Sequence record: OR062947.1
Direction: 5' to 3' (one strand)
DNA from: Escherichia phage 348Ecol098PP
Length of the DNA stretch: 64,000 nucleotides
A program made the position numbers and the translations under genes. The notes below the pieces were generated by a model. That model was not told the origin of the DNA and made no database searches. It was given only the letters and a program-made list of their open reading frames with translations. This document shows, in pieces, positions 1-64,000 of the stretch (positions within the stretch are counted from its first letter, which is position 1; each line of letters opens with the position of its first letter).

Positions 1-1212
1 GACAATAATAATGCCTTTACCATTTTCTGCCATGACTTTAAGCGCGTTACGTGTTTCAGTATCAACTTCACCTGATACGTAATAAACTTTTTCGTATCCA
101 AGCTCTTTAATAGCTTCAAATATTTCTTTACCGTGTGTAACGTGTTTAAACATTACAAAGGCGTTCTCGTCTTTCTTAGCCAATTTGACTGAAAGTTGAG
201 CAATCCACTTTGTACGTCGTTTTAGTCCGGTAATAATTTTAACTTCTTCTTGGTATGTTTTACCTTTTAATTTAACAGTGAATTCGTCCGGATAACGAAG
301 GAAAATACTATTAATCTTAAGCTCAGTTACCTGTCCGTCTTCCATTAATTTAGACGTGCTAACAGGACGGAAGATTTCGCCGAACATACCTACGTACTGC
401 ATTACATTGGCTTTTCCGTCTCTTAATGAGCCAGATAAACCGAATTTAAACATGCAATTATTTAATCCCGAGATGATTGAAGAAATACTTTTGCCTGTTG
501 CTAAGTGGCATTCATCGTTCATCATCATACCGAACTGAGAGAACCATTCTTTAGGCTGCTTAACTACCGTTTGCCACGTGCCAACAATAATTGGAGCGTC
601 GTTTTTAGATTTGTCCGCTTTATCAGCACCACCACCAATTTTCTTAATCATCGAATGACTAAACAAACGATAATCAACAAAATCATTAGCCATCTGGGTT
701 GTCAATGCTGTTGTAGGGACGATAATGAGAATTTTACCTTCATAGTTCTCTAGATAATACCGAGCTAAAAGTGCTTGGATTAGTGATTTACCTGCTGATG
801 TCGGAAGGTTTAAAATTCGACGACGATTAACTAGTCCTTCGTATACTGCATCTTTTTGATACCAATGTGGTTCGATTTTGGCGTTGCCTGAATAAATTTC
901 TTGTTTAGAAAGCCATGCGTCAAAATCTTCCCTGGTAAGGTCTTCAGTCTCAAAGATTTTAGGGTCAATCCATACAGAATAACTCATATTGTTACAGAAC
1001 TTTTTTATTTGTCCTACAAGTCCATATGGTAACAAACGGTTGTAATCTAAAAGACGAATTCTACCATCCCATTGCCCATAGCGATATTTTGGGTTAAATT
1101 TATACCCGTCAGCTTCAAAGCTAAAAAAGTCACGAAGTTCGTAAAACGTACTTTCGTCGCATTCAATGCGAACGTGACTAAAATCATAAAAATGTACTTT
1201 AATGTCAGTCAT
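1..1212 (-). CDS. uvsW: UvsW-type helicase, N-terminal ~404 aa (C-terminus lies beyond window start)
   Basis: Minus-strand frame open from ATG at 1212 to window edge; translation MTDIKVHFYDFSHVRIECDE...; Walker A LPTSAGKS and DECH box; adjacent to inh/hoc as in T4. Confidence 0.8.
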   Translation of the reverse strand, partial: MTDIKVHFYDFSHVRIECDESTFYELRDFFSFEADGYKFNPKYRYGQWDGRIRLLDYNRLLPYGLVGQIKKFCNNMSYSVWIDPKIFETEDLTREDFDAWLSKQEIYSGNAKIEPHWYQKDAVYEGLVNRRRILNLPTSAGKSLIQALLARYYLENYEGKILIIVPTTALTTQMANDFVDYRLFSHSMIKKIGGGADKADKSKNDAPIIVGTWQTVVKQPKEWFSQFGMMMNDECHLATGKSISSIISGLNNCMFKFGLSGSLRDGKANVMQYVGMFGEIFRPVSTSKLMEDGQVTELKINSIFLRYPDEFTVKLKGKTYQEEVKIITGLKRRTKWIAQLSVKLAKKDENAFVMFKHVTHGKEIFEAIKELGYEKVYYVSGEVDTETRNALKVMAENGKGIIIV

Positions 1213-1241
1213 GTCAAATTACCATGTAATAAATATAGTTA

Positions 1242-1249
1242 TATTTATA
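1242..1249 (-). promoter_or_regulatory. Late promoter TATAAATA (uvsW)
   Basis: Plus-strand TATTTATA 30 nt upstream of uvsW ATG on minus strand. Confidence 0.5.
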
Positions 1250-1262
1250 ATGAGGAAATACC

Positions 1263-1931
1263 ATGATCGATAAAGACTATATTGAAGAGTTACGTGCTCT
1301 TTCTGATAAAAAGGAAGCCAAAGCTAAACTGTTTGAATATGCGGAACAATTTGGTATTAGTGTTAAGAAATCAAAATCATTCGATAATATTGTTATTGAT
1401 ATCGAAGAAGCTCTTAACGCACTGGCTGATGAACCATTACCTGAAACTGATGGATTATCTATTACCGATTTAATTACCGCCGCAGATGATGTGGACGGTG
1501 TTAATTTCACCAACGAAGAAGTTAAAGAAGAAGCTATTCTGTTGTTTGATTCTCCAACAGAACAAGTTGAAGTATTAGAAGTTGTCGAACAAGAAATAGA
1601 ATTCGACCATGATAAATTTGAAGAAGCAATTACTCAGGTTGTTGAATCTGAAAAAGAGCCTGAGCCAGAAGTAAATAAAGAAGTAAAATTTGTTCTGCCT
1701 GAAAATTTTAGTCCTACACTCATTAAATTAGGCAAAGGCCCAGGGTATGTTACTGTTCCTTGGTGGATTTATCAATGGATAGCTGAAACACCTGATTGGA
1801 AATCTCGCCCAACCAGTTTTGAACATGCGTCGGCACACCAAACATTATTTAGCTTAATTTATTATATTAATCGCGATGGATCAGTTCTAATTCGCGAAAC
1901 TCGTAATTCTTCTTTCGTAACATTAAAATAA
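1263..1931 (+). CDS. inh: Inh-like protein (inhibitor of prohead protease), acidic; positional assignment
   Basis: 222 aa ORF immediately upstream of hoc, same orientation, as in T4; acidic central region. Confidence 0.5.
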   Translation: MIDKDYIEELRALSDKKEAKAKLFEYAEQFGISVKKSKSFDNIVIDIEEALNALADEPLPETDGLSITDLITAADDVDGVNFTNEEVKEEAILLFDSPTEQVEVLEVVEQEIEFDHDKFEEAITQVVESEKEPEPEVNKEVKFVLPENFSPTLIKLGKGPGYVTVPWWIYQWIAETPDWKSRPTSFEHASAHQTLFSLIYYINRDGSVLIRETRNSSFVTLK

Positions 1932-1940
1932 GGATAACTT

Positions 1941-3356
1941 ATGGCCTTCACTGTCACGTTATCTCCTCTAACTCCTACAGGGGTTATTGGAGGTTCACAA
2001 ACATTCACTGCTACACCCGCAGGTGAAGCTCCAGACGGTACTATTACATACGTCTGGACTGTAGATGATATAACACAGGGCTCTACAGCTGCTACAATGG
2101 ATTATACTCTTGCTTCTCCAGCAGGAACAAAAAAAATTAAAGTGGTTGCAACTAATACACTTTCTGAAGGAGATCCGGAAATAGCTGAGGCATCAACAAC
2201 TATCACTGTTAATAAGAAAGAAAATAATTCCACTATCACTGTTACTCCGGCTTCTCCAGCGGCAGTAGAAATTGGAACAGCAACAACATTCACTGCTAAT
2301 GTAAACAATAAACCTACTGGTGCTGCTATTGTTTATACATGGAAAGTTGACGGGGACGCTGTCGACGGTCAAAAACAATCAACCTTTGAATATACACCAA
2401 CATCTGAAGGAACTAAGTCTATAACTTGCTCTGTCACAGTGACTGCAACTGATTACGTTGATAAAACGGTAGAATCATCAGCGGTTTCTTTGACTGTAAA
2501 TAAAAAGGCTAATTCTTCAACGCTAAAAATTACACCAGAGTCTCCGACTACAGTCTTTGGTGTTCCTATTACTTTAACTGCAAATGTCTCTAGTGCACCT
2601 TCAGGTGCTACTATAACATTCCAATGGTCAATGGATGACAGTAATATTCCGGATGCAACTTCTGCTACGTATAAATTCACTCCAACCGAAGTCGGAAGTA
2701 AAACTCTTAAATGCACCGCATCTGTTTCTGCAACAAATTATGTTACAAAAGAAATTTCAGCAGAAGCAACAGTAGTAACTAATAATGCGACATTTAATAG
2801 TGCCGCCATTTCTTTATCTCCGTCATCAGTTAATACTACTGTTGGTGAAACTGCAACTTTAACAGCATCTGTTACTGGTGCTCCTGGTGATACTAATATT
2901 GTGTATTCTTGGAAGAAAGACAATGTAGAAGAAAGTAATTCTACTAATACTTATAGTATTGATACCTCCTCAGCTGGTACTCATACAATTAAAGTTGAAG
3001 CAGTATTAACTAAAGATAATTATACTTCAAAGACAATTAGTTCAACCGCTGAAGTTGTCATTGCTGAACGGGCTCCAGTTGAACCAGAAGGTGAACTACC
3101 TTATGTTCATCCTCTTCCACATCGTACTTCAGCTTACATCTGGTGTGGATGGTGGGTTATGGATGAAATACAAAAAATGACTGAAGAAGGTAAAGATTGG
3201 AAAACTGAAGATCCGGATAGTAAGTATTACTTGCATCGTTATACGCTTCAGAAGATGATGAAAGACTACCCAGAAGTTGATGTTCAAGAATCACGTAATG
3301 GATACATCATCCATAAAACTGCTTTAGAAACTGGTATCATCTATACATATCCATAA
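1941..3356 (+). CDS. hoc: Hoc outer capsid decoration protein with four tandem Ig-like repeats plus C-terminal capsid-binding domain
   Basis: 471 aa; four ~95 aa Thr/Ser-rich repeats each ending ...TVNKK/..., then a Trp-rich C-terminal domain; position between inh and rnlB. Confidence 0.7.
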   Translation: MAFTVTLSPLTPTGVIGGSQTFTATPAGEAPDGTITYVWTVDDITQGSTAATMDYTLASPAGTKKIKVVATNTLSEGDPEIAEASTTITVNKKENNSTITVTPASPAAVEIGTATTFTANVNNKPTGAAIVYTWKVDGDAVDGQKQSTFEYTPTSEGTKSITCSVTVTATDYVDKTVESSAVSLTVNKKANSSTLKITPESPTTVFGVPITLTANVSSAPSGATITFQWSMDDSNIPDATSATYKFTPTEVGSKTLKCTASVSATNYVTKEISAEATVVTNNATFNSAAISLSPSSVNTTVGETATLTASVTGAPGDTNIVYSWKKDNVEESNSTNTYSIDTSSAGTHTIKVEAVLTKDNYTSKTISSTAEVVIAERAPVEPEGELPYVHPLPHRTSAYIWCGWWVMDEIQKMTEEGKDWKTEDPDSKYYLHRYTLQKMMKDYPEVDVQESRNGYIIHKTALETGIIYTYP

Positions 3357-3360
3357 TCGT

Positions 3361-3389
3361 AAGGGGCTTCGGCCCCTTTCTTCGTTTTT
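3361..3389 (+). terminator. Rho-independent terminator after hoc
   Basis: Hairpin GGGGC-TTCG-GCCCC followed by T-rich run. Confidence 0.6.
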
Positions 3390-3444
3390 AAAGCATAAAA
3401 ACACAACTTGAGATTGATGTATATAATGGCACCAACTCGATAAC

Positions 3445-3651
3445 ATGAGATTGATTATGAGAACTGAGGTTGAAGTTTATACATTACATGAGGCGGGATT
3501 TTCATTCGTAGAAATTGCTCAAAAAATCGGTTTACAACCTAAAGAAGTTGGATTACTATGGACTAAAGCCGAGATAGCTCGGTCAAAGTTTAAAGCAAAA
3601 GAAAAAGTTGTATACCGTAAACGTTTGATTAACAAAAAGGTGAAGAAATGA
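3445..3651 (+). CDS. Small basic protein with helix-turn-helix-like segment (T4 24.3 position)
   Basis: 68 aa ORF; FSFVEIAQKIGLQPKEV resembles HTH; lysine-rich tail. Confidence 0.4.
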   Translation: MRLIMRTEVEVYTLHEAGFSFVEIAQKIGLQPKEVGLLWTKAEIARSKFKAKEKVVYRKRLINKKVKK

Positions 3652-3899
3652 GTTTTGCACAGGAATTAAGAGAAAGGGCTCTGGCCACTAAAGCTAATTT
3701 GTTGAGTGATTTTATTACTAACTTCTCTGTGATGGCAGAGAAAGCTGCTGACAAAGGTCAGACACAATTCACGTACTATCCATCAAAGAATGATTTAACT
3801 ATCACTGAGCAAGTCGGGCAGTGGTTACGTGATAATGGCTTTCAGTATAAAATTAATCACGACCAGCGTGATGGTCATTGGATAGAAATCAAGTTCTAA
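3648..3899 (+). CDS. Hypothetical protein (T4 24.2 position)
   Basis: 83 aa ORF, start overlaps previous stop (ATGA). Confidence 0.4.
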   Translation: MSFAQELRERALATKANLLSDFITNFSVMAEKAADKGQTQFTYYPSKNDLTITEQVGQWLRDNGFQYKINHDQRDGHWIEIKF

Positions 3900-3901
3900 T
3901 A

Positions 3902-3927
3902 TGCTTTACATTTTTTGATGGTATAAT
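3902..3927 (+). promoter_or_regulatory. MotA-box type middle promoter (TGCTTTA, 13 nt, TATAAT) upstream of rnlB
   Basis: aTGCTTTAca at 3902-3908 and TATAAT at 3922-3927. Confidence 0.5.
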
Positions 3928-4018
3928 GAATCTAGGTTCTATCCATTCAAATTAAACATCTGGTCGGAGACAGAGTCTCTGCTAATTATTTTGATATTAT
4001 TATTTATAATGGTGATTT

Positions 4019-5017
4019 ATGTTTAAGAAATACAGCAGTCTTGAAAACCACTACAACTCTAAGTTTATTGAAAAACTCTACACTAATGGTTTGACTACTG
4101 GTGTTTGGGTAGCACGTGAGAAAATCCATGGGACCAACTTCTCGTTAATAATTGAACGTGACAACGTCACATGCGCCAAGCGCACAGGCCCTATTCTTCC
4201 AGCAGAAGATTTTTATGGTTATGAAATCGTACTCAAGAAGTATGATAAAGCTATTAAAGCCGTTCAGGAATTCATGTACACAGCTCGAGCCGTATCATAT
4301 CAAGTATTCGGTGAATTCGCTGGTGGTGGAATCCAGAAAGGTGTTGACTACGGTGAAAAAGATTTTTATGTGTTCGATATCCTTATCAATACAGAAAGTG
4401 GTGATAATACGTATTTGACCGATTACGAAATGCAAGATTTCTGTAATGAATTCGGTTTTAAAATGGCACCAATGCTTGGTCGTGGCACATTTGATGCTCT
4501 TATCATGATTCCAAACGACCTTGATTCTGTCTTAGCCGCTTATAATGCTACTGCGTCAGAAGACCTTGTCGAAGCAAATAATTGTGTATTTGATGCTAAT
4601 GTTATTGGCGATAATACGGCAGAAGGTTATGTTCTGAAACCTTGTTTTCCTAAATGGTTGCCAAACGGTACTCGTGTAGCTATTAAGTGCAAGAACTCTA
4701 AATTCAGTGAAAAGAAAAAGTCTGATAAGCCTATTAAAACTCAGGTTCCATTAACCGAAATTGACAAAAACTTGCTTGATGTCCTAGCTTGTTATGTTAC
4801 ATTAAACCGTGTTAATAATGTGATTTCTAAGATTGGGACTGTAACGCCAAAAGATTTTGGCAAAGTGATGGGATTGACTGTTCAAGATATTCTGGAAGAA
4901 ACTTCTCGTGAAGGTATTGTATTAACATCATCCGATAATCCGAATCTTGTTAAGAAAGAATTAGTCCGAATGGTGCAAGATGTTCTGCGTCCTGCATGGA
5001 TTGAATTAGTATCATAA
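4019..5017 (+). CDS. rnlB: RNA ligase 2
   Basis: 332 aa; lysine-adenylation motif KIHGTN near N-terminus; position next to gene 24 as in T4; preceded by MotA-box type promoter. Confidence 0.85.
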
Positions 5018-5020
5018 CTA

Positions 5021-5048
5021 AAAAGGGACCGTAAGGTCCCTTTTTTTG
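5021..5048. terminator. Bidirectional terminator between rnlB (+) and gene 24 (-)
   Basis: GGGACC-GTAA-GGTCCC flanked by A-run and T-run. Confidence 0.65.
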
Positions 5049-5049
5049 T

Positions 5050-6333
5050 TTATTCATCTATAATAATTTTAGGCAATTTAACACCGAGTAAAACAGACAA
5101 GTCTGAACGTCCTGCCATTTTATCCATGTCCCCACCATCAATTATTCTCGCTTCTTTTTCGTCTTTTGCTACTGTGTAAGGATTTGCTGATAAAGCATAT
5201 CTAACCAATAATCCAATAGACGGTTGCAAGCTTTCTGGATCAACTACAACTTTAAATGCACCAACATGTTCCGGGTCATCTAAATCTACTCCTTCAGTGT
5301 ATGGAGCATAAAAGATGGACCCTACAATTTCTTTTTCGCCGATATTTTCTACAACACCCACAATAACATAATCTAACGGACTGTTGGTATCGCAGTAAAG
5401 AGGTAATCCATTTGCCAAGAATCCATAAGCATTTTGTGAAAGATACTTGTCATCTTCTGGCTTATGTTTTAACCAACCAGAAGCAGCAAGAATAGCAGCT
5501 GCACGAGCTGAGGCTACACAAAACGTTGCAGTATAAGTTGTCTCTTTTTGAATGTGTGATACCATTTCACACACCATTCGATATAATGAACGACCTGCTT
5601 CTGGAGCGGATGCATAGCTCAAGTCAATAAATCCAGTGTCAGTAATTCCAGTAACTTTATAACGTTTCGATACAGTAATTAAAGACTGAAGAATATCTTT
5701 ATTAATTTCATCAGCCATTTCAGTAGCAAGCAAATCTTCTAAGAAGTTAGGGGCATCAAATCCATTCGCTTCTAAATCTTGCGCTAATTCGACCGTGAGG
5801 CCAGTTTTAAGTTTACGAGATTTGACTGAAGTTTGCCATTTATTAATCTGGAATCTTGCATCAGAAATTTCGCTATCGGAGCTTTCAAATTTGCTTGTTA
5901 CCGCTGCATCTGAAAATAACCGTACCTTTAAATGAACGACTGCAATTTGAAGAGCTAATTCTAGATCACTTTCTTGAATATCTGCAAATGGTGTATCTTC
6001 TAACACCTTATAGACGATATTATTATATTTGAAAAAATCACCTTTATTTAGTGTGACTTTTGATTCTTCTGTGAGCTCAGTAATTTTTTCTCGGTCTACA
6101 TATCCAACTTCACCCGCATAAGTAGCACCAGTTTTAAATGTGAATTCATTATCTGGGTTAAGATATTTGATACCATAAAAAGCAGCAACAGGCTGATTAG
6201 TTCTTTGTGTTGCTACAATGTCAGAATATATTAATTTAGTCGTAGCGCGAGTCAAAGCAACGAGATTTGGGCGACCAATTGAGTTGCTAGTAGACGTTGT
6301 AGATTCACGCAATAATTTTTGGATTTTACTCAT
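5050..6333 (-). CDS. 24: Capsid vertex protein gp24
   Basis: 427 aa, same length as T4 gp24; synteny upstream of gene 23; late promoter at 6361-6368. Confidence 0.9.
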   Translation of the reverse strand: MSKIQKLLRESTTSTSNSIGRPNLVALTRATTKLIYSDIVATQRTNQPVAAFYGIKYLNPDNEFTFKTGATYAGEVGYVDREKITELTEESKVTLNKGDFFKYNNIVYKVLEDTPFADIQESDLELALQIAVVHLKVRLFSDAAVTSKFESSDSEISDARFQINKWQTSVKSRKLKTGLTVELAQDLEANGFDAPNFLEDLLATEMADEINKDILQSLITVSKRYKVTGITDTGFIDLSYASAPEAGRSLYRMVCEMVSHIQKETTYTATFCVASARAAAILAASGWLKHKPEDDKYLSQNAYGFLANGLPLYCDTNSPLDYVIVGVVENIGEKEIVGSIFYAPYTEGVDLDDPEHVGAFKVVVDPESLQPSIGLLVRYALSANPYTVAKDEKEARIIDGGDMDKMAGRSDLSVLLGVKLPKIIIDE

Positions 6334-6360
6334 TGCATTTTTTCCTTATGTGATATAGAT

Positions 6361-6368
6361 TATTTATA
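6361..6368 (-). promoter_or_regulatory. Late promoter TATAAATA (gene 24)
   Basis: Plus-strand TATTTATA upstream of gene 24 start. Confidence 0.6.
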
Positions 6369-6374
6369 AAGATT

Positions 6375-6434
6375 GTTTACAACGTATTTGGTACGTGATA
6401 CTATAGACTTATCAACTACAGAGGAGTAAACAAA
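6375..6434 (+). promoter_or_regulatory. Early promoter cassette: -35 GTTTAC, 18 nt, extended -10 TGaTACTAT, 5'UTR with SD GAGGAG
   Basis: GTTTAC 6375-6380, TACTAT 6399-6404; 6395-6440 identical to 42998-43043. Confidence 0.6.
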
Positions 6435-6704
6435 ATGACTAAAGCACGTTTCTTACGAGATACTTTAAAAGTTCTGGAAGCTGAAGCAGTTAAGTTAGTA
6501 GAAAAATATGGTGCAAAAGTTAATGGTAATGCCTTCAACAAAGTATGGATGAAAGTTGATTCTGAAGCTCGAGCTAAAGGTTATTGGGCCACTGATAAAC
6601 TTGCATCATTCAAAAACAAAGACGGTTCTCCAGCATATGTCCAAGAAGGTATGCCTAATTGGCAAAATATTTTGAAAACTTACATCGAAATTGCACAGAA
6701 ATAA
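6435..6704 (+). CDS. Hypothetical protein expressed from an early-promoter cassette, antisense to flanking capsid genes
   Basis: 89 aa ORF with SD GAGGAG, own GTTTAC/-10 promoter, followed by hairpin terminator; sits between genes 24 and 23. Confidence 0.5.
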   Translation: MTKARFLRDTLKVLEAEAVKLVEKYGAKVNGNAFNKVWMKVDSEARAKGYWATDKLASFKNKDGSPAYVQEGMPNWQNILKTYIEIAQK

Positions 6705-6707
6705 AAC

Positions 6708-6736
6708 CAAAAATGGGAGACCGAAGTCTCCCAAAA
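6708..6736. terminator. Bidirectional terminator between ORF 6435-6704 (+) and gene 23 (-)
   Basis: GGGAGAC-CGAA-GTCTCCC flanked by A-rich runs. Confidence 0.6.
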
Positions 6737-6756
6737 TAAGATTTAATCAATTAAGA

Positions 6757-8325
6757 TTAGATGCCTTTTACATATACACGGCGGAAGTAAGCGTTCTTAC
6801 CAAGGCTGTTCAGGATAGACGGCATACCGGACTGGATGCGAGCACCTGGAGCCTGCAGGGAACTTTCAGCAAACGGGTTAACACCGATACCGTAACGAGT
6901 TTTAAAGCCCATTACCGGCTGGAAGTTCTTAGGATCGGAACCACGCAGTGGGGTAAGTGCAACGTAAGGAGCATAGTAAATACCTGCATCCATTTCGTTA
7001 GCGCCTTTGTAACCAACGGTGAAGTAATCCTGTTTAGCATACTGGTCGATGTATACGCGGTATTTACCACCAAGTACACCGGCAAATACAGACTTAGTAG
7101 TGTCGGTATTAAAACCAGAAGCCAGACCCTGTGCAGCATAAGAAATACCAGTATCAACTGAAGCCAGTACGTTAACTACGTTACGGGAAGCGATAATGAA
7201 GTTACCTTCACCACGACCGGTTTGACGAGCAATTTCAACTGCTTCTTTATCAATCTGGAACAACAGAGATTTAAAGCTTTCACCGGCCCAACGAGCACCA
7301 CGGATATCAATCGGGTCCTGGAAGTCAAATACACCAGCTTTAGAACCCGGAGTCAGGGTCATACCAGATTTACCAACCTGTGCCGAGTAGTTAATCCAAT
7401 CAACAACTTCACGGTTGATTTCTAGCATAATTTCTGTAGCCAGAATACCGCTCAGTTCAGCATCAGCATCCATACCGTGTACTGCACGGAGGTCTTGTGC
7501 CAATTCGATGGAGTAAGCAGCTTTCAGCTGGCGAGATTTAGCTTCGATAACTTGTTTATCGATACGGAAGCCCATTTCGTTCCACGGGTTGTCGGTAGAA
7601 CCGTTGAAACCTTCCTGGAGTTCAGCGATAGAAGTAGCCATACCTTCAGCGATTTCTACCAGTGCACCAGCTTCCATTTGTTTCTTAACTTCTGCATCTA
7701 ATTTAGCTGCATCAGTTGCACCAGAATCAAGTGTTACGATAGCAGAAGCTTGCAGATATACAGTACCAGTTTCTTGGAAGAAGTGAGTATAGATATCACC
7801 TACAACAGTAGTAGTGTCAGCAGCCAGAGCTGGGAATTTCTTAGCAGCACCCTGTCCAGAGAACATCGCGTCTGGGGCATACATCGGATGGAAAGCTTCT
7901 TTAGCGCCAGCAGCGATAGGGTCTTTACCATATACTGCACGGAGAGCAAATACCTGACCGGTAGGGCTGTTCATAGGCTGAACACCACAAATATCAAAAG
8001 CGATCAGATTAGGAATAGCACGACGAACCATACCCATAACTGCCGGCCCAATTTGGGTTACTGCACCAGAGGTTTGACCTGCTGCGATGTTCTGAGCATT
8101 ATAACCGTGGTCACCACCAATTTCAGCTTCGGTCAAGAAAGAACCAAATGCCTGAGCGATTTTCTCGTCTTTATATTCAGGGGATACTTCGAAATCTTTT
8201 TCCTGGTTTTCGAAGATTTTAGCGATAATAGCCTGCTTGCTATTAGCGATTTCCGGCAGGCCTTCACCTTCCAGCAGTTCTTTCCATTTGTCTACGAGCT
8301 GAGCTTTAGTTTTGATAGTAGTCAT
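6757..8325 (-). CDS. 23: Major capsid protein gp23
   Basis: 522 aa; N-terminal MTTIKTKAQL...GLPEIANSKQAIIAKIFENQEKDF and body closely match remembered T4 gp23. Confidence 0.97.
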   Translation of the reverse strand: MTTIKTKAQLVDKWKELLEGEGLPEIANSKQAIIAKIFENQEKDFEVSPEYKDEKIAQAFGSFLTEAEIGGDHGYNAQNIAAGQTSGAVTQIGPAVMGMVRRAIPNLIAFDICGVQPMNSPTGQVFALRAVYGKDPIAAGAKEAFHPMYAPDAMFSGQGAAKKFPALAADTTTVVGDIYTHFFQETGTVYLQASAIVTLDSGATDAAKLDAEVKKQMEAGALVEIAEGMATSIAELQEGFNGSTDNPWNEMGFRIDKQVIEAKSRQLKAAYSIELAQDLRAVHGMDADAELSGILATEIMLEINREVVDWINYSAQVGKSGMTLTPGSKAGVFDFQDPIDIRGARWAGESFKSLLFQIDKEAVEIARQTGRGEGNFIIASRNVVNVLASVDTGISYAAQGLASGFNTDTTKSVFAGVLGGKYRVYIDQYAKQDYFTVGYKGANEMDAGIYYAPYVALTPLRGSDPKNFQPVMGFKTRYGIGVNPFAESSLQAPGARIQSGMPSILNSLGKNAYFRRVYVKGI

Positions 8326-8342
8326 TTGTGTTAACCTTTAAA

Positions 8343-9155
8343 TTAGAAACGAGATGCGACTTTCGCATATAAACTTACATTAGAATTCTGTTCTACCTGA
8401 GTTGTGGTAGTGTCAACTGCTTCGGCAACAAAATTAAGACCGGCAGCGTCATTGTCAACTGTATTTATACTTTCGGTAATAGCGGCTTCTTCTTTAGTAG
8501 AACCTTTAACCATTTCTACAATAGCAGTTAACTTAGTACCAAATGCGTCAGAATAATCCATACCTTCAACCAGGCCAATAACTTTTTCTTTCTGAGATTC
8601 AGTCAGGTCTTTTACGCTTTCATTAATAGCGGTTTCACGCTGAACGTAATTGATATATGCATCACGTTTGGTAACTTCTTCGAACAAACGAGCGGTTTCT
8701 TCTTTATGTTCGGCCAGCTCTTCTTCCATTTCTGCTACAACATCTACAGATTCTTCTGGAACAACAACGTTATGTTCAACAAACAGTTCTTTCAGACCAC
8801 CAAGCATGGATTCGAACAAATCAGCTTTAATGCCTTTATCAACTGCGATTTGGTTTTCTGCGAGCCATTCTTTTGCAAGATGGTCTAGGAATTTAGAAGC
8901 TTGTTCAGCCAATTTTTTATCAGCTTTCTCTTCAGCATCTTCTTTAGCCTTTTCAACTTCTTCTTCGGCCTTTTCGGCGATGGCTTTGATATGAGATTCA
9001 GCCAGTTTGACTGCTTCCTGCTTAACGGTGGCTTCGAATACAGTGCTGAAATTAGCTTTAACGTCCGGAGACAGTTCTACTGATTCGAAAACACTATTAA
9101 GAGCAACTGAAGTCTCGATGTTCTGAGCTTCTTTCAAAAGTTGTTCTTTGATCAT
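8343..9155 (-). CDS. 22: Prohead core scaffold protein gp22
   Basis: 270 aa, acidic coiled-coil, synteny 21-22-23. Confidence 0.85.
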   Translation of the reverse strand: MIKEQLLKEAQNIETSVALNSVFESVELSPDVKANFSTVFEATVKQEAVKLAESHIKAIAEKAEEEVEKAKEDAEEKADKKLAEQASKFLDHLAKEWLAENQIAVDKGIKADLFESMLGGLKELFVEHNVVVPEESVDVVAEMEEELAEHKEETARLFEEVTKRDAYINYVQRETAINESVKDLTESQKEKVIGLVEGMDYSDAFGTKLTAIVEMVKGSTKEEAAITESINTVDNDAAGLNFVAEAVDTTTTQVEQNSNVSLYAKVASRF

Positions 9156-9185
9156 TTTAGTGTCCTGTGGTTTAGATTACATTAT

Positions 9186-9193
9186 TATTTATA
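9186..9193 (-). promoter_or_regulatory. Late promoter TATAAATA (gene 22)
   Basis: Plus-strand TATTTATA upstream of gene 22 start. Confidence 0.6.
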
Positions 9194-9830
9194 ATGCTTT
9201 TAAACTCTCTGCGAGAGCTTTAAATGCTTCATCAGCACTGTTTTTGGTGGTTTCCACCGAATTTTCTGATTCTGATATTTGTTTAGGAGTAACCCAAGCA
9301 TCTGGAGCAGAAGGTCCCCATACGGCATCTACGCCGACGGTTAATTTAAATCCTTCGTTCACGATACGGTACCCTTTATTGGTGTCGGTTAAAGAACCAA
9401 GACCACGAGAGGAAACACCTGGAATCCAACCAGCTCGTATATTAGCAGCTAATTTATCACCGGGACCATGGTCGCCTTCAATAATTCTAGCACGTCCATA
9501 TACATCGTTTCCTTTCCACCACATATCTTCAATAATGATAGCGGCTTGCATAGGGTCAACATTTGCACGAGGTGGATGGTTTAATTCTCCAAGGGCTTGT
9601 TTGGTTGCGACTTGTTCTTTAATATAGTCACTTACTGCTTTTTCCAAAACGCGTTTAGGATATAAACGTTTATTTCGGTTAACAACCTCTGCCTGAAGAA
9701 AAATACCTTCTATATAAAGCCCTGGTTTTAAGCCAGAATCTTTTCCATCATGAGATTCCAACATTGGAACGCCATCAATAATCTCACCGGGTTGACCCCA
9801 AGTTTCAATAAGTAACTCGGGTTTATTCAT
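9189..9830 (-). CDS. 21: Prohead protease gp21
   Basis: 213 aa; size and synteny match T4 gp21. Confidence 0.88.
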   Translation of the reverse strand: MNKPELLIETWGQPGEIIDGVPMLESHDGKDSGLKPGLYIEGIFLQAEVVNRNKRLYPKRVLEKAVSDYIKEQVATKQALGELNHPPRANVDPMQAAIIIEDMWWKGNDVYGRARIIEGDHGPGDKLAANIRAGWIPGVSSRGLGSLTDTNKGYRIVNEGFKLTVGVDAVWGPSAPDAWVTPKQISESENSVETTKNSADEAFKALAESLKAL

Positions 9831-10255
9831 TAGCTTAATCCTAATGCTTTACGACGTTTAAGAGCCTTTTTACGCTTACGCAAGCCTTTAACTTGGCCTG
9901 AAGGGTTAGCTTTTTTAGCTTTAACGACCTTACGAGCGATTTGTCTACGTTTTGCTTTAGAAAGACCAGTGGTTTGGAACGCGTTACGTTCACGAGTTTT
10001 ACGGTCTTTAGTGCGGGTGACTTCACCACGAGAAGAAACATGTTTAACGATAAACTCATTTAACTGTTCTTCATTAATAATGGAAGCCATTGCAACAGCT
10101 AAATCCGTTTCAGTTTCAAGCATGTTCTCGATAATAGTATTTATATCGTCAATATCGAGAGCAGAAGACAATGCATCGATTCGGCCCTGTGCTTCAGGAA
10201 TAAGTGCTTCGACATTTTCGAGTACCAATTCATAAGATTCAGGGATAAGATACAT
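9830..10255 (-). CDS. 68: Prohead core protein gp68
   Basis: 141 aa, basic C-terminus, between 67 and 21. Confidence 0.7.
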
Positions 10256-10485
10256 TATTCATCGTCCTCATCATCTTCGTCTTCGTCGTCATCGCCTTCA
10301 TCAGCGTCGTCTTCCGAAGCTTTCTTTTCTTCTTCAGGTTCTTCGCCTTCAATCAAAAATTGAGACGCGATTTCTGCTTTGCGTGCTTCAATCAAACGAA
10401 CCGTTTTTTCTGCCATTGCACTTTCAAAAAACTTTCGAGTAGCAACGAGGTCGTTTGATTTAATAGCTTGAATTAAATCGTCCAT
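10255..10485 (-). CDS. 67: Prohead core protein gp67
   Basis: 76 aa with poly-acidic C-terminus [18 protein letters not shown]; between 20 and 68. Confidence 0.7.
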
Positions 10486-12056
10486 TAAAAATCCTCTTGT
10501 TCTTGGTCGGGGTCTTGGAAACGAGCCTCTTTCGACTCTTCTTCAATTTGCTTAGCCTCTTGTTCAATTTCCTCGTCAGACATCTGAAGAATATCTTTCA
10601 TAGCTGTTCTGTGAGAAATATATTTACCAATAAATGGTTCGGCCATCTGAAGCATATTAATGCGACGCTCCAGAATCTCAGCATCCTTTAATTCCGAGAA
10701 ATAACTATCCCGATGAAATTTTATCTTAATATTATTTATTTCATCATTCCACTCATCTTCTGTAATAATTCCTTTAAGAATTAAATTAGTTTTAAGCGGG
10801 TCTAGGAATATCTCTTCAAATTTATGTTGCAGCTCACGAATAAATTTACCAAATGACAATTCATCTCGTGTAATAGAAGTACCAGCATCAAACTGTATAC
10901 CGCCTTGGTCACTTGGAATACGGGTAATAGGAATACGTAAAGCCATATAAAGCGCATTACGGAACCAACGTACATCTTCCATATTTCCTGTATTATCTGC
11001 ACCCGGTAATGTATCAACTTCTGTTACTGCTTTACCATCACGTCGTTGTAACCAATAATCTTCGGTCATCGACATAATATGCTGCTGGTTTTTAATCTTG
11101 CCTGTAGTAGCATCATATGCAATACGGTTTTTCATCGTATTCATAACATGCTGCATATGTTCTGCTGCTTTTCTTGAAGGCATATTACCTGTATCAACGT
11201 ACCATACACGACGATCAGGAGCACGAGTAATACGATAAATTACGACGGCATCTTCAAGAAGTTTTAATTGGTTCGCTGGCTTAATAGCCCGATGCAAATA
11301 ACCGATGATATTTTTACCACAACAATCAACTAAACCAGAATGGGCATAAACAATCGCGGCTTTAGGGATTTTTATTTTTGTGCCAGCTTCATATATGCGG
11401 CCATCACAAGCATAAGATTCGTGTGATGTGTCATAAATGAAATATTCTTTATAACCCTTGACTATTTTAACACCGGCTTCAGTGGTTGTAATAACTTCAC
11501 GGACATATTGAACTTGACGTGGGTCTAAACGACGAAGCTCTTTAATACCTTCTTTAGGGCGTTTAGGGTCAATAATTTTATGGAAGAAAATTCGAGAATC
11601 TACATACCAACGCCTAAAATGGTCTGAACCTTTACGTTGGAAAGATAAATGATTCAACACTTCGTTAAATTCATCCAACATCATTGATTTTATATTTGGA
11701 CTAAATTTTGTGTTGTCTAAATTTATAGAAACGACTTCTGTGTCATCTTCGTATACGATAGCATCAGAAACTATTTCAGAGACTGCATTATCCACTTCAT
11801 AGTTCGTCATCAAATTTCGATACGTATCGATTAATTCACGGGTTGATTTGAGCCCTGGTTCTTGACTACCGAACATTCTCTGAAACATAGCATTATATGT
11901 TTGCTGTGCTTCATTTTCAGATACTTCGTATTCTTTAGCGCCGTCGTCTAATTTTGGTGTGGTGATAGATTCTAAATTTTCTTTTTCTTGGTCTTTGTAA
12001 TCACGTTCGTCCATTTTTGCCCATGGAGCAAACAAACTTAAGATATTAAATTTCAT
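10485..12056 (-). CDS. 20: Portal vertex protein gp20
   Basis: 523 aa; synteny; late promoter upstream. Confidence 0.9.
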
Positions 12057-12084
12057 TGTATTCTCCGAATGGGAATTATAGTTA

Positions 12085-12092
12085 TATTTATA
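12085..12092 (-). promoter_or_regulatory. Late promoter TATAAATA (gene 20)
   Basis: Plus-strand TATTTATA upstream of gene 20 start. Confidence 0.6.
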
Positions 12093-12140
12093 TGGACTTC
12101 TCCGTCATCACGGGAAGCTGGGGATTTCTCCCCAACCAGA

Positions 12141-12632
12141 TTATTCCCACCAATCAAGAGCAAGAGTTACTTCGAACGTTTCAATCTCGTTATTCGAATC
12201 CCAATCAAGAGATACTTCACCGACGTTAGTAGGCCACAAGCCAACAATTTCAACTTCTTTAGTGACCGTTTTAGCATCACGAGCAAATTGACGAACGATA
12301 GCGGACTTTTTATATTCAGCAGGTTTACCACCGGTAATTTCATTACCTTGTCCTGCTGCAATACCTTGCCAATCAACAAATTTCTGACGAATGCTATGAG
12401 CATCATCGTTCATTACTGTAATAGTCCAATCATCGAATGTACGATCACCGGCCACGTTAATTTTACGGTTCATATAAGAAACAGGAACCTTTTCAACGAT
12501 CGCAGCAGGAAGAGCCGTAGCACGACACTGGAAGCTAAAGTTTTGCCCAAGATAAGAGATTTCTACTTCGAACAGGTTAGGGCGAGCGAAATCACCTGAT
12601 TCGAAGGCACGAGTTACGTCATCTACAAACAT
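12141..12632 (-). CDS. 19: Tail tube protein gp19
   Basis: 163 aa, same as T4 gp19; synteny. Confidence 0.9.
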   Translation of the reverse strand: MFVDDVTRAFESGDFARPNLFEVEISYLGQNFSFQCRATALPAAIVEKVPVSYMNRKINVAGDRTFDDWTITVMNDDAHSIRQKFVDWQGIAAGQGNEITGGKPAEYKKSAIVRQFARDAKTVTKEVEIVGLWPTNVGEVSLDWDSNNEIETFEVTLALDWWE

Positions 12633-12704
12633 ATTAGCCTCTGTAGTAATATGGGCTTAGGATTAACCTGATGCCCATAGAATTAATTTTTAAACGATAT
12701 AGTA

Positions 12705-12712
12705 TATTTATA
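12705..12712 (-). promoter_or_regulatory. Late promoter TATAAATA (gene 19)
   Basis: Plus-strand TATTTATA between the gene 18 terminator hairpin and gene 19. Confidence 0.55.
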
Positions 12713-12732
12713 TGGGCTACCGAAATAGCCCA
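12713..12732 (-). terminator. Hairpin after gene 18
   Basis: GGGCTA-CCGAAA-TAGCCC between gene 18 stop and gene 19 late promoter. Confidence 0.45.
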
Positions 12733-12744
12733 TCAGGCGTCTTA

Positions 12745-14727
12745 TTAGGCACCTACAGCACCAATTAGTTCGTCGAAATCGGCACCCGTTGCTGTTGCTA
12801 CAAAGTTCAACGTAATATAATTTATCGAGCGGGCAGGTTGTAAGTAGAAAGTAGCTACAAATTCATTACGGTCGATAACTGCTGGTGTGTTATTGGTAGT
12901 ATCACAAACAACTTTAAAGTTATATACACCACCGAGAGCTTTAATACCCTGTAGATATTGAGAAGTCTCTGTACGGAAAGAAGAACGGGTAAATGCGTTG
13001 TTCAATTCAAACAGGCGATATTTAGATGCTGAACCAATGTTCGTTTTAACCATATTGAACAAACGACGAACGTTAATACGGTCAAATGGTGAAGGAACAG
13101 AAGTGGCAGTTTTATCACCGTACAGAACATACCCATCACCACCGGTACCAGTAACAGGGTTAATAGCTTCCTGATACAAACGATCACGCTGCGCTTGGCG
13201 AGTTTCAATTGCAAGCTTAATAACGTTAAGAATTTGTCCACGGTTATAACCGGCAGGAGACATCCAAGGCTGAGAAATATTGTCTGTGCGAGCACAAAGA
13301 CCAGCAATATCAGCAGCTAATGGAACCCAACGATTCACATCATTATATTTGTCATATTGATATTTATAGTTACCGTCAATAGCAGCATAAGTAGAACTTA
13401 CATTAAAGTTATTATCAGTGTAAGTTCCTGACGCAGTACGCCAATCAACCAGATTATCAACTGCACGATTAACAGGAATACCGACTATAGTTGCACGTGG
13501 TGGTGAGCAAAGAACCAAACAATCTTGGCGAGAATCACCAATTGCTACAACATGTTTCTGAACTGTAGAAGCAACTTCTAAAGATTCACCTGCACAAGAA
13601 CCAGCAATAAACAACTGCGCATTAACAGATTCACGGTCAGCAAACAAATCCCAAGCTTCCATTAAATCACCAGCGTCAACAGTTTCATTAGATGATAAGC
13701 CACCACCCAGTTTGATTACGCCAGAGAAACCTTTTGGCCAACCTTGTGCAGTAGCGAAAATATAATTGCTTGCGCCTTTAGCAAAGAAATCATCAATAAA
13801 GATATTACTACCATAAATATCGCGTTCACCACGTTTAGTAGAAAGAACCACACTCTGGACTACAGCATCGTTACGACGAACGATAATTGCATATTGGTCA
13901 TCAGTTTGTGGGCCGTACCCAAAGATTGCTTTAGCAGTAGATGCACGAGTACCACCATCAGGATAAATTTTTAACTGGGCTGAAGCACCTTTGTCATAGT
14001 CTGCTTTAGATACGATTTCAATTTCAAGCTGGTCGCCAAGTTCACCAGGATAAAGAGCAACTACGCCTGGGACACCATATTTTTTAATAGATTCTTGGAA
14101 AGTTAGAGAAGTAATAGCTTCTTCAGAAGTTTCAACTTCAGTTAACAGAATACCCGAATCGGTTACGATAGAACCAATTGTAATAACGCCAGAGAGACCA
14201 GAAGAAGAACTGGCAACTTCGGCGGTCCAGTTAGAACCCAATGCCGGATATTCATTAATTTCTTTTGCACGAGCAATAATTTTACCGGTTGGGATATAAA
14301 TGTTAAGAATTTTACCATCGACATCAACTGAAGTGACATAACCATCTGCTTCAACAGTTTCGGTCAAATACTTAACGATAATTTTATCACCAACTGCATA
14401 GTTACTACCAGCAGCAGAGATTGTGAATTCAATATTGCCTGCTACAGGAGATGAGTTCTTAGCAGTATCACGATCAACTGCGCGTACAACACGAAGGTCA
14501 TTACCATATTGAAGGAAGTTCATAGCAGACATGAAATAATCTGCTGTATCCGTATTAGGAGTACCAAACATATCAACTAATGCAACTTCATCAGTGATTT
14601 GTTTAATCTGGAATGCAGGTCCCCATTGGAATTTTCCAGCCAGGGCAGCAGTACCAGTGGAGTTATTAACTACAGTACTCTGTACGGTAGTTTCTTTGAG
14701 CTCAACGCCCGGAGAGAGAAGTGCCAT
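12745..14727 (-). CDS. 18: Tail sheath protein gp18
   Basis: 660 aa; synteny; late promoter 14755-14762. Confidence 0.9.
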   Translation of the reverse strand: MALLSPGVELKETTVQSTVVNNSTGTAALAGKFQWGPAFQIKQITDEVALVDMFGTPNTDTADYFMSAMNFLQYGNDLRVVRAVDRDTAKNSSPVAGNIEFTISAAGSNYAVGDKIIVKYLTETVEADGYVTSVDVDGKILNIYIPTGKIIARAKEINEYPALGSNWTAEVASSSSGLSGVITIGSIVTDSGILLTEVETSEEAITSLTFQESIKKYGVPGVVALYPGELGDQLEIEIVSKADYDKGASAQLKIYPDGGTRASTAKAIFGYGPQTDDQYAIIVRRNDAVVQSVVLSTKRGERDIYGSNIFIDDFFAKGASNYIFATAQGWPKGFSGVIKLGGGLSSNETVDAGDLMEAWDLFADRESVNAQLFIAGSCAGESLEVASTVQKHVVAIGDSRQDCLVLCSPPRATIVGIPVNRAVDNLVDWRTASGTYTDNNFNVSSTYAAIDGNYKYQYDKYNDVNRWVPLAADIAGLCARTDNISQPWMSPAGYNRGQILNVIKLAIETRQAQRDRLYQEAINPVTGTGGDGYVLYGDKTATSVPSPFDRINVRRLFNMVKTNIGSASKYRLFELNNAFTRSSFRTETSQYLQGIKALGGVYNFKVVCDTTNNTPAVIDRNEFVATFYLQPARSINYITLNFVATATGADFDELIGAVGA

Positions 14728-14754
14728 TTTAATTCCTCTTAATTTGCTTTATTT

Positions 14755-17071
<2,317 letters not shown>

Positions 17072-17080
17072 ATTTACCTC

Positions 17081-17905
17081 TTATTGTTTTCTAGGACCAG
17101 GAGGGGTTGGTGGAGTCGGGATTGGAATATCATGAGTATAAGTTTGTTCAACTTCGCCATTCCAATCTTGTGCTTCAACGTCTCTCGGTTTAATTTCTGT
17201 ATCAACTGATTCAAAAACACTGGCGGCTGTTTGAAGGTCTCGTTCGTTAGCATGAAAATCAAGATAAGTCGTTTTAATAAGGCCTTCAGCTGCGCCTACC
17301 GGAGGATACATCCATCCATTTACTTCAAATGTTAATGACCACTCTAAACGTCGACGAGATAAATTATCACCGTCTATTTGTTCATCCATTGCTGCTGCCA
17401 TCCATACGACTTTAATATCCCTTTCAAATGGAATATCCTGCCCATATTGCTCAATCATAGTCGTATTAAAATGCGGCTGAAAATATGGAATAATTTGCTC
17501 AACGATTTGGAACATATCATCTTCATAACGAGTAAAGATGCTCAGTTCAAAAATCATTTTAATTGGTGATGGGTTGTATTGGTCTACAATATCCTTAGTT
17601 GATTTACTCAAAAGAGAGTTATTCAATATATTCGTTTTAAACGTTGGGTTATAAACGAAATCTACCATTTGGAGATTTATACGTGGTAGAATAGTTTCGA
17701 CTTTAGCCACATCTTCTTGTGAGTTTATAGAGGTCCATTTATTAAGTTTCATCATAAAGTGCTCTTTAGATGCATACGTAATAGGAACTCTAATTAATTT
17801 ATTGCCTGTAGACAATTGACGGTTAACTTGGATATTTGAAAACAAATCGCCCATCATTGTGATATATCGCCTGAACGACGAGTTGTAAAAATAACCAAAC
17901 ATCAT
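17081..17905 (-). CDS. 15: Tail sheath stabiliser/completion protein gp15
   Basis: 274 aa, synteny. Confidence 0.85.
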   Translation of the reverse strand: MMFGYFYNSSFRRYITMMGDLFSNIQVNRQLSTGNKLIRVPITYASKEHFMMKLNKWTSINSQEDVAKVETILPRINLQMVDFVYNPTFKTNILNNSLLSKSTKDIVDQYNPSPIKMIFELSIFTRYEDDMFQIVEQIIPYFQPHFNTTMIEQYGQDIPFERDIKVVWMAAAMDEQIDGDNLSRRRLEWSLTFEVNGWMYPPVGAAEGLIKTTYLDFHANERDLQTAASVFESVDTEIKPRDVEAQDWNGEVEQTYTHDIPIPTPPTPPGPRKQ

Positions 17906-17954
17906 TTCTCCTAACCGGCCTTTCGACCGGTGTTTGCTTTATCTTATCTATTTA

Positions 17955-18719
17955 TTAATTCATAAACCCATCGTCAAATGGTGAATTTTGTCTACCACGG
18001 TTGTTAACTACTACATACGGCTCAACGTATTCACTTGCCTCTGAATTGATTTGCTCAACTTCAGAATATTCATCGATATTAATGTCATGGATACCGTCAA
18101 GATTTCTAACAGGGTTAAGTTCCAAGTCACTAAATTCAGGTATATTGATACCTTCATTTTTCTGAAGCACCGGATTGATTTCTTCGCCAGAGTAAATAAA
18201 CTTGCCTGCAGTAATTTTACGAATCGCATTTTTACCTACTTGATAGAATGGGTCATATGGTTCAACCCAGTTAATCTCAAACAAACTGTTGTCCATTGGG
18301 AAGTATATTAAATCACCTTCCTTGGGCTCCTGATTGTTGACCTGGTGTTTGAAAAGACCCGGGTTAATAGATAATGTAACTTCGTCTTGAACTTGCATTC
18401 CGAAGTTGCTGAAGAACGATTTCGCTCCTTCATAACCTTCAAAAGAGTTCAGATATGCAGCAAATTTCCATGCTTTAGTAAATTTATTTTTAAGGTCCTC
18501 ACCAAAGATAAGGTCCACAGCAACATATTCACGTGGAACATAAAAACATTCAATACCGCGCATCTGTATGCTTTCTGCCACTAGAACATCGGCTAATGTC
18601 TGACTATTCTCATAATTATTAAAATTGACAAATGGATTGAGGATTTCAGTCTCATTTGTCTGAGAATACCCACCACGATTTTCTAGCTTGGCGAAAAGAT
18701 TTTTATCATAAGTTGCCAT
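17955..18719 (-). CDS. 14: Neck protein gp14
   Basis: 254 aa, synteny. Confidence 0.85.
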
Positions 18720-18720
18720 A

Positions 18721-19647
18721 TTAACCTACCAAAATACCTGCAGGAGGGTCCAGTAAATATAACTCTTCTCGTAAAGCTTCTTTCTCTAAACGAGCTTCTT
18801 CAATTAATCGAACACCATCAACAGTGACGCCACCAGGTAACATCATACCTTGATGTTTAGCAAGAATTTGTCCATTAAGCTCTTTAGCTAATGCAGTTGC
18901 ATAATCTTTAACCCAGCGGTTGTTATATGCGCCTTGTTTAGTTGCAGGATCTTCACCAACTCGACGTCCTACCAAATTATGGTCTGGATTATCATAACGT
19001 TCAGAAATAGACCATGAATCACGAGGACCAACCTGACCGTACCCTACTGTATTTCCTACCATCTTATGGGTCTCGATATAAGAGCGAACATACGATTCAA
19101 CGATAATGACATCTTTCTGTCTAAAGTTACCCATTACTTTTAATTGCTCGTTTGCAGAGTTAAACCAAAAATCTGGAAGAGGAGCAATCATATCTTGAAG
19201 CATACCCATATAAGATACTAATTGAGAATAATACCCGAGGTCAGCGCCAAAAGCGTTCGGACCGTAGAATTTACCACAATTACTACCCATACCACCTGAA
19301 ACACCTGCCATTCCTAAAAGGAAATCAGTGAACCATGGATAAGTTGCATTACCATCCATTGAAGTAATAGAGCCAACATTTGTTCTTATAATTCTTGTTA
19401 CAGCAAATACGTTAGAACCGCGCATATCAAATACGCCGTGACGGTATTTTTCTTCGTCATCAACAAAAAATACATGGAAACCTTTATTCAACCCGTCAAA
19501 ATGGTATTCGCCATAAAGTTCTAACGCTCGTGAAATACAATCATAAATTTGGTCTGTAGTTAATTCAACATTTACAATAGGAGCGCCTAAACGACGTAAT
19601 ATTACGTCCTTTAATTCTTTAGGGTTTTGTGCATTATAACCTGACAT
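18721..19647 (-). CDS. 13: Neck protein gp13
   Basis: 308 aa, synteny. Confidence 0.85.
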
Positions 19648-19679
19648 ATAAATCCTTTAGGGCCCGAAGGCCCTTTTCA

Positions 19680-21128
19680 TTAAGCTGTAGGAAGTTCAAC
19701 CCATGCACCATCTTTGCGAACATAGAATTTACCGTCTGAAGGAGCATCTTCAATATATCCAGCTTCCTTAAGAGTTTGGATTTCAGCTTCTGCAGCGGCC
19801 AAATCAGTTTCAAGAGTAGCAATTCTAGAAGTTAAACCATTAATTGTCGTATCATGACTTTTAACTGTAGGCAATATACCACGTTCTTCAACAGTCGAAC
19901 CATTTGGGTTGGTGCCATTTATAAGAGTATTTAATGTGTTTACAGAACCCTTAATTCCTGTGCTATTAGTCCCAACATCAGTTTGAATGTTCTGAATGTC
20001 ATTACTCAGCCCACTGATAGTTCCTTCAAGCTCTCGAGTACGATAAAGCAAAGAGCCGTCTGGTTCCGGTTTCCCGCCTGAAGCGTCAACACCGACTACG
20101 TTATTTAACCATGACACATTAAAACGCAATCCTGACGAAGAATCAGAGCCGACAACAGTGTTCAATGCTCCGATAGCATCAGTATTGAGTTTAATACGTC
20201 CTTGGATTGTAGTAGGCAAATCATCAGCGCCAATGGCAGTTTCTACTGTAGTCAAACGAGGTTTAATACCACCTGATTGATTGAGCTCAAGATTAATGTC
20301 ATTTATTGCTGAACTATTTGCATTAGTTGTAGTAATAATAGAAGTCGTATTAGGATACCCAATAGACTGTTTAATGCCGTCCAAGTCAGCATTTTGACGC
20401 GACAAAGTTAAATCAATACCGGAAAGACGACTAAACACTGGAGTAGTGAAAGAAGTACGAGGTCCCATTTCTTCGCGTAAGCGTTCGACTTCAATAGTTA
20501 AAGAGCCGACGTCAGAATCAGCAAATTTAGTTTCTAAATCGGTTAAACGAACACCATGGTCGACAATTACAGAGCTATTAGTCATAATACGGCGTTTCAT
20601 ACCAGTACTATCATTTCCTGGAGTAGGAACCCCATTAATATCTTGACCAGTATATTGTCCTAATTCGTTTTTAATCCAAAGCAGGTCGCTACGAACCGTT
20701 CTATAAACTGAATCTGTTTCCTGATTATAAACACCAATATCAACAGTATTCGCATCAATATGTTCATTCAAATCATTCAATTCACTAGCATGGGTTTGAA
20801 CTGTGACTTTAATGACATCAATATCTTGGGTGTTCTGGCCTATCTGTGCAAGAGCATCAACATCCCCGGAAACATCTAAAATACCTTGAATAACTTTGAT
20901 ATCTTCATTGGCCGTATTCAAAGAAGATGCTATAGTTTTAATATTAACATCTAACGCTTCTACGTTACGTTGAACTTCAACAATAGGACGGTTCATTACA
21001 CCTTCAGAACCGTATTTTGTGTCAGCACCTGTTATTTCTTCATCGTTTTTAATCCATTCAATACGACTCTGACCCGCGTCTGGCGGGCCGTCAACATATG
21101 GTAAATCTACCAGAGTTATATCAGCCAT
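19680..21128 (-). CDS. wac: Fibritin (whisker antigen control) with C-terminal foldon
   Basis: 482 aa; C-terminal GYIEDAPSDGKFYVRKDGAWVEL matches the T4 foldon pattern; segmented coiled coil. Confidence 0.9.
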   Translation of the reverse strand: MADITLVDLPYVDGPPDAGQSRIEWIKNDEEITGADTKYGSEGVMNRPIVEVQRNVEALDVNIKTIASSLNTANEDIKVIQGILDVSGDVDALAQIGQNTQDIDVIKVTVQTHASELNDLNEHIDANTVDIGVYNQETDSVYRTVRSDLLWIKNELGQYTGQDINGVPTPGNDSTGMKRRIMTNSSVIVDHGVRLTDLETKFADSDVGSLTIEVERLREEMGPRTSFTTPVFSRLSGIDLTLSRQNADLDGIKQSIGYPNTTSIITTTNANSSAINDINLELNQSGGIKPRLTTVETAIGADDLPTTIQGRIKLNTDAIGALNTVVGSDSSSGLRFNVSWLNNVVGVDASGGKPEPDGSLLYRTRELEGTISGLSNDIQNIQTDVGTNSTGIKGSVNTLNTLINGTNPNGSTVEERGILPTVKSHDTTINGLTSRIATLETDLAAAEAEIQTLKEAGYIEDAPSDGKFYVRKDGAWVELPTA

Positions 21129-22711
21129 TATTTTACCTTAATGATATAGTTTAAAGAAATATTCCATGGACGAGTTTCATTTCCAATTAATTCTGGACGA
21201 TTCATGGTATATTTAGAGTTACGCTGAGACGCTGGATCAATTTCATATCCTTCGTTAGTAAAATATGAACGGTTATCCCAGTCAAGTCCTTTACGAGTAC
21301 CAACAAAGTTTGAACGACGAGTATTACCAAATGCACCGGAATCGTCATGTTCACCAAAACCACCAGCATGCTTATGATATGACATCTGTTGTTTTTGCAC
21401 TTCACCAACATATCCACCGGTACAACCTACCGCCAGACGAGGCTTACCGAATTGGTCATTACCATTAACATTAGGGTTAGTTAAATGGTTACCACGACCT
21501 GAGCCGCGAACAAATAATCCACGCATATCAGGCAAGCCTGGGTTAGAAGAGCTACCACCATATCGTGTCCCAATTCTAGAAGCATATACCGGACATTCTG
21601 AAGCAGAAACGGTCCCACCGTGGCAGAAGCGCCAATCAGAACTCGGTAAACTATCTGCAGCCCACATTGTAATAGCGCCAACTGGAAGAATTCGGTCTAA
21701 TTCATTTTGAGTCACAATACGATTGCCTTGAATATAACCACCAGTCATATTGACATTACCAGTTATATTAGCTCCACCAGAACCAACCGTCAATGTATTA
21801 TTAATGCGAAGCGTGCCATTAATAGTTTGTCCGCCTCGTTGGTGGATAACATCAGCATTCCAAGCAAGGGCAGAAGAACCATCACCACCTGATTGGCTAC
21901 CAGCTTGTGTAGTTAAACGAACAACTCCACGTAAAGAAGTTGTAGCACCACGCCCGTTTAATGTTGCGCCGGTCACTACAACTGAAGAGTTGTTACTATT
22001 TACTTCAGTCTGTGTCCCTAGTTTAACGACACCTTTATTAGTTTCTGATGCTACTGAATTCATAAAGGTATAAGGTGAAATTGCATAGCCTTCACGCAGG
22101 GTGCCTTGTTGTGCTTGTGCAACTGTAGCTAAACGAACAACACCTGTAATAGATTCGGTGGCGTCACTATTATTTGGAGCAATTTGTGAAATAAGTTTAA
22201 TTGCTAATTGTTGTGTTTTTAACGGGGTCATTGCCGTTGTATCGTCAGAACCAGCTAATGCCGCAGCAGAAGTTGAAATTTTAATTACACCATTTGTTGC
22301 TTCTGTTGACACTTTTGTCTGAAATACATTGTCTATTTTTTGATTCAATTTAAGCGGAGTAATTGACGCATCGTCAATAGTTCCTGTTACTGCTTCATCT
22401 TCAGTAGCATAACGAGTTAAGCCATATTGAGTTTCGGTTGCATTAGGATATTGTAGACGAGCATTCAGTGTTGCCGGAGTAACAGCTTTACTATTATCTA
22501 ATCCATCAATAACTTCTTGTGGAGTAGCTATTTGAATAATTCCTGGTGTAGTAGTTGTTGCTTCCGGTACGCCATTAACACCTGAAGGAGAAATAGCAGC
22601 TAATGCGGCTTGGACATTAGTGACTGTATCTGGAAAATTCGACCCTGTAGGGTCGAATTCAACGTAAATGGATTCGTTTGAAACGTGTTGGTATGTATTG
22701 TTATTACTCAT
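21128..22711 (-). CDS. 12: Short tail fibre gp12
   Basis: 527 aa (same as T4 gp12), synteny. Confidence 0.85.
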
Positions 22712-23385
22712 GAGGCTCTCACAAAGTGGTAGAAAACGGTAGGAGTATCATGGTTATCAAGAGTAACCGTTTGGGCACCTAATAAATTCCATGTTCCGTA
22801 TCCGGATTTTGCTTCAGACAAAATTTCTTGCGAAATTGTTACACCAAACGAAGCATATGTTGGCAACACATGACGTTGGTTATCTAAATATGTCACCTGA
22901 AGTTTATTACCTTCAGACGGATGGTCTTTATAAGAAGAAATAGCGATTTGATTAGCAATGGCTTCTTGTAAAGCTATACGAACTTGTGCCGTTAATTCGT
23001 TATCAGTCATACCGATTGTTGCTTTAACAGCAAGTCCAAATACGTTAATAACGACCGGCGTTCCAGGGGCCAAAGTATCGTCGAGAACATCACCGGAAAA
23101 AGTCCAATAATCAACTTGTGCTGTACCTTCAGGCGATATGCCTGAAGTGTTTGTGACAACAGTACCAATATCGGCTCGTGCCATATTATGGACATCATTT
23201 ATTGCAGATTCTACGTTAGCATCATAAAAACCGCGAGCTAACTGAGAAATAGTCACGGAACCTACAGCTTGGTTGTTTAAAACATCAATTTGAGATGGAT
23301 TTTTTCTGTAATTCAAAAAATCAGCATGGCGGGAAATAACTCCCGCCTTTGTATTAAGTACAGTCATTATGCAATCCTTACCCAA
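22708..23385 (-). CDS. 11: Baseplate wedge protein gp11
   Basis: 225 aa, synteny. Confidence 0.85.
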
Positions 23386-25172
23386 CGGTATACAGTTATA
23401 GATGGCTGAATATTAGTTATAGAACGTGCTGGAACATGAGATCCGTTAGTCTTTGCATAGTCTTCACGATATTTAGTGTAAATAGGACCTTCTTCATCTG
23501 GGTCGTATTGGCAACCGCCTATAATTACTGTACCATTATCATCAGAAATAAGAACCTTTTCATCGGTTTGTGTAGCTGGTAAATCAGCATTTTCTAATGT
23601 GATGGATGTTACACCAACGGTACCACCTGCGGTATGAGTAGGGTTATTATTGACGTCGAGGTCATTATTATTTAATGCAAAATTAGGATCCGACGCGTCG
23701 TCATTCCAACCTGCTAATACTTTGCCTTGTCCCCAAATTTTCCACGAACCAAAACCTAAATAAGTGGCCGGATTATTAGGGTTAACCGCATTTTCGTAAA
23801 TAGTCCCGACAGGATAAATTGTGTCAAATATTGCTGAGATAGTCGAGAATTCACGTTCATACTTAGGAACAGGTTCTACATTAGGCCATCCAATTTTATC
23901 GAAATCGGTTAATGCAACGTCACCAGTAATTTCAATGTTAGACCCTTGAGAAACATATTTCTCATCAGCGACATCAAGAATTTCTTCCATTTCAAGAAGA
24001 GTTCCTAAATCGTTATTAAACCATGTGATGGTAATAATGTCTTGGTCTTCAAATTGACGGTCAAACAGAATTGCGCTAGGGATATTATCGGTATATTCAA
24101 TCGCGTAATCTGTATACGATTGAGTCCATGTCCCACCGAGATTAGCGCATGACTCTTCAGAATCAGCATCCACACCTTCACAACGGAAAATAGGAGTTCC
24201 AACAGTACCAGCTAATTCTTGGAGAATACCATTGAAGCGAACTTCTAACGAATTCGGGTTAGGTGGTTCCGTAGGATTAATACCAAATGCTGTAAATGGA
24301 ATAGACCTGAACGTACTCAAATCAGTGACGTAAATACTTCCATCAATAGACTTTTTAGCAGTCAATTTACTATCTAAAATGCGAACTTGGCGACGAGTAT
24401 ATGAACTACGCCACTGAGAAACACCATCTAGGAATGTCTCAATTTGTACAGTGTCCCCAACATTACATGGTTGGCGTAATCTAATATTAAATCCATCAAG
24501 TGCAACCAGTTCACCAGGATTAGCGCCTGGAGAACCAAAATCACTATTATCACTGAATACATCACCATAATACAATTCGTTGCCACGATGTTTTACGCGA
24601 ATGTTGTTAACGTTATAAGAGGTCCCGTTAAAAACATCCATGAAATCGGTCTGACCTTGGGTTTCAACCAGATATTCTCTACGAGCAACATTACTAATGT
24701 CAGAGCTAACTATTTTATCAATTTGTTTGTTCTTGATGTATTCCCAACGTCCAGGAGCACAATAAACTAATTCTAAATCAGAGAACTGAACGTTAATTTC
24801 TACCGGAGATGAAGAACCTTTAATCGTGTCCCCGTTTGCCGGAATTAAAGTAACAGGGTTAATGTTCCAAGTTGCAAATACGTCACGAGCACGAATAACT
24901 TTATTATAGTCTGCAATTGTACCTTTAGGAAGATTTACCGAAACTCGCCCAGAAGTAGTATTAATTGCATAAGATTTACCCCAAGCAGCCTTAAGATTAA
25001 GACCATCAGCCGCATCATAAGTCTTCCATGCGCCAGCGGCATAAGGAACTTCACCATCACCTAATTCATAATAGATTTCGTCAAAGTTCTCATTTATTTT
25101 TTCACCACCTCGACGAAGGTAATCGCCTTGTCCGTCATCAACGACGTTACCAATTTTAATATTTTGTTTCAT
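23367..25172 (-). CDS. 10: Baseplate wedge protein gp10
   Basis: 601 aa, synteny. Confidence 0.85.
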
Positions 25173-26044
25173 TATTGAGCGACCCCAATTTTCTGAGTTG
25201 AGATAATTTTAACTGCTGAACGTAATCCAATAATATCGGATGTAATCGTCATAGTAGCAAAGTTGTTAATAATACTAAAGCTAATATTAGCAATCTCGTC
25301 GGTTTCATCTACATTACCAACTCGCATTACTGCAAATTCGGTAGAAAGAACTTCTGAGTTAATTGTATCTATTAGAATATTTATTTCGCATGTTTTTATT
25401 TTTCTACCGTCGGCGGATTGGCATGTAACAAGCAATTTAGCCATGTTATAATCTGTGCGATAAAACAGAGGAATAGAAACTGTGTTTCCTGTAAGACCCC
25501 AAGTCCCATCGACAGGAGATTCTTTCTGCCCAAACATGCTATCAGTAGAATAATTCCATACTGAAGTTGGCCCATTAATTTCAACACAACGAAGAACAAC
25601 ATGGGTATAAGGGGTGGAAATAACAAGATTATTAAGAACACCTTTAATCGAACCATCGGTTACTTGGATACTTAAAGGATTGTTAACAGAAATAGACCCA
25701 TTAGAGTTTATGAATTCTACAGAGTCACCTAATTCAGGACGGTCAATAATAACAATCACACCGCCATCAGAAGCATCAATATCATGCATGGTGCCGGGTT
25801 TAATAGGAGTTTGATAATCGACCGCCTTTCCTTTTTGATAATAACCTGTAGCATGAATAGTTTGACCTGTAGGTCCGGTTCCATCTGCTACGGCCATTTT
25901 ACGTTGATCGCCAAATGCATTGTAAATAGCGTTGATATCGTCATTTATTTTATTACCACCGTCGAATAAGATATCACCTGTTGAGGCATTACCAATTTCG
26001 CCGGTATCGATTAATTGTTTAGGAGTTTGCTTAAAAAATGCCAT
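25172..26044 (-). CDS. 9: Baseplate wedge / long tail fibre socket protein gp9
   Basis: 290 aa, synteny. Confidence 0.85.
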   Translation of the reverse strand: MAFFKQTPKQLIDTGEIGNASTGDILFDGGNKINDDINAIYNAFGDQRKMAVADGTGPTGQTIHATGYYQKGKAVDYQTPIKPGTMHDIDASDGGVIVIIDRPELGDSVEFINSNGSISVNNPLSIQVTDGSIKGVLNNLVISTPYTHVVLRCVEINGPTSVWNYSTDSMFGQKESPVDGTWGLTGNTVSIPLFYRTDYNMAKLLVTCQSADGRKIKTCEINILIDTINSEVLSTEFAVMRVGNVDETDEIANISFSIINNFATMTITSDIIGLRSAVKIISTQKIGVAQ

Positions 26045-26076
26045 AATTCTGCCTTTTGTTGTCCGATATTATATTC

Positions 26077-26084
26077 TATTTATA
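26077..26084 (-). promoter_or_regulatory. Late promoter TATAAATA (gene 9)
   Basis: Plus-strand TATTTATA between gene 8 terminator hairpin and gene 9. Confidence 0.55.
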
Positions 26085-26089
26085 GATAC

Positions 26090-26115
26090 AAAAATGGGAG
26101 CCCGAAGGCTCCCTA
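26090..26115 (-). terminator. Hairpin after gene 8
   Basis: GGGAGCC-CGAA-GGCTCCC between gene 8 stop and gene 9 late promoter. Confidence 0.5.
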
Positions 26116-26116
26116 A

Positions 26117-27121
26117 TTAAAACATAAACAAAATGTTAATTTCTTCTGTTTGGTCCATTGCCATAATAACAGGTGGGCGGTTTTCCATATAAATCATTTC
26201 ACCAGAATGACGTTGCAGGTCTCTAGGGTCGTAATAATCCTTTTCTGCTTTAACATTAGGGTCATTTGGATTTTTCTTAGCTTCTAACGGGTTTGCGATA
26301 ATTGATATCTGTCTAAAACCCTTGTTACCAGGCAAAGCTGCCTCAGGGAAATAAACAGAATCAAAATATGCTTTAAACCGCATCGTATTAGCTTTAACAC
26401 GGTAAATCAAGCCGTAGTCATCTTGTTGCCAAGTTAAGTTATTTTCATATCCCCAACGGGTGGGGTCTTCTTTAATTTCTTCCGGCCATGGAACTACAAG
26501 ATATTCATTAGTGCAACGGTTAATTGACACATCGGCAGGAATCTCATAAAGATATTCCCAAATATATCCATCACCGGTTTCGATAACCCCATTAGCATCG
26601 CCTCTGCCTTCAGGAGGAGACATAGAACGAACAGACGGGGTCCATTTACCACCTAATTTAAGACATTCATCTTTATTATCTAAAGATTCTATTGAACAGA
26701 GCCCTACGTCAGGGACATCTAAACAACGGTAAATTAACCAACCGGCTCCAACTTCTGTCGCGTTATACGGAGCAGTATTACATGCGACTATATCGTTAAT
26801 TCTAAACGTGTAAGGGTCTGGATATCGCACATCTCCCCAATCACGTCTAGGAATAACAGAATCTAACATTGAAGGTAAAACTTTAACGGTGCCCATCATA
26901 TGGGTCCACATATCAGTAACGCCAAGAACAGAATCTGTAGGATAAGGTGGGGCGAAGCCCACCTCATTTTCATTTGACGCCCAAGGCTCTGAACGTCCAA
27001 ACGTAATATAAATGGAGTTCTTATCGTCTCCATCCCCAACTGAATTATAAAAATTCAGCATTTTCTCTGTTCTAAATTTTGATGTAACTATTGCACGATA
27101 GATAACACTTGAATCATTCAT
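26117..27121 (-). CDS. 8: Baseplate wedge protein gp8
   Basis: 334 aa (same as T4), synteny. Confidence 0.85.
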   Translation of the reverse strand: MNDSSVIYRAIVTSKFRTEKMLNFYNSVGDGDDKNSIYITFGRSEPWASNENEVGFAPPYPTDSVLGVTDMWTHMMGTVKVLPSMLDSVIPRRDWGDVRYPDPYTFRINDIVACNTAPYNATEVGAGWLIYRCLDVPDVGLCSIESLDNKDECLKLGGKWTPSVRSMSPPEGRGDANGVIETGDGYIWEYLYEIPADVSINRCTNEYLVVPWPEEIKEDPTRWGYENNLTWQQDDYGLIYRVKANTMRFKAYFDSVYFPEAALPGNKGFRQISIIANPLEAKKNPNDPNVKAEKDYYDPRDLQRHSGEMIYMENRPPVIMAMDQTEEINILFMF

Positions 27122-30100
27122 CTAATTTAACCTGTGGTGGATTCACGGGGTCTCTTGGATTTCCTACATTATCGATTAACCGTTGTTCAACCAAATCTCT
27201 AAATCTAGAGAATGTTGTTCCGGACGCATCAAATAATGGGCTCATCAGTTTACGTCGTTCCGATGGAAGTTGACCTTGAAATATGGAGTTATTGTTTTCA
27301 GCGTTATAATCTTCAGGTAATGGATAATCTTGACCAGCCATAGGGCCTATTTCATATATCGCTTTACCTGTAATAGGGTCAAACTCAACATTTCCTTGTG
27401 GGTCTAATTTAGCCACTCGGTCTGCATATTTAGTCGGTAATCCAGAATCCCACTTATAGTTTTTATATTTATTAATAATGGTTTCAACATGTTTAAGTGT
27501 TAATCCGGTGTTAATAAACATTGTGAGAAGGGTAATTGCGATAAATCCAAATCCAACCGGATGAACAAAACGTAATACGTCTGATTTCCAACGAGATGAC
27601 GGAAGTTTAGATTTAATCTTCATTACGTAGTATGCTCTACCACGATTTATGTAATCGATGTTGTTCTGAGAAAGCTCTTTACCTTTAATACCACGAACAA
27701 TTTCACCTTCAAAACTAGGGAGTCTTTCAGCTTTAACTTCCTGTCCTTGGATTAAACGACCTAAGAGGTTGTGAATTGTTACAGTCCATTGTAATTTACC
27801 TTTAGAGTAACTTCTCTCGATATACGTCACATTACAACGTCCTGTAGCGGTGTATATGGTTTGACCTACTAAATCTTCTGTCAACGAATCAGATTCAATG
27901 ATGATATCATATTCGGTCCCTGAACTGGATTCAATTTCAATTTCAACATCTTCGTTATAAAGCACTTTAAACAAGAATTTATATGATGCTTCAGTTCCTT
28001 TAGTTGAATAGAAGTCATAACTTCTTGATTCAAAGAAACGAGACACTAAATCACGTTTTTCAGCGTTTAAGTAAATGTTTCGTTTATAAATCTCAGACCA
28101 TAAATATTCCCACGCATGTTCTTCTCGCGGATATTGATTTTTAATAAGATTTAAAAGGTTGTTATAATGGGTCCCATAGCCATCAGAAAGATACTGAATA
28201 TAAGCCTCACAGAATGCTTCGAAGTTTGTATTATCTAAAAGATAAGACTCCGGCATCATTGTAGTGAGCAATGGTCGTAAATCTGGGTCCGCGATACCGT
28301 TCTCTTCCACAGGAGTCCATGTGGTATCTTTTTCTTGGTTTTGTAACGATGCTGTTAAGAATATATTAGTAGGCTTCCAAATTATAGAAACATTATCTCT
28401 AACACGATAACTAAAATCATAATAAGAAATAATCTCACCTGATGATTTATAGAAAATCATGCCAGATGCATATTTTTTAAATCCGGTGAAATCTACGTTA
28501 GGCATCACTATTGTACAGTCACCGTCCTTCCAATATTCATGAACTTCACGGTCTGAAGAACTAAGTGGATGATTCTCAATAACCTTAGTGTAAAGTAAAT
28601 CAGAATAAATTACAACGGCCTTGTCTGAGTTATTAATCCAACATCGAGTACCAGACTTTCTAGAATAACTAAAGAATGGCTCGGCATAGTATTCCATCGG
28701 TTGAGGAGTGAACGATTCCCATTGAGAGTCTTCGGTTGAAATAAATGCCATCATATGGTAATGTTTATCAGCCAACCATTCGCGAGGATACTCATATTTA
28801 GCAGCCCCGATTAAACCGTACTTGACTTGTGTTTTTGGGTCATCAACAATATCCGATTCTAGAAATTTAAAATTACTAGATGAAATAGATAACTCAACAC
28901 CATCAGTAGACATACTGGTGTACCCAGGTTCAATACGACGGCGTTCTTCTTCAGTATTACCAAACACACGTTTAAATGTGCCAGCATCATGGTCTAGAAC
29001 GTAAACACCCTTATCAGCAGAATCAACAATAGGAGTGGTCCTCGGGTCGTCATTAAGATTAACAACTTCACCGATAATCAGTGCAAATATTTTACCGCCG
29101 ACAGAATCCATTTTATAGCAAACTGCCTTAGGGTTACCTGTGATGTTAAATGTTTCTTGTTCAAACAAACGTTCGGAATATGTCGGAGATAACGGGTCTG
29201 AATCAATAGGGGCATTACTAGTTTTAATAAAACGAACTTTATCTCGAGCAGCAACGTATACATAATCGTCGTTGCAAACGATAGCTTCTGCAATACGTGA
29301 TACGTTAGCAGGTAATGATGCGTAGTTACCAAATATTTCTACATCATATCCTAAATTTAACTGGTCACCAATTTTAGCAAATGTTATATCTTGAGAACTA
29401 AATCTCACATCATCAGCAGACCAACGAACGTCGGTTGATTTACGGCCGTAAAATAATTTATCATACCCAAGAACATACGTGGTGTAATCTGTCTGGTAAT
29501 ACACTGTTCTTGATACAGGGTACCCTACACGGTCATTAAACAATTTAACCGATTTCCAGGTTTGTCCCTTATCATTAGAGACTTTAACCACGGGCTGATA
29601 CCGTTCAAACAAATAAAGAATTCCTTCGGATTCCATCAAATAAACACGGTTTATATCATGACACACCTGTTGAATCGAACCTTGAATTTCATGATACTCA
29701 TTTTCGCCAATAATGAAATTTTTAATAGATGAAATATCTGCATAAGCAGGGCTAAATTGGAACGATTCATTCATTAGAGCTGCCATTATAGTGTCGTTAT
29801 TAAAATCGACATAAGCCATGTTGTTATTTGTAAATTTTTCTCTAATAAAAGTGTTAGCCAATTGCATTTCAATCATATGTTGAAATGTATACGCGTTAGT
29901 CTGAAATGATTCAAATATTTCGGTATATACCCAATCAGATCTCTCGAAGCCTTCGGCTGCAGTTGATACACGAATAATATAAGAAGTTAATGGGTCTAAG
30001 CTACTTTCGAACCAGTTGCTATCAGGAGTATATCCTAAATTTATCCATCTGTAGCTGGCAGGGGGAATTATTTCCCCATCTGCCGTTTTAGTCTCAGCGA

Positions 30101-30212
30101 TTTCTACGAAATAGTAGAAATTAGCACCAACGTCATCCCAGCGTATTTGAACTTGGTTAGCGGACAACTTGGATATTCTGAGACTTGTGACTGCTGGCGC
30201 TTTTACTGTCAT
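27114..30212 (-). CDS. 7: Baseplate wedge protein gp7
   Basis: 1032 aa (same as T4 gp7), synteny. Confidence 0.9.
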   Translation of the reverse strand: MTVKAPAVTSLRISKLSANQVQIRWDDVGANFYYFVEIAETKTADGEIIPPASYRWINLGYTPDSNWFESSLDPLTSYIIRVSTAAEGFERSDWVYTEIFESFQTNAYTFQHMIEMQLANTFIREKFTNNNMAYVDFNNDTIMAALMNESFQFSPAYADISSIKNFIIGENEYHEIQGSIQQVCHDINRVYLMESEGILYLFERYQPVVKVSNDKGQTWKSVKLFNDRVGYPVSRTVYYQTDYTTYVLGYDKLFYGRKSTDVRWSADDVRFSSQDITFAKIGDQLNLGYDVEIFGNYASLPANVSRIAEAIVCNDDYVYVAARDKVRFIKTSNAPIDSDPLSPTYSERLFEQETFNITGNPKAVCYKMDSVGGKIFALIIGEVVNLNDDPRTTPIVDSADKGVYVLDHDAGTFKRVFGNTEEERRRIEPGYTSMSTDGVELSISSSNFKFLESDIVDDPKTQVKYGLIGAAKYEYPREWLADKHYHMMAFISTEDSQWESFTPQPMEYYAEPFFSYSRKSGTRCWINNSDKAVVIYSDLLYTKVIENHPLSSSDREVHEYWKDGDCTIVMPNVDFTGFKKYASGMIFYKSSGEIISYYDFSYRVRDNVSIIWKPTNIFLTASLQNQEKDTTWTPVEENGIADPDLRPLLTTMMPESYLLDNTNFEAFCEAYIQYLSDGYGTHYNNLLNLIKNQYPREEHAWEYLWSEIYKRNIYLNAEKRDLVSRFFESRSYDFYSTKGTEASYKFLFKVLYNEDVEIEIESSSGTEYDIIIESDSLTEDLVGQTIYTATGRCNVTYIERSYSKGKLQWTVTIHNLLGRLIQGQEVKAERLPSFEGEIVRGIKGKELSQNNIDYINRGRAYYVMKIKSKLPSSRWKSDVLRFVHPVGFGFIAITLLTMFINTGLTLKHVETIINKYKNYKWDSGLPTKYADRVAKLDPQGNVEFDPITGKAIYEIGPMAGQDYPLPEDYNAENNNSIFQGQLPSERRKLMSPLFDASGTTFSRFRDLVEQRLIDNVGNPRDPVNPPQVKLDE

Positions 30213-32182
30213 TGTGAAATAGGCTCCAAATCTATAGTTAAGTACTGAGGACGTAAGTCATTTTCGAATACGATTAAAGAACCATCCTTTGTAAAAATAA
30301 TATCATCTGCAGGGTCGGAATAAAGTTCAATTGTTTGAACTTCAAAACGGTCTGAAGTGAGGTCAATTTTAGCAATGTTCCAATAAATCGAATCGGCAGG
30401 ATAATTCACTTCACCAATTGAATAGTATTTGTTTCGTCCGTCAGTAACAGTAAGTTTATTAAAATCATTACCTGTATAAGGTTGTATATTTTCGTTTTCA
30501 ACAACATCACCGTCTGCAAATGGACCAATAATAACTTGACCTATGCCACGATCATTACGGTCAGAAGATACTATGCGAACACCGTATTTAATAGTTTCGT
30601 TTGCATTTTCTGGATTAGGTCTGTGCGAATCAAACGAGAATATATTAGATTCCATCGATCTATCTTTAATCTGATTATTGTATTTAATACCGGCCTCAGG
30701 CGTTTTATAGAAGTTTTGTACTTCGCGAACCATTTGAATAGTAGCTGAAGAACCAATAATAGAAATATCTGCATCATCGACATAAGTTAGCATTTTAGAT
30801 TTTGCAAACGATGAGTTAAAAATTTCTACATCTTCAATATAATATCGGTCAATTTTATTAATAATTTGCCCTTCAAGATATTGTTCTGATTCTTGGAGTT
30901 TATTCAACGCGTATGTAACTTTGATATTCATTTTGATAAACAAATAATCAGGCGAAATAACAACAGGTGTAATAGTCCCTAAGTTATAATCATTCAAATA
31001 GTTTTTGATATCATCACGTTGGACAGAAGTCAAATACAATCCAGATTTAGGCTTAGCAGCAATATATGCGTACCCTGGTTTAGATGAATCTGTGAATGTT
31101 TGAACCGCTTGAATAATAGAACCAAACCGCTCAGAAACGAATGTGTCATAGTCGGAAGCGGTTACACAACGTTGTTGAGTTTCGCGTTTAATTGTGCCTA
31201 ATTCGCGGATACGTTCAATATCTTCAGGGTCACCACCGCCGTCAGCCCCAACAAAGTCTGGGTTATTGCTAGGGTTCTCGTTAATATCGATTACCGTGAT
31301 ATTAGCTAATGTATCAGCATAAGAAAATCCTACGGCACCGTTAGCATCTGCGCCATTAGTAGAAATATACTCAATTACGATTTTAGAACCCTGAACAGGT
31401 TTAAGGCCACCAATATAGTTAGACGTTAACGCACCTTCTGACGTGTTAATAGAGATTTCGCCTTCACCAAAATAAAATTCGGTGTTCCCATCAACTGTTT
31501 CACGCATATAATAGATTGTTGACGTAGAACCAGCGTGAACCATCGACTTACGAGTCCAGTTAATCCATTCTGCTCCGTCAACATACAACTTAACCAAATT
31601 ACGGTCAATATTCTTATCACGAATAATGATAGGTTTTAATTTATCAAATGTTAATTCAGTGCGAACAATACGTCCTTGAGCTAATCGAAGACGTGGAAAA
31701 TATTGGTTATTTTTGTCTTTAACTACAATGACATCTTCAGTAGAAACAAAGTTATATGGGTTAACAGAAGTATCTTTAGCGTATGCTAAGAAACGAGTGC
31801 CACGTGGAATGGTGATATAGTTTCTATTTAATGCATCCGTACATGTGAGCATAATTTCTGTTTGTGCTGCTGATTTAGATGAAGGCAGATATCCGTTATC
31901 TTGAGCCGCTTGTACAACAGAACTACGCAAGTTTGCAGTACGCATAAAACTTTCATATACAGCGCTATTACTAAACTGTTGGATGTAAAGAGTGTTATAT
32001 GCTAAAAGGTCACACAATACGTTTAAGCGTGAACCTTCAAAATCATAATCAAGAAATTCATTCTGTCCATTGAGCCATTCGATAATGTTCTGTTTGATTT
32101 CGGCAAATGTGCCCCCGATAAAAATCTCGGGAATAGCATTCGCTGTTCGGGTTAATTGATAATTTACAGGAGTGTTTGCCAT
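30209..32182 (-). CDS. 6: Baseplate wedge protein gp6
   Basis: ORF track runs to 32239 but MANTPVNYQ... start at 32182 fits T4 gp6 N-terminus and avoids overlap with 5.4. Confidence 0.85.
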   Translation of the reverse strand: MANTPVNYQLTRTANAIPEIFIGGTFAEIKQNIIEWLNGQNEFLDYDFEGSRLNVLCDLLAYNTLYIQQFSNSAVYESFMRTANLRSSVVQAAQDNGYLPSSKSAAQTEIMLTCTDALNRNYITIPRGTRFLAYAKDTSVNPYNFVSTEDVIVVKDKNNQYFPRLRLAQGRIVRTELTFDKLKPIIIRDKNIDRNLVKLYVDGAEWINWTRKSMVHAGSTSTIYYMRETVDGNTEFYFGEGEISINTSEGALTSNYIGGLKPVQGSKIVIEYISTNGADANGAVGFSYADTLANITVIDINENPSNNPDFVGADGGGDPEDIERIRELGTIKRETQQRCVTASDYDTFVSERFGSIIQAVQTFTDSSKPGYAYIAAKPKSGLYLTSVQRDDIKNYLNDYNLGTITPVVISPDYLFIKMNIKVTYALNKLQESEQYLEGQIINKIDRYYIEDVEIFNSSFAKSKMLTYVDDADISIIGSSATIQMVREVQNFYKTPEAGIKYNNQIKDRSMESNIFSFDSHRPNPENANETIKYGVRIVSSDRNDRGIGQVIIGPFADGDVVENENIQPYTGNDFNKLTVTDGRNKYYSIGEVNYPADSIYWNIAKIDLTSDRFEVQTIELYSDPADDIIFTKDGSLIVFENDLRPQYLTIDLEPISQ

Positions 32183-32190
32183 TTTAATTC

Positions 32191-32484
32191 CTATTTTATA
32201 AAGACTTTTGACGAGGCCTGAGAAACAGTATCCCCGCATGAAATTGGGTCAGCCATTTGAACGGCCTTTTTACCTGTGACGTATACTTTAGATGTACGAG
32301 GTTCAGTAACACCTCCATGAGTCTCGTATGGTTTTTTAATTTCTGTATGAGGTGTTATTTGGTCTCCTGCCACAAGAACAGGAATACCGCCGGTGAACAC
32401 TTTAGATTGGGAAGCATTTATTACAGTAGGAGGCCATGCTTCATGACCTGCTGTAACGCACTTGTCGTAACTTAAGCCAGACAT
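32191..32484 (-). CDS. 5.4: PAAR-type tail spike tip protein gp5.4
   Basis: 97 aa from internal Met (MSGLSYDK...), same length as T4 gp5.4; between 5.1 and 6. Confidence 0.75.
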
Positions 32485-32486
32485 TT

Positions 32487-33002
32487 TCACGGCCTCACAT
32501 AAACATAGTTTCGTAATTGATGGGCCCATTTGCTCCAATTTCCTACTATAGTTTTTGTATAAACCTTAGTAAGAGTTTTTTGTACTGGAGCTGGTGGAGG
32601 TTCTGTACCAGAGTCACTTCTAGAACCGCCTGATGAACTTTCTTCTTGGTAGTTATAAATCATTTCAACCGTATAACTAAACACTTTACGAAGATTCTGA
32701 GGAGCTCTCCACAAATATAACTGTGTGGATTCATCTTTTGGTAAATCATCCCATGAAGATGCGGTTTCAAAATCATCATTTAATCGGTATTTCAATGCAT
32801 CCGAAGAAAAGCTAAACACACTTTCATATATTCCATATAAACGATTGCCATCTACCGTAATGCCTTGTGTCGGTTCATAATCTGTTATATTTATTGACAC
32901 TAAAGTTTCGGTTGTTTCTAACTGTGGAGTAAAAAGGACGTCAATAGACGCCCCTTCCATGTCTTCTCCTAAGTCGGTATTTAAAGGAAGTATTTGTGCC
33001 AT
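32487..33002 (-). CDS. 5.1: Hypothetical protein in gp5-gp6 interval (5.1 position)
   Basis: 171 aa ORF between gene 5 and 5.4. Confidence 0.5.
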
Positions 33003-33005
33003 ATA

Positions 33006-34739
33006 TTACCCAATATCAATACGAGATCCGTCAACAGTGTATTGTCCTGAAGCTACTGAGCTCATTGTAGACATTGTTTCTGCCCAATCCCCGGCAACAG
33101 TCATATCAACATTACCATTAACGGTCCATTTAACGTTTCCGTTGACAGTGTAATCATGATTCCCTTCGACCTGAGTTTTAGCATCACCTTTAACAAGAAT
33201 ATCTGCATTTCCGTCAACAACTATTTTGATATTACCCTTAACGTAAAGAGTTCCATCGCCTTCAACAGTTTTAGTTTGGTTACCACGAATAAAGATTGTG
33301 TCATTGCCGTCTATTTGATGGAGGCGGTCTGCCATGTTATAATATATTTCATTAGCACCAACGTTAACAAGCTTATCGCCAGAAATCAAGAAGTTCCCAT
33401 CGCCATTAGTGATGTCAAAAAGGTCTTCTACAGTTTTACGAGTACGACGCCCAGACGGAGAAACTTCCTCATATGACCCTGTTGGATGAACTAAGCGATA
33501 ACGTTCATTACCTGGAGTATCGTCAAATTCTTGGATATGACCACTTTCTGTTTCCATAGCATGAACGTATGGATACTCACCACGATAACTTGATTCCGGT
33601 TCTTTAAAAAGGATACGTGAATCTAATGGAACAGGAGGACCAGCCGGGTCTTCTGGATCGGTATTTCTAGTAACTAAATCAGCACCAACTCCTGGTGAAG
33701 GCGGTGTTTTAACAGGAACACCGTATGATTCCATGTTACCAGTTAAAATAATTGTTGTTACACGTGAAGCACGCCCTTTAGTCTGTTGGAACCATAATGA
33801 ATCGCGTCCAGATTTGTATGCAGTTTTCCAATCACCTGTGGCCATTGCTTTAAGCATAGTATTGAATTTTGCTACACCACCAACACCCATTTGGAAGCAC
33901 ATGTTTTCTAATGCCATTTGACGAGACCTGTTCATTTTAGCATAAACAGGACCTACTTTAGAATTAGAACGAATGTCTTTCTGCATCTTAGCAAGGTCTT
34001 TCTCAAATAACGCTGTTGCTTCTTCTAATGTAATAGTTCCGGGATTTCCTGTTACTTCACGCCCTACTTGATCGGATAACAATTTATTAATTCGAGACAT
34101 ATCTCGGGTCTTTTCCATTACGATAAGGTGTCCAATACCTACTGTAGGATATCCGAGATGGTCCCAATACACTTTATCACGAAGACCTTCGTCACGACGT
34201 AACATTTCTGTTATTGTAAAATTAGGGTCATCATCTTCTGGAATATTTGCTAAATCTGTATCATCTGGGTTTATACCATAATCCAAGTTGTTGTCTTGAA
34301 TTACGTTAGAGTTCGAATAATAACCAGCTTCACCACCTTGGTTTAATACGTTCGTATCATTACCTAAACGTCGTGGATACTGGCCTGTCGGGTCCGAAAA
34401 ACCTTCAAGTCTATTAGGCTTTTCACGTACGATTCCGCCGTATGTACCAAGTACGATCCCGTTTGTTTTCCATTTGTCTAAGAAATGACCATATACTCGA
34501 GTTCCTTCAACAGGACCTGTAACAGAACCACCAATACCTGACATTGATGCAGACGTAATAGGTTGAATAACAGTCATCCATGGAAGTTTTTCTGTAGGAA
34601 TACCCTGCACATCGCCTTGTACTCTCTGTGCGGGATGAAGTCCAACTACTCGCACTCGAACTCGCCCTTGTTTTAATGGGTCCATTCTGTCTTCGACAAC
34701 ACCCACGAACCAATTAAGGCTACTGCTAATCATTTCCAT
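33006..34739 (-). CDS. 5: Baseplate hub subunit and tail lysozyme gp5
   Basis: 577 aa; internal lysozyme domain DEGLRDKVYWDHLGYPTVGIGHLI similar to gene e lysozyme motif; C-terminal beta-helix repeats (VxGNxxxxV). Confidence 0.9.
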   Translation of the reverse strand: MEMISSSLNWFVGVVEDRMDPLKQGRVRVRVVGLHPAQRVQGDVQGIPTEKLPWMTVIQPITSASMSGIGGSVTGPVEGTRVYGHFLDKWKTNGIVLGTYGGIVREKPNRLEGFSDPTGQYPRRLGNDTNVLNQGGEAGYYSNSNVIQDNNLDYGINPDDTDLANIPEDDDPNFTITEMLRRDEGLRDKVYWDHLGYPTVGIGHLIVMEKTRDMSRINKLLSDQVGREVTGNPGTITLEEATALFEKDLAKMQKDIRSNSKVGPVYAKMNRSRQMALENMCFQMGVGGVAKFNTMLKAMATGDWKTAYKSGRDSLWFQQTKGRASRVTTIILTGNMESYGVPVKTPPSPGVGADLVTRNTDPEDPAGPPVPLDSRILFKEPESSYRGEYPYVHAMETESGHIQEFDDTPGNERYRLVHPTGSYEEVSPSGRRTRKTVEDLFDITNGDGNFLISGDKLVNVGANEIYYNMADRLHQIDGNDTIFIRGNQTKTVEGDGTLYVKGNIKIVVDGNADILVKGDAKTQVEGNHDYTVNGNVKWTVNGNVDMTVAGDWAETMSTMSSVASGQYTVDGSRIDIG

Positions 34740-35314
34740 TATGCAATCTCCATCTCACGAATCAAATCTGTGATAAACGAGTTTATATCTTCTTTTGCAA
34801 CAATTTTTATTTTACGAAGTTTTTCATTATCTAATACTGCCGCTTCATAAGTATCTACTGCAGCTAAAGGTCCTTTATATTGCGGATACTTACGAGCTTC
34901 ATCACCTTTATCGTACCACACTAAAGGCTCGTCCGGATATGAAACCAAATTGTAAAATTTCTCACGATTTTCATTAATATGATAAAGAACTTGGTCGCCG
35001 CCCGCATTAGCATATTTCTGAATAGAAGCTTGATAAGCTGCTTCCTGAGATGTAATCCAACCATAATACGGATCATAGTTATCATTACACATCAAAAGGA
35101 CCCAGTATAATTGAGGGTTGCCATAAATTATGTTTGCTAGTTCTTCAGGACGCGGAGAGCCTTTAATATAATAAGAACGTAATCTATAATTGGCAGCAAC
35201 ACGTTTAAAGTACTCTTTATAGTTACGAAATATGTCTGTCATAGGAATAGTAGGTGCATTCTTATTAACTGTTTTAGCACTATATCCTATTGGGTCGAAG
35301 AATGTAAATAACAA
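34739..35314 (-). CDS. 53: Baseplate wedge protein gp53
   Basis: 191 aa, synteny; late promoter 35357-35364. Confidence 0.8.
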   Translation of the reverse strand: MLFTFFDPIGYSAKTVNKNAPTIPMTDIFRNYKEYFKRVAANYRLRSYYIKGSPRPEELANIIYGNPQLYWVLLMCNDNYDPYYGWITSQEAAYQASIQKYANAGGDQVLYHINENREKFYNLVSYPDEPLVWYDKGDEARKYPQYKGPLAAVDTYEAAVLDNEKLRKIKIVAKEDINSFITDLIREMEIA

Positions 35315-35341
35315 GATAGTCTCCTTCCAATATGAAATTGG

Positions 35342-35349
35342 TATAAATA
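35342..35349 (+). promoter_or_regulatory. Late promoter TATAAATA (gene 4)
   Basis: TATAAATA 27 nt upstream of gene 4 ATG. Confidence 0.6.
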
Positions 35350-35356
35350 ATAATAC

Positions 35357-35364
35357 TATTTATA
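35357..35364 (-). promoter_or_regulatory. Late promoter TATAAATA (gene 53), divergent from the gene 4 promoter
   Basis: Plus-strand TATTTATA upstream of gene 53 on minus strand. Confidence 0.55.
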
Positions 35365-35375
35365 AGGAGGACAAC

Positions 35376-35825
35376 ATGGCCTACTCTGGTAAATGGGTCC
35401 CAAAAAATTTAAAAAAATACCGTGGAGACCATACCAAAATAACGTATCGTTCAAACTGGGAAAAATTCTTTTTCGAATGGTTGGATAAAAATCCAGAAAT
35501 TATTGCATGGGGTAGTGAAACAGCAGTAATTCCATATTTTTGTAATGCTGAAGGTAAGAAACGTCGATACTATATGGACATATGGATGAAAGATGCATCA
35601 GGTCAAGAGTTTTTTGTAGAAATAAAACCAAAGAAAGAAACTCAACCACCTATTAAACCGGTGAATCTTACAACTGCGGCTAAGAAACGTTATATGAATG
35701 AAATATATACCTGGTCTGTGAACTGTGACAAATGGAAAGCTGCCTCAGCTGTTGCTGAAAAGAGAAATATAAAATTTCGAGTTCTAACCGAAGATGGTCT
35801 TAGAAAACTCGGATACAAGGGGTAA
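35376..35825 (+). CDS. 4: Head completion protein gp4
   Basis: 150 aa from [10 protein letters not shown] start with SD AAGGAGG; ORF-track upstream extension overlaps gene 53 and is rejected. Confidence 0.8.
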
Positions 35826-35827
35826 TT

Positions 35828-36649
35828 ATGAGCATATTCCAAATTATATCTGAAGGCGTACAAGCCCCTAAGATTGCTCAGTCTATGAATGAAAGAAAAT
35901 GGATTGAGATAGGATTAGAATACAAGAAAGCTAAAGAGAAAGGAATCACTGCAAAAGCATTTGCAGAATCAAAAGGAATAAAATACTCGTCGTTTACATC
36001 TGCAATGTCTAGATATGCATCATCTATTAAGACTGCACAGAAAATTGAAACGCTTGAATCTAAACCTAAAAATAAACTCAATAAGCAAGAACGTCAACTT
36101 CTGATGATAAACTCGTTTCGCAGTTCAATACGAGAAAAGATTAGAAATGAAGGCGCAGCAGTAAACAACAAATCATCTAAGTGGTTTGTTGAAACAATTA
36201 AGAAAAGTGTAAAAGGTCATAAAGTAGTCAAGCCTACGCCAGGCAAAATTTATACTTACGTGTATGATGCTAAACATAAAGATACTCTACCGTATTGGGA
36301 CAGATATCCTTTGATTATTTATTTAGGATTAGGTAAACATAATTTGATGTACGGGTTAAACTTGCACTATATCCCACCTAAAGCACGTCAACAGTTTCTT
36401 GAAGAATTGCTGAAGCAATATGCTAGCACAACTACTATTACTAATAACACAAAGTTGAAGATAGACTGGAGCAAGGTGAAAGGATTTCAAGGTGCTGACA
36501 AAATGATTAAAGCATACCTGCCAGGCCACATTAGAGGAACAATAACAGAAATCGCTCCTAAAGACTGGGCCAACATAATCATGTTACCTACTCAGCAGTT
36601 TATGTCAAAAGGAAAACGTTTCTCTGCGAATACTGTTTGGAAATCTTAA
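35828..36649 (+). CDS. 2: DNA end protector protein gp2
   Basis: 273 aa, synteny 4-2-3-1. Confidence 0.85.
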
Positions 36650-36751
36650 TTCTATTCTCTTCCGTTCTTCTGATATTCTGTTGAACCAGATTAATGGAAG
36701 AGACCTAAAACCATTATACTGCATTTTTATTAAAGCGTTTTTGAGGTGCTT

Positions 36752-37336
36752 ATGACTCGTCCAGCGAGACAGATTTTTAACCAAACAAATATAACAAACT
36801 TTGTTGTGGATATCCCAGATAGTACACGAACTTCAGGTTTTGTGCTCAATGCCCAAACGGCTCCATTGCCAGGTGTGAGAATTCCTGTTGTTGAAACTGT
36901 GACAGGCACAATGGGGCTAGGACGTGCAATGCGTGCAGGCACCACATTTGAATATGACCCTTTTATTGTACGATTTATAGTTGATGAAGACATGACGTCC
37001 TGGATGAACATGTATAAATGGATGCTCAGCACTAATAATTATATAACCGGCCATAATACGGCCCACTCTGATGGTCCTGAGTTTGTTACTTTGCACATTT
37101 TAAACAACAATAAGACCGAAGTAGTTTTGACGGCAAATTTCTATAAACCATGGATTTCCGATTTGAGTGAAATTGAATTTAGTTACACTGAAGACTCTGA
37201 CCCTGCCGTTACTTGCGTAGCAACTATTCATTACGCGTATATGACGATAGAAAAAGATGGCGAAGTCATTGTATCTCAACAACCACGTCAAGCGGTCGAA
37301 TCTAAATCCATTTCTAGACACCCTTCCTTGCGTTAA
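36752..37336 (+). CDS. 3: Tail completion / sheath stabiliser gp3
   Basis: ATG at 36752 (MTRPARQ...), 194 aa; synteny. Confidence 0.75.
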   Translation: MTRPARQIFNQTNITNFVVDIPDSTRTSGFVLNAQTAPLPGVRIPVVETVTGTMGLGRAMRAGTTFEYDPFIVRFIVDEDMTSWMNMYKWMLSTNNYITGHNTAHSDGPEFVTLHILNNNKTEVVLTANFYKPWISDLSEIEFSYTEDSDPAVTCVATIHYAYMTIEKDGEVIVSQQPRQAVESKSISRHPSLR

Positions 37337-37389
37337 TCGCTTCTAGCTCCGTATGTTATAATCACTCATAAATTATATGAGGAAAACCT

Positions 37390-38124
37390 ATGGAGCTAAT
37401 CTTTTTAAGTGGCATCAAACGTAGTGGTAAAGACACTACTGCTGATTACATCAATTCAAACTTTAAATCCGTAAAATACCAATTGGCATATCCGATTAAA
37501 GACGCTCTAGCAATAGCCTGGGGACGTAGGCATGCTGAAAACCCTGATGTATTCACAGAGTTGAAATACGAATACTTTGAAGGCATTGGATACGACCGTG
37601 AAACACCATTAAATCTCAATAAGTTGGATGTTATTGAATTATTGGAAGAAGCGCTAATTTATTTGCAAAGTCAATATTTACCAATTAATAATGTTAAAGT
37701 ATTATCATCGTTAGAAGGTGGATATTCGTATCTAGATATTAAACCATATGAAGCCCTGCGTGAAGCTATAAATAATATCAACGACACATGGTCAATCCGC
37801 CGTCTTATGCAAGCCCTCGGTACGGATGTTGTCGTTAATTTATTTGACCGTATGTATTGGGTTAAACTTTTTGCATTAAACTATATGGATTATATTGGAA
37901 GTGATTTCGATTACTATGTCGTAACCGATACACGTCAAGTCCATGAAATGGAAACCGCTAGAGCGATGGGTGCTACAGTTATTCATGTGGTTCGCTCTGG
38001 TACGGAATCCACCGATAAACATATTACAGAAGCTGGGTTGCCTATTGAAGAAGGCGATTTAGTTATTACAAACGACGGCTCTTTAGAAGAGCTTTATTCT
38101 AAAATTGAAACAATCTTAAGGTAA
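37390..38124 (+). CDS. 1: Deoxynucleoside monophosphate kinase
   Basis: 244 aa; P-loop GIKRSGKDT; synteny 3-1-57A. Confidence 0.9.
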   Translation: MELIFLSGIKRSGKDTTADYINSNFKSVKYQLAYPIKDALAIAWGRRHAENPDVFTELKYEYFEGIGYDRETPLNLNKLDVIELLEEALIYLQSQYLPINNVKVLSSLEGGYSYLDIKPYEALREAINNINDTWSIRRLMQALGTDVVVNLFDRMYWVKLFALNYMDYIGSDFDYYVVTDTRQVHEMETARAMGATVIHVVRSGTESTDKHITEAGLPIEEGDLVITNDGSLEELYSKIETILR

Positions 38125-38128
38125 TAAA

Positions 38129-38814
<686 letters not shown>

Positions 38815-38827
38815 TTTTCACAAAACA

Positions 38828-38857
38828 GTTTACATAAAGATGATGGTGTGTTACTAT
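38828..38857 (+). promoter_or_regulatory. Early promoter GTTTAC / TGTTACTAT
   Basis: GTTTAC 38828-38833, 18-nt spacer, TACTAT 38852-38857. Confidence 0.55.
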
Positions 38858-38891
38858 CATCCTATCAAATAAACAGCCTCAAGGAAATAAA

Positions 38892-39203
38892 ATGAAAACT
38901 TATCAAGAGTTTATCGCTGAAGCTACTAAAGCCGATAAAAATTTTATTATTAACACCACCGGTCCGTTAGATGATGAATACGCTAATGCTATTATTAAGT
39001 CAATTTCTAATCAAGGCGTTGAAGTAACAAATTTCGAATATAAGAAAAATGATACTTATATGATAATTAGTATCAAAAAAGGTTCAAAGGCTAAAATTAA
39101 ATCTGCATTTGGTGTTATGCGAGTCGACCAAATCGATAACCACGATTTTTCACAAACAGGGGCCAAACGCCAAAACACCATTTCTTCTAAAGGCATAAAA
39201 TAA
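38892..39203 (+). CDS. Internal-protein-like, capsid-targeting leader MKTYQEFIAE
   Basis: 103 aa; N-terminal 10 aa identical to the remembered T4 IP capsid-targeting sequence ending ...IAE (gp21 cleavage context); early promoter upstream. Confidence 0.6.
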   Translation: MKTYQEFIAEATKADKNFIINTTGPLDDEYANAIIKSISNQGVEVTNFEYKKNDTYMIISIKKGSKAKIKSAFGVMRVDQIDNHDFSQTGAKRQNTISSKGIK

Positions 39204-39241
39204 TTTACAACTTGATAGGACTACTATATCATAGTCCTATC
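39203..39241 (+). promoter_or_regulatory. Early promoter-like element inside a 10-bp inverted repeat GATAGGACTA / TAGTCCTATC
   Basis: aTTTACa 39203-39209; IR arms 39214-39223 and 39232-39241. Confidence 0.45.
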
Positions 39242-39264
39242 AAAATAACCAAATGGAACCTAAA

Positions 39265-39528
39265 ATGAAAACTTTCAACGAATTCATCTCAGAATCGTCT
39301 GGTGTGAAAATTAACAAAGCGGTCAATCAGGTTATTGCTGATATTCTTAATTTGTATAACATTGACTTAACTCCGCATATCACGCTTGGTAACAAACGAA
39401 ACTTTTTCATATTTGACACATCCGAACTTGATGAAAATCAGTTCAATAACATTCAACGTTTTGCGAATGATAAAGGTCTTCGACACGAGCCTGGTGGCTA
39501 TAAAAAATACGCAATATATTTGAAATAA
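39265..39528 (+). CDS. Internal-protein-like, leader MKTFNEFISE
   Basis: 87 aa from internal Met of ORF 39253..39528; CTS-like leader. Confidence 0.55.
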   Translation: MKTFNEFISESSGVKINKAVNQVIADILNLYNIDLTPHITLGNKRNFFIFDTSELDENQFNNIQRFANDKGLRHEPGGYKKYAIYLK

Positions 39529-39530
39529 AG

Positions 39531-39560
39531 GTATACAAGCCTATAGGGATATGTTATAGT
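39531..39560 (+). promoter_or_regulatory. Early promoter GTATAC / TGTTATAGT
   Basis: -35-like 39531-39536, 18-nt spacer, TATAGT 39555-39560. Confidence 0.5.
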
Positions 39561-39597
39561 AGTCCTATCAAAACAAATGAGTAAATGGAGAAATAAA

Positions 39598-39783
39598 ATG
39601 AAACGCGCTGAACTGATTCGTAATGTTGCTGTAGTAATTGCTTCAATGGCTTTTAGTTTTTCGATGTTTGTAGGATTCATTTGTGGACTACTGACAACAA
39701 CTGAAAACTCTATCTCATTGGTAGTAGCATTTCTAATCGGCTTAATCGCTATCGTTATGGATAAAATTGCAAAAGGTGAGTAA
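39598..39783 (+). CDS. Small membrane protein
   Basis: 61 aa from Met with SD GGAGAA; two hydrophobic helices. Confidence 0.45.
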   Translation: MKRAELIRNVAVVIASMAFSFSMFVGFICGLLTTTENSISLVVAFLIGLIAIVMDKIAKGE

Positions 39784-39784
39784 A

Positions 39785-40147
39785 ATGAAATATCACGTAT
39801 ATGCGGATTTTGAAGCAAATCCTTCTAAAGACCCCGATTGTCGTTTGATACGCAGACCATTTGATTCAGCAGCTCAAGCCTGGGCCTGGATTAAAACTTG
39901 TACTCCTTCTTACACTTTCTTTGAAGTGGTAGATGATAACGGTGTTCTGCATCCAGAACCTACAGAAACTATTAATTTCCTTCTGTTTGCAGGTTATGAC
40001 TGTTATCCTCTTGGCGGTATTGATGATCTTGTTGCTACAGGAAAAACTGTTGAGGCTCTTCGCGAAATCTACAAAAATGCTGAAGAAAATTTTGACTGGT
40101 ATCATATTGTTGATGCTCATACCTTTGAAATGGTGGAACATTCATGA
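39785..40147 (+). CDS. Hypothetical protein
   Basis: 120 aa from MKYHVYADFE with SD AAGGTGAG. Confidence 0.45.
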   Translation: MKYHVYADFEANPSKDPDCRLIRRPFDSAAQAWAWIKTCTPSYTFFEVVDDNGVLHPEPTETINFLLFAGYDCYPLGGIDDLVATGKTVEALREIYKNAEENFDWYHIVDAHTFEMVEHS

Positions 40148-40434
40148 TTCTTTACGCTAAAATAAAATCTGTCGAGAACGGATATGAAAGCGACCGTCGA
40201 GCGGCTAAAGCATTAGTCGATGACTACGGTATTTTGACTATTTTTGAGGTTGAAAAGGTTTACATCGACCGTTCGTCTTCACAGGTCAAATTACTATGGG
40301 AAGACCGTAAATTTAATACAGTGAACTTTGATTTCTTTATTGAAACCGAATCAGGTCCTGTTGAATATGATATTTTCAAGAATCCTTTGAAATTACGTTG
40401 CATTGAATATAATTACATTAATATGGTACGGTGA
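40144..40434 (+). CDS. Hypothetical protein
   Basis: 96 aa ORF, ATGA-overlap with upstream gene. Confidence 0.45.
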   Translation: MILYAKIKSVENGYESDRRAAKALVDDYGILTIFEVEKVYIDRSSSQVKLLWEDRKFNTVNFDFFIETESGPVEYDIFKNPLKLRCIEYNYINMVR

Positions 40435-40438
40435 GTAA

Positions 40439-40954
40439 ATGAATATTTGTTTAGGCAGTACAATTCCTAAGGGTTACGTAATTGATGTCACTACTTGGGA
40501 AAATGACGGCGACAACTATAAAACCAAAACATTATTTGGTGTAGAAGAGCATGAGCTCCAACAGTTTAAATATCTCTTGAAGAAATTTAAGAGTCGTCAT
40601 TCTAGCACTAAAGCTGAACGTTACTGTGGTAATACACCATTCAGTGATTGCTCGCTTTTAATCTATGAATACTTGGTTGAAGGACTGTTCTCAGACCAGC
40701 TTTATCCAGAATTCATTAAAAAGGTCTTTGGTATTGAAGTCGACCTTGGTGATAAATCTGAAGAAGACGAAGCCCGCGTATTCGACCTGTTCTTTGTGAA
40801 AGGCGATGAGGTATCTCAAGGACTTATTGATATTCTTGGCTATGCTTCTGAATACTACGACTATGATTTCTTGCGTGTAGTTGAACGTGTTGAATTCGCT
40901 TATATTGAAGAAGAAATTGTTTTGCCGACTGTTAAAATGATTGATTTGCTTTAA
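40439..40954 (+). CDS. Hypothetical protein
   Basis: 171 aa ORF. Confidence 0.5.
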   Translation: MNICLGSTIPKGYVIDVTTWENDGDNYKTKTLFGVEEHELQQFKYLLKKFKSRHSSTKAERYCGNTPFSDCSLLIYEYLVEGLFSDQLYPEFIKKVFGIEVDLGDKSEEDEARVFDLFFVKGDEVSQGLIDILGYASEYYDYDFLRVVERVEFAYIEEEIVLPTVKMIDLL

Positions 40955-41033
40955 GAATTATGTGTTATTATTAATTCATACCCTCTATTACCAAAGGTGC
41001 TCTAAAGTGCCTTTCATAATAGAAAGTTATTTA

Positions 41034-41107
41034 GGCCCTGTAGCTCAACGGTTAGCAGCAGTCCCCTCATAAGGGAAAGGTTACCAGTTCGAATCTGGTC
41101 TGGGTCA
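41034..41107 (+). tRNA. tRNA with anticodon CAU (Ile2/Met type; T4 tRNA-Ile uses CAU)
   Basis: Hand-folded cloverleaf: acceptor GGCCCUG, T-arm ACCAG-UUCGAAU-CUGGU, anticodon loop CUCAUAA; one acceptor mismatch and a weak outer anticodon-stem pair; no encoded CCA. Confidence 0.55.
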
Positions 41108-41113
41108 TATATT

Positions 41114-41189
41114 CGAGGCATAGCTCAGAAGGAAGAGCAAGGACCTTCTAAGTCCTAGGTCGTAGGTTCGATCCCTACTGTCTCGACCA
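41114..41189 (+). tRNA. tRNA-Arg (anticodon UCU)
   Basis: Hand-folded canonical cloverleaf: acceptor CGAGGCA/UGUCUCG, D-arm GCUC-AGAAGGAA-GAGC, anticodon arm AGGAC-CUUCUAA-GUCCU, T-arm GUAGG-UUCGAUC-CCUAC, encoded CCA. Confidence 0.8.
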
Positions 41190-41207
41190 ACTTTAAGTGA
41201 GGAAAAT

Positions 41208-41552
41208 ATGAAAGGCAATATTTATCTGGTAGTTCATGATTTAACGTTTTATTTTAACGAATATGATACAGTTATTTCTCATCGATTGATTAATTCGCTG
41301 TATCAGCATGCCGATTACATTTATGTTCAAAATGAATTTGGACATTGGAAGTTCATTAAAAACCGTTCTGGGTTAACTAGTTTTGAATACTTTGATCGCA
41401 AAGACCTTTTAAACGAAATCCCATTGCAACATCGGTTCCAGAAACGCGAATCATTATATTATTGCCGTCATATACCAAACGCCGAATGTGTTAATGAAGC
41501 GATTAATCTATGGCGTCGGCGTCGAGAGCAAATTGATGATATGCCAAAATAA
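41208..41552 (+). CDS. Hypothetical protein within tRNA region
   Basis: 114 aa ORF between tRNA-Arg and structured RNA region. Confidence 0.45.
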   Translation: MKGNIYLVVHDLTFYFNEYDTVISHRLINSLYQHADYIYVQNEFGHWKFIKNRSGLTSFEYFDRKDLLNEIPLQHRFQKRESLYYCRHIPNAECVNEAINLWRRRREQIDDMPK

Positions 41553-41559
41553 GAAGCCG

Positions 41560-41812
41560 GGTCGCTACCGGTAAGTCGTCGGACTGATGTTCCCTGAGTA
41601 AGGACTGGTCTTAATAAATCTTTATGATTTGTTAATATCCCCTTACATCACAGCAGAAACGGCGCACAGAATTATCGATTCGAGGAAATATCTTTGCCGT
41701 AAGCCGAGTAGCGTTTTTGACGGAACGTTCGGATATGGTCGAGATATGGCCTTTTAAAAATATTGAGTAGCGTCAACTACTTAATAACCGGGTTCGAATC
41801 CCGGCGTTTCGT
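41560..41812 (+). ncRNA. Candidate stable small RNA(s) with tRNA-like 3' end (comparable to T4 RNA C/D species)
   Basis: ~375 nt ORF-free region; canonical T-arm CCGGG-UUCGAAU-CCCGG at 41788-41804 with 7-bp acceptor pairing (41721-41727 with 41805-41811) but no canonical anticodon arm; followed by terminator. Confidence 0.35.
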
Positions 41813-41851
41813 ACAAACACTTACTTAGTAGGTGGAAACCCCGACAAGGTA

Positions 41852-41884
41852 TATAGCCCCTTCCGAAAGGTTGGGGCTTTTTTG
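41852..41884 (+). terminator. Rho-independent terminator after tRNA/small-RNA region
   Basis: AGCCCCTTCCGAAAGGTTGGGGCT + TTTTTT; same module as 57113-57145. Confidence 0.65.
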
Positions 41885-41892
41885 TATAAATA
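41885..41892 (+). promoter_or_regulatory. Late promoter TATAAATA upstream of the 208-aa CTS-bearing gene
   Basis: TATAAATA 36 nt upstream of ATG 41928. Confidence 0.55.
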
Positions 41893-41927
41893 TAGTAAAC
41901 AATAAACCTACTTTCTAAGGACCGTCA

Positions 41928-42554
41928 ATGTATACTTTTAATGAATTTTTAGCCGAAACGGAAGTAATCACCGAAGCCGGTGTACGTATGACAAAAGAGA
42001 AATGGCAAGCTGCTTACGATGCTATTTCTGGTACAAAAACTAGTACAGAGTTTTTCAAAAACGTTCAAGCCATGTACGGTATCGACACTTCCAGCCAAAA
42101 AGAATATTACAGAGCTTCTAAAGCATTCAAAGATATTGTTAGTGGTGGTGTTTCTGCTAAATCGGGTTCGCCTAAAGTAAAACCTGCTCCTACCATTCCT
42201 AAACCTGCGACCCCTAAAGCAATAGCAAAACCTGAGCCTAAGCCGGAAGTAAAAGCAACTCCTAAAGCTCCTGCTCTTAAGTTTGATACTTCTAGCCTGG
42301 AAAAAAAATATAAACAACTATCTTCGCTTGTTCGCGATATTGAATCCGATACATCTTCACTCGTTCGTGAATTCAATAGTCTTCGTAATGGCCAACATAT
42401 CAACAACCTTGATACCCCGGACCTTTATCGTCTTTATTTGACTATCGAAGGTTTGAAGTACACTCAACCACTTCACGACGCGATTAAAGAAAAACTTCGT
42501 CAGGCAGGTCGTTTGGCTGCTGACGCTGCTCAGTATGCAAAAACTCGTAAGTAA
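41928..42554 (+). CDS. Internal-protein-like (large), leader MYTFNEFLAE, proline/lysine-rich linker
   Basis: 208 aa; CTS-like N-terminus; PKVKPAPTIPKPATPKAIAKPEPKPEVKATPKAP linker; TATAAATA late promoter at 41885-41892. Confidence 0.55.
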   Translation: MYTFNEFLAETEVITEAGVRMTKEKWQAAYDAISGTKTSTEFFKNVQAMYGIDTSSQKEYYRASKAFKDIVSGGVSAKSGSPKVKPAPTIPKPATPKAIAKPEPKPEVKATPKAPALKFDTSSLEKKYKQLSSLVRDIESDTSSLVREFNSLRNGQHINNLDTPDLYRLYLTIEGLKYTQPLHDAIKEKLRQAGRLAADAAQYAKTRK

Positions 42555-42555
42555 A

Positions 42556-42585
42556 GAATGGGGACTTCGGTCCCCTTTAGGGGGT
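42556..42585 (+). terminator. Rho-independent terminator
   Basis: GGGGAC-TTCG-GTCCCC then TTTAGGGGG. Confidence 0.55.
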
Positions 42586-42606
42586 CTATAACTTACTGAA
42601 AAAGTT

Positions 42607-42635
42607 GTTTACTTCTTCCCTAGATGTGTTACTAT
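42607..42635 (+). promoter_or_regulatory. Early promoter GTTTAC / TGTTACTAT
   Basis: GTTTAC 42607-42612, 17-nt spacer, TACTAT 42630-42635. Confidence 0.55.
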
Positions 42636-42663
42636 AGACCTATCAAAACACGTGGAGAATATT

Positions 42664-42969
42664 ATGAGTCTTTACACTGAACTGAATAAAAAATCTGAAG
42701 AATCCGCTGAAACTATTTTTAAAAACGTGCAAAAGCGTATTTTAGAAAAGATGTATAACACTGCAGCTAAAGGTGAAAAATCTTGCCGGTTTCCGATTAG
42801 GTGTTCTTCAGATTTATGCGCAAATACTATTGAATGGCTGGAAAGTGAAGGTCTTACAGTAGAGAAAAACCCGGCGACTTCTATTGACGGCGAATCATAT
42901 ATTAGTATTTCTTGGGATAAACCACGTATGAATGAAGGACACTACAAGTTGTTAAGTTGGAAAAATTAA
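42664..42969 (+). CDS. Hypothetical protein
   Basis: 101 aa from MSLYTELNKK with SD GGAGAA; early promoter upstream. Confidence 0.45.
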   Translation: MSLYTELNKKSEESAETIFKNVQKRILEKMYNTAAKGEKSCRFPIRCSSDLCANTIEWLESEGLTVEKNPATSIDGESYISISWDKPRMNEGHYKLLSWKN

Positions 42970-42978
42970 AAATAATGA

Positions 42979-43007
42979 TGTACAAGCACCAAGGATGGTG
43001 ATACTAT
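42979..43007 (+). promoter_or_regulatory. Early promoter TGTACA / TGaTACTAT (duplicate of 6395-6404 -10 region)
   Basis: TGTACA 42979-42984, 17-nt spacer, TACTAT 43002-43007. Confidence 0.55.
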
Positions 43008-43043
43008 AGACTTATCAACTACAGAGGAGTAAACAAAATGACT
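42998..43043 (+). repeat. 46-bp exact duplicate of 6395-6440 (promoter -10, 5'UTR, SD, ATGACT)
   Basis: gTGATACTATAGACTTATCAACTACAGAGGAGTAAACAAAATGACT at both loci. Confidence 0.8.
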
Positions 43044-43202
43044 ACTTTAATTATTTGGTTCGATGAAAATGAAGAAACATACTGTGTGAATATTGGTGAA
43101 AGTCCAATGCCTGAATTTGAATCCTCAGATAAAAACTCTGTTGTATCTTGGGCTGAAGGTTATAAAGCAGCTAAAGGTGACGTTGAAATAATTTACATCT
43201 AA
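43038..43202 (+). CDS. Small hypothetical protein (54 aa)
   Basis: Below ORF-track cutoff; preceded by the exact promoter/5'UTR cassette also found at 6395-6440. Confidence 0.35.
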   Translation: MTTLIIWFDENEETYCVNIGESPMPEFESSDKNSVVSWAEGYKAAKGDVEIIYI

Positions 43203-43220
43203 GTAAGTTTATGTTATAGT
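43191..43220 (+). promoter_or_regulatory. Early promoter ATTTAC / TGTTATAGT
   Basis: -35 43191-43196, TATAGT 43215-43220; followed by AGTCCTATCAAA box. Confidence 0.5.
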
Positions 43221-43248
43221 AGTCCTATCAAATCAAGAGGAAAACAAA

Positions 43249-43476
43249 ATGGCTAAAGTTAGTATTGATGTCGTTGATTATGAATACACCGAAGAAGTTA
43301 TTCGCAACCGTCACCCTGAAGTTCGTATCGATTCAGCCCAAGATTCCAAGTTCTGGACAACTGAGCTTAATCTGAGTGGTCCTTATGAAGCTGTTAAGAA
43401 GTTCATGGTTGAAGAATACTGCGAAGGCATGCACCCGGAAGACGCCAAGTTTTATGTCAATTTGATTAAAAAATAA
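43249..43476 (+). CDS. Hypothetical protein
   Basis: 75 aa ORF with early promoter. Confidence 0.45.
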   Translation: MAKVSIDVVDYEYTEEVIRNRHPEVRIDSAQDSKFWTTELNLSGPYEAVKKFMVEEYCEGMHPEDAKFYVNLIKK

Positions 43477-43511
43477 TTTACAAACTCTTGAGAGCAGAGT
43501 ATAATGCTCTC
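43477..43511 (+). promoter_or_regulatory. Promoter TTTACA / TATAAT with GAGAGC/GCTCTC inverted repeat around the -10
   Basis: TTTACA 43477-43482, 17-nt spacer, TATAAT 43500-43505; IR 43490-43495 / 43506-43511. Confidence 0.5.
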
Positions 43512-43546
43512 ATTGGATAATAAACCACCAATTGAAAGGTAATAAT

Positions 43547-44140
43547 ATGAACACACTGAAGAAACTTGTCGAATTCATCCGCACTAAATTGGGTACTGCT
43601 ATGGCTAAAAATCTGACTGTCGAAGAACAGTATAACGCAGCTGCAGATAAGTTGATTACCCAAATCAAAGAACTAAAAACGGCTTCTGTTAAATCTATTA
43701 ATGAAGAAAAACGTATTCGCGAACTTGTTAATGAAAAGAACAAGCAAGCCGCTTCTAAGGAACGTGAAATTCGTAAGCTCCTGGCCGAAGGACAAGATGT
43801 TACCATGCATGCTAAGCTTGGTCTTCTGTATCGTCGAACTGCCGAACAACTTAATACAAAAGCTGACGGGTATGCCGCTATGCGAATTGAAATTGCTCGT
43901 AAGGTGGTTGAACTTGATGATGCTCGTCAGAACCTGGCAATCAAACTCGAATACATTCGTGAAACTCGAGCAGCCAATGCCCTTGGTATCTCTACGGCCG
44001 ATGATGTAATTGAAATCGCTGCACTGACTAAGGTTGATATCGAAGACACTCTGACTCGTGTTGAAACGTTCAATGGCACTCCAGCAGGTGTCGAAACCAC
44101 TTCTGCTGATGTACAAGAATATATTAACTCTTTGAAATAA
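43547..44140 (+). CDS. Coiled-coil protein with PspA/IM30-like character
   Basis: 197 aa from [10 protein letters not shown]; long amphipathic heptad pattern; segment pattern reminiscent of PspA (weak, by eye). Confidence 0.35.
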
Positions 44141-44148
44141 AATAATAC

Positions 44149-44170
44149 GGAGGACTCCGGTCCTCCTTTT
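44149..44170 (+). terminator. Rho-independent terminator
   Basis: GGAGGAC-TCCG-GTCCTCC + TTTT. Confidence 0.55.
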
Positions 44171-44189
44171 GGATAATAAAGGAGTTAAC

Positions 44190-44792
44190 ATGCGAAACCA
44201 AAATAATGATATTGACTCAATGTTCGAAGAGTTCCGAGATAAGGTAAATCCACCTACGTCTTTAGTTGATTCATTACGATATGTTGCAACCGGACGTAAA
44301 TGGTACTGGTCGTCTTCTTATGAGACCACCGAGAAAACGGCTAGCCATAGCAGAAAATCTTTATTAGCCCCAGGTATTATGATTCATGATATCGGAGCTA
44401 TTGCTAAACTAGTTGCAGATCATGATATTAGATTCACCGATTTCGTTGCTCCTACATGGTCTGTTTGTTGTTTAAACACTGAATTGGAATATATCAGCGA
44501 ACGCTCTGAAGATTATTATGGTTTTAGAGATAAGCTTCTGAGGTCTAATATGTTTTATATCGATACAGAAGTTCTAGTCGATAATAAAAAATATTACTTT
44601 ACGTTAATCATCGATTCTGAAACTATGTATGAAGGCAAGCCTTTGCTTAAAAGAGTTGATGCTTTAAGTGCTATTGATGCGCTTTATGAAACCATGGTTG
44701 TTAGTCCTAATTTCACTAACAATTTAATCCTTGAGCAATTTATTATGGAATGTAGAGAATATGTCAAAGCCAACCCTGTACATGCCAAGTAA
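44190..44792 (+). CDS. Hypothetical protein with C-terminal FIMECR tail
   Basis: 200 aa from MRNQNN; ends ...EQFIMECREYVKANPVHAK. Confidence 0.45.
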   Translation: MRNQNNDIDSMFEEFRDKVNPPTSLVDSLRYVATGRKWYWSSSYETTEKTASHSRKSLLAPGIMIHDIGAIAKLVADHDIRFTDFVAPTWSVCCLNTELEYISERSEDYYGFRDKLLRSNMFYIDTEVLVDNKKYYFTLIIDSETMYEGKPLLKRVDALSAIDALYETMVVSPNFTNNLILEQFIMECREYVKANPVHAK

Positions 44793-45153
44793 GCCCTGGG
44801 CATACGAATACAAACGTAAATTAATCCCAAACGAAGTACTATTTGGCCCTATTTTAGCTTTAGCATTTTTAATCTTTATGATTATAGGAGCTGTTTTAGA
44901 TTCTAGTGAAGTTATATCGTCTGATGCAGTGTTTTTACTTATTATAGCTGGGTCGTTTATTGTGCCATTTTTATTAATGCCTATTAATTGGGTGGGATAT
45001 TGGTACCAAGGACGTCATCACAGAGCTAGAGTACGCGAATGGAAAATTCAATGTGCAAAAGCAAGAGCTCAATATGACGAGGCTGTTAAAAAATATGAAT
45101 ATGACGAAGCCATGGAATTCGTTAAGGAGATAAGATGCAAAAGCCTGAACTGA
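44761..45153 (+). CDS. Small membrane protein with C-terminal EFVKEIRCK tail
   Basis: 130 aa from ATG at 44761; two hydrophobic helices. Confidence 0.45.
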   Translation: MSKPTLYMPSKPWAYEYKRKLIPNEVLFGPILALAFLIFMIIGAVLDSSEVISSDAVFLLIIAGSFIVPFLLMPINWVGYWYQGRHHRARVREWKIQCAKARAQYDEAVKKYEYDEAMEFVKEIRCKSLN

Positions 45154-45162
45154 ATTTATGCT

Positions 45163-45192
45163 GTTTACGCTTCTCAAATGATTAGTTATAAT
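45163..45192 (+). promoter_or_regulatory. Early promoter GTTTAC / TATAAT
   Basis: GTTTAC 45163-45168, 18-nt spacer, TATAAT 45187-45192. Confidence 0.5.
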
Positions 45193-45255
45193 GAACTCCT
45201 AGCTAGACGTGAAAATGAAACAATCGAAAACTTTATTAAGGAATGTAGAAAATGA
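45178..45255 (+). pseudogene. Vestigial 25-codon ORF retaining the ENFIKECRK tail
   Basis: MISYNELLARRENETIENFIKECRK; contains the -10 of the promoter for the next gene, so likely a remnant 3' end. Confidence 0.3.
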
Positions 45256-45557
45256 GTAAGATTATTGAAATTAAAGTACCAGAGTTTAATGATGCCAAAT
45301 CCGCTTCAGATGCAATTTATAAACTTCTGAATCAAGCTGAACGTATCGAAGAAGAAGCAACAAAGATCGCAGACCAATATGCCGTATCATTTTCTGTAGG
45401 TGATTATGGTAGCGGTCGTACTTATTATCCTAAGGGTGAAATCGTATCCCAGTGGATGAAAAATGAAATTGAAAATAATGGTGGCGATGTTAAGCGTGAA
45501 GGTAATGGTTACGTTATTACTGAAGGTGCTTGGGTTTCGTCTTCTGCGTTGTGCTAA
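45252..45557 (+). CDS. Small protein, WVSSSxxC-tail family member 1
   Basis: 101 aa; ends GAWVSSSALC. Confidence 0.5.
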   Translation: MSKIIEIKVPEFNDAKSASDAIYKLLNQAERIEEEATKIADQYAVSFSVGDYGSGRTYYPKGEIVSQWMKNEIENNGGDVKREGNGYVITEGAWVSSSALC

Positions 45558-45566
45558 GGAATCATT

Positions 45567-45839
45567 ATGTCTAAAGAACAAACCGAACTGGCTGAAGCTG
45601 TAGCAAAAATCTATGCAGCTATTGAGGCTGCCAAAGAAATTGCTGATAAACAAAACACAACATTCGACTTGCACCCAGCTTATGGTATGGGTGGAACCTA
45701 TCATTCACCCGGACATCTTAAAGCCGATCTTGAACGTTGTACAAAAAACGGCTATGCTGAATGGGCTGACGTTTACCAATACGACTACAACCTGAGCCTC
45801 GAAACTGGTGGTTGGGTCGCATCTTCTCACACTTGCTAA
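45567..45839 (+). CDS. Small protein, WVSSSxxC-tail family member 2
   Basis: 90 aa; ends GGWVASSHTC. Confidence 0.5.
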   Translation: MSKEQTELAEAVAKIYAAIEAAKEIADKQNTTFDLHPAYGMGGTYHSPGHLKADLERCTKNGYAEWADVYQYDYNLSLETGGWVASSHTC

Positions 45840-45848
45840 GGAAACTAT

Positions 45849-46046
45849 ATGTCTCGTGAATTAGATTGTGCTGTACGTACCGCAGTAGCTGCCCTGGAAA
45901 ACCTGTTCCAAATTGCAACAGAAGAACGCGAAGAAGTTACATTGTGGATTGAAGATAACGCAGGTCTGAATCTCCAGGACGCGATCTCATTATCCCACAA
46001 TAGTATCACTGTTCAAGGCTGGGTATCATCTAGTTATTCTTGCTAA
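45849..46046 (+). CDS. Small protein, WVSSSxxC-tail family member 3
   Basis: 65 aa; ends QGWVSSSYSC. Confidence 0.5.
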   Translation: MSRELDCAVRTAVAALENLFQIATEEREEVTLWIEDNAGLNLQDAISLSHNSITVQGWVSSSYSC

Positions 46047-46050
46047 AACA

Positions 46051-46088
46051 GTTTACAACAAGATAGGGCTATGTTATAGTAGTCCTAT
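46051..46088 (+). promoter_or_regulatory. Early promoter GTTTAC / TGTTATAGT with imperfect IR ATAGGGCT / AGTCCTAT
   Basis: GTTTAC 46051-46056, TATAGT 46075-46080. Confidence 0.55.
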
Positions 46089-46108
46089 CAAATTAAATGG
46101 AGTCCACA

Positions 46109-46348
46109 ATGATTTATTACGAAAGTATCGGAACCAAAGTGGTTGCTAAAACCATTACTCGTGAAAAGTTTGCAAAGATATTCGATATGCGTTATAAAAA
46201 ATCTGAACACAAAGGCATCCGATTCGAAGATGCGCACTGTACAATTTGCCCTTATAATGAAGACATAAACGGTACAATCGTTCCATTGGTAGAGGCTTCA
46301 CACGATGACCTCTGGGATGAATATGATATCGCATGTCGTGAAATTTAA
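46109..46348 (+). CDS. Hypothetical protein
   Basis: 79 aa from MIYYESIG with SD GGAG. Confidence 0.4.
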   Translation: MIYYESIGTKVVAKTITREKFAKIFDMRYKKSEHKGIRFEDAHCTICPYNEDINGTIVPLVEASHDDLWDEYDIACREI

Positions 46349-46376
46349 GTTAATGAATTAATCCGAGGAAAATATT

Positions 46377-47333
46377 ATGATGTTAGTTATTGGTTCTCGT
46401 GCACTTCACTATCACGGTCTTATTGATTCTAGCGCTATCAAAAATAGTGATTGGGACTTTATTGCGGACCAAGGTTCTTGGAATGCATTCAAAAATCAAA
46501 TGATGGGTGTATATGTTCACCAAGATAACCCTAATGTTCAAGTTTTCAAATGCTTCCATAATGGACGCGAAACTCATTTTGAAGCATATATTGTTCCGGC
46601 AATCACTAATGTCCGTGAATTAGTCGGTGAACTCACTCCTGAAGATTTCACGTCTTCTTATGACCTTTTAAAATACGCCAAGAAAAATTTGACTAAAGAC
46701 CGTTTGAACGGGTTTTACTGGGCAACTCCTGAGATATGTCTTGCAATTAAGATGTCTCATCGTTTCAAGAAAAATAATCCATTCTTTTTAAAGACTATGA
46801 ACCATATTCAGTATCTTCGTGGTAAAGGTGTTACACTGAACGATGAACTTACTGAAATTATGCTGAAACGCCAGAAAGAAACCTTGAACTATGCTCACCC
46901 AGTTCTTGACACTTCTAAAAGTGCGTTCTTTAAAGATGACATCTATACATATGACCATGATACTATTCATGAAGCCATTGCACTAACAGACCGTCCAGCG
47001 TATACATTTTATATGAAAGATGGTTCTGAAGTCATGACCTCACGCGAGAAGTTCGAATCGTTACCCGAAATGATTAAACTGGCTGGTGTATACGAAGAAT
47101 CATGTGTACTAGCATTAGAACGTTCTCAAATTCCTAATGACTTTAAAATTAACCCTGAAGCCAGTTTTATGATGGCATTGGAAAAAGTCTGTACAAGCAT
47201 CACCTCCGGTTGGTTCCGTGAATACGCATACGAGAACTATTATGAAGTAGTGGCTATGTATCATAAGCTCGGCAAAAATGATTACGTCAAACGTTTCAAA
47301 CAAAATTTCCATATGGTAAAACCTTTCAAATAA
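46377..47333 (+). CDS. Hypothetical protein (318 aa)
   Basis: Long ORF; N-terminal IGSRAL...SDWDF loosely resembles a nucleotidyltransferase motif (weak). Confidence 0.45.
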   Translation: MMLVIGSRALHYHGLIDSSAIKNSDWDFIADQGSWNAFKNQMMGVYVHQDNPNVQVFKCFHNGRETHFEAYIVPAITNVRELVGELTPEDFTSSYDLLKYAKKNLTKDRLNGFYWATPEICLAIKMSHRFKKNNPFFLKTMNHIQYLRGKGVTLNDELTEIMLKRQKETLNYAHPVLDTSKSAFFKDDIYTYDHDTIHEAIALTDRPAYTFYMKDGSEVMTSREKFESLPEMIKLAGVYEESCVLALERSQIPNDFKINPEASFMMALEKVCTSITSGWFREYAYENYYEVVAMYHKLGKNDYVKRFKQNFHMVKPFK

Positions 47334-47345
47334 CTTCACAAAACT

Positions 47346-47383
47346 GTTTACGCAATTATAGGACTATGTTATAGTAGTCCTAT
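47346..47383 (+). promoter_or_regulatory. Early promoter GTTTAC / TGTTATAGT inside IR AATAGGACTA / TAGTCCTATT
   Basis: GTTTAC 47346-47351, TATAGT 47370-47375; IR arms 47357-47366 and 47374-47383. Confidence 0.55.
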
Positions 47384-47403
47384 TAAAACATGAGGAGAAT
47401 ATT

Positions 47404-47709
47404 ATGAAATTAGGCGAAACCAACCGAATTGGTCTTTTAACAATATTTGCATCACCTTTTTACGCAACTCTTTCTGTTGCAGTATTACAAAAGGCTTACA
47501 GTATGGATGGTGTTCCTGGTTTTGTATTCTTATCACCGTTTTTATTATTCGTCGGAGCTTTGTTATTATATGCCACGACTAGTTTCGACCATAATGTCTG
47601 GGTCAATTATAAATGTAAATTGTCCGAAGAAGAACACGCAGAAGCTCGTAAAAAAGCTATTGAATCTACCAATCTAGAAAATTTCATTAAAGAATGTCGA
47701 GGAAAATAA
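47404..47709 (+). CDS. Small membrane protein with C-terminal ENFIKECRGK tail
   Basis: 101 aa; two hydrophobic helices. Confidence 0.5.
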   Translation: MKLGETNRIGLLTIFASPFYATLSVAVLQKAYSMDGVPGFVFLSPFLLFVGALLLYATTSFDHNVWVNYKCKLSEEEHAEARKKAIESTNLENFIKECRGK

Positions 47710-47710
47710 T

Positions 47711-48397
47711 ATGAATAGTTCTAAAGTGTTTAATAGTCAAGCTCGTGCAGTAGGTGGTTTTGCTCATGCGATTAAAAACGACCAGATTAAAAACGAGCCT
47801 ATGTTCTTTAACTGCGATTTGAATTTTGCTTTTGATAATGGTGGTCCAATTACTCGTAGCTTTATCATGAACTTGCCAGATGATTGGAACACCGACCAGG
47901 TTGTATTTGATTCACGAGTCCACATGCTGATGCCAGGTTGGTACCCTGCTATTCCTGGATATCACCATGACGATGTTCCACGCCCTGATATTCCAGTTGG
48001 TCAACACTTTATTACTGCAGGACAACCTGACTATGACAATCCTCGTTATTTGTCTGAACATATTCTTGGTCTTGTTAACGCTGATGTGTGTCCTACTCAT
48101 TTTGCAACAGGAACTGCAGAGTTCAGTCAGATTCCTGATGGCGAACTTATCTATCGCCAGTGGCACAAAGAAGTCCTCGAAAAAATTGAAAAAGGTGAAC
48201 TAGAGAAATGGGAAGCTCCAGATCGTACTCTTCTTCAGTTTGATTGGCAAACATGGCACACTGGTTCTCGTGCAATTAGTAACGGATGGCGTTGGTTCGG
48301 ACGTGTATCTCGTAATACAGACCGAGTTAAAAAGATTACCAATGAAATTCGTGTCAACGCTCAAGTTTATCTGGAATTCCCTATGGAAGGCTGGTAA
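47711..48397 (+). CDS. Hypothetical protein (228 aa)
   Basis: Starts 2 nt after previous stop; His-rich PGYHHDD segment. Confidence 0.45.
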   Translation: MNSSKVFNSQARAVGGFAHAIKNDQIKNEPMFFNCDLNFAFDNGGPITRSFIMNLPDDWNTDQVVFDSRVHMLMPGWYPAIPGYHHDDVPRPDIPVGQHFITAGQPDYDNPRYLSEHILGLVNADVCPTHFATGTAEFSQIPDGELIYRQWHKEVLEKIEKGELEKWEAPDRTLLQFDWQTWHTGSRAISNGWRWFGRVSRNTDRVKKITNEIRVNAQVYLEFPMEGW

Positions 48398-48876
48398 TGA
48401 TTAACAATAATATAGACGATGGCAATGAAGGTATTTCGTATTATTCAGTAGATTGGACAGGATGTCCATCCTACTTAGTGAAACATATTTGCCAAGAATT
48501 TAAAATCGACCAGCCAGCAGGTATTATCGTGAACAGATACATTAATGGATATCAACCTATCGATGAAGTAATACGAACAACTCAAGCTGAGCTTGAAAAG
48601 TTTTTCAATAAGTGCCAATGGATAACAGGATGGATTATATTTGTACCGTCGGTATGGTTTTTCGGTACTAAGGTGAGTTCTTTCGGTTTTGTTGATATTA
48701 TTGCTATCTTATTAGCATCTACTATCGTAAGTATTATTGGTGGTATTATTGGTGGAGGTACTGTAGGCATCATTATTAATCTTGTTAAAAGTAGTTTACA
48801 GGAACGTAAAGACAAGATAAAAGCCAAGAATAATGAAGTTGAACGTTTTATTACCGAATGCAGGAATTTGAGATGA
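48397..48876 (+). CDS. Membrane protein with C-terminal ERFITECRNLR tail
   Basis: 159 aa; Gly/Ile-rich helices IIGGIIGGGTVGIII. Confidence 0.5.
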   Translation: MINNNIDDGNEGISYYSVDWTGCPSYLVKHICQEFKIDQPAGIIVNRYINGYQPIDEVIRTTQAELEKFFNKCQWITGWIIFVPSVWFFGTKVSSFGFVDIIAILLASTIVSIIGGIIGGGTVGIIINLVKSSLQERKDKIKAKNNEVERFITECRNLR

Positions 48877-49109
48877 GTATAGCAATTTACGTTAAATCAG
48901 AATCATGTGATAGTTATCTGTACACATACGATAAAGATGTGTCAGAAGAAAAAATCAAAGACGACCTTAATATGGACCTTGATATGTTCTGTCCTATTGC
49001 AGATTACAAACTTGCGGTCTCTAATAGTGAAAGTCCATCTAAAGAAACGCGCATTGAAGAATTTATGTCCGAATTAATGGCCAAATCATGGGACCGAGAT
49101 GATGAGTAA
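48873..49109 (+). CDS. Hypothetical protein
   Basis: 78 aa from ATG overlapping previous stop (ATGA). Confidence 0.4.
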   Translation: MSIAIYVKSESCDSYLYTYDKDVSEEKIKDDLNMDLDMFCPIADYKLAVSNSESPSKETRIEEFMSELMAKSWDRDDE

Positions 49110-49557
49110 GAAAAATAAAGTGAAAGAACTATCAGCCGGTATTATTTTCCTTACCGAAGATAAAGAGTTATTCATGGGGCGTGTAACTGGTTCTCGTCCT
49201 AAAGGTGCATTAGCTCATCGGTGGGATATTCCTAAAGGCCGTGTCGAACCTGGCGAATCTCCTATTGAAGCCGCTATTCGTGAATGCGAAGAAGAAACTG
49301 GGTTTACACAATATGACCCTGCCTTCCTGAAAGACTTAGGTGAACGTCATTACTCAGACAATAAGAATATTCATCTGTTCCAATATACCATCCCTGTAGA
49401 GCACGAGCAATTCAGAAACAGTGTTTGTAATTCCTATCATACATTCCCAGACGGACGTCAGATTCCTGAATTTGATGCATTCGCTTTAATTAAACCTTCT
49501 CAATGGGAATATGTAATGGGCAAATCATTATATAAGGTGCTCACTACCCTCCTATAA
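49099..49557 (+). CDS. nudE: Nudix hydrolase
   Basis: 152 aa; Nudix box GRVEPGESPIEAAIRECEEETG; immediately upstream of e as in T4. Confidence 0.8.
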   Translation: MMSKKNKVKELSAGIIFLTEDKELFMGRVTGSRPKGALAHRWDIPKGRVEPGESPIEAAIRECEEETGFTQYDPAFLKDLGERHYSDNKNIHLFQYTIPVEHEQFRNSVCNSYHTFPDGRQIPEFDAFALIKPSQWEYVMGKSLYKVLTTLL

Positions 49558-49565
49558 GTAATAAA

Positions 49566-49589
49566 TACCTCCTATAAACGTGGGAGGTA
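49566..49589 (+). promoter_or_regulatory. Gene e translation-initiation hairpin: IR TACCTCC / GGAGGTA with TATAAAcg in the loop
   Basis: Arms 49566-49572 and 49583-49589; right arm is the SD of e; loop carries a late-promoter-like box. Confidence 0.5.
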
Positions 49590-49591
49590 TT

Positions 49592-50080
49592 ATGAATATA
49601 TTTGAAATGCTTCGTAATGACGAAGGTCTTAGACTGACTTTATATAAAGACACTGAAGGCTTTTGGACGATTGGCATAGGCCATTTAGTAACAAAGAACC
49701 CGTCTTTAGCCGTAGCTAAAGCTGAACTTGACAGAATGATCGGTCGTAAATGCAACGGTACAATTACCCTTGATGAGGCTGAAAAGCTATTTAATGAAGA
49801 CGTTGATAAAGCCGTTCGCGGAATCTTGGGTAATGCTAAACTTAAACCGGTATACGATTCTTTAGATGCAGTTCGTCGATGTGCATTGGTCAATATGGTC
49901 TTCCAAATGGGTGTAGCAGGCGTCGCCGGTTTTACTAATTCTCTTCGTATGCTTCAACAGAAACGTTGGGATGAAGCGGCAGTAAATCTAGCCCAATCTA
50001 AATGGTATCGTCAGACACCTAATCGCGCGAAACGCGTAATCTCAACATTTAAAACAGGAACTTGGAAAGCGTATATATGA
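49592..50080 (+). CDS. e: Endolysin (T4 lysozyme)
   Basis: 162 aa from [32 protein letters not shown]...; close match to remembered T4 lysozyme. Confidence 0.95.
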
Positions 50081-50358
50081 AAACATATAGTGAATTTTTA
50101 TCAGAATCTATTCTTAACGAAGCTACTGACACATTTGCAACTAAGCTAGGTGCAGCTTTGGTTGAAGCTGAAAGTCTATTAGCACGTATTTCTGAACTTG
50201 CTAGTAAGATAGATACTCGCAAATTTGAGCGCACCAGTGATATCGTTAAGCTTGAAGCCTTATTGCGTATGTGCGATAAACCGGAAGAAATCGCTAAGAA
50301 CGGCTCGCTGATGAAACAACGTCTTGAAAAATATATTTCAGGCGCTTCAGAAAAATAG
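50077..50358 (+). CDS. Internal-protein-like, leader [10 protein letters not shown]
   Basis: 93 aa; start overlaps e stop (ATGA); CTS-like leader. Confidence 0.55.
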
Positions 50359-50359
50359 T

Positions 50360-50413
50360 GTTTACTTCCTCCAAGGGTTTTGATACTATACATTCATCAA
50401 CTACTTGGAGGAA
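50360..50413 (+). promoter_or_regulatory. Early promoter upstream of denV with 10-bp IR TTCCTCCAAG / CTTGGAGGAA pairing the -35/-10 spacer with the SD
   Basis: GTTTAC 50360-50365, TACTAT 50384-50389; IR arms 50366-50375 and 50404-50413. Confidence 0.6.
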
Positions 50414-50416
50414 ATT

Positions 50417-50830
50417 ATGACTCGTATCAATTTAACACTTGTTTCTGAACTGACCGACCAACACCTTATGGCTGAGTATCGTGAATTACCACGCGTATTT
50501 GGTGCAGTCCGTAAACATGTTCAAAACGGTAAACGTGTAAAGGATTTTAAAATCTCTCCAACATTTATCTTAGGCACAGGTCACGTAACATTCTTTTACG
50601 ACAAACTCGAATTTTTACGTTTACGACAAATCGAGCTAATCGCTGAATGTTTGAAACGTGGTTTCAAAATCAAGGACACGACAGTCCAGGATATTTCCGA
50701 CATCCCTGCCGAATTTCGTAATAATTATGTCCCGTCCGAAGCGTCCATTGCGATAAGTCAAGCGCGCTTAGATGAAAAAATTGCTCAACGTCCGACTTGG
50801 TACAAATACTATGGTAAATCAATTTACTAA
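50417..50830 (+). CDS. denV: Endonuclease V (pyrimidine dimer DNA glycosylase)
   Basis: 137 aa from [12 protein letters not shown]...; close match to remembered T4 DenV. Confidence 0.93.
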
Positions 50831-50836
50831 GGAAAA

Positions 50837-51097
50837 ATGAAAATGTATCAAGAATTTATCGTTGAAGCAGATGCCAAAGGTCCTAAATTTAAAGTTAAAG
50901 CTTTCATTGGTGATGCGGAAGACTTTGGCTCATTAAAACGTAATGGGTATTCTTTCTTAGGTGGCAATGGTAAAGAAATCAACACCTATGCAAAACGTAG
51001 TGAAATTGCTTATGTTGTAGCAAGTCCTAAAGTAGATGTTGACGATATTGGATATGATTTTAACAACTTCGGAATTATTTCTGGCGGTAAAGCTTAA
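50837..51097 (+). CDS. Internal-protein-like, leader MKMYQEFIVE
   Basis: 86 aa; CTS-like leader. Confidence 0.55.
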   Translation: MKMYQEFIVEADAKGPKFKVKAFIGDAEDFGSLKRNGYSFLGGNGKEINTYAKRSEIAYVVASPKVDVDDIGYDFNNFGIISGGKA

Positions 51098-51100
51098 ACG

Positions 51101-51130
51101 GTTTACGCTTAAGTATTAATATGGTATAAT
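51101..51130 (+). promoter_or_regulatory. Early promoter GTTTAC / TGGTATAAT
   Basis: GTTTAC 51101-51106, 18-nt spacer, TATAAT 51125-51130. Confidence 0.55.
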
Positions 51131-51161
51131 TACTCTATCAAAACAAACAAGGAAACAAAAA

Positions 51162-51476
51162 ATGAAAACGTATAAAGAATTTATTGCAGAATCCGCCAAC
51201 CAACGCGTTGAAGGTGGTTATATTTGGATTGAACAAGTTGAGCCACCGAGCCGCACTTCTACAGGTAAATGGAAAATTACTGTTGACGGTCCTGGCGGTA
51301 AACGTAGGACTCTTAAAGAAATTAATGGGTACTATGAAGAAGCTCTTTCGGATGCAGGAACTTACATGATGCAAATCATGATTAAAAACCCTGAAAACCG
51401 TTTTGCAGCTAAAGTCTTCCGTCGTATTGGTAATAAACTTTATGATGCATACTCTAAAAACTTCCCTAAAGAATAA
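51162..51476 (+). CDS. Internal-protein-like, leader MKTYKEFIAE
   Basis: 104 aa; CTS-like leader; early promoter 51101-51130. Confidence 0.6.
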   Translation: MKTYKEFIAESANQRVEGGYIWIEQVEPPSRTSTGKWKITVDGPGGKRRTLKEINGYYEEALSDAGTYMMQIMIKNPENRFAAKVFRRIGNKLYDAYSKNFPKE

Positions 51477-51501
51477 CATAAATTAAAACAATAGGAACAA
51501 A

Positions 51502-51831
51502 ATGAAAACATATCAGGAGTTTATCACTGAAGTTACATTATCTGCGGAACAGAAAGCTGCTATCGAAGAAGGTAAAAATCCCAAAGTAACATATAAAGTA
51601 AATAGTAAAGGCGTTTTTGATGGCTTGGTTCAAGACCCTGAATTGAAAAAAGTTCTTTCTAAAACTAATGCGTACTTTGCTCCTAAATTTAACACAGCCG
51701 GTGTACTTATTGGATTGGATGTATTCAACTCTAAAGGTGTTCTATCTAATGCCTTTGGTTATGCCGCTAACAAAATTACCAAAGCCGCATGGGAATCCAA
51801 TACTAAACAAGCTCAAAAGCCTAGAGTATAA
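51502..51831 (+). CDS. Internal-protein-like, leader MKTYQEFITE
   Basis: 109 aa; CTS-like leader. Confidence 0.6.
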   Translation: MKTYQEFITEVTLSAEQKAAIEEGKNPKVTYKVNSKGVFDGLVQDPELKKVLSKTNAYFAPKFNTAGVLIGLDVFNSKGVLSNAFGYAANKITKAAWESNTKQAQKPRV

Positions 51832-52003
51832 TTCTTGCCTAATAAAGGGAAACGCAACCTCTCCTTATGAACGTCGAGTCCTCTAAGTGATGTACCTTTT
51901 CCAACCTGTAATAAGGTCGAGCGCAATGCGGTAATGGGTTTACATAGCGAGTCGAAGGACCTAACATGTGCCATGGAATGGCCCAAACCTTAAGAGAAAT
52001 AAT

Positions 52004-52543
52004 ATGAGAACATTTTTAACTGGTCCTTATCTATCCCTGATGAATGCTTTTACACACCATTCTGATGCTAGAGTAGAAGAAATTTGTAAGAATGGTTATG
52101 TCCCACCATTTGAAGACGTACTCAAGCAGTACTGTACACTTCGTTTAGACGGTGGCAGACAATCAGGTAAATCAACCGCAATAACTAATTTTGCTGTTAA
52201 TTGGCTGTATGATGGTGGAACAGTTATTGTTCTTTCTAATACTTCAGCTTATGCTAAAATTTCTGCTGGCAACATTAAAAAAGAATTTTCTCGTTATTCT
52301 AGCGATGATATTCGATTCCGTTTATTTACTGATTCTGTTCGTAGTTTTATTGGCAATGAAGGTTCTAAATTCCGTGGATTAACGCTTTCTCGTATTCTGT
52401 ATATAATTGACGAGCCTATTAAAGCTCCTGATATGGATAAGATTTACAATGTCCACATTAAAACAGTACAGCACTGCTGCAAAAGCAAATATTGCATCGG
52501 CGGTAATGCTCGTCCTCAATTTTTTGTGATTGGAATGCAATGA
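52004..52543 (+). CDS. Small P-loop NTPase
   Basis: 179 aa from MRTFLTG; Walker A GGRQSGKST, Walker B-like ILYIIDEP. Confidence 0.45.
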   Translation: MRTFLTGPYLSLMNAFTHHSDARVEEICKNGYVPPFEDVLKQYCTLRLDGGRQSGKSTAITNFAVNWLYDGGTVIVLSNTSAYAKISAGNIKKEFSRYSSDDIRFRLFTDSVRSFIGNEGSKFRGLTLSRILYIIDEPIKAPDMDKIYNVHIKTVQHCCKSKYCIGGNARPQFFVIGMQ

Positions 52544-52848
52544 TGACCACTATTGAAGTTTTTGAGTATTGTTATAACAGCCCAGTATGCAATAAAAGGG
52601 CTCTTGTAGAAAATTATGAGATTTACCATTTTAAACCTAAACGATATCGTTTGACTAAAGGTCCGTTCGCAGGGCAGCAGGTTCTTTGTACTGCTCCTAA
52701 TGCACGGTTGATGACTAGTATTCCGCATTTCAAAATGGAATTTATTGATGGGCCATTTAAGGGATTAATCACTCAAAGTTTAATGGCGTTTAATTCCGAC
52801 CCATTTTTGATTAAAGAACAATCTTGGATAAATTTATTTTCTAATTGA
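52540..52848 (+). CDS. Hypothetical protein
   Basis: 102 aa, ATGA overlap with upstream. Confidence 0.4.
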   Translation: MMTTIEVFEYCYNSPVCNKRALVENYEIYHFKPKRYRLTKGPFAGQQVLCTAPNARLMTSIPHFKMEFIDGPFKGLITQSLMAFNSDPFLIKEQSWINLFSN

Positions 52849-52854
52849 GGTTAT

Positions 52855-53217
52855 ATGAAAGCATATCAAATTCTTGAAGGTGCACATAAAGGCACTATTT
52901 ATTTTGAAGACGGTACTCAAGCCCGGATTATTGTCTCTAAGACTTTTAAAGAAGACTCTATTGTAGACCCGGAAATTTTCTATGGTTTGAATGCCCGTGA
53001 AATTGAAATTGAACATCAACCTAAAGTTAAAATTGAAGGTGGTCAACATCTGAACGTTAACGTTCTGCGTCGTGAAACTCTAGAAGATGCAGTTAAGCAT
53101 CCGGAAAAATATCCGCAGCTGACCATCCGTGTATCCGGTTATGCAGTTCGCTTTAACTCTCTGACTCCAGAACAGCAGCGCGACGTTATCGCTCGTACCT
53201 TTACTGAGAGTCTATAA
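52855..53217 (+). CDS. Autonomous glycyl-radical cofactor (GrcA/YfiD-like; T4 tk.4/Y06I type)
   Basis: 120 aa; C-terminal ...[60 protein letters not shown] contains RVSGY glycyl-radical motif. Confidence 0.8.
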
Positions 53218-53441
53218 TGGCTAAATTGATTATAGAAGGGTCTGAAGATGTTTTAAAATGTTTTGCCGCCTGGTTTAGTTGCTCAGGCGAGCAATCATTC
53301 ATTGAAGCATTTAGAACGGGTGATATTACTGGAAAATATCCGTCAACCGATATCACTGTACGCGGATATGGTATTAATGAGCCTATCCAATTGGTCGAAT
53401 ATGACCTTGCCACCGATGAGGAAATTCCTTATGTCGATTGA
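53217..53441 (+). CDS. Hypothetical protein
   Basis: 74 aa ORF. Confidence 0.4.
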   Translation: MAKLIIEGSEDVLKCFAAWFSCSGEQSFIEAFRTGDITGKYPSTDITVRGYGINEPIQLVEYDLATDEEIPYVD

Positions 53442-53697
53442 AGACATCAAAGGCTACAAGCCGCATACCGATGATAAAATCAGTAAAGTGAACGCTATTA
53501 AAGACGCAGAAGTCCGTCTTGGATTGTTGTTTGATGCTCTGATTGAAGAAGCATATATCTTGAAAGAAAACGAAACAGAGCAACAAACCAAAGAAGATAT
53601 GGATGCAGTGCAGGCTCTTAAGTATGCTAAGCAACATCTAAAAGAAGCCAGCATGTGGGCATGTCGTGCGGTATTTCGACCTGAGGAAAAATACTAA
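53431..53697 (+). CDS. Hypothetical protein
   Basis: 88 aa from MSIEDIKGYK with SD GAGGAA. Confidence 0.4.
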   Translation: MSIEDIKGYKPHTDDKISKVNAIKDAEVRLGLLFDALIEEAYILKENETEQQTKEDMDAVQALKYAKQHLKEASMWACRAVFRPEEKY

Positions 53698-53912
53698 TGG
53701 CTTCTACTATTACTGGGTTATTGGACTTTCAAGAAAAGGTCAACAAAATTTGTAGTGAATACTTAAAGTATCTTGAAGAAGACCTTGAAGATTGTAAGGA
53801 AGAAGGCGAAGAAGACTATGCTGACCAGCGTCGTCGCCAAATCGAAGAGATGAGGCATTTCGCCAATATGGTATCTAAAGAATCTTGGGCTTTAACTCCA
53901 TTTTATCAATAA
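53697..53912 (+). CDS. Hypothetical acidic protein
   Basis: 71 aa ORF. Confidence 0.4.
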   Translation: MASTITGLLDFQEKVNKICSEYLKYLEEDLEDCKEEGEEDYADQRRRQIEEMRHFANMVSKESWALTPFYQ

Positions 53913-53916
53913 AGTA

Positions 53917-53967
53917 GTTTACTTCTCCTCTAGTTGTGTTACTATAGACCTGTCAACTAGAGGAGAA
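53917..53967 (+). promoter_or_regulatory. regB early promoter with perfect 14-bp IR TTCTCCTCTAGTTG / CAACTAGAGGAGAA (spacer vs SD)
   Basis: GTTTAC 53917-53922, TACTAT 53940-53945; IR arms 53923-53936 and 53954-53967. Confidence 0.65.
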
Positions 53968-53973
53968 ATCAAA

Positions 53974-54432
53974 ATGACTATCAATTCAGACGTTTTTATC
54001 CGCCGTAATAAACTCCGTCGAATCTTTGAAACGGAGTTCCGCAAAATAAATGCCGGTATAAAAGATGCTGCAAAGTCTCTTGGACTACCAGGCTTTCATA
54101 TCAAGTATTCTCAACATCTCTTAGATCGTGCCATCCAGAGAGAAATAGATGAGAATTACGTTTTTGAATTATTTCATAAAGTAAAAAATCATGTTAAAGA
54201 AGTTGCAGAATTTTTATCAATGCCGGCACGTCCAGATGTTGATGAAGATTTTGTCGAAGGTGTCGAATATCGCCCAGGCCGTTTAGAAATAACTGATGGA
54301 AATCTTTGGTTAGGACTTACAGTTTGTCGCGAAAATCCAGCATTCAAAATGAAGACTCTTCAATGCAGAATGGCTATTATTAACAGTAAACGACTACCAG
54401 GAAAAGCTTCTAAAGCAGTGATTAAAATCTAG
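53974..54432 (+). CDS. regB: RegB endoribonuclease
   Basis: 152 aa; MTINSDVFIRRNKLRR...YSQHLLDRAIQREIDE...RLPGKASKAVIK matches remembered T4 RegB. Confidence 0.9.
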   Translation: MTINSDVFIRRNKLRRIFETEFRKINAGIKDAAKSLGLPGFHIKYSQHLLDRAIQREIDENYVFELFHKVKNHVKEVAEFLSMPARPDVDEDFVEGVEYRPGRLEITDGNLWLGLTVCRENPAFKMKTLQCRMAIINSKRLPGKASKAVIKI

Positions 54433-54440
54433 AGGTAAAC

Positions 54441-54983
54441 ATGAGAAAAGCACTACTCGCTGGTCTATTTGCTCTTTCGTTATCAGCACATAGCTCCGAG
54501 CATACTTTTAGTAATGTCCAACTCGATAACTTGAATTATGCTTATCAGTTTGGGGAACAGTTTTCTAAGGACGGAAAATTTAAAACGCATGAAAATATGC
54601 ATAAGAAAGGACTTGGATACATAATGGCCGCAATACTATGGCAAGAATCATCTGCCGGTATTAATCTTAAAGATAAGAAAGGTCACCATGCGTATGGAAT
54701 GTTCCAAAACTATCTACCGTCAATGAGGGCAAGAATTAACCAGCTTGGTTATAATATGACTGATGCCCAAATTAAGAAAATGCTATCTAAGCGGTCTAAT
54801 TCAGCCAGATGGGCTTATATCGAATTTTCTTATTGGTTAAATATACATAATGGGGATATAAGAAAAGCTATATCCTCATATAATGCGGGATGGAAGACAA
54901 GTGCTGGAAGTAAATATGCTTCTGAAGTCCTAGAAAAGGCTAATTACCTTAAATCAAATAAACTACTGGAAATAAAAGAATGA
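54441..54983 (+). CDS. Secreted lytic transglycosylase (SLT-domain) protein
   Basis: 180 aa; N-terminal signal peptide; SLT-like motifs WQESS, AYGMFQ, YNAG. Confidence 0.55.
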   Translation: MRKALLAGLFALSLSAHSSEHTFSNVQLDNLNYAYQFGEQFSKDGKFKTHENMHKKGLGYIMAAILWQESSAGINLKDKKGHHAYGMFQNYLPSMRARINQLGYNMTDAQIKKMLSKRSNSARWAYIEFSYWLNIHNGDIRKAISSYNAGWKTSAGSKYASEVLEKANYLKSNKLLEIKE

Positions 54984-55327
54984 CCAAAATGTTGGCTTTA
55001 ATAGTTGGCTTGGTTTCATTTAACGCTCTTGCTAATACTACATATACTGATGTAACGGAGTATACAAACAGAACGGCGTCTGATTATTGTGGTAAAAGTC
55101 AAGAGTGTAAAGTAGATTTTTCACAAAAATTGTTATATGCGTATAAAGACGGAGAAAAAGATGGGGCGTCTAGTAGGTTCAAGGCGTCTACCTTAATTAA
55201 AAGATACTATAAAAAATGGCAAATATTAGAATGCTCGGTGGCGGAACCTAAAGATAAGGCAGCATGCAATTCTATGGTGGACCGTCTAGTTGACTCTTAT
55301 ACTAGAGGACTTGCAGCAAGTGATTAA
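54980..55327 (+). CDS. Predicted exported/periplasmic protein
   Basis: 115 aa; signal peptide MTKMLALIVGLVSFNALA; 4 Cys. Confidence 0.45.
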   Translation: MTKMLALIVGLVSFNALANTTYTDVTEYTNRTASDYCGKSQECKVDFSQKLLYAYKDGEKDGASSRFKASTLIKRYYKKWQILECSVAEPKDKAACNSMVDRLVDSYTRGLAASD

Positions 55328-55784
55328 AAACTATATCAAGGGCGATATTGTCGCCCTGTTTTCTAAAGGTAATAATATTGCTCATGGGTGTAATTGTTTT
55401 CATACAATGGGCGCTGGTGTGGCAGGACAATTAGCAAAGGCTTATCCAAAAATTCTGGAAGCCGATAAACTTCAAACCGAATTCGGAGACGAGTCTAAAC
55501 TCGGGACTTATTCGGTTTATGAAAAATATTTTAAGACCCATAAAGCTTATTGCTTTAATCTTTATACACAGTTTGAGCCGGGACCTAATTTTGAGTACTC
55601 TGCTTTAATGAATTGTATAATAGAATTAAATGAATTCGGAAAGAATAAGATAACAAAGCCTGTAATTTATATGCCAAGAATTGGTGCAGGTATTGGTGGT
55701 GGAAACTGGGACGTCATCGAAGAGATTTTAGATACGTATTCTACTAAACTAGAAATTGTGATTGTTGATTGGGAACCTAAATGA
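55320..55784 (+). CDS. Macro-domain protein (ADP-ribose binding/processing)
   Basis: Macro-like motifs GDIV...IAHGCNC...GAGVAGQLAKA and IGAGIGGG; start uncertain (GTG 55320 or TTG 55290). Confidence 0.5.
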   Translation: MIKNYIKGDIVALFSKGNNIAHGCNCFHTMGAGVAGQLAKAYPKILEADKLQTEFGDESKLGTYSVYEKYFKTHKAYCFNLYTQFEPGPNFEYSALMNCIIELNEFGKNKITKPVIYMPRIGAGIGGGNWDVIEEILDTYSTKLEIVIVDWEPK

Positions 55785-55963
55785 AATTAACTAAAGAAGA
55801 GAAAGCTAAACTGTTCGAACTTATCCATGACCTATTGGATGAGCAAGCAGCCACCAATGCGTACGATGAATATGCTCCTTTAACAGATGAAGAATATCAA
55901 GCATTGATGGAATCATTTGACAGGAAAGAACAAGAACTCATTGACTACGTGAATTCACTATAA
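55781..55963 (+). CDS. Hypothetical acidic protein
   Basis: 60 aa ORF overlapping upstream stop. Confidence 0.4.
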   Translation: MKLTKEEKAKLFELIHDLLDEQAATNAYDEYAPLTDEEYQALMESFDRKEQELIDYVNSL

Positions 55964-55972
55964 GGGACTCTT

Positions 55973-56554
55973 ATGGCTAGTTTAATTTTTACATATGCCG
56001 CTATGAACGCTGGTAAGTCTGCTTCATTACTTACTGCCGCACATAACTATAAAGAACGTGGCATGGGTGTATTAGTTCTTAAACCGGCTATTGATACTCG
56101 TGATTCAAAGGGTGAAATAGTCTCTCGTATTGGTATTCGTCAGGATGCCAATATAATTACAAAAGACATGGATATCTTTGAATTCTATAAATGGGCTGCA
56201 GCACAAAAGGATATTCACTGCGTATTTGTTGACGAAGCTCAGTTCTTAACTACTGAAAAGGTGTATCAACTTAGTCGTATTGTTGACGTATACAATGTGC
56301 CAGTAATGGCATATGGACTACGAACAGATTTTAAAGGTAATCTATTTGAAGGTTCTCAAGCATTAATGGCTATTGCCGATAAGCTTGTTGAACTTAAAGG
56401 TGTCTGTCATTGTGGTAAAAAGGCCACAATGGTAGCTAGAGTCACGGAAGATGGACTTCCAATTACAGATGGCAGTCAAATTGAAATTGGTGATACCGAT
56501 AGATATGTGTCATTATGCCGGAAGCATTGGAATGATTTGACAGGGTTGTTATAA
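55973..56554 (+). CDS. tk: Thymidine kinase
   Basis: 193 aa; P-loop AMNAGKSA; C-terminal Cys cluster; size matches T4 Tk. Confidence 0.9.
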   Translation: MASLIFTYAAMNAGKSASLLTAAHNYKERGMGVLVLKPAIDTRDSKGEIVSRIGIRQDANIITKDMDIFEFYKWAAAQKDIHCVFVDEAQFLTTEKVYQLSRIVDVYNVPVMAYGLRTDFKGNLFEGSQALMAIADKLVELKGVCHCGKKATMVARVTEDGLPITDGSQIEIGDTDRYVSLCRKHWNDLTGLL

Positions 56555-56581
56555 ATACTAATATCTAACCAAGAGGTATAT

Positions 56582-56794
56582 ATGCAGCAATTAAACGAAA
56601 GACAACTTCGTAATCTTACTGTAACCCAATTGGATGAAATCCGAAGAGAATTAGGACATTCTATTTCTCATTTAAACGAGGATATCCGTCAAACTGGTTC
56701 TAAAGCTGATTATACACGCAAGCGCAAGCTGGAAAAATACCTCACAGATGTTAAGGCCGTCCAAAGGCGAAAAATAAATACTGGCCAAAATTAA
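56582..56794 (+). CDS. Hypothetical protein (T4 rI.-1 position)
   Basis: 70 aa ORF between tk and rI. Confidence 0.45.
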
Positions 56795-56806
56795 CAGGAG
56801 GCCTAT

Positions 56807-57109
56807 ATGGCCTTAAGAGCGATAGCTGTCATGGCGATGCTGGGGTTTTTTGCAGCAACAACTCCTATCGTTGGTACTGCATATATCGACCCATATTTTG
56901 ATAACTTTATGGAATCAGGGATTAAAAACGTATATACTTTGTTTGAAATTCAAAATGTCGAGAATTCTGAAAAATTCTATAAGTATATGGCAAAGCATTA
57001 CAAAAATAGCCCCTGTGATGATGCATTTGAATGTCATGAACAAGGCATAAAAACTGCCAGACAATTTGCCGAGTTCATGAAAATAAAATTAGAGCCTACA
57101 TCTATCTAA
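56807..57109 (+). CDS. rI: Lysis inhibition regulator RI (antiholin)
   Basis: 100 aa; signal-anchor MALRAIAVMAMLGFFAA then DPYFDNFMESGIKNVY...; resembles remembered T4 RI. Confidence 0.8.
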   Translation: MALRAIAVMAMLGFFAATTPIVGTAYIDPYFDNFMESGIKNVYTLFEIQNVENSEKFYKYMAKHYKNSPCDDAFECHEQGIKTARQFAEFMKIKLEPTSI

Positions 57110-57112
57110 TTT

Positions 57113-57145
57113 ACTAGCCCCTTCCGAAAGGTTGGGGCTTTTTGG
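57113..57145 (+). terminator. Rho-independent terminator after rI
   Basis: Same hairpin+T-run module as 41852-41884. Confidence 0.65.
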
Positions 57146-57154
57146 CATCTATCA

Positions 57155-57206
57155 GTTTACTTCTCCTCAGGTTGTGTTATAGTAAACCTTACTTACTAGA
57201 GGAGAA
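57155..57206 (+). promoter_or_regulatory. Early promoter with IR TTCTCCTC / GAGGAGAA (spacer vs SD)
   Basis: GTTTAC 57155-57160, TATAGT 57179-57184; IR 57161-57168 and 57199-57206. Confidence 0.55.
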
Positions 57207-57210
57207 CGTT

Positions 57211-57390
57211 ATGTCACGTAAAGAAAAAATTTCTAAGTTAATGTTTTTGATTGAAGAGTACGCTAATGCGGTATCTGATTGGGAAAATGCTCATGGTTGC
57301 GAAGATGGAGACATCGACATTAACAGAGCTATGAAAAAGATGGCTGATACGCACACCGAATTGCAAATGTATGTTAACGAGATTATGTGA
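57211..57390 (+). CDS. Hypothetical protein
   Basis: 59 aa from MSRKEK with SD GAGGAGAA. Confidence 0.4.
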   Translation: MSRKEKISKLMFLIEEYANAVSDWENAHGCEDGDIDINRAMKKMADTHTELQMYVNEIM

Positions 57391-57397
57391 GGACATT

Positions 57398-57607
57398 ATG
57401 CTTTACGATTATACTGGAAAATCTGAAGACGGTGTACTTGAACTTTTACCTGAAAGTGCTGAAGATGATGATATGACGACGGTGATGTTTTGTAAAAATG
57501 GCCCTGGGGATAAGGGATGGATTTATCTTCGTCAAGAAAATGACTTAATTGTTTTGGACCCTAAACAAGTTGAAGAACTTTATCAACATTTAAAACACAA
57601 TCGGTAG
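57398..57607 (+). CDS. Hypothetical acidic protein
   Basis: 69 aa from MLYDYTGK. Confidence 0.4.
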   Translation: MLYDYTGKSEDGVLELLPESAEDDDMTTVMFCKNGPGDKGWIYLRQENDLIVLDPKQVEELYQHLKHNR

Positions 57608-57645
57608 TTTACAACTTGGTAGGACTATGTTATAGTAGTCCTACC
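57607..57645 (+). promoter_or_regulatory. Early promoter inside IR GGTAGGACTA / TAGTCCTACC
   Basis: GTTTAC 57607-57612, TATAGT 57631-57636; IR 57618-57627 and 57636-57645. Confidence 0.55.
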
Positions 57646-57664
57646 AAAACAAATGGAGAACAAA

Positions 57665-57775
57665 ATGAAACTTTTGCTTATCGCTTATGTTGTAGTACAA
57701 TACAATTATCCGATGTTTACGTATAACATGGTAAATGGTATAATGAATCTTATTGAAGCGAGTATGGTAAAATGA
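57665..57775 (+). CDS. Possible 36-aa hydrophobic peptide
   Basis: Short ORF MKLLLIAYVVVQYNYPMF... directly behind an early promoter stem-loop. Confidence 0.25.
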   Translation: MKLLLIAYVVVQYNYPMFTYNMVNGIMNLIEASMVK

Positions 57776-57887
57776 CCTGTGAACAAGCTAATAAATTGAT
57801 AGATCTTATTTAATTTTTATAGAAATCAGGTTGATGCTCGTCAGAATTATTTGGTGAATTTTGTTGAAACTTTAATTGGTGAATAAT

Positions 57888-58418
57888 ATGAAAACTGTAA
57901 TTGAAACGACTGAGTTGTTTGGTGATTTATGTATCGAAAAACGTGGTTATGCGTACGTTCTGACGCAAGAAGATGATGTTGTTACTATTCTTCCTATGGA
58001 ACTAGACAAGATTTTGAAACTCAATCCACCTGGTCATGCATCTGTAATTAACATTGATGGAGACCTTCAAGTTCGTTTTTATCACGGACTTTATAGCGGG
58101 GTTAATATCGAAACCGAAGATGAATGTTTTTCTATTAATAATTGGAAAACATTTGTCACTAAGGTGAAAGAATTCATGGAATCTGAAACAGCCAAAAAGG
58201 CCAAACTTCAATGGGCTAAATGCCGTAATGCTTTTATTACAAATCAGGACCGCCCTGACTATACAACAGTCCTGGGAGTTAATCCTTCTTATGAAGATGG
58301 TGATGTCGTAGTTATTCGTCAAATTGATGACCTTCGTCAACATATCATTACATTAGACAAAGATGAAGCAGTTGCTCTTAAAGCTTATCTTGATTCTATT
58401 ATCCCGACTTTGAAATAA
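57888..58418 (+). CDS. Hypothetical protein
   Basis: 176 aa from MKTVIETTE. Confidence 0.45.
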   Translation: MKTVIETTELFGDLCIEKRGYAYVLTQEDDVVTILPMELDKILKLNPPGHASVINIDGDLQVRFYHGLYSGVNIETEDECFSINNWKTFVTKVKEFMESETAKKAKLQWAKCRNAFITNQDRPDYTTVLGVNPSYEDGDVVVIRQIDDLRQHIITLDKDEAVALKAYLDSIIPTLK

Positions 58419-58427
58419 GGAATTATT

Positions 58428-58901
58428 ATGATTATCAATGAAAACTCTTGGCACTTTAAAATTTATGCAGCGTTCAATAGTACATGGAATCGTCCGAAAA
58501 CGTTGTGTGCTTATTTTTGGAAAACGTTAATCCCGGTATTGGCTGCTTCAATTATTGGATTTGCGATTTTAGCAGCAGTCACAATCATTGGCCAGGAAAT
58601 TTTAACTAAATTCTTTGTTTTTAGCAGTCTATGGACATTAGTTCCAGCCTCAATTGGTGTAGGCATTTTAATGGTAGCAGTCATGGCTTTTATTGCTACT
58701 GGGTTGGTAATTGGTCCGTCTTGGTTGTTAGACAAATATAACGACAGAAAATATTATAAAGAAATTGAGCTCATTGCACAAAACCAAGAACGAATTAAAA
58801 ATGGACTTGAGCCTATTGAACGTAAGAAATCATTAATAGGTGAATACCTTAAAGCTCGTAAAGAAAAAGTCTGTCCTACTCTTGAATATAAGGCTAAATG
58901 A
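58428..58901 (+). CDS. Membrane protein
   Basis: 157 aa with 3 predicted TM helices. Confidence 0.45.
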   Translation: MIINENSWHFKIYAAFNSTWNRPKTLCAYFWKTLIPVLAASIIGFAILAAVTIIGQEILTKFFVFSSLWTLVPASIGVGILMVAVMAFIATGLVIGPSWLLDKYNDRKYYKEIELIAQNQERIKNGLEPIERKKSLIGEYLKARKEKVCPTLEYKAK

Positions 58902-59887
58902 TGAAAACAATTATGAAAGGCTACTTTGGTAGCCACCTTTATGGAACGTCTACTCCTGAATCTGACGTCGATTTTAAAGAAATTTATGTCCCTCATGCTC
59001 GTGATATCTTGACCGGTAACGTTAAAGAACACATGAGCAAGAACACGAATAACACATCTTCTAAGAACACAAAAGACGACGTGGACCATGAGTTGTATAG
59101 TCTCAAATATTTCTTTAAACTAGCTGCGGATGGTGAAACCGTCGCATTAGATATGCTTCACACTCCACCAAGTCTAGTAGTTAAATCTGATTTGCCTGAT
59201 GTATGGAAGTATATTCAAGATAACAGGTCTCGTTTCTATACCACTAACATGAAATCTTATTTAGGGTATGTCCGTAAGCAAGCTTCTAAATATGGTGTCA
59301 AGGGTTCTCGACTGGCTGTTCTTCGTCAAGCCCTTAAACGTTCTAATGAATGGGGACAATACTTTGATAATGGTGCAGTAATTCGTTTATCACATATGAA
59401 GAATGTTCTGCCTGTAGGTGAATTTGCTTCGTGGGTTGAAACCGAAAACGAGAAAACAGGTAAGCAAACATTCTATAATCTGTTAGACCGTAAATTCCAA
59501 GACACATTAACCAATAAAGAGTTCAATGCCATCCTGGTTAAACTGGAAGAGAACTATGGTGAACGTGCTCGTAAGGCAGAAGCTAACGAAGGTATTGACT
59601 GGAAAGCATTGAGTCATGCATGTCGTGGTGGACTTCAACTATTGGAAATTTACAAAACCGACGACCTGGTTTACCCACTTCAGGATGCTCCATTTATTCT
59701 CGATGTTAAGCTTGGTAAACATACATTTAAAACTGTACAAGAATTCCTAGAAGATATCGTTGACCAAGTTGAACAAGCATCAGAACAAGCCGCTAAGAAC
59801 GGTATGCAACAAAAAGTAGATATGAGTTTCTGGGATGATTTCCTTGAGCAAGTCTATCTCGAAAATCATAATTCTTACTATAAATAA
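58898..59887 (+). CDS. Nucleotidyltransferase-fold protein (pol-beta-like GS...D.D motif)
   Basis: 329 aa; N-terminal YFGSHLYGTSTPESDVDF and later ALDMLH (third acidic residue); ATGA-coupled to upstream membrane ORF. Confidence 0.5.
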   Translation: MMKTIMKGYFGSHLYGTSTPESDVDFKEIYVPHARDILTGNVKEHMSKNTNNTSSKNTKDDVDHELYSLKYFFKLAADGETVALDMLHTPPSLVVKSDLPDVWKYIQDNRSRFYTTNMKSYLGYVRKQASKYGVKGSRLAVLRQALKRSNEWGQYFDNGAVIRLSHMKNVLPVGEFASWVETENEKTGKQTFYNLLDRKFQDTLTNKEFNAILVKLEENYGERARKAEANEGIDWKALSHACRGGLQLLEIYKTDDLVYPLQDAPFILDVKLGKHTFKTVQEFLEDIVDQVEQASEQAAKNGMQQKVDMSFWDDFLEQVYLENHNSYYK

Positions 59888-59918
59888 ATAGATAAATAAC
59901 CCTTAACTTGAGGTAAAT

Positions 59919-60200
59919 ATGAAAAAATTAGTAATTGGTTTATTCGCAGTAATGATGGCATTCTCTGTTGGTGCTACCACAGGTGCAGCCGGCGGTAGTG
60001 CAGGAGCTGGTGGTAACCAGTCTTCTGGGCCTTCCAACGGTTCGGTAAATGCATCACATTCTCAGGGTATTGAGAACATTAAATCAAGCTATATTAATAG
60101 CACGGCCGGACAAGCAACTGAAGCATGGTCAAAGGGCCGAGTAGTTACTCGCTCCGTATTCTGTGATATGCCTAATTATGTTGCTAAGTGCGATAAGTAA
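59919..60200 (+). CDS. Small secreted Gly/Ser-rich protein
   Basis: 93 aa; signal peptide MKKLVIGLFAVMMAFSVGA; followed by terminator. Confidence 0.45.
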   Translation: MKKLVIGLFAVMMAFSVGATTGAAGGSAGAGGNQSSGPSNGSVNASHSQGIENIKSSYINSTAGQATEAWSKGRVVTRSVFCDMPNYVAKCDK

Positions 60201-60203
60201 ATG

Positions 60204-60235
60204 TGGGGACCTTCGGGTCCCTTTAGGGGGTTAAA
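60204..60235 (+). terminator. Rho-independent terminator
   Basis: GGGGACC-TTCG-GGTCCC then TTTAGGGGG (related to 42556-42585). Confidence 0.55.
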
Positions 60236-60251
60236 ATATTTAAAAAAGTAG

Positions 60252-60279
60252 TGTACATGCTTTTAGGATATGTTATTAT
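60252..60279 (+). promoter_or_regulatory. Early promoter TGTACA / TGTTATTAT
   Basis: -35 60252-60257, TATTAT 60274-60279. Confidence 0.45.
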
Positions 60280-60317
60280 AGACCTATCGAAACGAAATGA
60301 GTAAATTGGAGAATAAA

Positions 60318-61298
60318 ATGTTCAACGTTCAAATCAAAAAAGGTATCTATCGTAATAACGAAATCTCTGGTTCTTATGTTGCCACAAAGACCTGGTTCCC
60401 GGCAAAGCTTAATCCTGAATGTTCCCACTTAGGTGATGGTAAAATTTTCGTTATTATTGATGGTTCTGAACGTGGAGTATGGGTCTTCAAATCAGACATC
60501 GTAATGGAAGGAGTTGAGACATCACCAGTTGCAGTTGTTGAAAGCACTGAAGATATGAAAACTCGTATCAACAAACGCTTTAAAGTAATGAACATGATGA
60601 CGAATGGCATTATCGATGGCAAAATTCGTTCACTCATTATTTCAGGTGCAGCCGGTATTGGTAAGACGTATTCTCTGGATAAAGCACTTAATAATGCTAA
60701 TGATAATGGTTTCATCAAATACAAAAGCATTAATGGTAAAATCTCTGGTATTGGCCTTTACGAACAACTTTGGCTCAACCGTGATGCAGACAGCGTTCTC
60801 TTAATCGACGACGTTGACGTATTCTCAGATATGGACATCTTGAACCTTCTTAAAGCAGCATTAGATACAGGCGATAAACGCAAAGTTTGTTGGAGCACTG
60901 CGTCATCTTATCTCGAGGATAAGGGTATTGATAAAGAATTTGAGTTTGAAGGTACTATCGTTTTCATTACAAACGTTGATATAGATAAAGAGTTAGAACG
61001 GGGTTCGAAACTTGCTCCACACCTTCAAGCTTTAGTATCTCGTTCAGTGTATCTCGACCTTGGAGTACACTCTAATGAAGAGATTATGGTTCGAGTTGAA
61101 GATGTAATATTATCTACTGACATGATGCAGAAACGTGGTCTGACGGATGCAGAAACGTATAAAGCATTGTCCTGGATGAAGGCTAATGTATCTCGTCTTC
61201 GCAATGTATCATTACGTACCGCTCTTTATGTAGCAGATTTTATTTCAACTGATAAAGATGGTTGGGAGGAAATCTCTGAAGTAACTTTACTGAAATAA
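60318..61298 (+). CDS. AAA+/P-loop ATPase with N-terminal ~100 aa domain
   Basis: 326 aa from MFNVQIKKG; Walker A GAAGIGKT, Walker B VLLIDDVD, sensor-1-like FITN. Confidence 0.5.
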   Translation: MFNVQIKKGIYRNNEISGSYVATKTWFPAKLNPECSHLGDGKIFVIIDGSERGVWVFKSDIVMEGVETSPVAVVESTEDMKTRINKRFKVMNMMTNGIIDGKIRSLIISGAAGIGKTYSLDKALNNANDNGFIKYKSINGKISGIGLYEQLWLNRDADSVLLIDDVDVFSDMDILNLLKAALDTGDKRKVCWSTASSYLEDKGIDKEFEFEGTIVFITNVDIDKELERGSKLAPHLQALVSRSVYLDLGVHSNEEIMVRVEDVILSTDMMQKRGLTDAETYKALSWMKANVSRLRNVSLRTALYVADFISTDKDGWEEISEVTLLK

Positions 61299-61435
61299 GC
61301 TTATAGGAAGTTCTGAGGTAACAAAAGCCATAAAGATGAATAATCATATGGCTTACCTCAAAGAAGGACACCAGGAACCTACTGAGGGCATAGAAATATT
61401 TAAAATAATGATGTACAAATCAAAGAGGATATGTT

Positions 61436-61723
61436 ATGGATTTTATGCAAAAAATTAAAGCCGCAGTCGAACTGTATGCTCATCGTATGGTTAGTTCTAC
61501 GATGCAATATAGTGAGGAGGTTCGCCAGGACTCTTCCTTGAAAGGAAAAACTAAAGCCTTAATTACCTTAGATCGTTTGCAAAAGAATGCCATAGAGATG
61601 CTCCAGTACGACAAGGGTGTATATAAGAAAGAACAGGAAGAGAAACTTAAATCTGAAAAATTACAAAAAATCCCGAAGTCTGTTTGGTTCAGTGGAAAAA
61701 ATACCGAAAAAAGTTTCTTTTAG
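61436..61723 (+). CDS. Hypothetical protein
   Basis: 95 aa ORF. Confidence 0.4.
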   Translation: MDFMQKIKAAVELYAHRMVSSTMQYSEEVRQDSSLKGKTKALITLDRLQKNAIEMLQYDKGVYKKEQEEKLKSEKLQKIPKSVWFSGKNTEKSFF

Positions 61724-61725
61724 TT

Positions 61726-61760
61726 GTTTACAAGGTCTATGGTTATGTTATTATAGACCT
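61726..61760 (+). promoter_or_regulatory. Early promoter GTTTAC / TGTTATTAT with IR AGGTCTA / TAGACCT
   Basis: GTTTAC 61726-61731, TATTAT 61749-61754; IR 61733-61739 and 61754-61760. Confidence 0.5.
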
Positions 61761-61781
61761 ATCAACTACTGGAGGTAAAAC

Positions 61782-62309
61782 ATGAACGCTAAAGATATTT
61801 TCAACCTGGTAAATTATAACGACGGTAAATTTAAATCTGAAGCACAAAGCAAGTTCTTTAATGACGTTGCTTATGGTAACGAGATTACCGTGGACGGAGG
61901 TCAGATTTTCAAATCTCGCTGGAATTGGATTGTTATCATCGATTCAGTTGGAATTGTGGAAGTCTACAAAAACACTAACAAAAAACGTACATTATTCTGG
62001 TCTCGTGAAACTAACGAGCAGTACAAAAAGGATAAAGCATCTCGTTTATCCAAAGTAACCCAGGAAGATATCGACTTCATCAAGAAAGATATCGAGATGT
62101 ACGAAAATTTAATTGCTGAAGACCAGGCAGTACTCGATAAGTTTGATGAAATTAAAGCTTCTCGTGAAATCCCTGACTTCATGAAAGAAACAGTAAACGA
62201 ACGATACGCTCTCACTTCAGAACGTATTGCAAACTATACAAAACAGAAAGCAGAACGTATTAGTACTCTTCGGAAATTTGAAGAACGTTTAAAGACGGTT
62301 CACGCATAA
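61782..62309 (+). CDS. Hypothetical protein
   Basis: 175 aa ORF behind early promoter stem-loop. Confidence 0.45.
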   Translation: MNAKDIFNLVNYNDGKFKSEAQSKFFNDVAYGNEITVDGGQIFKSRWNWIVIIDSVGIVEVYKNTNKKRTLFWSRETNEQYKKDKASRLSKVTQEDIDFIKKDIEMYENLIAEDQAVLDKFDEIKASREIPDFMKETVNERYALTSERIANYTKQKAERISTLRKFEERLKTVHA

Positions 62310-62311
62310 AC

Positions 62312-62336
62312 GCTTTACCCAAGGACGGGTTATAAT
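62312..62336 (+). promoter_or_regulatory. MotA-box type middle promoter (cGCTTTA, 12 nt, TATAAT)
   Basis: GCTTTAC at 62312-62318 and TATAAT at 62331-62336; spacing too short for a -35/-10 sigma70 promoter. Confidence 0.4.
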
Positions 62337-62371
62337 GGTTTTGAGTTCCAATTCAATCTGAGGAAATAGTT

Positions 62372-63367
62372 ATGAGCATTACATCTGATGCGGTAAAACA
62401 TGAAATTAACGGTTTATGTGCTTCACAGATTAAAGTGTGGTTTAAAGACCATAACGATCGCAGAGCACTTAATTATGAACAAATTGCTATCCAAGTTCAT
62501 CAATTACTGGTTAGTAAATTTGATTTTCATATGCCGTCTGAAATCTATACTAATCTGCCGCGAGCACTTATTAAAGCGTGTAAAGGTTATGGAAAATCAA
62601 TGGCTGATGGAATCTTCAGCGCGCTGAATAAACTTAACGTTCTGTCGATGATTAACTCTAACAACATCCTGCGTAATCTAGGACGTACTGATTTGTTCGG
62701 CCGTGAACAGTGTAAAATGCCTTTGAAATGGATTGTTGCTCATCTTAACGAGAACCAAACACGTTTTATGGCCGTAACAGCACGCTTACAAATGGGCCTA
62801 GATCGTCAGATGAACTTTAAAACTCATCCACGTTATTCAGGTTCAACTGACTTTTATAAATGTGAGCTTCAAAAGGTTGCAGGTAAAACTGTCTTAGTAG
62901 TTCGTGTAACGTTTGAAGGACGACGTCAAGGATATTTTGACATAATCGGCTCCGGGCTTAAACATTGTGGATTTATCGACGAAGTTGATATCAAGCGAGA
63001 CGGCATTGGATACCGTATTGGATATGTTTGTACTCTTAAAGAAGAGATTTCAGGACCAGCACCAGGACTAAAAGACGTTAGATATAAAGACGAGCTCGTT
63101 GAAGAAATAAAAGAAGTTGAATATGATATCAACCAAGAAGATGCTCTTAAAGACCTTATTGATGAACCGAACCAAGACGTTATTCCTGTTCAGAAATTTG
63201 AATCAAAACATGCTGAGCAAATCAAATACTTTGAAGCTTTGATTAACGAACTTAATGTAACTATTCAACAGACTGACGATGAAATCTCACGATTAGCAGG
63301 TTTAAACGGTAAAAATAAAACAGAACGAGCTAATCTTATTCAGGTAGTAAAACTTCTTAAGGAATGA
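62372..63367 (+). CDS. Hypothetical protein (331 aa)
   Basis: Long ORF behind MotA-box type promoter. Confidence 0.45.
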   Translation: MSITSDAVKHEINGLCASQIKVWFKDHNDRRALNYEQIAIQVHQLLVSKFDFHMPSEIYTNLPRALIKACKGYGKSMADGIFSALNKLNVLSMINSNNILRNLGRTDLFGREQCKMPLKWIVAHLNENQTRFMAVTARLQMGLDRQMNFKTHPRYSGSTDFYKCELQKVAGKTVLVVRVTFEGRRQGYFDIIGSGLKHCGFIDEVDIKRDGIGYRIGYVCTLKEEISGPAPGLKDVRYKDELVEEIKEVEYDINQEDALKDLIDEPNQDVIPVQKFESKHAEQIKYFEALINELNVTIQQTDDEISRLAGLNGKNKTERANLIQVVKLLKE

Positions 63368-63396
63368 TGTACAACCAAGGATGGTTGGAGTATAAT
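63368..63396 (+). promoter_or_regulatory. Promoter TGTACA / TATAAT (17-nt spacer)
   Basis: TGTACA 63368-63373, TATAAT 63391-63396. Confidence 0.5.
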
Positions 63397-63422
63397 AAAT
63401 TTTTCAACATGAGGAATATAAA

Positions 63423-64000
63423 ATGGCTTTTATTACACGTAGAGAACTTATCAAAGAATTTACCTCGAACGCATATACTCCAGGACCTAATCCTATCCGT
63501 ATGCCTGTAAAGACTCCTGAAGAGATTGAGGAAATCTGTTCATATTATGGGATTACTTCTCGTAAGTTTACTCAATTTGAATGCGTTACTAACACACCCG
63601 TTAAAGAGTTCATTAAAAATGGCGAGTTCAGCCGTTTATTGGCCAAACAGAAACTTCGTAATTTTTGTATTGGCGGTGAAGGACAATATTTCGCTAAGCA
63701 GTTCCGGAATAACCTTAACAATCTGATGGCCATTGCTTCTCGTATTCGTCCTCAAGCAATTAACATGAAACATTTGAAATATACTTACGATAAGTTGGAA
63801 ATCATGGTTATCAGTGAGAACGAGTTCACTCTCACGTATAAACCTAAGAATGATAACGTTGCTCGTGTATTCCACCAAGCGTTGGAAGTTTTAGGTGATA
63901 ATATTCACCAGATTAAAGCAATTTATTCTCGTGAGCTTAATATTATCGACCCTATCAAGAATAAGGGCCATATCGCTATCCAAGCTCGTGTATCTATTGG
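63423..64000 (+). CDS. Hypothetical protein, 3' end beyond window
   Basis: Open frame from ATG 63423 (MAFITRRELIKEF...) to window end; SD GAGGAA. Confidence 0.45.
   Translation, partial: MAFITRRELIKEFTSNAYTPGPNPIRMPVKTPEEIEEICSYYGITSRKFTQFECVTNTPVKEFIKNGEFSRLLAKQKLRNFCIGGEGQYFAKQFRNNLNNLMAIASRIRPQAINMKHLKYTYDKLEIMVISENEFTLTYKPKNDNVARVFHQALEVLGDNIHQIKAIYSRELNIIDPIKNKGHIAIQARVSI

Follow-up and report, generated by a model that had tools for sequence, protein, structure and literature searches.

The vs.6 gene of a Mosigvirus phage as an apparent mosaic of an old phage-lineage N half and a C half of recent Escherichia origin

GrcA, also known as YfiD, is a spare part for pyruvate formate-lyase (PFL) in E. 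coli. Residues 61-127 of YfiD reproduce residues 693-759 of PflB, and residues 1-60, which are disordered, are needed to bind the cleaved PFL as well as for efficient activation. In passages of PMC8683613 (citing Wagner et al. 2001), E. coli YfiD and the T4 protein Y06I are given as the only two spare-part proteins that have been validated, and it is stated there that PFL-AE installs a glycyl radical on Y06I, and that the activated protein binds oxygen-cleaved PFL, the activity of which is thereby restored. A gene of this kind in another T-even phage raises the following question: how has the DNA of a strictly lytic phage come to be nearly identical to that of its host along one half of a single gene? 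In this paper, we have addressed this question in the window, i.e. the whole stretch of 64,000 nucleotides (64 kb) of Escherichia phage 348Ecol098PP (OR062947.1), in which a first-pass annotation, made from the sequence alone, had drawn attention to the gene.

Identity and setting of the gene

The open reading frame (ORF) at 52855..53217 on the plus strand is intact, begins with ATG and encodes a protein of 120 aa, exactly as the first-pass annotation had described it. PHROG 1209 covers this protein over its full length (1-120, E 5.6e-63), the Pfam Gly_radical domain PF01228 is found at aa 59-101 (E 2.2e-18, 67 bits against a cut-off of 22), and the gene, which carries the name vs.6 in the T2 and RB69 records, also occupies the place expected for this family, between vs.7 and vs.5 and upstream of regB. 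Its surroundings in the window run in the order denV, internal-protein-like ORFs, vs.8, vs.7, vs.6, vs.5, vs.4, vs.3, regB, vs.1, vs, tk.4 and tk, and the synteny vs.8-vs.7-vs.6-vs.5-vs.4-vs.3-regB is common to the window and the AV109, T4-type, T2 and RB69 loci. The best whole-gene DNA match is that of the Mosigvirus phage AV109 (98.9% identity); the DNA identity to the T4/T2 vs.6 gene is ~93%, and the protein is 95% identical to T4 Vs.6. On these comparisons, the window is Mosigvirus DNA, and the ORF is the Mosigvirus ortholog of T4 vs.6 (Y06I), i.e. a predicted phage-encoded autonomous glycyl radical cofactor. The T4 protein has the same position (vs.8-vs.7-vs.6-vs.5 ... regB), the same length of 120 aa, an identical C-terminal stretch of 60 aa and a mosaic breakpoint at the same point of grcA, and differs by six amino acids, in the N half of the window protein. 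The gene has been kept in all six of the early T4-like genomes compared (PMC1524935).

The T4 counterpart had been given beforehand as tk.4, which turned out to be another gene. The tk.4 ortholog in the window is the macro-domain ORF at 55290-55784 (Pfam Macro, E 2e-6), followed by tk at 55973-56554; the naming in the T2 and RB69 records agrees with this, and Nolan et al. 2006 (PMC1524935) likewise treat the macro-domain ORF as tk.4, distinct from the YfiD-like gene.

A GAGG ribosome-binding site, as read from the sequence, lies at 52847..52850 on the plus strand, 4 nt before the ATG, and overlaps the vs.7 stop codon (52846-52848), and at the other end, in the TAATG at 53215-53219, the TAA stop of vs.6 overlaps the ATG of vs.5 (53217). 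A sequence scan returned no convincing sigma-70 promoter or terminator beside vs.6 above shuffled expectation, therefore vs.6 probably shares a transcript with vs.8 and vs.7. The predicted glycyl radical site is Gly95 in the motif RVSGY (GGT codon at 53137..53139, plus strand), which corresponds to G102 of GrcA and G734 of PflB in alignments to 6owr and to PflB 696-759.

The family is unevenly labelled in the databases. In PHROGs v4, phrog_1209 is labelled as being of unknown function despite the biochemical work on the T4 protein, and the GenBank names for vs.6 vary among hypothetical protein, pyruvate formate-lyase, acetyltransferase and 2-ketobutyrate formate-lyase. Upstream of vs.6, three consecutive small ORFs (50837-51097, 51162-51476 and 51502-51831) start with nearly the same peptides (MKMYQEFIVEA, MKTYKEFIAES and MKTYQEFITEV), which resemble the leader that targets T4 internal proteins to the capsid; a long antisense ORF at 51138-51479 (minus strand), overlapping the second of them, is probably spurious. 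The vs.8-like ORF at 52004-52543 belongs to PHROG 1488 (unknown function), shows weak matches to a terminase large subunit / P-loop family (phrog_2, E 9e-6), and contains a Walker-A-like motif, GGRQSGKS.

Two halves of one gene compared with E. coli grcA

At the protein level, aa 61-120 are 100% identical to residues 68-127 of E. coli GrcA (PDB 6owr, E 1.5e-42), RVSGY included, as the first-pass annotation had stated, and aa 57-120 align to PflB 696-759 with an E value of 2.8e-26. The identity extends to the DNA. Each of the 5,426 complete E. coli genomes has a grcA that agrees with 53033-53217 at 96.2-96.8% of positions, and megablast of the 64-kb window against E. coli genomes gave no match outside this stretch, within which there were also weaker matches to pflB. 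Within this one gene, the DNA identity to grcA jumps sharply at 53033, from a random level to 96-97%. Relative to the K-12-type grcA allele there are seven mismatches in 53033-53217, all of them synonymous (53049, 53073, 53082, 53169, 53208, 53211 and 53214), of which the last three fall in a phage-specific tail. Over the 171 nt of 53035-53205, the tract thus contains four synonymous mismatches to the K-12-type allele (53049, 53073, 53082 and 53169), and three, again all synonymous, to the best E. coli allele. Between the window and E. coli grcA, dS is 2.8 and dN 0.72 in the N half, as compared with 0.17 and 0 in the C half. As donors, pflB (only ~79% identity) and tdcE (~75%) were rejected.

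The gene can accordingly be divided into three parts on the plus strand: an N-terminal half (aa 1-60, 52855..53032), which would be an old phage-lineage, diverged GrcA region; a putative host-derived conversion tract (aa 61-117, 53033..53207), which comprises the glycyl radical domain and is nearly identical to nt 200-374 of E. coli grcA; and a phage-specific 3' tail (codons 118-120 and the stop, 53208..53217), which overlaps the vs.5 start and follows the phage genus.

The composition of the DNA changes along with the identity. The claim that the C-terminal part is GC-richer was borne out: GC rises from 33.9% in the N half to 47.0% in the C half (the mean of the window is 38.0%), and the C half ranks among the richest 1.5% of 183-nt segments across the 64 kb. 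The accompanying claim of host-like codon usage stands for leucine, glutamine and proline (CTG in 4 of 6, CAG in 3 of 4 and CCG in 2 of 3 codons, respectively), but not for the C half overall, which ranks at the 24th percentile for typicality with respect to the codon usage of the phage itself, and in the top 13% for GC3 (0.37 vs 0.22); neither value is an outlier. This typicality is unremarkable because the phage shares with highly expressed E. coli genes a preference for CGT, GGT, GTT and GAA. We have therefore rejected codon usage as a signal of host origin; the real evidence is the direct DNA identity. Local GC is higher than in the vs.6 tract at 6714-8012, 21388-21832 and 59927-59994 (peaks of up to 0.54), and none of these stretches matches E. 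coli DNA.

The N-terminal 60 residues had been regarded as unrelated to GrcA, a view that profile-profile comparison overturns. When the profile of phage N-termini was compared with that of bacterial GrcA N-termini by hhalign, the two aligned with a probability of 96.2% (E 2e-9, 61 columns, 28% identity). The motifs IQI, ARxxxxK, EDxxV and REVxxExxPxV are common to both, the GrcA alignment runs back to residue 21 in phmmer, and the NCBIfam GrcA equivalog model TIGR04365 aligns over aa 18-120. The score of this model, 158.5 bits, is below the curated cut-off of 170 (E. coli GrcA scores 234) because the N half has diverged. Thus, with respect to the GrcA/YfiD family (TIGR04365, IPR011140), the window protein is small (about 14 kDa) and stand-alone, has a C-terminal Gly_radical domain and a PflB/GrcA-like C-terminus, and has a GrcA-type, strongly diverged N half, and it falls short of the equivalog cut-off. 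By these sequence criteria it is a full-length GrcA homolog, the two halves of which are of very different age relative to the host gene. It shares with E. coli GrcA (YfiD, 6owr) residues 68-127, the radical glycine, the fold elements that mimic PflB and a detectably homologous N half; on the other hand, its N half is only ~28% identical and 7 residues shorter, lacks the conserved NSFWLLD and the cysteines (RCxC), and the gene lies in a phage early/middle gene cluster rather than between ung and eamB. Phage GrcA homologs on seven IMG/VR contigs (L118-L123, L129) have N halves much closer to bacterial GrcA (SIWLIE..NKARCLVAK), and bridge the phage and bacterial N-termini.

Origin of the host-like tract

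The mosaic is not peculiar to this phage, for which the first-pass annotation had suggested a recent event of its own. E. coli grcA is matched at 95-98.9% in ~650 T-even-type GenBank records (Escherichia, Shigella and Yersinia phages), and among the matches listed, the match starts at grcA nt 200 in every record. This bears directly on the possibility that host reads were mis-assembled into the phage genome, to which we assign a negligible probability: only the high host identity speaks for it, whereas the same in-frame mosaic with a phage-specific tail recurs in ~650 independently sequenced phage genomes, and there are private synonymous changes in the tract. Counted over the last 183 nt, the differences from the K-12-type allele number 2 in OES_C-2, 3 in T4, 4 in RB69, 5 in T2, 7 in both the window and AV109, and 10 in Killian; the host genes of Citrobacter and Salmonella differ from the phages at 14-21 and 30-35 sites, respectively. 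Many E. coli strains match a T4 clone at 98.9%, with both mismatches in the last two codons, up to which the T4 tract is identical to E. coli alleles; the window tract, in comparison, has 3-4 private synonymous changes. The first-pass annotation had weighed its reading against two outcomes, a C-terminus no closer to the host than the T4 homolog is, which is indeed what we found (2-3 mismatches in T4 vs 6-7 in the window), and the lack of a compositional discontinuity, which is contradicted by the GC step.

In a neighbour-joining tree of host and phage sequences, the C halves of Tequatrovirus and Mosigvirus nest inside the genus Escherichia. The third-position identity to E. coli grcA is 0.88 for the window and 0.97 for T4, as compared with 0.43-0.47 for other E. 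coli phages (Krischvirus ECD7 and T5-like HildyBeyeler) and 0.5-0.77 for other enterobacterial hosts. The ECD7 and T5-like controls, at ~0.45, rule out convergence that results from infecting E. coli. The same values weigh on the view that a complete host grcA was captured in ancient times and inherited vertically, the C half being kept by purifying selection and shared codon preference, and the N half drifting. The 97-100% conservation of the GrcA C-terminal protein across Enterobacterales, and the preference for CGT, GGT, GTT and GAA in both the phage and highly expressed E. coli genes, are in line with this view. However, it leaves unexplained why the synonymous sites should be nearly identical specifically to E. 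coli, and it also conflicts with the presence of Klebsiella alleles in Klebsiella phages (see below) and with the host orthologs, which diverge normally at synonymous sites: for the C half of host grcA, dS is 0.40 between E. coli and Citrobacter and 1.1 between E. coli and Salmonella, hence these sites are not frozen in the hosts. We therefore consider ancient capture highly improbable. Furthermore, the two halves of host grcA diverge in parallel along the host phylogeny, and the composition of the tract is host-like, which together indicate a host-to-phage direction and rule out the reverse. The comparisons thus support the view that vs.6 is a mosaic at the DNA level, with an N half of an old phage lineage and a C half that appears to be of recent Escherichia origin. 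The earlier notion of a recent host-derived segment joined to a phage-specific N-terminus holds as far as the mosaic and the host origin are concerned, but not in its implication that the N-terminus is foreign to GrcA, as both halves are GrcA-homologous.

Whether the tract was acquired once or repeatedly can be approached by comparing phage genera. Between the window and a T4-type phage, dS is 0.70 for vs.8, 0.98 for vs.7, 0.42 for the vs.6 N half, 0.15 for the vs.6 C half, 1.9 for vs.5, 1.7 for vs.4 and 2.3 for regB, and the vs.6 C half is the most conserved segment in 3.3 kb. Among 5 Mosigvirus and 8 Tequatrovirus sequences, the N half (180 nt) contains 12 sites fixed between the genera and 16 polymorphic sites, the tract (171 nt) 0 fixed and 19 polymorphic, and the last 12 nt 1 fixed and 3 polymorphic; Fisher's test on fixed vs polymorphic sites in the N half and the tract gives p of about 5e-4 to 6e-4. 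The consensus of the phage tracts is an E. coli allele. As there are no fixed differences in the tract and its consensus is a host allele, the tract was homogenised towards the host after the two genera split, and the same two facts are indirect evidence that points to an independent acquisition in the genus of the window itself. The N half and the 3' tail, on the other hand, follow the phage phylogeny, the tail codon being CTA in Mosigvirus, and TTG in most Tequatrovirus and CTG in 2 of 9. Within genera the tract varies more than the N half: the window and RB69 differ at 1 site in the N half and 5 in the C half, and Killian and T4 at 3 and 9. These counts come from a small sample of 13-14 E. 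coli-phage sequences, 3 Jiaodavirus sequences and 8 Klebsiella alleles, and in none of the sampled phages are the tract and tail together 100% identical to a host allele.

These data can be set against a single ancestral capture of E. coli grcA that then spread among Tequatrovirus and Mosigvirus by phage-phage recombination, with no ongoing conversion by the host in E. coli phages. Such a history would fit the uniform breakpoint at grcA nt 200 among the matches listed, the tail changes at codons 58-59 that are common to all E. coli phages, the greater conservation of the entire vs.6 between genera than of its neighbour genes, and the star-like phylogeny of the tract, in which the changes are mostly private. 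The uniform breakpoint is equally expected under conversion, though, because the homology ends there, and the phage consensus is the host allele itself, with no shared derived site; the excess of within-genus variation in the tract over the N half, and the acquisitions of Jiaodavirus from different Klebsiella alleles, also speak against it. We thus regard a single capture as unlikely.

The phages of Klebsiella provide an independent case. Against 80 species representatives that lacked alleles of the K. pneumoniae complex, the Jiaodavirus tracts appeared 88-90% host-like. The chromosomal grcA genes of this complex fall into two allele groups, 7 fixed synonymous sites apart in the tract, which we labelled from the names of protein clusters as group A (K. 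variicola-like) and group B (K. pneumoniae). The Jiaodavirus phage KEN37 is 4 of 171 sites away from group A and 11-13 from group B, and has the group A state at all 7 diagnostic sites. Phage 15882-5, which was isolated on K. pneumoniae, is 11-13 of 171 sites away from group A and about 5-7 from group B, with the group B state at 6 of the 7 sites; and a viral contig (L126) is 12-14 of 171 sites from group A and 5-6 from group B, with the group B state at 7 of 7. All three are 21-22 sites from E. coli, and one phage-specific tail is common to them. Since related Jiaodavirus phages carry tracts of different host alleles, several independent host-to-phage conversions must have taken place. At codon 44 of its C half, 15882-5 shows the group A state, at one of the 7 diagnostic sites in an otherwise group B tract, which a conversion that was shorter or patchy, or a host allele outside the sample, could explain.

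Conversion is not universal, because Slopekvirus, Pseudotevenvirus, Karamvirus, Krischvirus and T5-like phages have older, drifted C halves, the third-position identity of which is near 0.5 to any sampled host. In Klebsiella phage Miro and Cronobacter phage leE, the C-half protein is 100% identical to the variant of the phage's own host type (LLDAVE in Klebsiella and LEDAVK in Cronobacter), while at the DNA level the C half reaches only 80-84% identity with the closest of the sampled host alleles and about 80% with the phage's own host genus; old conversions that have drifted at synonymous sites, or selection for host-matching residues, would both account for this.

Two other phages deserve mention with regard to the donor. 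The Killian tract (301-480) has 7 internal differences from E. coli, yet its N half is 3 nt from that of T4; several of its tract variants match states seen in other enterobacteria, and the donor may be an unsampled Escherichia-like allele. The tract of Yersinia phage fPS-90 is 98.4% identical to E. coli grcA, and the sampled Yersinia grcA genes are far more divergent; if the tract records recent hosts, the natural host of fPS-90 may be Escherichia.

Proposed function, mechanism and relation to known systems

Taken together, we consider it probable that the gene is a vs.6 ortholog that serves as a spare part for PFL and has been recurrently overwritten by host grcA, so that the mosaic would be due to recurrent host-to-phage gene conversion and not to one event in the phage of the window. 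The function is attributed to the window protein because of its 95% identity to the T4 protein and its identical C half. According to this model, the host activase PflA would install a radical on Gly95, and the C-terminal domain, the protein sequence of which is identical to that of host GrcA, would stand in for the oxygen-cleaved part of host PFL. The diverged N half probably binds damaged PFL and promotes activation, by analogy with YfiD. The flux through PFL, i.e. the production of acetyl-CoA and formate, and with it ATP, may thereby be sustained during infection under the microaerobic conditions of the gut, once the phage has turned off the expression of host genes. Formate is also the reductant for class III ribonucleotide reductases, and a link of vs.6 to the anaerobic supply of dNTPs via formate is plausible; nrdD and nrdG are absent from the 64-kb window.

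A different role of the protein, in which it does not repair PFL for the benefit of the phage, but either rescues NrdD, the anaerobic ribonucleotide reductase of the phage itself, or serves as a decoy by titrating PflA or damaged PFL, appears quite improbable to us. A role in nucleotide metabolism was suggested by Nolan et al. 2006 from the Gly_radical match (PMC1524935), and the half of the protein on which binding and activation depend in YfiD, the N half, is strongly diverged. However, the C half has the sequence of GrcA and can be aligned to PflB 696-759 (E 3e-26), and not to a sequence of the NrdD type; the N-half motifs are conserved between the phage and bacterial proteins; and T4 Y06I, in the passages of PMC8683613 that cite Wagner et al. 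2001, is activated by PFL-AE and reconstitutes cleaved PFL.

As for the mechanism of the PFL spare part's renewal, the comparisons indicate that the radical-domain tract of ~175 nt is repeatedly overwritten by the grcA of the current host via homologous gene conversion. The left limit of the conversion would be set by the end of phage-host homology at codon 60/61, near the domain boundary in the YfiD structure, and the right limit by the phage-specific tail overlapping the vs.5 start. The homologous recombination machinery of the phage would act on fragments of degraded host DNA, selection may favour an exact fit to host PflB and PflA, and a host-like tract would in turn make further conversion easier. 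The tract of the window would be of E. coli origin and have gained 3-4 private synonymous changes since then; direct conversion from E. coli and inheritance from another converted phage are equally compatible with it. T-even phages degrade host DNA and carry modified cytosines, and recombination between them and the host would for these reasons be expected to be rare, which is a point against recurrent conversion.

The closest parallel is psbA of cyanophages, in which intragenic recombination between host and phage and a patchy GC content have been reported (PMC3900582). Both are auxiliary metabolic genes of T4-like phages in which host segments have recombined into the phage copy with a local step in GC, and vs.6 likewise shows a step in host identity with a matching step in GC, as well as, in Jiaodavirus, different host alleles in related phages. 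On the other hand, the vs.6 tract is very short (~175 nt), its limits are set by the end of homology, and it is nearly identical to the allele of the current host species, in enterobacterial T-even phages that degrade host DNA.

The vs.6 gene and its biochemical role were already known; what is new here is the recurrent, host-allele-specific pattern of conversion. In the literature searched, the coverage of which is incomplete, we found no description of the identity of vs.6 to grcA at the DNA level or of its tracking of host alleles. The pattern would mean that recombination between strictly lytic T-even phages and the host chromosome is frequent enough for a 175-nt tract to stay matched to the host allele, even to different alleles of Klebsiella, and it hints at selection for an exact match to the PFL repair part of the host. 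We think it likely, more specifically, that the tract is continuously refreshed from the chromosome of the current host in the strictly lytic Tequatrovirus, Mosigvirus and Jiaodavirus, that it would act as a natural barcode of the species or allele of the last long-term host, and that recombination from host to lytic phage would be measurable over these ~175 nt, with the fit to PflB and PflA possibly under selection. The tract would therefore offer a tractable system to measure host-to-phage gene conversion, and a possible marker of the recent host of a phage. It also has a practical side: phage grcA was proposed in a 2026 paper as a core-gene qPCR marker for Straboviridae coliphages (PMC12845203), and primers placed in the conserved half of vs.6 could amplify host grcA too, given the 96-99% identity between them.

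Follow-up and report, generated by a model that had tools for sequence, protein, structure and literature searches.

The window analysed here is the whole 64-kb stretch (64,000 nucleotides) of the Escherichia phage 348Ecol098PP record OR062947.1. Bases 53000-55500 of the window were found to share 98.7-99.0% DNA identity with RB69 and its relatives (Mosigvirus, Straboviridae), and by its sequence the phage is judged to be an RB69-like T4-type phage of the genus Mosigvirus. Gene names were carried over to the window because of the 98.7% DNA identity to annotated RB69, whose annotation at the three sites of main concern reads denV, regB and a mobD.2a homologue. The window's plus strand is equivalent to the minus strand of RB69, the strand of the early genes. 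The features of these sites, and of the gene e leader included for comparison, are listed in Table 1.

Promoter-embedded inverted repeats at regB and denV

A promoter scan of the window identified the T4-type early promoter GTTTAC-N17/18-TAnnnT at the starts of about 15 plus-strand genes; the remainder of the RB69 genome yielded about 25 further cassettes. The cassettes of the window are repeated and resemble one another. At regB, the stop codon of the upstream ORF, a homologue of RB69ORF117c, is positioned 4 nt ahead of the -35 hexamer (TAA, 53910-53912), such that RNAs crossing this stop enter the regB leader. There, a perfect 14-bp inverted repeat couples the -35/-10 spacer to the Shine-Dalgarno (SD) sequence, with the regB ATG following at 53974. 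The original prediction had placed the left arm of this repeat in the spacer and its right arm over the SD; both placements were confirmed, and the coordinates and sequences given for all three sites proved exact when rechecked. The regB repeat is also unique in the window, as the sole perfect repeat of that length with a loop of 45 nt or less (chance occurrence, 0.04 per 64-kb window in first-order Markov shuffles). The only other perfect repeats of at least 12 bp in the window, at 39212 and 57616, both reside in early promoters. The sequence 3′ of the regB stem is AAATCAAAATG. At denV, where the upstream ORF ends with a TAG at 50356-50358, the inverted repeat is likewise perfect and spans 10 bp.

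Table 1. Features of the regB, denV, mobD.2a homologue and gene e leaders in the window.
Feature	Position	Strand	Basis
Gene e leader hairpin, arms ATACCTCC (49565) and GGAGGTAT (49583); ATG 49592	49565..49594	+	sequence, fold
denV early promoter, -35 GTTTAC	50360..50365	+	sequence, promoter scan
denV left arm TTCCTCCAAG, in spacer	50366..50375	+	sequence, fold
denV -10 TACTAT; predicted start near 50396	50384..50389	+	sequence
denV right arm CTTGGAGGAA, with SD GGAGG	50404..50413	+	sequence, fold
denV coding sequence, 137 aa, ATG 50417	50417..50830	+	ORF list, RB69 annotation
Upstream ORF, RB69ORF117c homologue	53697..53912	+	ORF list, RB69 annotation
regB early promoter, -35 GTTTAC	53917..53922	+	sequence; recurrent T4-type pattern
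regB left arm (anti-SD) TTCTCCTCTAGTTG, in -35/-10 spacer	53923..53936	+	sequence, fold
regB TGT (extended -10) and -10 TACTAT (53940-53945), hairpin loop	53937..53945	+	sequence, promoter scan
regB predicted transcription start, 7 nt past the -10	53952	+	sigma-70 geometry
regB right arm CAACTAGAGGAGAA, with SD GAGGAG (53960-53965) and RegB motif GGAG (53962-53965)	53954..53967	+	sequence, fold
regB coding sequence, 152 aa	53974..54432	+	ORF list, RB69 annotation
Intrinsic terminator AGCCCCTTCCGAAAGGTTGGGGCT then T-run, directly upstream of third cassette	57116..57144	+	custom terminator scan
Third cassette, -35 GTTTAC	57155..57160	+	sequence
Third cassette left arm TTCTCCTC, 8 bp	57161..57168	+	sequence
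Third cassette -10 TATAGT	57178..57183	+	sequence
Third cassette right arm GAGGAGAA; mobD.2a homologue ATG at 57211	57199..57206	+	sequence

Predicted accessibility of the translation start and expected sources of read-through RNA

Accessibility was expressed as an opening energy, defined as the free energy to hold the SD through AUG unpaired. It was calculated for read-through RNA, modelled from 30 nt upstream of the -35, and for own-promoter RNA, modelled from 7 nt past the -10. The predicted folding energy of the read-through leader was -22.3 kcal/mol for regB (z -3.77), matched by 1 of 200 shuffles, and -19.8 kcal/mol for denV (z -3.71), matched by 0 of 200. For regB, opening was predicted to cost 17.3 kcal/mol in the read-through RNA versus 2.7 kcal/mol in the own-promoter RNA; for denV, these values were 13.5 versus 2.8 kcal/mol. 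When the spacer was shuffled, the opening energy was 5.5 ± 2.0 for regB and 4.8 ± 1.3 for denV, and none of the 200 shuffles reached the observed value at either gene. The own-promoter RNAs of regB and denV fold at just -2.1 to -2.5 kcal/mol and, because the left arm is upstream of the -10, would be devoid of this arm wherever the start falls. Modelled in this way, upstream-derived RNA of both genes would enclose the SD and/or start codon within a stable helix, and the promoter is placed such that a transcript from its predicted start site lacks the 5′ arm. The claim that the SD would be free in own-promoter RNA and hidden in read-through RNA is in agreement with this predicted contrast (about 2.7 versus 13-17 kcal/mol) and with the compensatory changes described below.

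The architecture had been described as shared with denV and with the site at 57161-57206. It was upheld at denV, as judged by the 10-bp repeat and its z-score, and did not stand at the third site, where the arms pair over 8 bp and the leader folds at -15.3 kcal/mol (z -1.21), a value matched by 24 of 200 shuffles and not significant when taken alone. Opening of the mobD.2a homologue SD-AUG was estimated at 10.5 kcal/mol in read-through versus 2.7 kcal/mol in own-promoter RNA, but the read-through value was also attained in 21 of 200 spacer shuffles (null 6.8 ± 2.6). Furthermore, the strong terminator just upstream (57116-57144) would leave this site little read-through from which to be insulated.

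Gene e served as a positive control within the window. Its leader has late-promoter-like TATAA motifs in and ahead of the loop and returned the top SD opening energy (15.0) in a scan of 83 SD-preceded candidate starts (median 4.2). On the gene-bearing strand, gene e was followed by regB (14.1), gene 1 (14.0), denV (10.6) and mobD.2a (9.6) as the most occluded starts, each with a promoter motif within or between the arms; a candidate ORF on the minus strand, at 32529, also fell among the most occluded starts (10.8). Further strong copies were detected elsewhere in RB69, at motB.2 (TTCTCCTCTGGTT/AACCAGAGGAGAA; opening 18.6 in read-through versus 2.0 in own-promoter RNA), modB (18.6 versus 4.1) and ORF040c (TTCTCCAGTAG/CTACTGGAGAA; 15.1 versus 3.4), with weaker cases at an ORF with a predicted ATG at 43873, motA and ORF245c. 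The motB.2 (14.2) and modB (15.9) starts of T4 were found to be likewise occluded. The proposal that the logic of gene e is deployed as a reusable cassette was thus strengthened by the additional RB69 copies. Across the early-promoter cassettes of the window and RB69, the SD is unpaired in about two thirds, and many of these free-SD cassettes bear another type of hairpin in which the -10 is inside the loop. When Rfam covariance models were run against the whole window, only two tRNAs (41034-41186) reached the gathering score and no hairpin was matched. Promoter features are absent from the T4 GenBank and RefSeq records.

The likelihood of read-through RNA was evaluated from the distribution of terminators and promoters. 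Plus-strand hairpins followed by a T-run were found between 36 and 64 kb only at 41878, 44167, 55359 and 57139, with no intrinsic terminator of this type detected on the plus strand from 44167 to 55359. A consensus terminator scan missed the terminator at 57116, which was detected by a custom scan. Early-promoter motifs are present upstream of or at the leaders at 46051, 47346, 50360 and 51101. Since there is no terminator for about 10 kb upstream and these early promoters are in place, read-through RNA would be expected to traverse the denV and regB leaders. In T4, middle promoters have been mapped upstream of denV (PipIII) and regB (Pvs.7) (PMC2988021 Table 1). In a strict MotA-box search of the window, the interval from denV to regB contained no middle promoter, and for this reason read-through in the window is attributed to the upstream early promoters.

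Upkeep of the pairing across T4-like phages

The regB and denV leaders of other T4-like phages were drawn from IMG/VR and GenBank and compared by single-sequence folds and ungapped comparison of the arms. An alignment of the regB leaders by MAFFT/RNAalifold gave -0.02 kcal/mol, with the arms out of register in the alignment. Occlusion was predicted in 15 of the 18 regB leaders and in all 29 promoter-bearing denV leaders, T4 included. The opening energies of the occluded orthologue leaders were 7-21 kcal/mol in read-through versus 0.5-4 kcal/mol in own-promoter RNA, and for most orthologue leaders at most 5 of 100 shuffles of the spacer and discriminator reached the observed value. The regB stem of Mosigvirus is formed by TTCTCCTCTAGTTG and CAACTAGAGGAGAA, with a C-to-T change in phage ESCO47 that leaves a G.U pair. 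Distinct arms were identified in T4 (TTTTCCTCTTGACTG/CAGTTAAGAGGAGAA, 15 bp including two G.U pairs), in Gelderlandvirus-like phages (TTTCTCCTCTTTATG/CATAAAGAGGAGAAA) and in Dhakavirus-like phages (TCTCCTGTAAG/CTTACAGGAGA). Shorter regB stems were detected in Karamvirus, Kagamiyamavirus and Jiaodavirus-like phages (the latter assignment of IMG/VR contigs being our own), and in Gaprivervirus and Tegunavirus the arm comes from the -10/+1 region. Pairing at regB was not found in one Marfavirus phage and two promoter-bearing Aeromonas-type leaders, and the regB leaders of Krischvirus and Jiangsuvirus have no recognisable early promoter. About 12 distinct stems were identified at denV; their left arm occupies the spacer or the -10/+1 region and is always upstream of the predicted start. 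Some of these arms adjoin the -35 within the spacer (TCTCCTGTAG/CTACAGGAGA in T4, TCTCCGTTTG/CAAACGGAGA and TCTCCTGTG/CACAGGAGA), while others, including GTCCTCCTA/TAGGAGGAC and ATGATGTCTTCC/GGAGGACATCAT, overlie the discriminator together with the last part of the -10 and in some instances pair with the AUG as well. Thus, the position and the sequence of the hairpin both vary across lineages; the one constant is pairing of the translation start region with a segment that precedes the start site. Compensatory substitutions of this kind across genera argue that the pairing is maintained by selection, and the comparisons at regB and denV are the most powerful evidence in its favour.

IMG/VR was also searched with the left-arm 14-mer (GTTTACTTCTCCTC) alone. 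The 92 distinct contexts retrieved included 16 with a correctly spaced -10. The sequence GAGGAGAA was present 30-75 nt downstream in 10 of these 16, versus 0 of the 76 contexts without a -10 (Fisher p = 1e-9). The flanks past the 14-mer vary by family and are complementary in all except the 8-bp mobD.2a-type family, with TAGTTG/CAACTA, TGGTT/AACCA, ATG/CAT, TTTTCT/AGAAAA and TTCTTTG/CAAAGAA representing the different families. The non-Watson-Crick oppositions in the stems were of the G.U type in 11 cases and of the A.C type in 4, an excess that marginally favours a sense-strand RNA (p about 0.06, with lineages that are not independent).

Known systems, alternative explanations and proposed function

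Sequestration of the SD or AUG in transcripts from upstream promoters is established for T4 e, soc, 49 and I-TevI (PMC3014915 section 29; PMC2988022). In the leaders of T4 gene e, soc, 49, I-TevI, segB and Aeh1 mobE, a promoter inside the structure gives rise to a translated RNA without the 5′ arm, and the regB and denV leaders are predicted to be similar. In T4, the gene e hairpin is reported to lower lysozyme synthesis about 100-fold (PMC3014915), and we found the 93-nt T4 gene e leader to fold at -17.8 kcal/mol, a predicted stability similar to that of the regB and denV hairpins. The gene e element is itself present in the window (49565-49594) and scores like regB. However, the known T4 cases have late (gp55) promoters and delayed expression, whereas regB and denV have a sigma-70 early promoter whose spacer is the left arm; the effect expected at regB and denV is opposite to that of the gene e type, with translation confined to the first minutes. 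Assignment of regB to the T4 late-gene subclass, which has a late TATAAATA promoter and a late product, was rejected, as its promoter is GTTTAC-N17/18-TAnnnT and regB is an early gene. All T4 genes under such hairpin regulation are described as late genes (PMC2988022). The T4 reviews consulted make no mention of a spacer-SD hairpin at regB and name only late genes for sequestration of the ribosome-binding site (RBS).

In IS10, folding is confined to read-through RNA, and transcripts that begin at the sigma-70 promoter of the element itself do not include the 5′ arm. By these details, IS10 would be the closest mechanistic match by analogy. The two differ in that IS10 is a single-copy case that insulates a transposable element from host transcription, whereas the device at regB and denV occurs at several genes of a single phage genome, has its arm in the promoter spacer and would insulate from the phage's own early and middle transcription. 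For IS10/Tn10, sequestration of the transposase translation signals in secondary structure is noted in PMC13181058, citing Davis, Simons and Kleckner 1985 (Cell 43:379).

A likeness to the promoter-early stem-loop (PeSL) elements of T4-like phages had also been proposed. These combine an early promoter, a stem-loop and an SD/ATG, and have been suggested to function in terminating or attenuating transcription and in recombination (PMC2839356; PMC4122927). The likeness holds for the composition of the cassette: PeSLs (Arbiol 2010; Comeau 2014) are, like the regB and denV elements, repeated composites in which AT-rich DNA precedes a strong early promoter, a stem-loop and the SD with its ATG, and are found in variable early regions in association with mosaic junctions. 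The cassettes of the window similarly join a strong promoter of the sigma-70-like early type to a downstream SD and ATG and are repeated in variable regions. The likeness does not extend to the position of the stem-loop, and PeSLs are interpreted as terminators. Five positions are described for PeSL stem-loops, namely ahead of the -35, across the -35, between the two hexamers, across the -10 and before the start site (PMC2839356). None of the five reaches the SD, and PeSL stem-loops never pair with it, whereas the right arm at regB and denV is the SD and lies downstream of the start. The sister cassettes at 39212, 46062, 47358, 57616 and 61733, with the -10 in the loop, have a stem-loop position that fits the PeSL definition. 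On the features that can be tested, the regB and denV elements are PeSL-like in composition but belong to the RBS-sequestration family in an early-promoter setting.

It is nonetheless conceivable, if unlikely, that the hairpins are PeSL-type attenuators or terminators of upstream transcription in a cassette that acts as a recombination site, with the overlap of the SD being incidental. Consistent with this possibility, a stem-loop of RB49 cut reporter expression as much as a strong terminator (PMC2839356), the cassettes of the window are mutually similar, and in one T4-like contig (L047) the identity to the window falls from 95-99.5% over the denV leader to 62-66% within denV, a mosaic junction close to the denV cassette. 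However, the hairpins of regB and denV have 17-28 nt loops, have no U-tract and were not called terminator-like, whereas the genuine terminators of the window are GC-rich with T-runs; with the U-tract absent and the loop large, the sequence is unsupportive of a terminator role. An intrinsic (Rho-independent) terminator was rejected for the same sites, as there is no GC-rich, short-loop stem with a U-run at regB or denV. Moreover, although the left arm occupies the spacer in some lineages and the -10/+1 region in others, its partner remains the SD, at times together with the AUG, which would be needless for a terminator or a recombination site, and recombination accounts for the likeness between copies but not for complementarity within copies whose differing stems are compensated. 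Slightly less likely still is that the hairpin shields the GGAG of polycistronic RNA from RegB and from RNase E/G decay, with the effect on translation being secondary. RegB cuts GGAG in SDs, including its own in T4, structure inhibits this cleavage (PMC3014915; PMC1702504), and the occluded regB arm holds GAGGAG. The connection to RegB drawn in the original prediction is therefore plausible, but it is not specific, as the denV hairpin occurs in nearly all lineages even though the T4 denV SD is RegB-resistant for sequence reasons (PMC1702504). In the same direction, pairing includes the AUG in several leaders, such as those of two of the other phages (L042 and L052) and of T4 modB, and the SDs at 57607 and 60251 match the RegB consensus GGAGRAYARAA well yet are unpaired. 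Since the RegB-resistant denV SD keeps its hairpin and good RegB-consensus SDs are free, protection from RegB was rejected as a general function; at regB it may be an extra benefit.

Translational coupling, in which ribosomes of the upstream ORF melt the stem such that regB and denV translation depends on them, was considered since the upstream stops of the window and its orthologues are 1-5 nt before the -35 and 7-11 nt before the left arm. A ribosome at the stop codon would cover roughly the -35 hexamer. By this footprint estimate, no more than 0-3 bp of the 10-14 bp stem would melt, and the SD is about 40 nt further downstream; the tight spacing is given anyway by the compact genome. Coupling is consequently very improbable, and we regard as marginally more remote again a role at the DNA level, in which the repeat either tunes promoter opening as a cruciform or single-strand hairpin or is a palindromic site bound by a protein. 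Such a role is favoured by the symmetry of the regB repeat, by which the minus strand folds equally well (-22.9 kcal/mol), and by the sister hairpins, whose loop contains the -10. A protein-binding site is opposed by the upkeep of complementarity and not of the arm sequences, and a DNA-level role in general by the 11 to 4 ratio of G.U-type to A.C-type oppositions and by a left-arm partner that is invariably the translation start region. The SD-pairing and -10-in-loop hairpins may alternatively have one cause, such as attenuation or a DNA-level role.

Based on the anatomy of the sequence, the predicted energetics and the evolutionary upkeep of the pairing, we consider it probable that fold-back occlusion of the RBS acts as a read-through insulator within the T4-type early promoters of regB and denV. 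Three parts of this model are inferred, namely where transcription starts, that read-through RNA exists and that its translation is blocked. The 5′ part of the spacer would serve as an anti-SD sequence. A polymerase arriving from an upstream promoter would transcribe both arms, and the nascent read-through RNA would fold at about -20 kcal/mol into a hairpin of 10-14 bp in which the SD is buried, such that 30S subunits would be unable to initiate at regB or denV on this RNA; GGAG buried in the stem should in addition be shielded from RegB. The embedded promoter would initiate about 7 nt past the -10, downstream of the left arm, to generate an RNA whose 5′ leader, about 22 nt long, is unstructured; this RNA would be translated and, in the case of regB, cut by RegB. 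Protein output would in this way be tied to the brief firing of the gene's own early promoter, resulting in an immediate-early pulse that is not lengthened by delayed-early or middle read-through RNAs. Stems of 10 bp might, however, be melted in part by ribosomal protein S1 or by ribosomes that finish translation at the adjacent upstream stop. A second effect is likely at regB through RegB cleavage of the promoter-initiated RNA: RegB cuts its own SD in T4 and secondary structure protects against RegB (PMC3014915), so only promoter-initiated regB RNA should be cleavable. Autoregulation by RegB at the regB SD is a known layer of control, to which the spacer hairpin would add a second by selecting the transcripts that are translatable or cleavable.

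The mechanism is a textbook one, as for gene e and IS10, and the gain is in scope and evolutionary evidence rather than in principle. Stem-loops before T4 ipIII, ipII, denV and orf61.9 were reportedly noted by Valerie et al. in 1986, and the stem-loops preceding the T4 denV region had probably been seen already, function aside. The two kinds of stem-loop grouped as PeSL can now be separated into those that pair with the SD and those with the -10 in the loop. For engineered phages, a design rule follows in which an anti-SD placed in the otherwise freely variable promoter spacer would insulate a gene. If the hairpins work as proposed, they would add a layer to early gene control in T4-type phages: shut-off of the promoter would become shut-off of protein synthesis for potentially harmful enzymes such as the RegB nuclease, ModB ADP-ribosyltransferase and DenV glycosylase, even while upstream early and middle promoters go on supplying read-through transcripts; RegB, DenV, ModB and MotB.2 are predicted to be made solely from own-promoter immediate-early transcripts. 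More tentatively, and with somewhat less confidence than would tip the balance in its favour, Tevenvirinae may have a conserved "immediate-early-only" class of genes, including regB, denV, modB and motB.2, with a promoter-embedded anti-SD, translation that depends strictly on the gene's own promoter and an arm that relocates between the spacer and the -10/+1 region with its function retained. If true, such a class would set which regB transcripts RegB can cut and would explain part of the abrupt stop in early protein synthesis despite continuing read-through RNA.

Leaders with other promoters or other arms

The hairpins of regB and denV pair the spacer between the -35 and -10 elements with the Shine-Dalgarno (SD) sequence, and variants of this arrangement were found at other starts (see table). 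In the gene 1 leader, the arms are predicted to sequester the AUG at 37390, with an opening energy (that needed to free the SD-AUG region) of 14.0 kcal/mol; TGT-TATAAT (37354-37362) and the MotA-box-like CGCTTCTA are positioned between and over these arms. Since the middle promoter P1 of T4 has been mapped to the equivalent position, the gene 1 leader looks like the same device as that of regB and denV, but with a middle promoter. The gene 4 leader, whose loop holds the late-promoter motif TATAAATA (35342), has the arrangement of the gene e leader hairpin at moderate strength (predicted opening energy of 6.6 kcal/mol). In one early-promoter cassette, it is the -35 hexamer, (T)GTTTAC, that serves as an arm, its partner being GTAAAC(A) between the SD and ATG; the predicted opening energy is 8.1 kcal/mol for read-through RNA versus 2.1 kcal/mol for RNA from its own promoter, and is unaffected by spacer shuffles because the arm is the -35.

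Locations of the leaders, hairpins and terminators
Feature	Source	Location	Sequence
Gene 1 (dNMP kinase) leader	window	37338-37398	arms TAGCTCCGTA (37344-37353), TATGGAGCTA (37389-37398)
Gene 4 (head completion) leader	window	35319-35378	arms GTCTCCTTC, AAGGAGGAC
Cassette with -35 arm	window	6375-6437	
Second-class hairpin	window	39212-39243	
Second-class hairpin	window	46062-46091	
Second-class hairpin	window	47358-47383	
Second-class hairpin	window	57616-57647	
Second-class hairpin	window	61733-61760	
Second-class hairpin	window	38839-38862	
24-nt terminator hairpin, then T-run	window	41855-41883	AGCCCCTTCCGAAAGGTTGGGGCT
24-nt terminator hairpin, identical copy	window	57116-57144	AGCCCCTTCCGAAAGGTTGGGGCT
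Promoter and hairpin	window	3530-3620	GCCGAGATAGCTCGGT
Spacer-SD cassette	L163	5799-5870	
Spacer-SD cassette	L163	6127-6190	
denV leaders of jumbo phages (345-378 kb contigs)	L053, L055, L059, L061	~60 nt upstream of denV	GGGTTGACTTCGGTCAGCCC

Second-class hairpins and terminators

Other early-promoter cassettes of the window carry a second class of hairpin, in which the spacer arm pairs with a segment just 3' of the -10 (e.g., TTGATAGGACTA/TAGTCCTATCAA), such that the -10 sits in the loop and the SD remains unpaired. Compensatory changes distinguish the paralogues at 39212 and 57616, and the hairpin at 46062 includes one G.U pair. These hairpins match the promoter-early stem-loop (PeSL) class described as a 'stem-loop overlapping the -10', an arrangement also present at T4 ipII, dmd, and motB. 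Both terminator copies, each with its T-run, are located immediately 5' of an early region or cassette. At one further consensus early-promoter motif (GTTTAC-N18-TACTAT), the hairpin GCCGAGATAGCTCGGT comes next, but neither an SD nor an ATG lies close on its 3' side; this element may represent a small RNA or be a remnant.

Cassettes and denV leaders in other phages

Two spacer-SD cassettes, 328 nt apart, were identified in an uncharacterised 21-kb viral contig (L163, IMGVR_UViG_3300013233_000202); the 14-mer after the -35 is common to both, while the stem extensions differ and are each fully compensated. In the denV leaders of the jumbo phages, the -35 forms part of the stem of a terminator hairpin, which is followed by TTTTT and directly thereafter by TATAAT; no SD pairing was found in this element, which by its sequence would be a compact terminator-promoter composite. 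In the L048 contig, denV is preceded by a promoter cassette of the T4 ipIII type. A T4-like contig (L047, IMGVR_UViG_2974787500_000001) aligned to window positions 50017-51300 was 95-99.5% identical from -400 to the denV ATG, versus 87% over the initial 140 nt of denV and 62-66% beyond that. This profile places a putative recombination junction at the promoter cassette or just 3' of it, a junction such as the PeSL shuffling model predicts.

Follow-up and report, generated by a model that had tools for sequence, protein, structure and literature searches.

A predicted Gln-type macrodomain at the tk.4 (adfM) locus of an RB69-like Escherichia phage is a candidate eraser of DarT2-made ADP-ribose

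Introduction

DarT toxins act against phages by ADP-ribosylating their DNA, a well-established defence, and T4-type phages stack AdfA, AdfN and AdfM against it. DarT2 ADP-ribosylates thymidine in single-stranded DNA (ssDNA), which blocks phage replication (PMC11825919). T4 lacking both adfA and adfN is still resistant to DarTG2 (PMC11825919), and a further factor was therefore expected. For DarTG2 to be active, that work required sub-MIC chloramphenicol. In November 2025, the HIDEN-SEQ preprint reported tk.4 as the single significant gene when a saturated library of T4 transposon mutants was screened on a host expressing DarTG2; a clean tk.4 deletion rendered T4 sensitive to DarTG2, and the gene was renamed adfM (anti-DarT factor, macrodomain). 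The preprint's authors deduced the removal of ADP-ribose from DNA by fold similarity only (bioRxiv 10.1101/2025.11.20.689424).

It is macrodomains of the TARG1-like class that remove ADP-ribose from thymine and uracil (PMC9411070, PMC13036486), and human TARG1 acts on both linkages (PMC8501950, PMC13036486). A lysine is indispensable in two members, as neither DarG K80A nor TARG1 K84A rescues DarT toxicity (PMC8501950, PMC8883491). In stripping DarT-made ADP-ribose off thymidine, SCO6735 from Streptomyces coelicolor outperforms DarG and TARG1, and it protects E. coli against DarT. Its Q85A and N27S substitutions abolish or nearly abolish hydrolysis of dT-ADPr, with N27 locking Gln85; its authors proposed a water-mediated, backbone-assisted mechanism and tied a 5-residue extension of a mobile loop to the high activity on DNA (PMC9411070). 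A phage protein, phiKZ gp104, which was independently named ‘AdfM’ in 2026 (Cell Rep), removes ADP-ribose from TNTC DNA (PMC13309987). Here, we compare a macro-domain gene from an RB69-like phage with these systems.

Identity and genomic context of the gene

The window, meaning the whole 64,000-nucleotide stretch of DNA that was analysed, comes from an RB69-like Mosigvirus of the T4 type, and the 2.2 kb surrounding the gene show 98.8-99.0% DNA identity to RB69 and to many RB69-like Escherichia phages (genus Mosigvirus). A single long open reading frame (ORF) spans 55290-55784 (+); its coding part, from a GTG at 55320 to a TGA stop at 55782-55784, encodes 154 aa and coincides exactly with the interval 55320-55784 given in the first-pass annotation (Table 1). 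The product is identical to RB69 Tk.4 (NP_861803) at 153 of 154 residues, the sole difference being A32, the family consensus, in place of the G32 of RB69. Identity to T4 Tk.4 is 83-84% over 153 aligned residues. The two proteins have the same length, the same invariant residues and the same place between vs and tk, and the T4 gene differs in its ATG start (GTG in the window) and in 24 substitutions, none of which falls at an invariant position. The gene order vs.1-vs-tk.4-tk.2-tk is that of RB69, and also that of T4 apart from tk.3 and tk.1, which lie between tk.4 and tk in T4 and are absent from the window. With this full-length orthology and conserved position, the ORF is, as judged from its sequence, tk.4 of the T4 family in its RB69-type form, a gene since renamed adfM. 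This identity was already known: public records carry the gene as ‘macro domain protein’, ‘phosphatase (A1pp motif)’ or ‘Poa1p-like family protein’, and the anti-DarTG2 role of the T4 orthologue is in the preprint. The gene had been described as lying next to that for thymidine kinase; the locus is indeed that of tk, but the two genes are not directly adjacent, because tk.2 lies between them.

Table 1. Positions of genes, protein motifs and expression signals in the tk.4 region of the window
Feature	Position	Strand	Basis or remark
vs.1	54441-54983		Gene order and annotation
vs (valyl-tRNA synthetase modifier)	54980-55327	+	Stop TAA 55325-55327, within tk.4 codons 2-3
Shine-Dalgarno GAGGA, inside vs 3' end	55306..55310	+	9 nt upstream of GTG; T4 has GAGGA at the equivalent place
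tk.4 / adfM CDS, standalone macro domain	55320..55784	+	ORF list, sequence, RB69/T4 identity, Pfam/PHROG/PDB matches, model pLDDT 96
Terminator-like hairpin (stem-loop 55339-55357)	55339..55366	+	Terminator scan
First ADP-ribose-binding loop, residues 22-36, H-G-C-N25-C-F-H-T-M-G-A-G-V-A-G	55383..55427	+	Alignment
Strand end N-L-Y-T-Q, residues 80-84	55557..55571	+	Gln84 at the catalytic-Lys position
Second glycine-rich (diphosphate-binding) loop, residues 119-130, P-R-I-G-A-G-I-G-G-G-N-W	55674..55709	+	Aligned to TARG1 P118-W129
tk.2 (60 aa, DUF7438)	55781-55963	+	Between tk.4 and tk
tk (thymidine kinase)	55973-56554		Gene order; rI.1 then rI beyond

Several observations concern the neighbouring genes. 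The tk.2 gene overlaps tk.4 by ATGA and encodes an acidic protein that matches DUF7438 (E=2.4e-16) and is only 48% identical to T4 Tk.2; a sub-threshold match to the Acb2/Tad1 hairpin domain (12.7 bits, cut-off 27; E=0.15) is probably noise. The most diverged flanking gene between T4 and the window phage is vs, with 67% protein identity. In T4, vs was the most strongly depleted gene in minimal glucose medium (HIDEN-SEQ preprint, bioRxiv 10.1101/2025.11.20.689424). Across 54400-56600, the window and RB69 span 2,201 bp, whereas many RB69-like relatives span ~2,616 bp and match in two pieces; these relatives thus have roughly 415 bp extra somewhere in the interval, probably an extra small ORF.

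Macro-domain fold

The assignment of the protein to the macro domains, made in the first-pass annotation, was borne out by a search with Pfam Macro (PF01661), in which it scored 28.3 bits (gathering cut-off, 22; E=1.8e-6) over profile positions 2-117 of 118. The translation contains both hallmark segments that had been picked out: residues 20-41 read IAHGCNCFHTMGAGVAGQLAKA and residues 121-130 read IGAGIGGGNW. The protein also matched PHROG 335 (E=5.9e-67) and, in a phmmer search of PDB sequences, BT1257 (6.5e-11), Poa1p (1e-8), SCO6735 (7e-5), and DarG and TARG1 (~1e-3 each). An AlphaFold2 model built with 58 homologues reached a pLDDT of 96 and a pTM of 0.91 and has the three-layer alpha/beta/alpha macro fold. 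In Foldseek comparisons with the PDB, human TARG1 (OARD1, PDB 4j5r) was the best match (1.4e-10), followed by Poa1p (5.8e-10) and DarG (3e-8), and with BT1257 included, all values lay between 1e-10 and 1e-7. The macro-domain call is solid, far beyond chance. Structural neighbours (TARG1, DarG, SCO6735/BT1257 and Poa1p) place the protein in the TARG1/ALC1-like class, apart from the MacroD, viral and PARG types. With both glycine-rich loops and the conserved Asn present, Tk.4 is predicted to bind ADP-ribose.

Active-site residues

We aligned 58 members of the Tk.4 family (38-87% identity) and, using hhalign, compared them with an alignment of 36 DarG-family sequences. In the first loop, C26, G33 and A35 are invariant in the 58 members, and H22, G23, C24 and N25 are nearly so; N80, Y82, T83 and Q84 are invariant at the strand end, as are P119, I121, G122 and G124 in the second loop. 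All 14 invariant family residues (14/14) are intact in the window protein. The comparison with the DarG family gave a probability of 99.3% (E=3e-20), with F-N-F-P-T-K of DarG opposite F-N-L-Y-T-Q of Tk.4 and N25 on a conserved DarG Asn. Against TARG1, whose query sequence was checked against PDB 2lgr, L-I-T-K84 stood opposite L-Y-T-Q84 and D125 opposite G126, such that the K84/D125 catalytic dyad of TARG1 is replaced by Q84/G126 in Tk.4. Against SCO6735, the sequence of which was recovered from the PDB alignment and its numbering checked at V25, N27, L29, K34, Q85, G87 and K89, H22-G23-C24-N25 fell on H24-V25-C26-N27 and N80-L-Y-T-Q84 on N-M-I-G-Q85, with a 5-residue gap in Tk.4 exactly at the extended mobile loop that follows the Gln in SCO6735.

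In these three hhalign comparisons, Gln84 occupies the column of the catalytic Lys (DarG K80, TARG1 K84). MAFFT placed DarG K80 opposite Tyr82, which we rejected as an ungapped artefact around a loop-length difference, and a phmmer alignment with the BT1257 Lys opposite Thr83 was rejected likewise, as the three profile-profile alignments favour Gln84. Across the Tk.4 family, the aligned sequences indicate that the catalytic Lys is systematically replaced by an invariant Gln, and they place Tk.4 among the TARG1-like macrodomains as a Gln-type member, its loop being short like those of DarG and TARG1. The Lys that is indispensable in DarG and TARG1 is absent from Tk.4, so activity is not simply transferable from DarG. 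The replacement is no sign of a dead enzyme, however, because SCO6735 is active with Gln85 at this position, and the N25/Q84 arrangement supports a real glycohydrolase activity on thymine-linked ADP-ribose.

Comparison with SCO6735, Poa1p and DarG

SCO6735 (PDB 5e3b; PMC9411070) and Tk.4 have in common the TARG1/ALC1-like fold, the Asn...Gln pair (N27/Q85 and N25/Q84, respectively) and the motifs H-x-C-N and IGxGxxGG, and both are standalone proteins outside a toxin-antitoxin pair. They differ in that overall identity is only ~21%, SCO6735 has Val25 where Tk.4 has Gly23, and the 5-residue loop extension is absent from Tk.4; moreover, SCO6735 is a bacterial, chromosomal, DNA-damage-induced protein, whereas Tk.4 is encoded by a phage. 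The closest solved sequences to Tk.4 are yeast Poa1p (PDB 6lfq) and Bacteroides BT1257 (PDB 2fg1, 2afc). The uncharacterised BT1257 shares N-M-I-G-Q with SCO6735 and has a longer loop than Tk.4. Poa1p is an ADP-ribose-1''-phosphate phosphatase without the Gln, the phmmer alignment reading Ser opposite Gln84. Of the Poa1p active site, His23/Ser30, Tk.4 has the His (H22) and carries Thr29 opposite Ser30 in the phmmer alignment, at an overall identity of ~24%.

The DarG2 macrodomains (T. aquaticus, 5m31; M. tuberculosis, 5m3i) have F-P-T-K with the catalytic Lys where Tk.4 has Y-T-Q. On the NCBIfam DarG equivalog NF048014, Tk.4 scored 32.4 bits against a cut-off of 250, over profile positions 4-148 of 338, and on the PADLOC DarG model it scored 33.7 bits, compared with 132.9 bits for phiKZ gp104. 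Tk.4 is without the C-terminal DarT-binding domain of DarG, and its gene neighbours are vs and tk.2, not darT. With these weak DarG scores, no catalytic Lys, no C-terminal domain and, by a crude clustering of neighbouring ORFs, standalone bacterial relatives that have no recurrent toxin-like partner, we rejected the idea that tk.4 is a captured DarG2 ‘orphan antitoxin’.

By contrast with these low DarG scores, phiKZ gp104 (12518-13006 of locus L003) matched M. tuberculosis DarG (E=9e-25), has the F-P-T-K motif and reached 133-138 bits on DarG models; BLASTP aligned only 23 residues between it and Tk.4. On sequence grounds, phiKZ gp104 is DarG-like and of the Lys type, and the name AdfM covers two macrodomain subfamilies that phages recruited independently. 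The use of one name in the 2025 preprint (T4 Tk.4) and in Cell Rep 2026 (phiKZ gp104) is thus a naming collision. What the comparison adds mechanistically is that the T4-type AdfM is no stolen DarG. It belongs with SCO6735 among the Gln-type TARG1-like macrodomains, so SCO6735, and not DarG, would be the better model for its chemistry, its sensitivity to inhibitors and the range of its substrates.

Distribution and allelic diversity

By tblastn, 2,800 out of 50,697 phage records contained a Tk.4 relative; they belong to Straboviridae and several other large lytic phage groups with Escherichia, Klebsiella, Salmonella, Pseudomonas, Vibrio, Acinetobacter and Aeromonas as hosts. When one genome per bacterial or archaeal species was scanned, 396 genomes contained relatives (Ruegeria, Desulfobacter, Verrucomicrobia and Vibrio aestuarianus among them), the best 80 of which showed 35-45% identity. 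N-x-Y-T-Q is kept in 70 of these 80 best bacterial relatives, and most are standalone proteins of 140-180 aa. Crude clustering of the ORFs neighbouring the best 80 of the 396 revealed no recurrent toxin-like partner and only lineage-specific housekeeping genes. In this, the bacterial proteins of the Tk.4 type appear closer to SCO6735, which protects as a free-standing hydrolase, than to an antitoxin out of a DarTG operon. In Rhodobacterales, several relatives sit directly beside a gene of the endonuclease/exonuclease/phosphatase family or a gene for a PLP-dependent enzyme.

Among the phages, we observed an allelic replacement confined to tk.4 between T4 (locus L002, 3923-4390) and Shigella phage SHFML-11 (locus L004, 1501-1980). 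Across vs.1, vs and tk, the two phages share 99-100% identity, whereas their Tk.4 proteins match at only 58%; differences extend to the small ORFs that separate tk.4 from tk. At the DNA level, near-identity reaches over the first ~40 nt of tk.4, which include a hairpin described below, and is lost beyond that point. T4 Tk.4 is 83-84% identical to the RB69-like allele although the vs proteins of these phages are only 67% identical. Differing specificity for toxin products, or escape from counter-measures of the host, might lie behind the exchanged, 58%-identical alleles. A broader idea, which we put forward as a speculation with a rather small chance of being correct, is that the Tk.4-type AdfM forms a distinct, widespread, Lys-independent, short-loop branch of TARG1-like macrodomains that acts as a general eraser of N3-pyrimidine ADP-ribosylation (DNA thymine and RNA uracil). 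If that were true, Tk.4 would protect against several DarT-like toxins, not DarT2 alone.

Proposed mechanism and alternatives

Our main reading, to which we assign a probability of about 0.77, is that the ORF is the RB69-type tk.4/adfM allele and that Tk.4 hydrolyses ADP-ribosyl-thymidine in DNA during DarTG2 attack, in the way that SCO6735 does. In an infected DarTG2 host, DarT2 would place ADP-ribose on thymidine in TNTC motifs of ssDNA, leading to a replication block. With its two glycine-rich loops, Tk.4 most likely holds the ADP-ribose and cuts the bond between ribose and thymine by hydrolysis, which would make the DNA replicable again. The chemistry is most likely not of the Lys type of DarG and TARG1 but Lys-independent, as in SCO6735; following the scheme for that enzyme, N25 would lock Q84, Q84 would position the distal ribose, and a water molecule held by the backbone would start cleavage. 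Binding of DarT2 itself may add to the protection. From the macro fold, the orthology with T4 tk.4, the phenotype of the T4 knockout and the activity of SCO6735, which shares this Asn/Gln pair, we infer that the window allele acts as that of T4 does, and catalytically on DNA. As adfM, the ORF would explain part of the host range of an RB69-like phage on strains carrying DarTG2, which matters for the choice of therapeutic phages. The general idea of a counter-defence against an ADP-ribosylating toxin, raised in the first-pass annotation, accords with the need of T4 for its 84%-identical orthologue against DarTG2; the substrate proposed there, a modified protein or an immune signal, fared less well, since ADP-ribosyl-thymidine in ssDNA is likelier.

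Among the alternatives, a non-catalytic blocker would bind DarT2 or the modified DNA, like AdfA/AdfB, with weak or absent hydrolysis. The replacement of the catalytic Lys by Gln in Tk.4 fits such a role, the dead Q85A variant of SCO6735 still inhibits DarT in vitro, and does so more than dead DarG or TARG1 (PMC9411070), and other phage anti-DarT factors work through binding (PMC10760071). However, the whole ADP-ribose pocket of Tk.4 is conserved (C26, G33, A35, Q84, G122 and G124 invariant, and N25 nearly so), which fits catalysis better than a protein-protein interface; in addition, family members occur in bacterial chromosomes without a recurrent toxin neighbour, and dT-ADPr is cleaved better by the Gln-type SCO6735 than by DarG or TARG1. 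We regard a pure blocker as improbable. The legacy annotation (‘phosphatase, A1pp motif’) would instead make Tk.4 a metabolite enzyme, either an ADP-ribose-1''-phosphate phosphatase like Poa1p or an O-acetyl-ADP-ribose deacetylase. This label is a homology transfer, and we know of no phage or E. coli pathway that makes ADP-ribose-1''-phosphate in quantity during T4-type infection. As the T4 knockout phenotype is specific to DarTG2, and the invariant Gln84 is common to the DNA hydrolase SCO6735 while Poa1p reads Ser there, a metabolic role seems very improbable.

T4-type phages encode three ADP-ribosyltransferases, and Tk.4 could in principle erase protein ADP-ribosylation, whether made by Alt, ModA and ModB of the phage or by protein-modifying toxins of the host. 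Alt, ModA and ModB modify arginine, however, and to our knowledge TARG1-like macrodomains do not cleave arginine-linked ADP-ribose. As the T4 transposon screens, moreover, tie tk.4 only to DarTG2, the link to the phage's own enzymes that the first-pass annotation had drawn is unsupported. Although SCO6735 and TARG1 also hydrolyse ADP-ribose on acidic protein residues (PMC9411070), we give a protein substrate still less credence than a metabolite. The degradation or sequestration of an ADP-ribose-derived immune signal, such as the cyclic ADPR isomers of Thoeris, is hardly credible: the match to ThsA was no better than that to generic macro domains, no phenotype connects tk.4 with Thoeris, and every one of the closest relatives is a TARG1-like glycohydrolase.

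Start codon and putative expression signals

The non-ATG start, for which the first-pass annotation had named GTG or TTG together with a possible limit on translation, is the GTG at 55320, as RB69 annotates; the homologous codon of T4 is ATG. The TTG at 55290 was rejected because it lies inside vs, the homologues all begin with M-I-(K/V) at the GTG/ATG codon, and RB69 annotates GTG. The tk.4 start overlaps the vs stop codon (GTGATTAA), and this overlap, together with a good Shine-Dalgarno sequence, suggests that tk.4 translation is coupled to that of vs, rather than weakly initiated. One fold of 55295-55385 (z = -2.1) sequestered the Shine-Dalgarno sequence by pairing UAGAGGAC with GUUUUCUA; since a slightly different fragment and the T4 sequence failed to reproduce it, we do not claim such sequestration.

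A terminator scan revealed a hairpin, AGGGCGAU-AUU-GUCGCCCU followed by GUUUUCU, that is GC-rich, has 8 bp and lies 12 nt after the vs stop, within tk.4 codons 7-13, where GGC and GCC codons are used, the genome being AT-rich. The 64-kb window contains ~10 hairpins of such strength, and several of the others lie shortly after the end of a gene. T4 and SHFML-11 have exactly this hairpin, and a Krischvirus with a protein of only 46% identity retains it with one U.G pair changed to U-A. Karamvirus, Moonvirus, Jiaodavirus and Lazarusvirus, in which the encoded peptide is altered, have lost it. The hairpin could be a putative attenuator of read-through from vs into tk.4, or a stabiliser of the 3' end of the vs RNA. 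If anything limits tk.4 expression, this hairpin would be a better candidate than the GTG.

A motif resembling the MotA box of middle promoters (TGCTTTA, 13 nt, TAGAAT) lies within tk.4 at 55601-55626 (+), ahead of tk.2 and tk. The pattern is enriched across the window (17 observed versus 6.1 +/- 2.5 expected), but this copy is absent from T4, so we treat it as weak. Elsewhere in the window, strong GC-rich tetraloop hairpins followed by U-runs occur at 3361-3378, 5020-5045, 6714-6733, 26096-26113 and 44149-44166, most of them just downstream of long ORFs; these five are probably ordinary intrinsic terminators, and those at 5020 and 44149 look bidirectional.

Follow-up and report, generated by a model that had tools for sequence, protein, structure and literature searches.

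An early promoter of an RB69-like phage lies within a potential stem-loop resembling the PeSL cassettes of other T4-like phages

The window analyzed here, 64,000 nucleotides of Escherichia phage 348Ecol098PP (OR062947.1), is that of a Mosigvirus, i.e., an RB69-like T4-type phage; the 4 kb around the promoter at 57608 shares 97–98% identity with the Mosigvirus phages F27, moha, APCEc01, and mar005P1 and ~81% with T4. This promoter precedes mobD.2, a locus that the syntenic annotation of relatives places in the early region between tk/rI and nrdC. It is of the sigma-70 type, TTTACA-N17-TATAGT with a TG-extended -10 (scan score 10/12), and its -35 is consistent with the T-even early consensus GTTTAC (Nolan 2006, PMC1524935). 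Twelve nucleotides of the spacer are a perfect complement of the 12 that begin at the last base of the -10, enclosing the rest of that box in the loop of a potential hairpin (Table 1). The sequence-only reading had given the arms as GGTAGGACTA / TAGTCCTACC at 57618–57645, which is how they read, and the full perfect stem extends them to TTGGTAGGACTA (57616–57627) and TAGTCCTACCAA (57636–57647). The stretch AG(T/A)CCTATCAA directly 3' of the -10 is found in most early promoters here, not only in the palindromic copies.

Given the usual 7-nt distance from the -10 and the preference for C at -3 to -1 in the RB69 early-promoter logo (Nolan 2006, PMC1524935), transcription is predicted to start at about 57643, within the right arm. 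The promoter's own transcript, starting downstream of the left arm, would therefore lack the hairpin; read-through RNA and unwound DNA would be the only molecules able to form it. Folded as RNA, the hairpin reaches -20.6 kcal/mol (z -6.1); folded as DNA, the two strands are about equal, at -10.6 and -10.9 kcal/mol. A search of Rfam with the hairpin returned no family match, only one chance miRNA match, whose 18 bits lie far below the gathering score of 50.

Three further features of the window were noted in passing. Inside the mobD.2 ORF lies another promoter-like site, TTTACG-N17-TATAAT, at 57716–57744. The tk.1-like ORF that follows mobD.2 (57772–57887) carries an internal deletion of ~65 bp, as it does in F27 and moha, when compared with the intact versions in RB69 and mar007P3, and is probably a pseudogene. 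Two tRNA genes, Met-CAT and Arg-TCT, lie at 41034–41189, as they do in RB69.

Table 1. Positions of the mobD.2 promoter elements, paralogous copies, and other stem-bearing early promoters in the window
Feature	Position	Strand	Basis
-35 hexamer TTTACA of the mobD.2 early promoter	57608–57613	+	read from sequence
Left arm TTGGTAGGACTA in the -35/-10 spacer, about -27 to -16	57616–57627	+	sequence
8-nt loop TGTTATAG: TG extension and first five bases of the -10	57628–57635	+	sequence
-10 hexamer TATAGT	57631–57636	+	sequence
Right arm TAGTCCTACCAA, about -7 to +5, including the putative start site A 57643	57636–57647	+	
Shine-Dalgarno GGAG (57655–57658) and 36-codon mobD.2 ORF (ATG 57665, stop 57773–57775)	57655–57775	+	relatives' annotation
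Paralog, TTTACA, arms TTGATAGGACTA / TAGTCCTATCAA, flipped loop CTATATCA, -10 TATCAT	39204–39243	+	
Paralog, right arm TAGTCCTAT kept, left arm degenerate, no significant fold	39532–39569	+	
Paralog, -10 and right arm kept, no complementary left arm	43192–43229	+	
Paralog, arms GATAGGGCTA / TAGTCCTATC with one G.T (left arm 46062–46071)	46052–46089	+	
Paralog, 9-bp stem ATAGGACTA / TAGTCCTAT, T.T at the tenth pair, chimeric at an ORF indel	47347–47384	+	
e.6 early promoter, different stem in the same register, TGAGAGCA / TGCTCTCA	43477–43512	+	
nrdC.8 early promoter, stem AGGTCTAT / ATAGACCT	61727–61760	+	
denV promoter (50361–50413), Shine-Dalgarno-pairing arms TTCCTCCAAG / CTTGGAGGAA	50366–50375 / 50404–50413		
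regB promoter (53918–53967), Shine-Dalgarno-pairing arms TTCTCCTCTAGTTG / CAACTAGAGGAGAA	53923–53936 / 53954–53967		
Promoter 57156–57206, Shine-Dalgarno-pairing arms TTCTCCTC / GAGGAGAA	57161–57168 / 57199–57206		

The right arm TAGTCCTAT recurs in six promoters of the window (at 39232, 39560, 43220, 46080, 47375, and 57636), and the core TAGGACTA-N8-TAGTCCTA, identical in three of these copies and in many relatives, occurs three times against 0.00 expected from 100 shuffles. That most copies are paired, as the sequence-only reading had it, overstates the case: three of the six stems are perfect (9–12 bp), one has a single G.T, and two are degenerate, with no significant stem. The perfect stems fold as RNA at -20.6, -16.3, and -12.7 kcal/mol (z -6.1, -6.6, and -4.5) and the G.T-bearing one at -16.0 kcal/mol, z scores across the four spanning -4.5 to -6.6; neither the 39560 copy (-5.6 kcal/mol, z -0.7) nor the 43220 copy (0 kcal/mol) differs from shuffles. 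The arms GATAGGACTA / TAGTCCTATC ascribed to the copy at 39214–39241 are confirmed, with 12 bp when the flanking TT/AA is included, and the A-to-G change on the left matched by T-to-C on the right at one pair, which sets the 57618 copy apart from this one, is a real double change. The copy at 47357–47383, however, had been misread as AATAGGACTA / TAGTCCTATT: with T at base 47357, its left arm reads TATAGGACTA, and an uncompensated T.T takes the place of the outer pair. At nrdC.8, AGACCT replaces AGTCCT in the right arm and the left arm carries the matching change.

The loop of the 39204 copy (CTATATCA, 39224–39231) is the exact reverse complement of TGATATAG, the loop of the mobD.2 promoter in SA35RD-type phages; the reverse complement of the usual TGTTATAG departs from it by a single base. 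It looks as though the loop had flipped between its inverted arms, leaving a usable -10, TATCAT, and among 26 sources this state is found in the window only.

Those 26 sources, compared over 20–50 kb of syntenic sequence, comprise 18 Mosigvirus plus T4, UFV13, Shinka, TB004, Bp7, PSD2002, TH54, and KPV15. A search with a mobD.1-like protein led to one viral contig, and relatives were instead drawn from GenBank phage records plus one encoding-contig look-up; an exact scan of IMG/VR with a 14-base string (TTATAGTAGTCCTA) was set aside, its matches being mostly chance hits on unrelated contigs. Among the orthologs of mobD.2 there are seven distinct promoters (five Mosigvirus, T4, and UFV13), in which 92.9% of the cells of a 14-pair stem are paired, against 25–62% when the partners are slid by 1–3 columns. 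Both sides have changed in 5 of the 14 pairs, and in none of 500 shuffles is the count of doubly changed cells, or the covariation score, as high as the one observed. The pair singled out by the sequence-only reading is G-C in three of the seven, A-U in two, and G.U in two, with A-T in moha and mar007P3, G.T in RB69, and G-C in the window forming a series that is paralleled at the e.7-like promoter by A-T in Shinka, G.T in Bp7, and G-C in PSD2002. The T4 ortholog has a 14-bp stem, AGTTGACAAGATTA / TAATCTTGTCAACT, with five pairs changed on both sides, and at the equivalent position T4 ipI (TGATGAGGTA / TACCTCATCA) and ipII (TCCTAGAATTGTGA / TCACAATTCTAGGA) carry arms of unrelated sequence.

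Close relatives give a different picture. In promoter clusters drawn at 86% identity to a seed (80% single linkage was discarded, as it joined non-orthologous promoters and inflated mismatch counts), one-sided changes produced 13 G.T, 10 A.C, and 7 other mismatches, against 2 double changes. Variable sites make up 32/388 positions in stems and 90/705 outside both stems and hexamers (p = 0.027), leaving stems ~35% less variable. The ratio of G.T to A.C is 13:10 overall, which is not significant (p = 0.34), and 7:1 in the mobD.2 stem alone (p = 0.035). We make no claim of RNA-specific selection, for which a hand count of ~14 to 4 had spoken, as the objective count of 13:10 does not bear it out; G.T is not significantly favored overall, and these data single out neither RNA nor DNA as the target of selection. 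The proposal that secondary structure itself is under selection thus holds up in part. Over the long range of the mobD.2 orthologs pairing is kept, with double changes and covariation at a level that no shuffle equals, which supports the view that pairing rather than a particular sequence is conserved; at short range the signal is weak, with the stem lost from two of the six window copies and the remaining stems only modestly less variable than their neighbors. Taken literally, the measure the sequence-only reading had set against itself, an excess of disruptive over compensatory arm changes, goes against it among close relatives, since single-sided changes there far outnumber double ones.

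Recombination complicates the reading of double changes, as paralogs that exchange sequence can acquire one in a single step, without pair-by-pair selection. The promoter at 47347 is a chimera: its UP/-35 portion comes from one promoter and its arm/-10 portion from the following one, with the junction between the -35 box and the left arm. This origin explains the T.T mismatch at 47357. In mar007P3, exactly at the site of this junction, there is an extra 66-codon ORF with two flanking promoters (comparison of window 47333–47404 with L123 10415–10754). This ORF, between a 318-codon and a 101-codon gene, is present in mar007P3, SA35RD, and others and absent from the window and RB69. Among the 26 sources the flanks of the shared 24-bp core are mosaic, and the mobD.2 promoter of moha has flanks and arms exactly as in the window's 39204 copy (aacttgaTAGGACTA...TAGTCCTAtcaaaa).

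Such repeats are common among T-even early promoters. If only perfect repeats of 7 bp or more are counted, with one arm in the spacer and the other between -8 and the start codon, they are found in 8/16 promoters of the window, 8/13 of T4, 10/21 of RB69, and 4/8 of Bp7, compared with 2.5–3.9% for shuffled spacers and 1.9–12.5% for spacers paired with the downstream regions of other promoters, a ~15-fold enrichment over shuffles in the four genomes (binomial p ~1e-9). The distribution of pairing is bimodal among 82 distinct promoters, and about half of all early promoters have no stem. A second class, comprising denV, regB, and the promoter of the ORF starting near 57210, has spacers complementary to the promoter's own Shine-Dalgarno; orthologs of this class in T4 and Dhakavirus pair too, with different sequence. 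For these window promoters, the initiation region is predicted to be less accessible in read-through RNA, at 0.31, down from 0.58. Taken together, the two types give about half of T-even early promoters a spacer that encodes the complement of either their own start-site region or their own Shine-Dalgarno. It is conceivable, though unlikely enough that we put it forward as speculation, that this reflects either a rule by which an early gene is open only on the transcript from its own promoter or, for the type centered on the -10, a DNA hairpin acting in early-promoter shut-off; our literature search found neither idea formulated or tested for early promoters. Full-text searches likewise turned up no previous account, PeSLs aside, of T4 early promoters with inverted repeats set around the -10 box.

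The exception, the promoter-early stem-loops (PeSLs), was defined in RB49/phi1 (Arbiol 2010, PMC2839356). As described in the relevant passages of that paper, the stem-loop usually lies between the -35 and -10 or overlaps the -10, with G-T pairs drawn in its stems; a Shine-Dalgarno and start codon form the 3' end; and the elements cluster in hyperplastic regions and border ORF indels. One RB49-type PeSL stem-loop reduced lacZ expression as strongly as rrnB T1 (Arbiol 2010, PMC2839356). In its passages on the subject, Comeau 2014 (PMC4122927) extends PeSLs to T4/PST and nt-1/KVP40 and gives the T4/PST promoter as TTTACW-N17-TAYWAT. The window element agrees with these descriptions point by point. 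Its promoter has the ~17-nt spacing and fits TTTACW-N17-TAYWAT except for G at the fifth position of the -10; a 12-bp stem holds the -10 box in its loop; GGAG, an ATG, and the small 36-codon mobD.2 ORF follow; and the subfamily's six copies in the 64-kb window all lie at 39.2–57.6 kb, a region shared with early promoters that bear other stems. The association with an ORF indel, with a chimeric cassette at the junction, is shown for the sister copy 47347 rather than for 57608 itself. One discrepancy is that in the figure legend of Comeau 2014 (PMC4122927) the T4/PST stems lie "just upstream" of the promoter. With every sequence-level feature of PeSLs described in the portions of these papers considered here present, we regard the element as a known kind, in a phage group outside the PeSL papers as represented by those portions.

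The depositors of SA35RD (OL960577) labelled promoter-straddling hairpins of this sort, e.g., at 21546–21587 and 1838–1874, as rho-independent terminators (WebGeSTer/TransTermHP); these labels overlap the depositors' own early-promoter annotations, and the hairpins have no T-tail. At 57608, neither strand has a T-rich stretch beyond the stem (+ tail AACAAATGGAG, - tail GTTGTAAAC) and a terminator scan finds none here. The element is therefore not a canonical intrinsic terminator, and we rejected that assignment for this copy, which lacks the combination of a G+C-rich hairpin and a T-run.

Symmetry might also persist without any selection on structure. In a scenario that we consider fairly unlikely, all copies descend from one ancestral palindromic cassette and the symmetry is renewed by gene conversion, loop recombination, and quasi-palindrome template switching, so that "compensatory" changes come as blocks. 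The match between the moha mobD.2 promoter and the window's 39204 copy fits this, as the A-T/G-C alternative may then be a paralog swap; the G.T of RB69 could similarly have arisen by recombination that brought a GGTA left arm together with a TATC right arm; and the chimeric promoter at 47347, the apparently flipped loop of the 39204 copy, which would indicate DNA-level interaction of the arms, and the nearly neutral-looking changes among close relatives all point the same way. Yet unrelated arms occupy the same position in other promoters and genera (T4 ipI, ipII, and mobD.2; e.6 in the window), which together with the ~15-fold enrichment in four genomes makes descent from one cassette insufficient. 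Nor would a purely mutational process be expected to center repeats on the -10 box, and the somewhat lower variability of stems than of their surroundings also speaks against it. The same loop flip, as a sign of intrastrand or inter-arm interaction in DNA, is compatible with a function at the DNA level, which we rate as quite improbable: a palindrome centered at about -12/-11 could form a cruciform or hairpin that modulates the sigma-70 promoter, e.g., by making the -10 box accessible or inaccessible or by playing a part in early-promoter shut-off, or could be the target of a structure-specific nuclease. Both strands fold equally well as DNA, and the near parity of G.T and A.C overall is what would be expected where both strands matter. 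Precedents exist in the N4 virion-polymerase promoters, which use a hairpin centered near -12, and in an engineered E. coli promoter that Horwitz and Loeb, in 1988, reportedly brought under the control of cruciform extrusion. The mechanism of T4 early-promoter shut-off is, moreover, described as incompletely understood (PMC3014915). Against a DNA-level role, A/T-rich arms of 9–14 bp around an 8-nt loop would be poor cruciform formers, the Shine-Dalgarno-pairing promoters have an obvious RNA-level rationale for a left arm in the equivalent position, and the repeat-less half of early promoters is presumably shut off as well.

Two more specific readings were rejected for the 57608 copy. An operator, in which the inverted repeat would be the site of a dimeric phage or host regulator overlapping the promoter, could account for a core that is identical in three copies and many relatives and whose overlap with the -10 box would suit a repressor. 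It is nonetheless highly improbable: three of the six promoters that share the right arm lack a perfect left half-site, orthologs change sequence yet stay complementary (five pairs between T4 and Mosigvirus), and other promoters of the window genome have unrelated arms. A distance of about 16–20 bp between half-site centers, as here, is also atypical for helix-turn-helix dimers. It is just as hard to credit that the hairpin hides the mobD.2 ribosome-binding site in read-through RNA, confining translation to transcripts from the gene's own promoter. A promoter within a hairpin is the layout of T4 e, soc, 49, and I-TevI (PMC3014915), and the sister promoters of denV, regB, and 57156 do pair their spacer with the Shine-Dalgarno; the right arm at 57608, however, ends at 57647, 7 nt before GGAG, and does not pair with it. 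Predicted accessibility is 0.52 in read-through RNA versus 0.44 in the own transcript for this copy, and the class mean, 0.52 versus 0.61, is the same as for promoters with no repeat.

We therefore return to the PeSL-type cassette, a composite of early promoter and stem-loop, which is probably what this element is and which would likely serve both as a read-through barrier or attenuator and as a recombination repeat. Host sigma-70 RNA polymerase presumably starts at ~57643, yielding an mRNA that would lack the left arm and stay unfolded, whereas read-through RNA from early genes upstream on the same strand would contain both arms and could form a 12–13-bp hairpin (-20.6 kcal/mol) with the -10 in its loop. 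The spacer and start-site region may be the only stretches that RNA polymerase and ribosome leave free to vary, and use of these sole free stretches of a compact intergenic region by the arms would explain why the hairpin straddles the -10. As proposed for PeSLs, it could insulate read-through RNA at gene borders, as a structural barrier or attenuator, and could offer paralogous promoters a short, highly conserved site of recombination by which small ORFs are shuffled. Our analysis shows how the promoter is built, that its flanks are complementary, that this pairing outlasts sequence change, and that such cassettes recombine; formation of the hairpin in vivo, like any effect on termination or RNA stability, would follow from the model, and the barrier/attenuator and recombination-site functions are most likely by analogy with the PeSL family. 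Against this role stand the missing T-rich tail, the dissimilarity of the experimentally tested RB49 stem-loop, the modest constraint on stems and mainly one-sided changes among close relatives, the two of six window copies and about half of early promoters that function with no stem, and the overall absence of the G.T excess expected under sense-strand RNA selection, an excess seen in the mobD.2 stem alone.

On this interpretation, the RB69 group carries the promoter/stem-loop cassettes proposed as drivers of gene shuffling in other T4-like phages, with quantitative support that what persists is the pairing, not a given sequence. Annotators have here a reason against labelling such hairpins simple terminators, and the spacers complementary to Shine-Dalgarno sequences, among others, offer a testable hypothesis on insulation between densely packed early genes. 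The current picture of T4 biology is unchanged unless the DNA-level or the translational reading is true.

Among known systems, the N4 virion RNA polymerase hairpin promoters share with the 57608 promoter an inverted repeat centered near -12 of an early phage promoter. The N4 hairpins have 5–7-bp stems and 3-nt loops and are read, extruded, by a phage-encoded single-subunit polymerase, whereas T4-like phages rely on the host polymerase, and the 57608 promoter is equipped with complete sigma-70 -35 and -10 elements. In T4 e, soc, 49, and I-TevI, hairpins with an internal promoter sequester the ribosome-binding site (reviewed in PMC3014915), and as here the promoter lies inside the hairpin, RNA from upstream folds, and RNA from the proximal promoter lacks the 5' arm. 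Those promoters are late ones, though, and their 3' arm covers the Shine-Dalgarno or AUG, whereas the 3' arm of the 57608 copy is the start-site region and its Shine-Dalgarno is accessible in predictions; that model is the closest functional analogy for the Shine-Dalgarno-pairing class, which denV and regB fit, and not for the 57608 copy. PeSLs, as presented in the passages cited above, differ from the window element in sequence: its stem is based on TAGGACTA / TAGTCCTA and is A/T-rich, with neither poly-G/poly-C nor a T-tail, whereas the RB49 stem-loop tested experimentally is G/C-rich and unrelated to it. In those passages, the RB69 group lies outside the analysis and terminator activity is demonstrated for one RB49-type stem-loop; covariation statistics and an own transcript that would lack the left arm go beyond them. 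The element nevertheless resembles PeSLs in its early sigma-70-type promoter with Shine-Dalgarno and start codon, in a stem-loop that overlaps the -10 or sits in the spacer, in its many repeats in hyperplastic early regions, in stems whose sequence varies while the pairing stays, and in its place at the indel borders of small ORFs.
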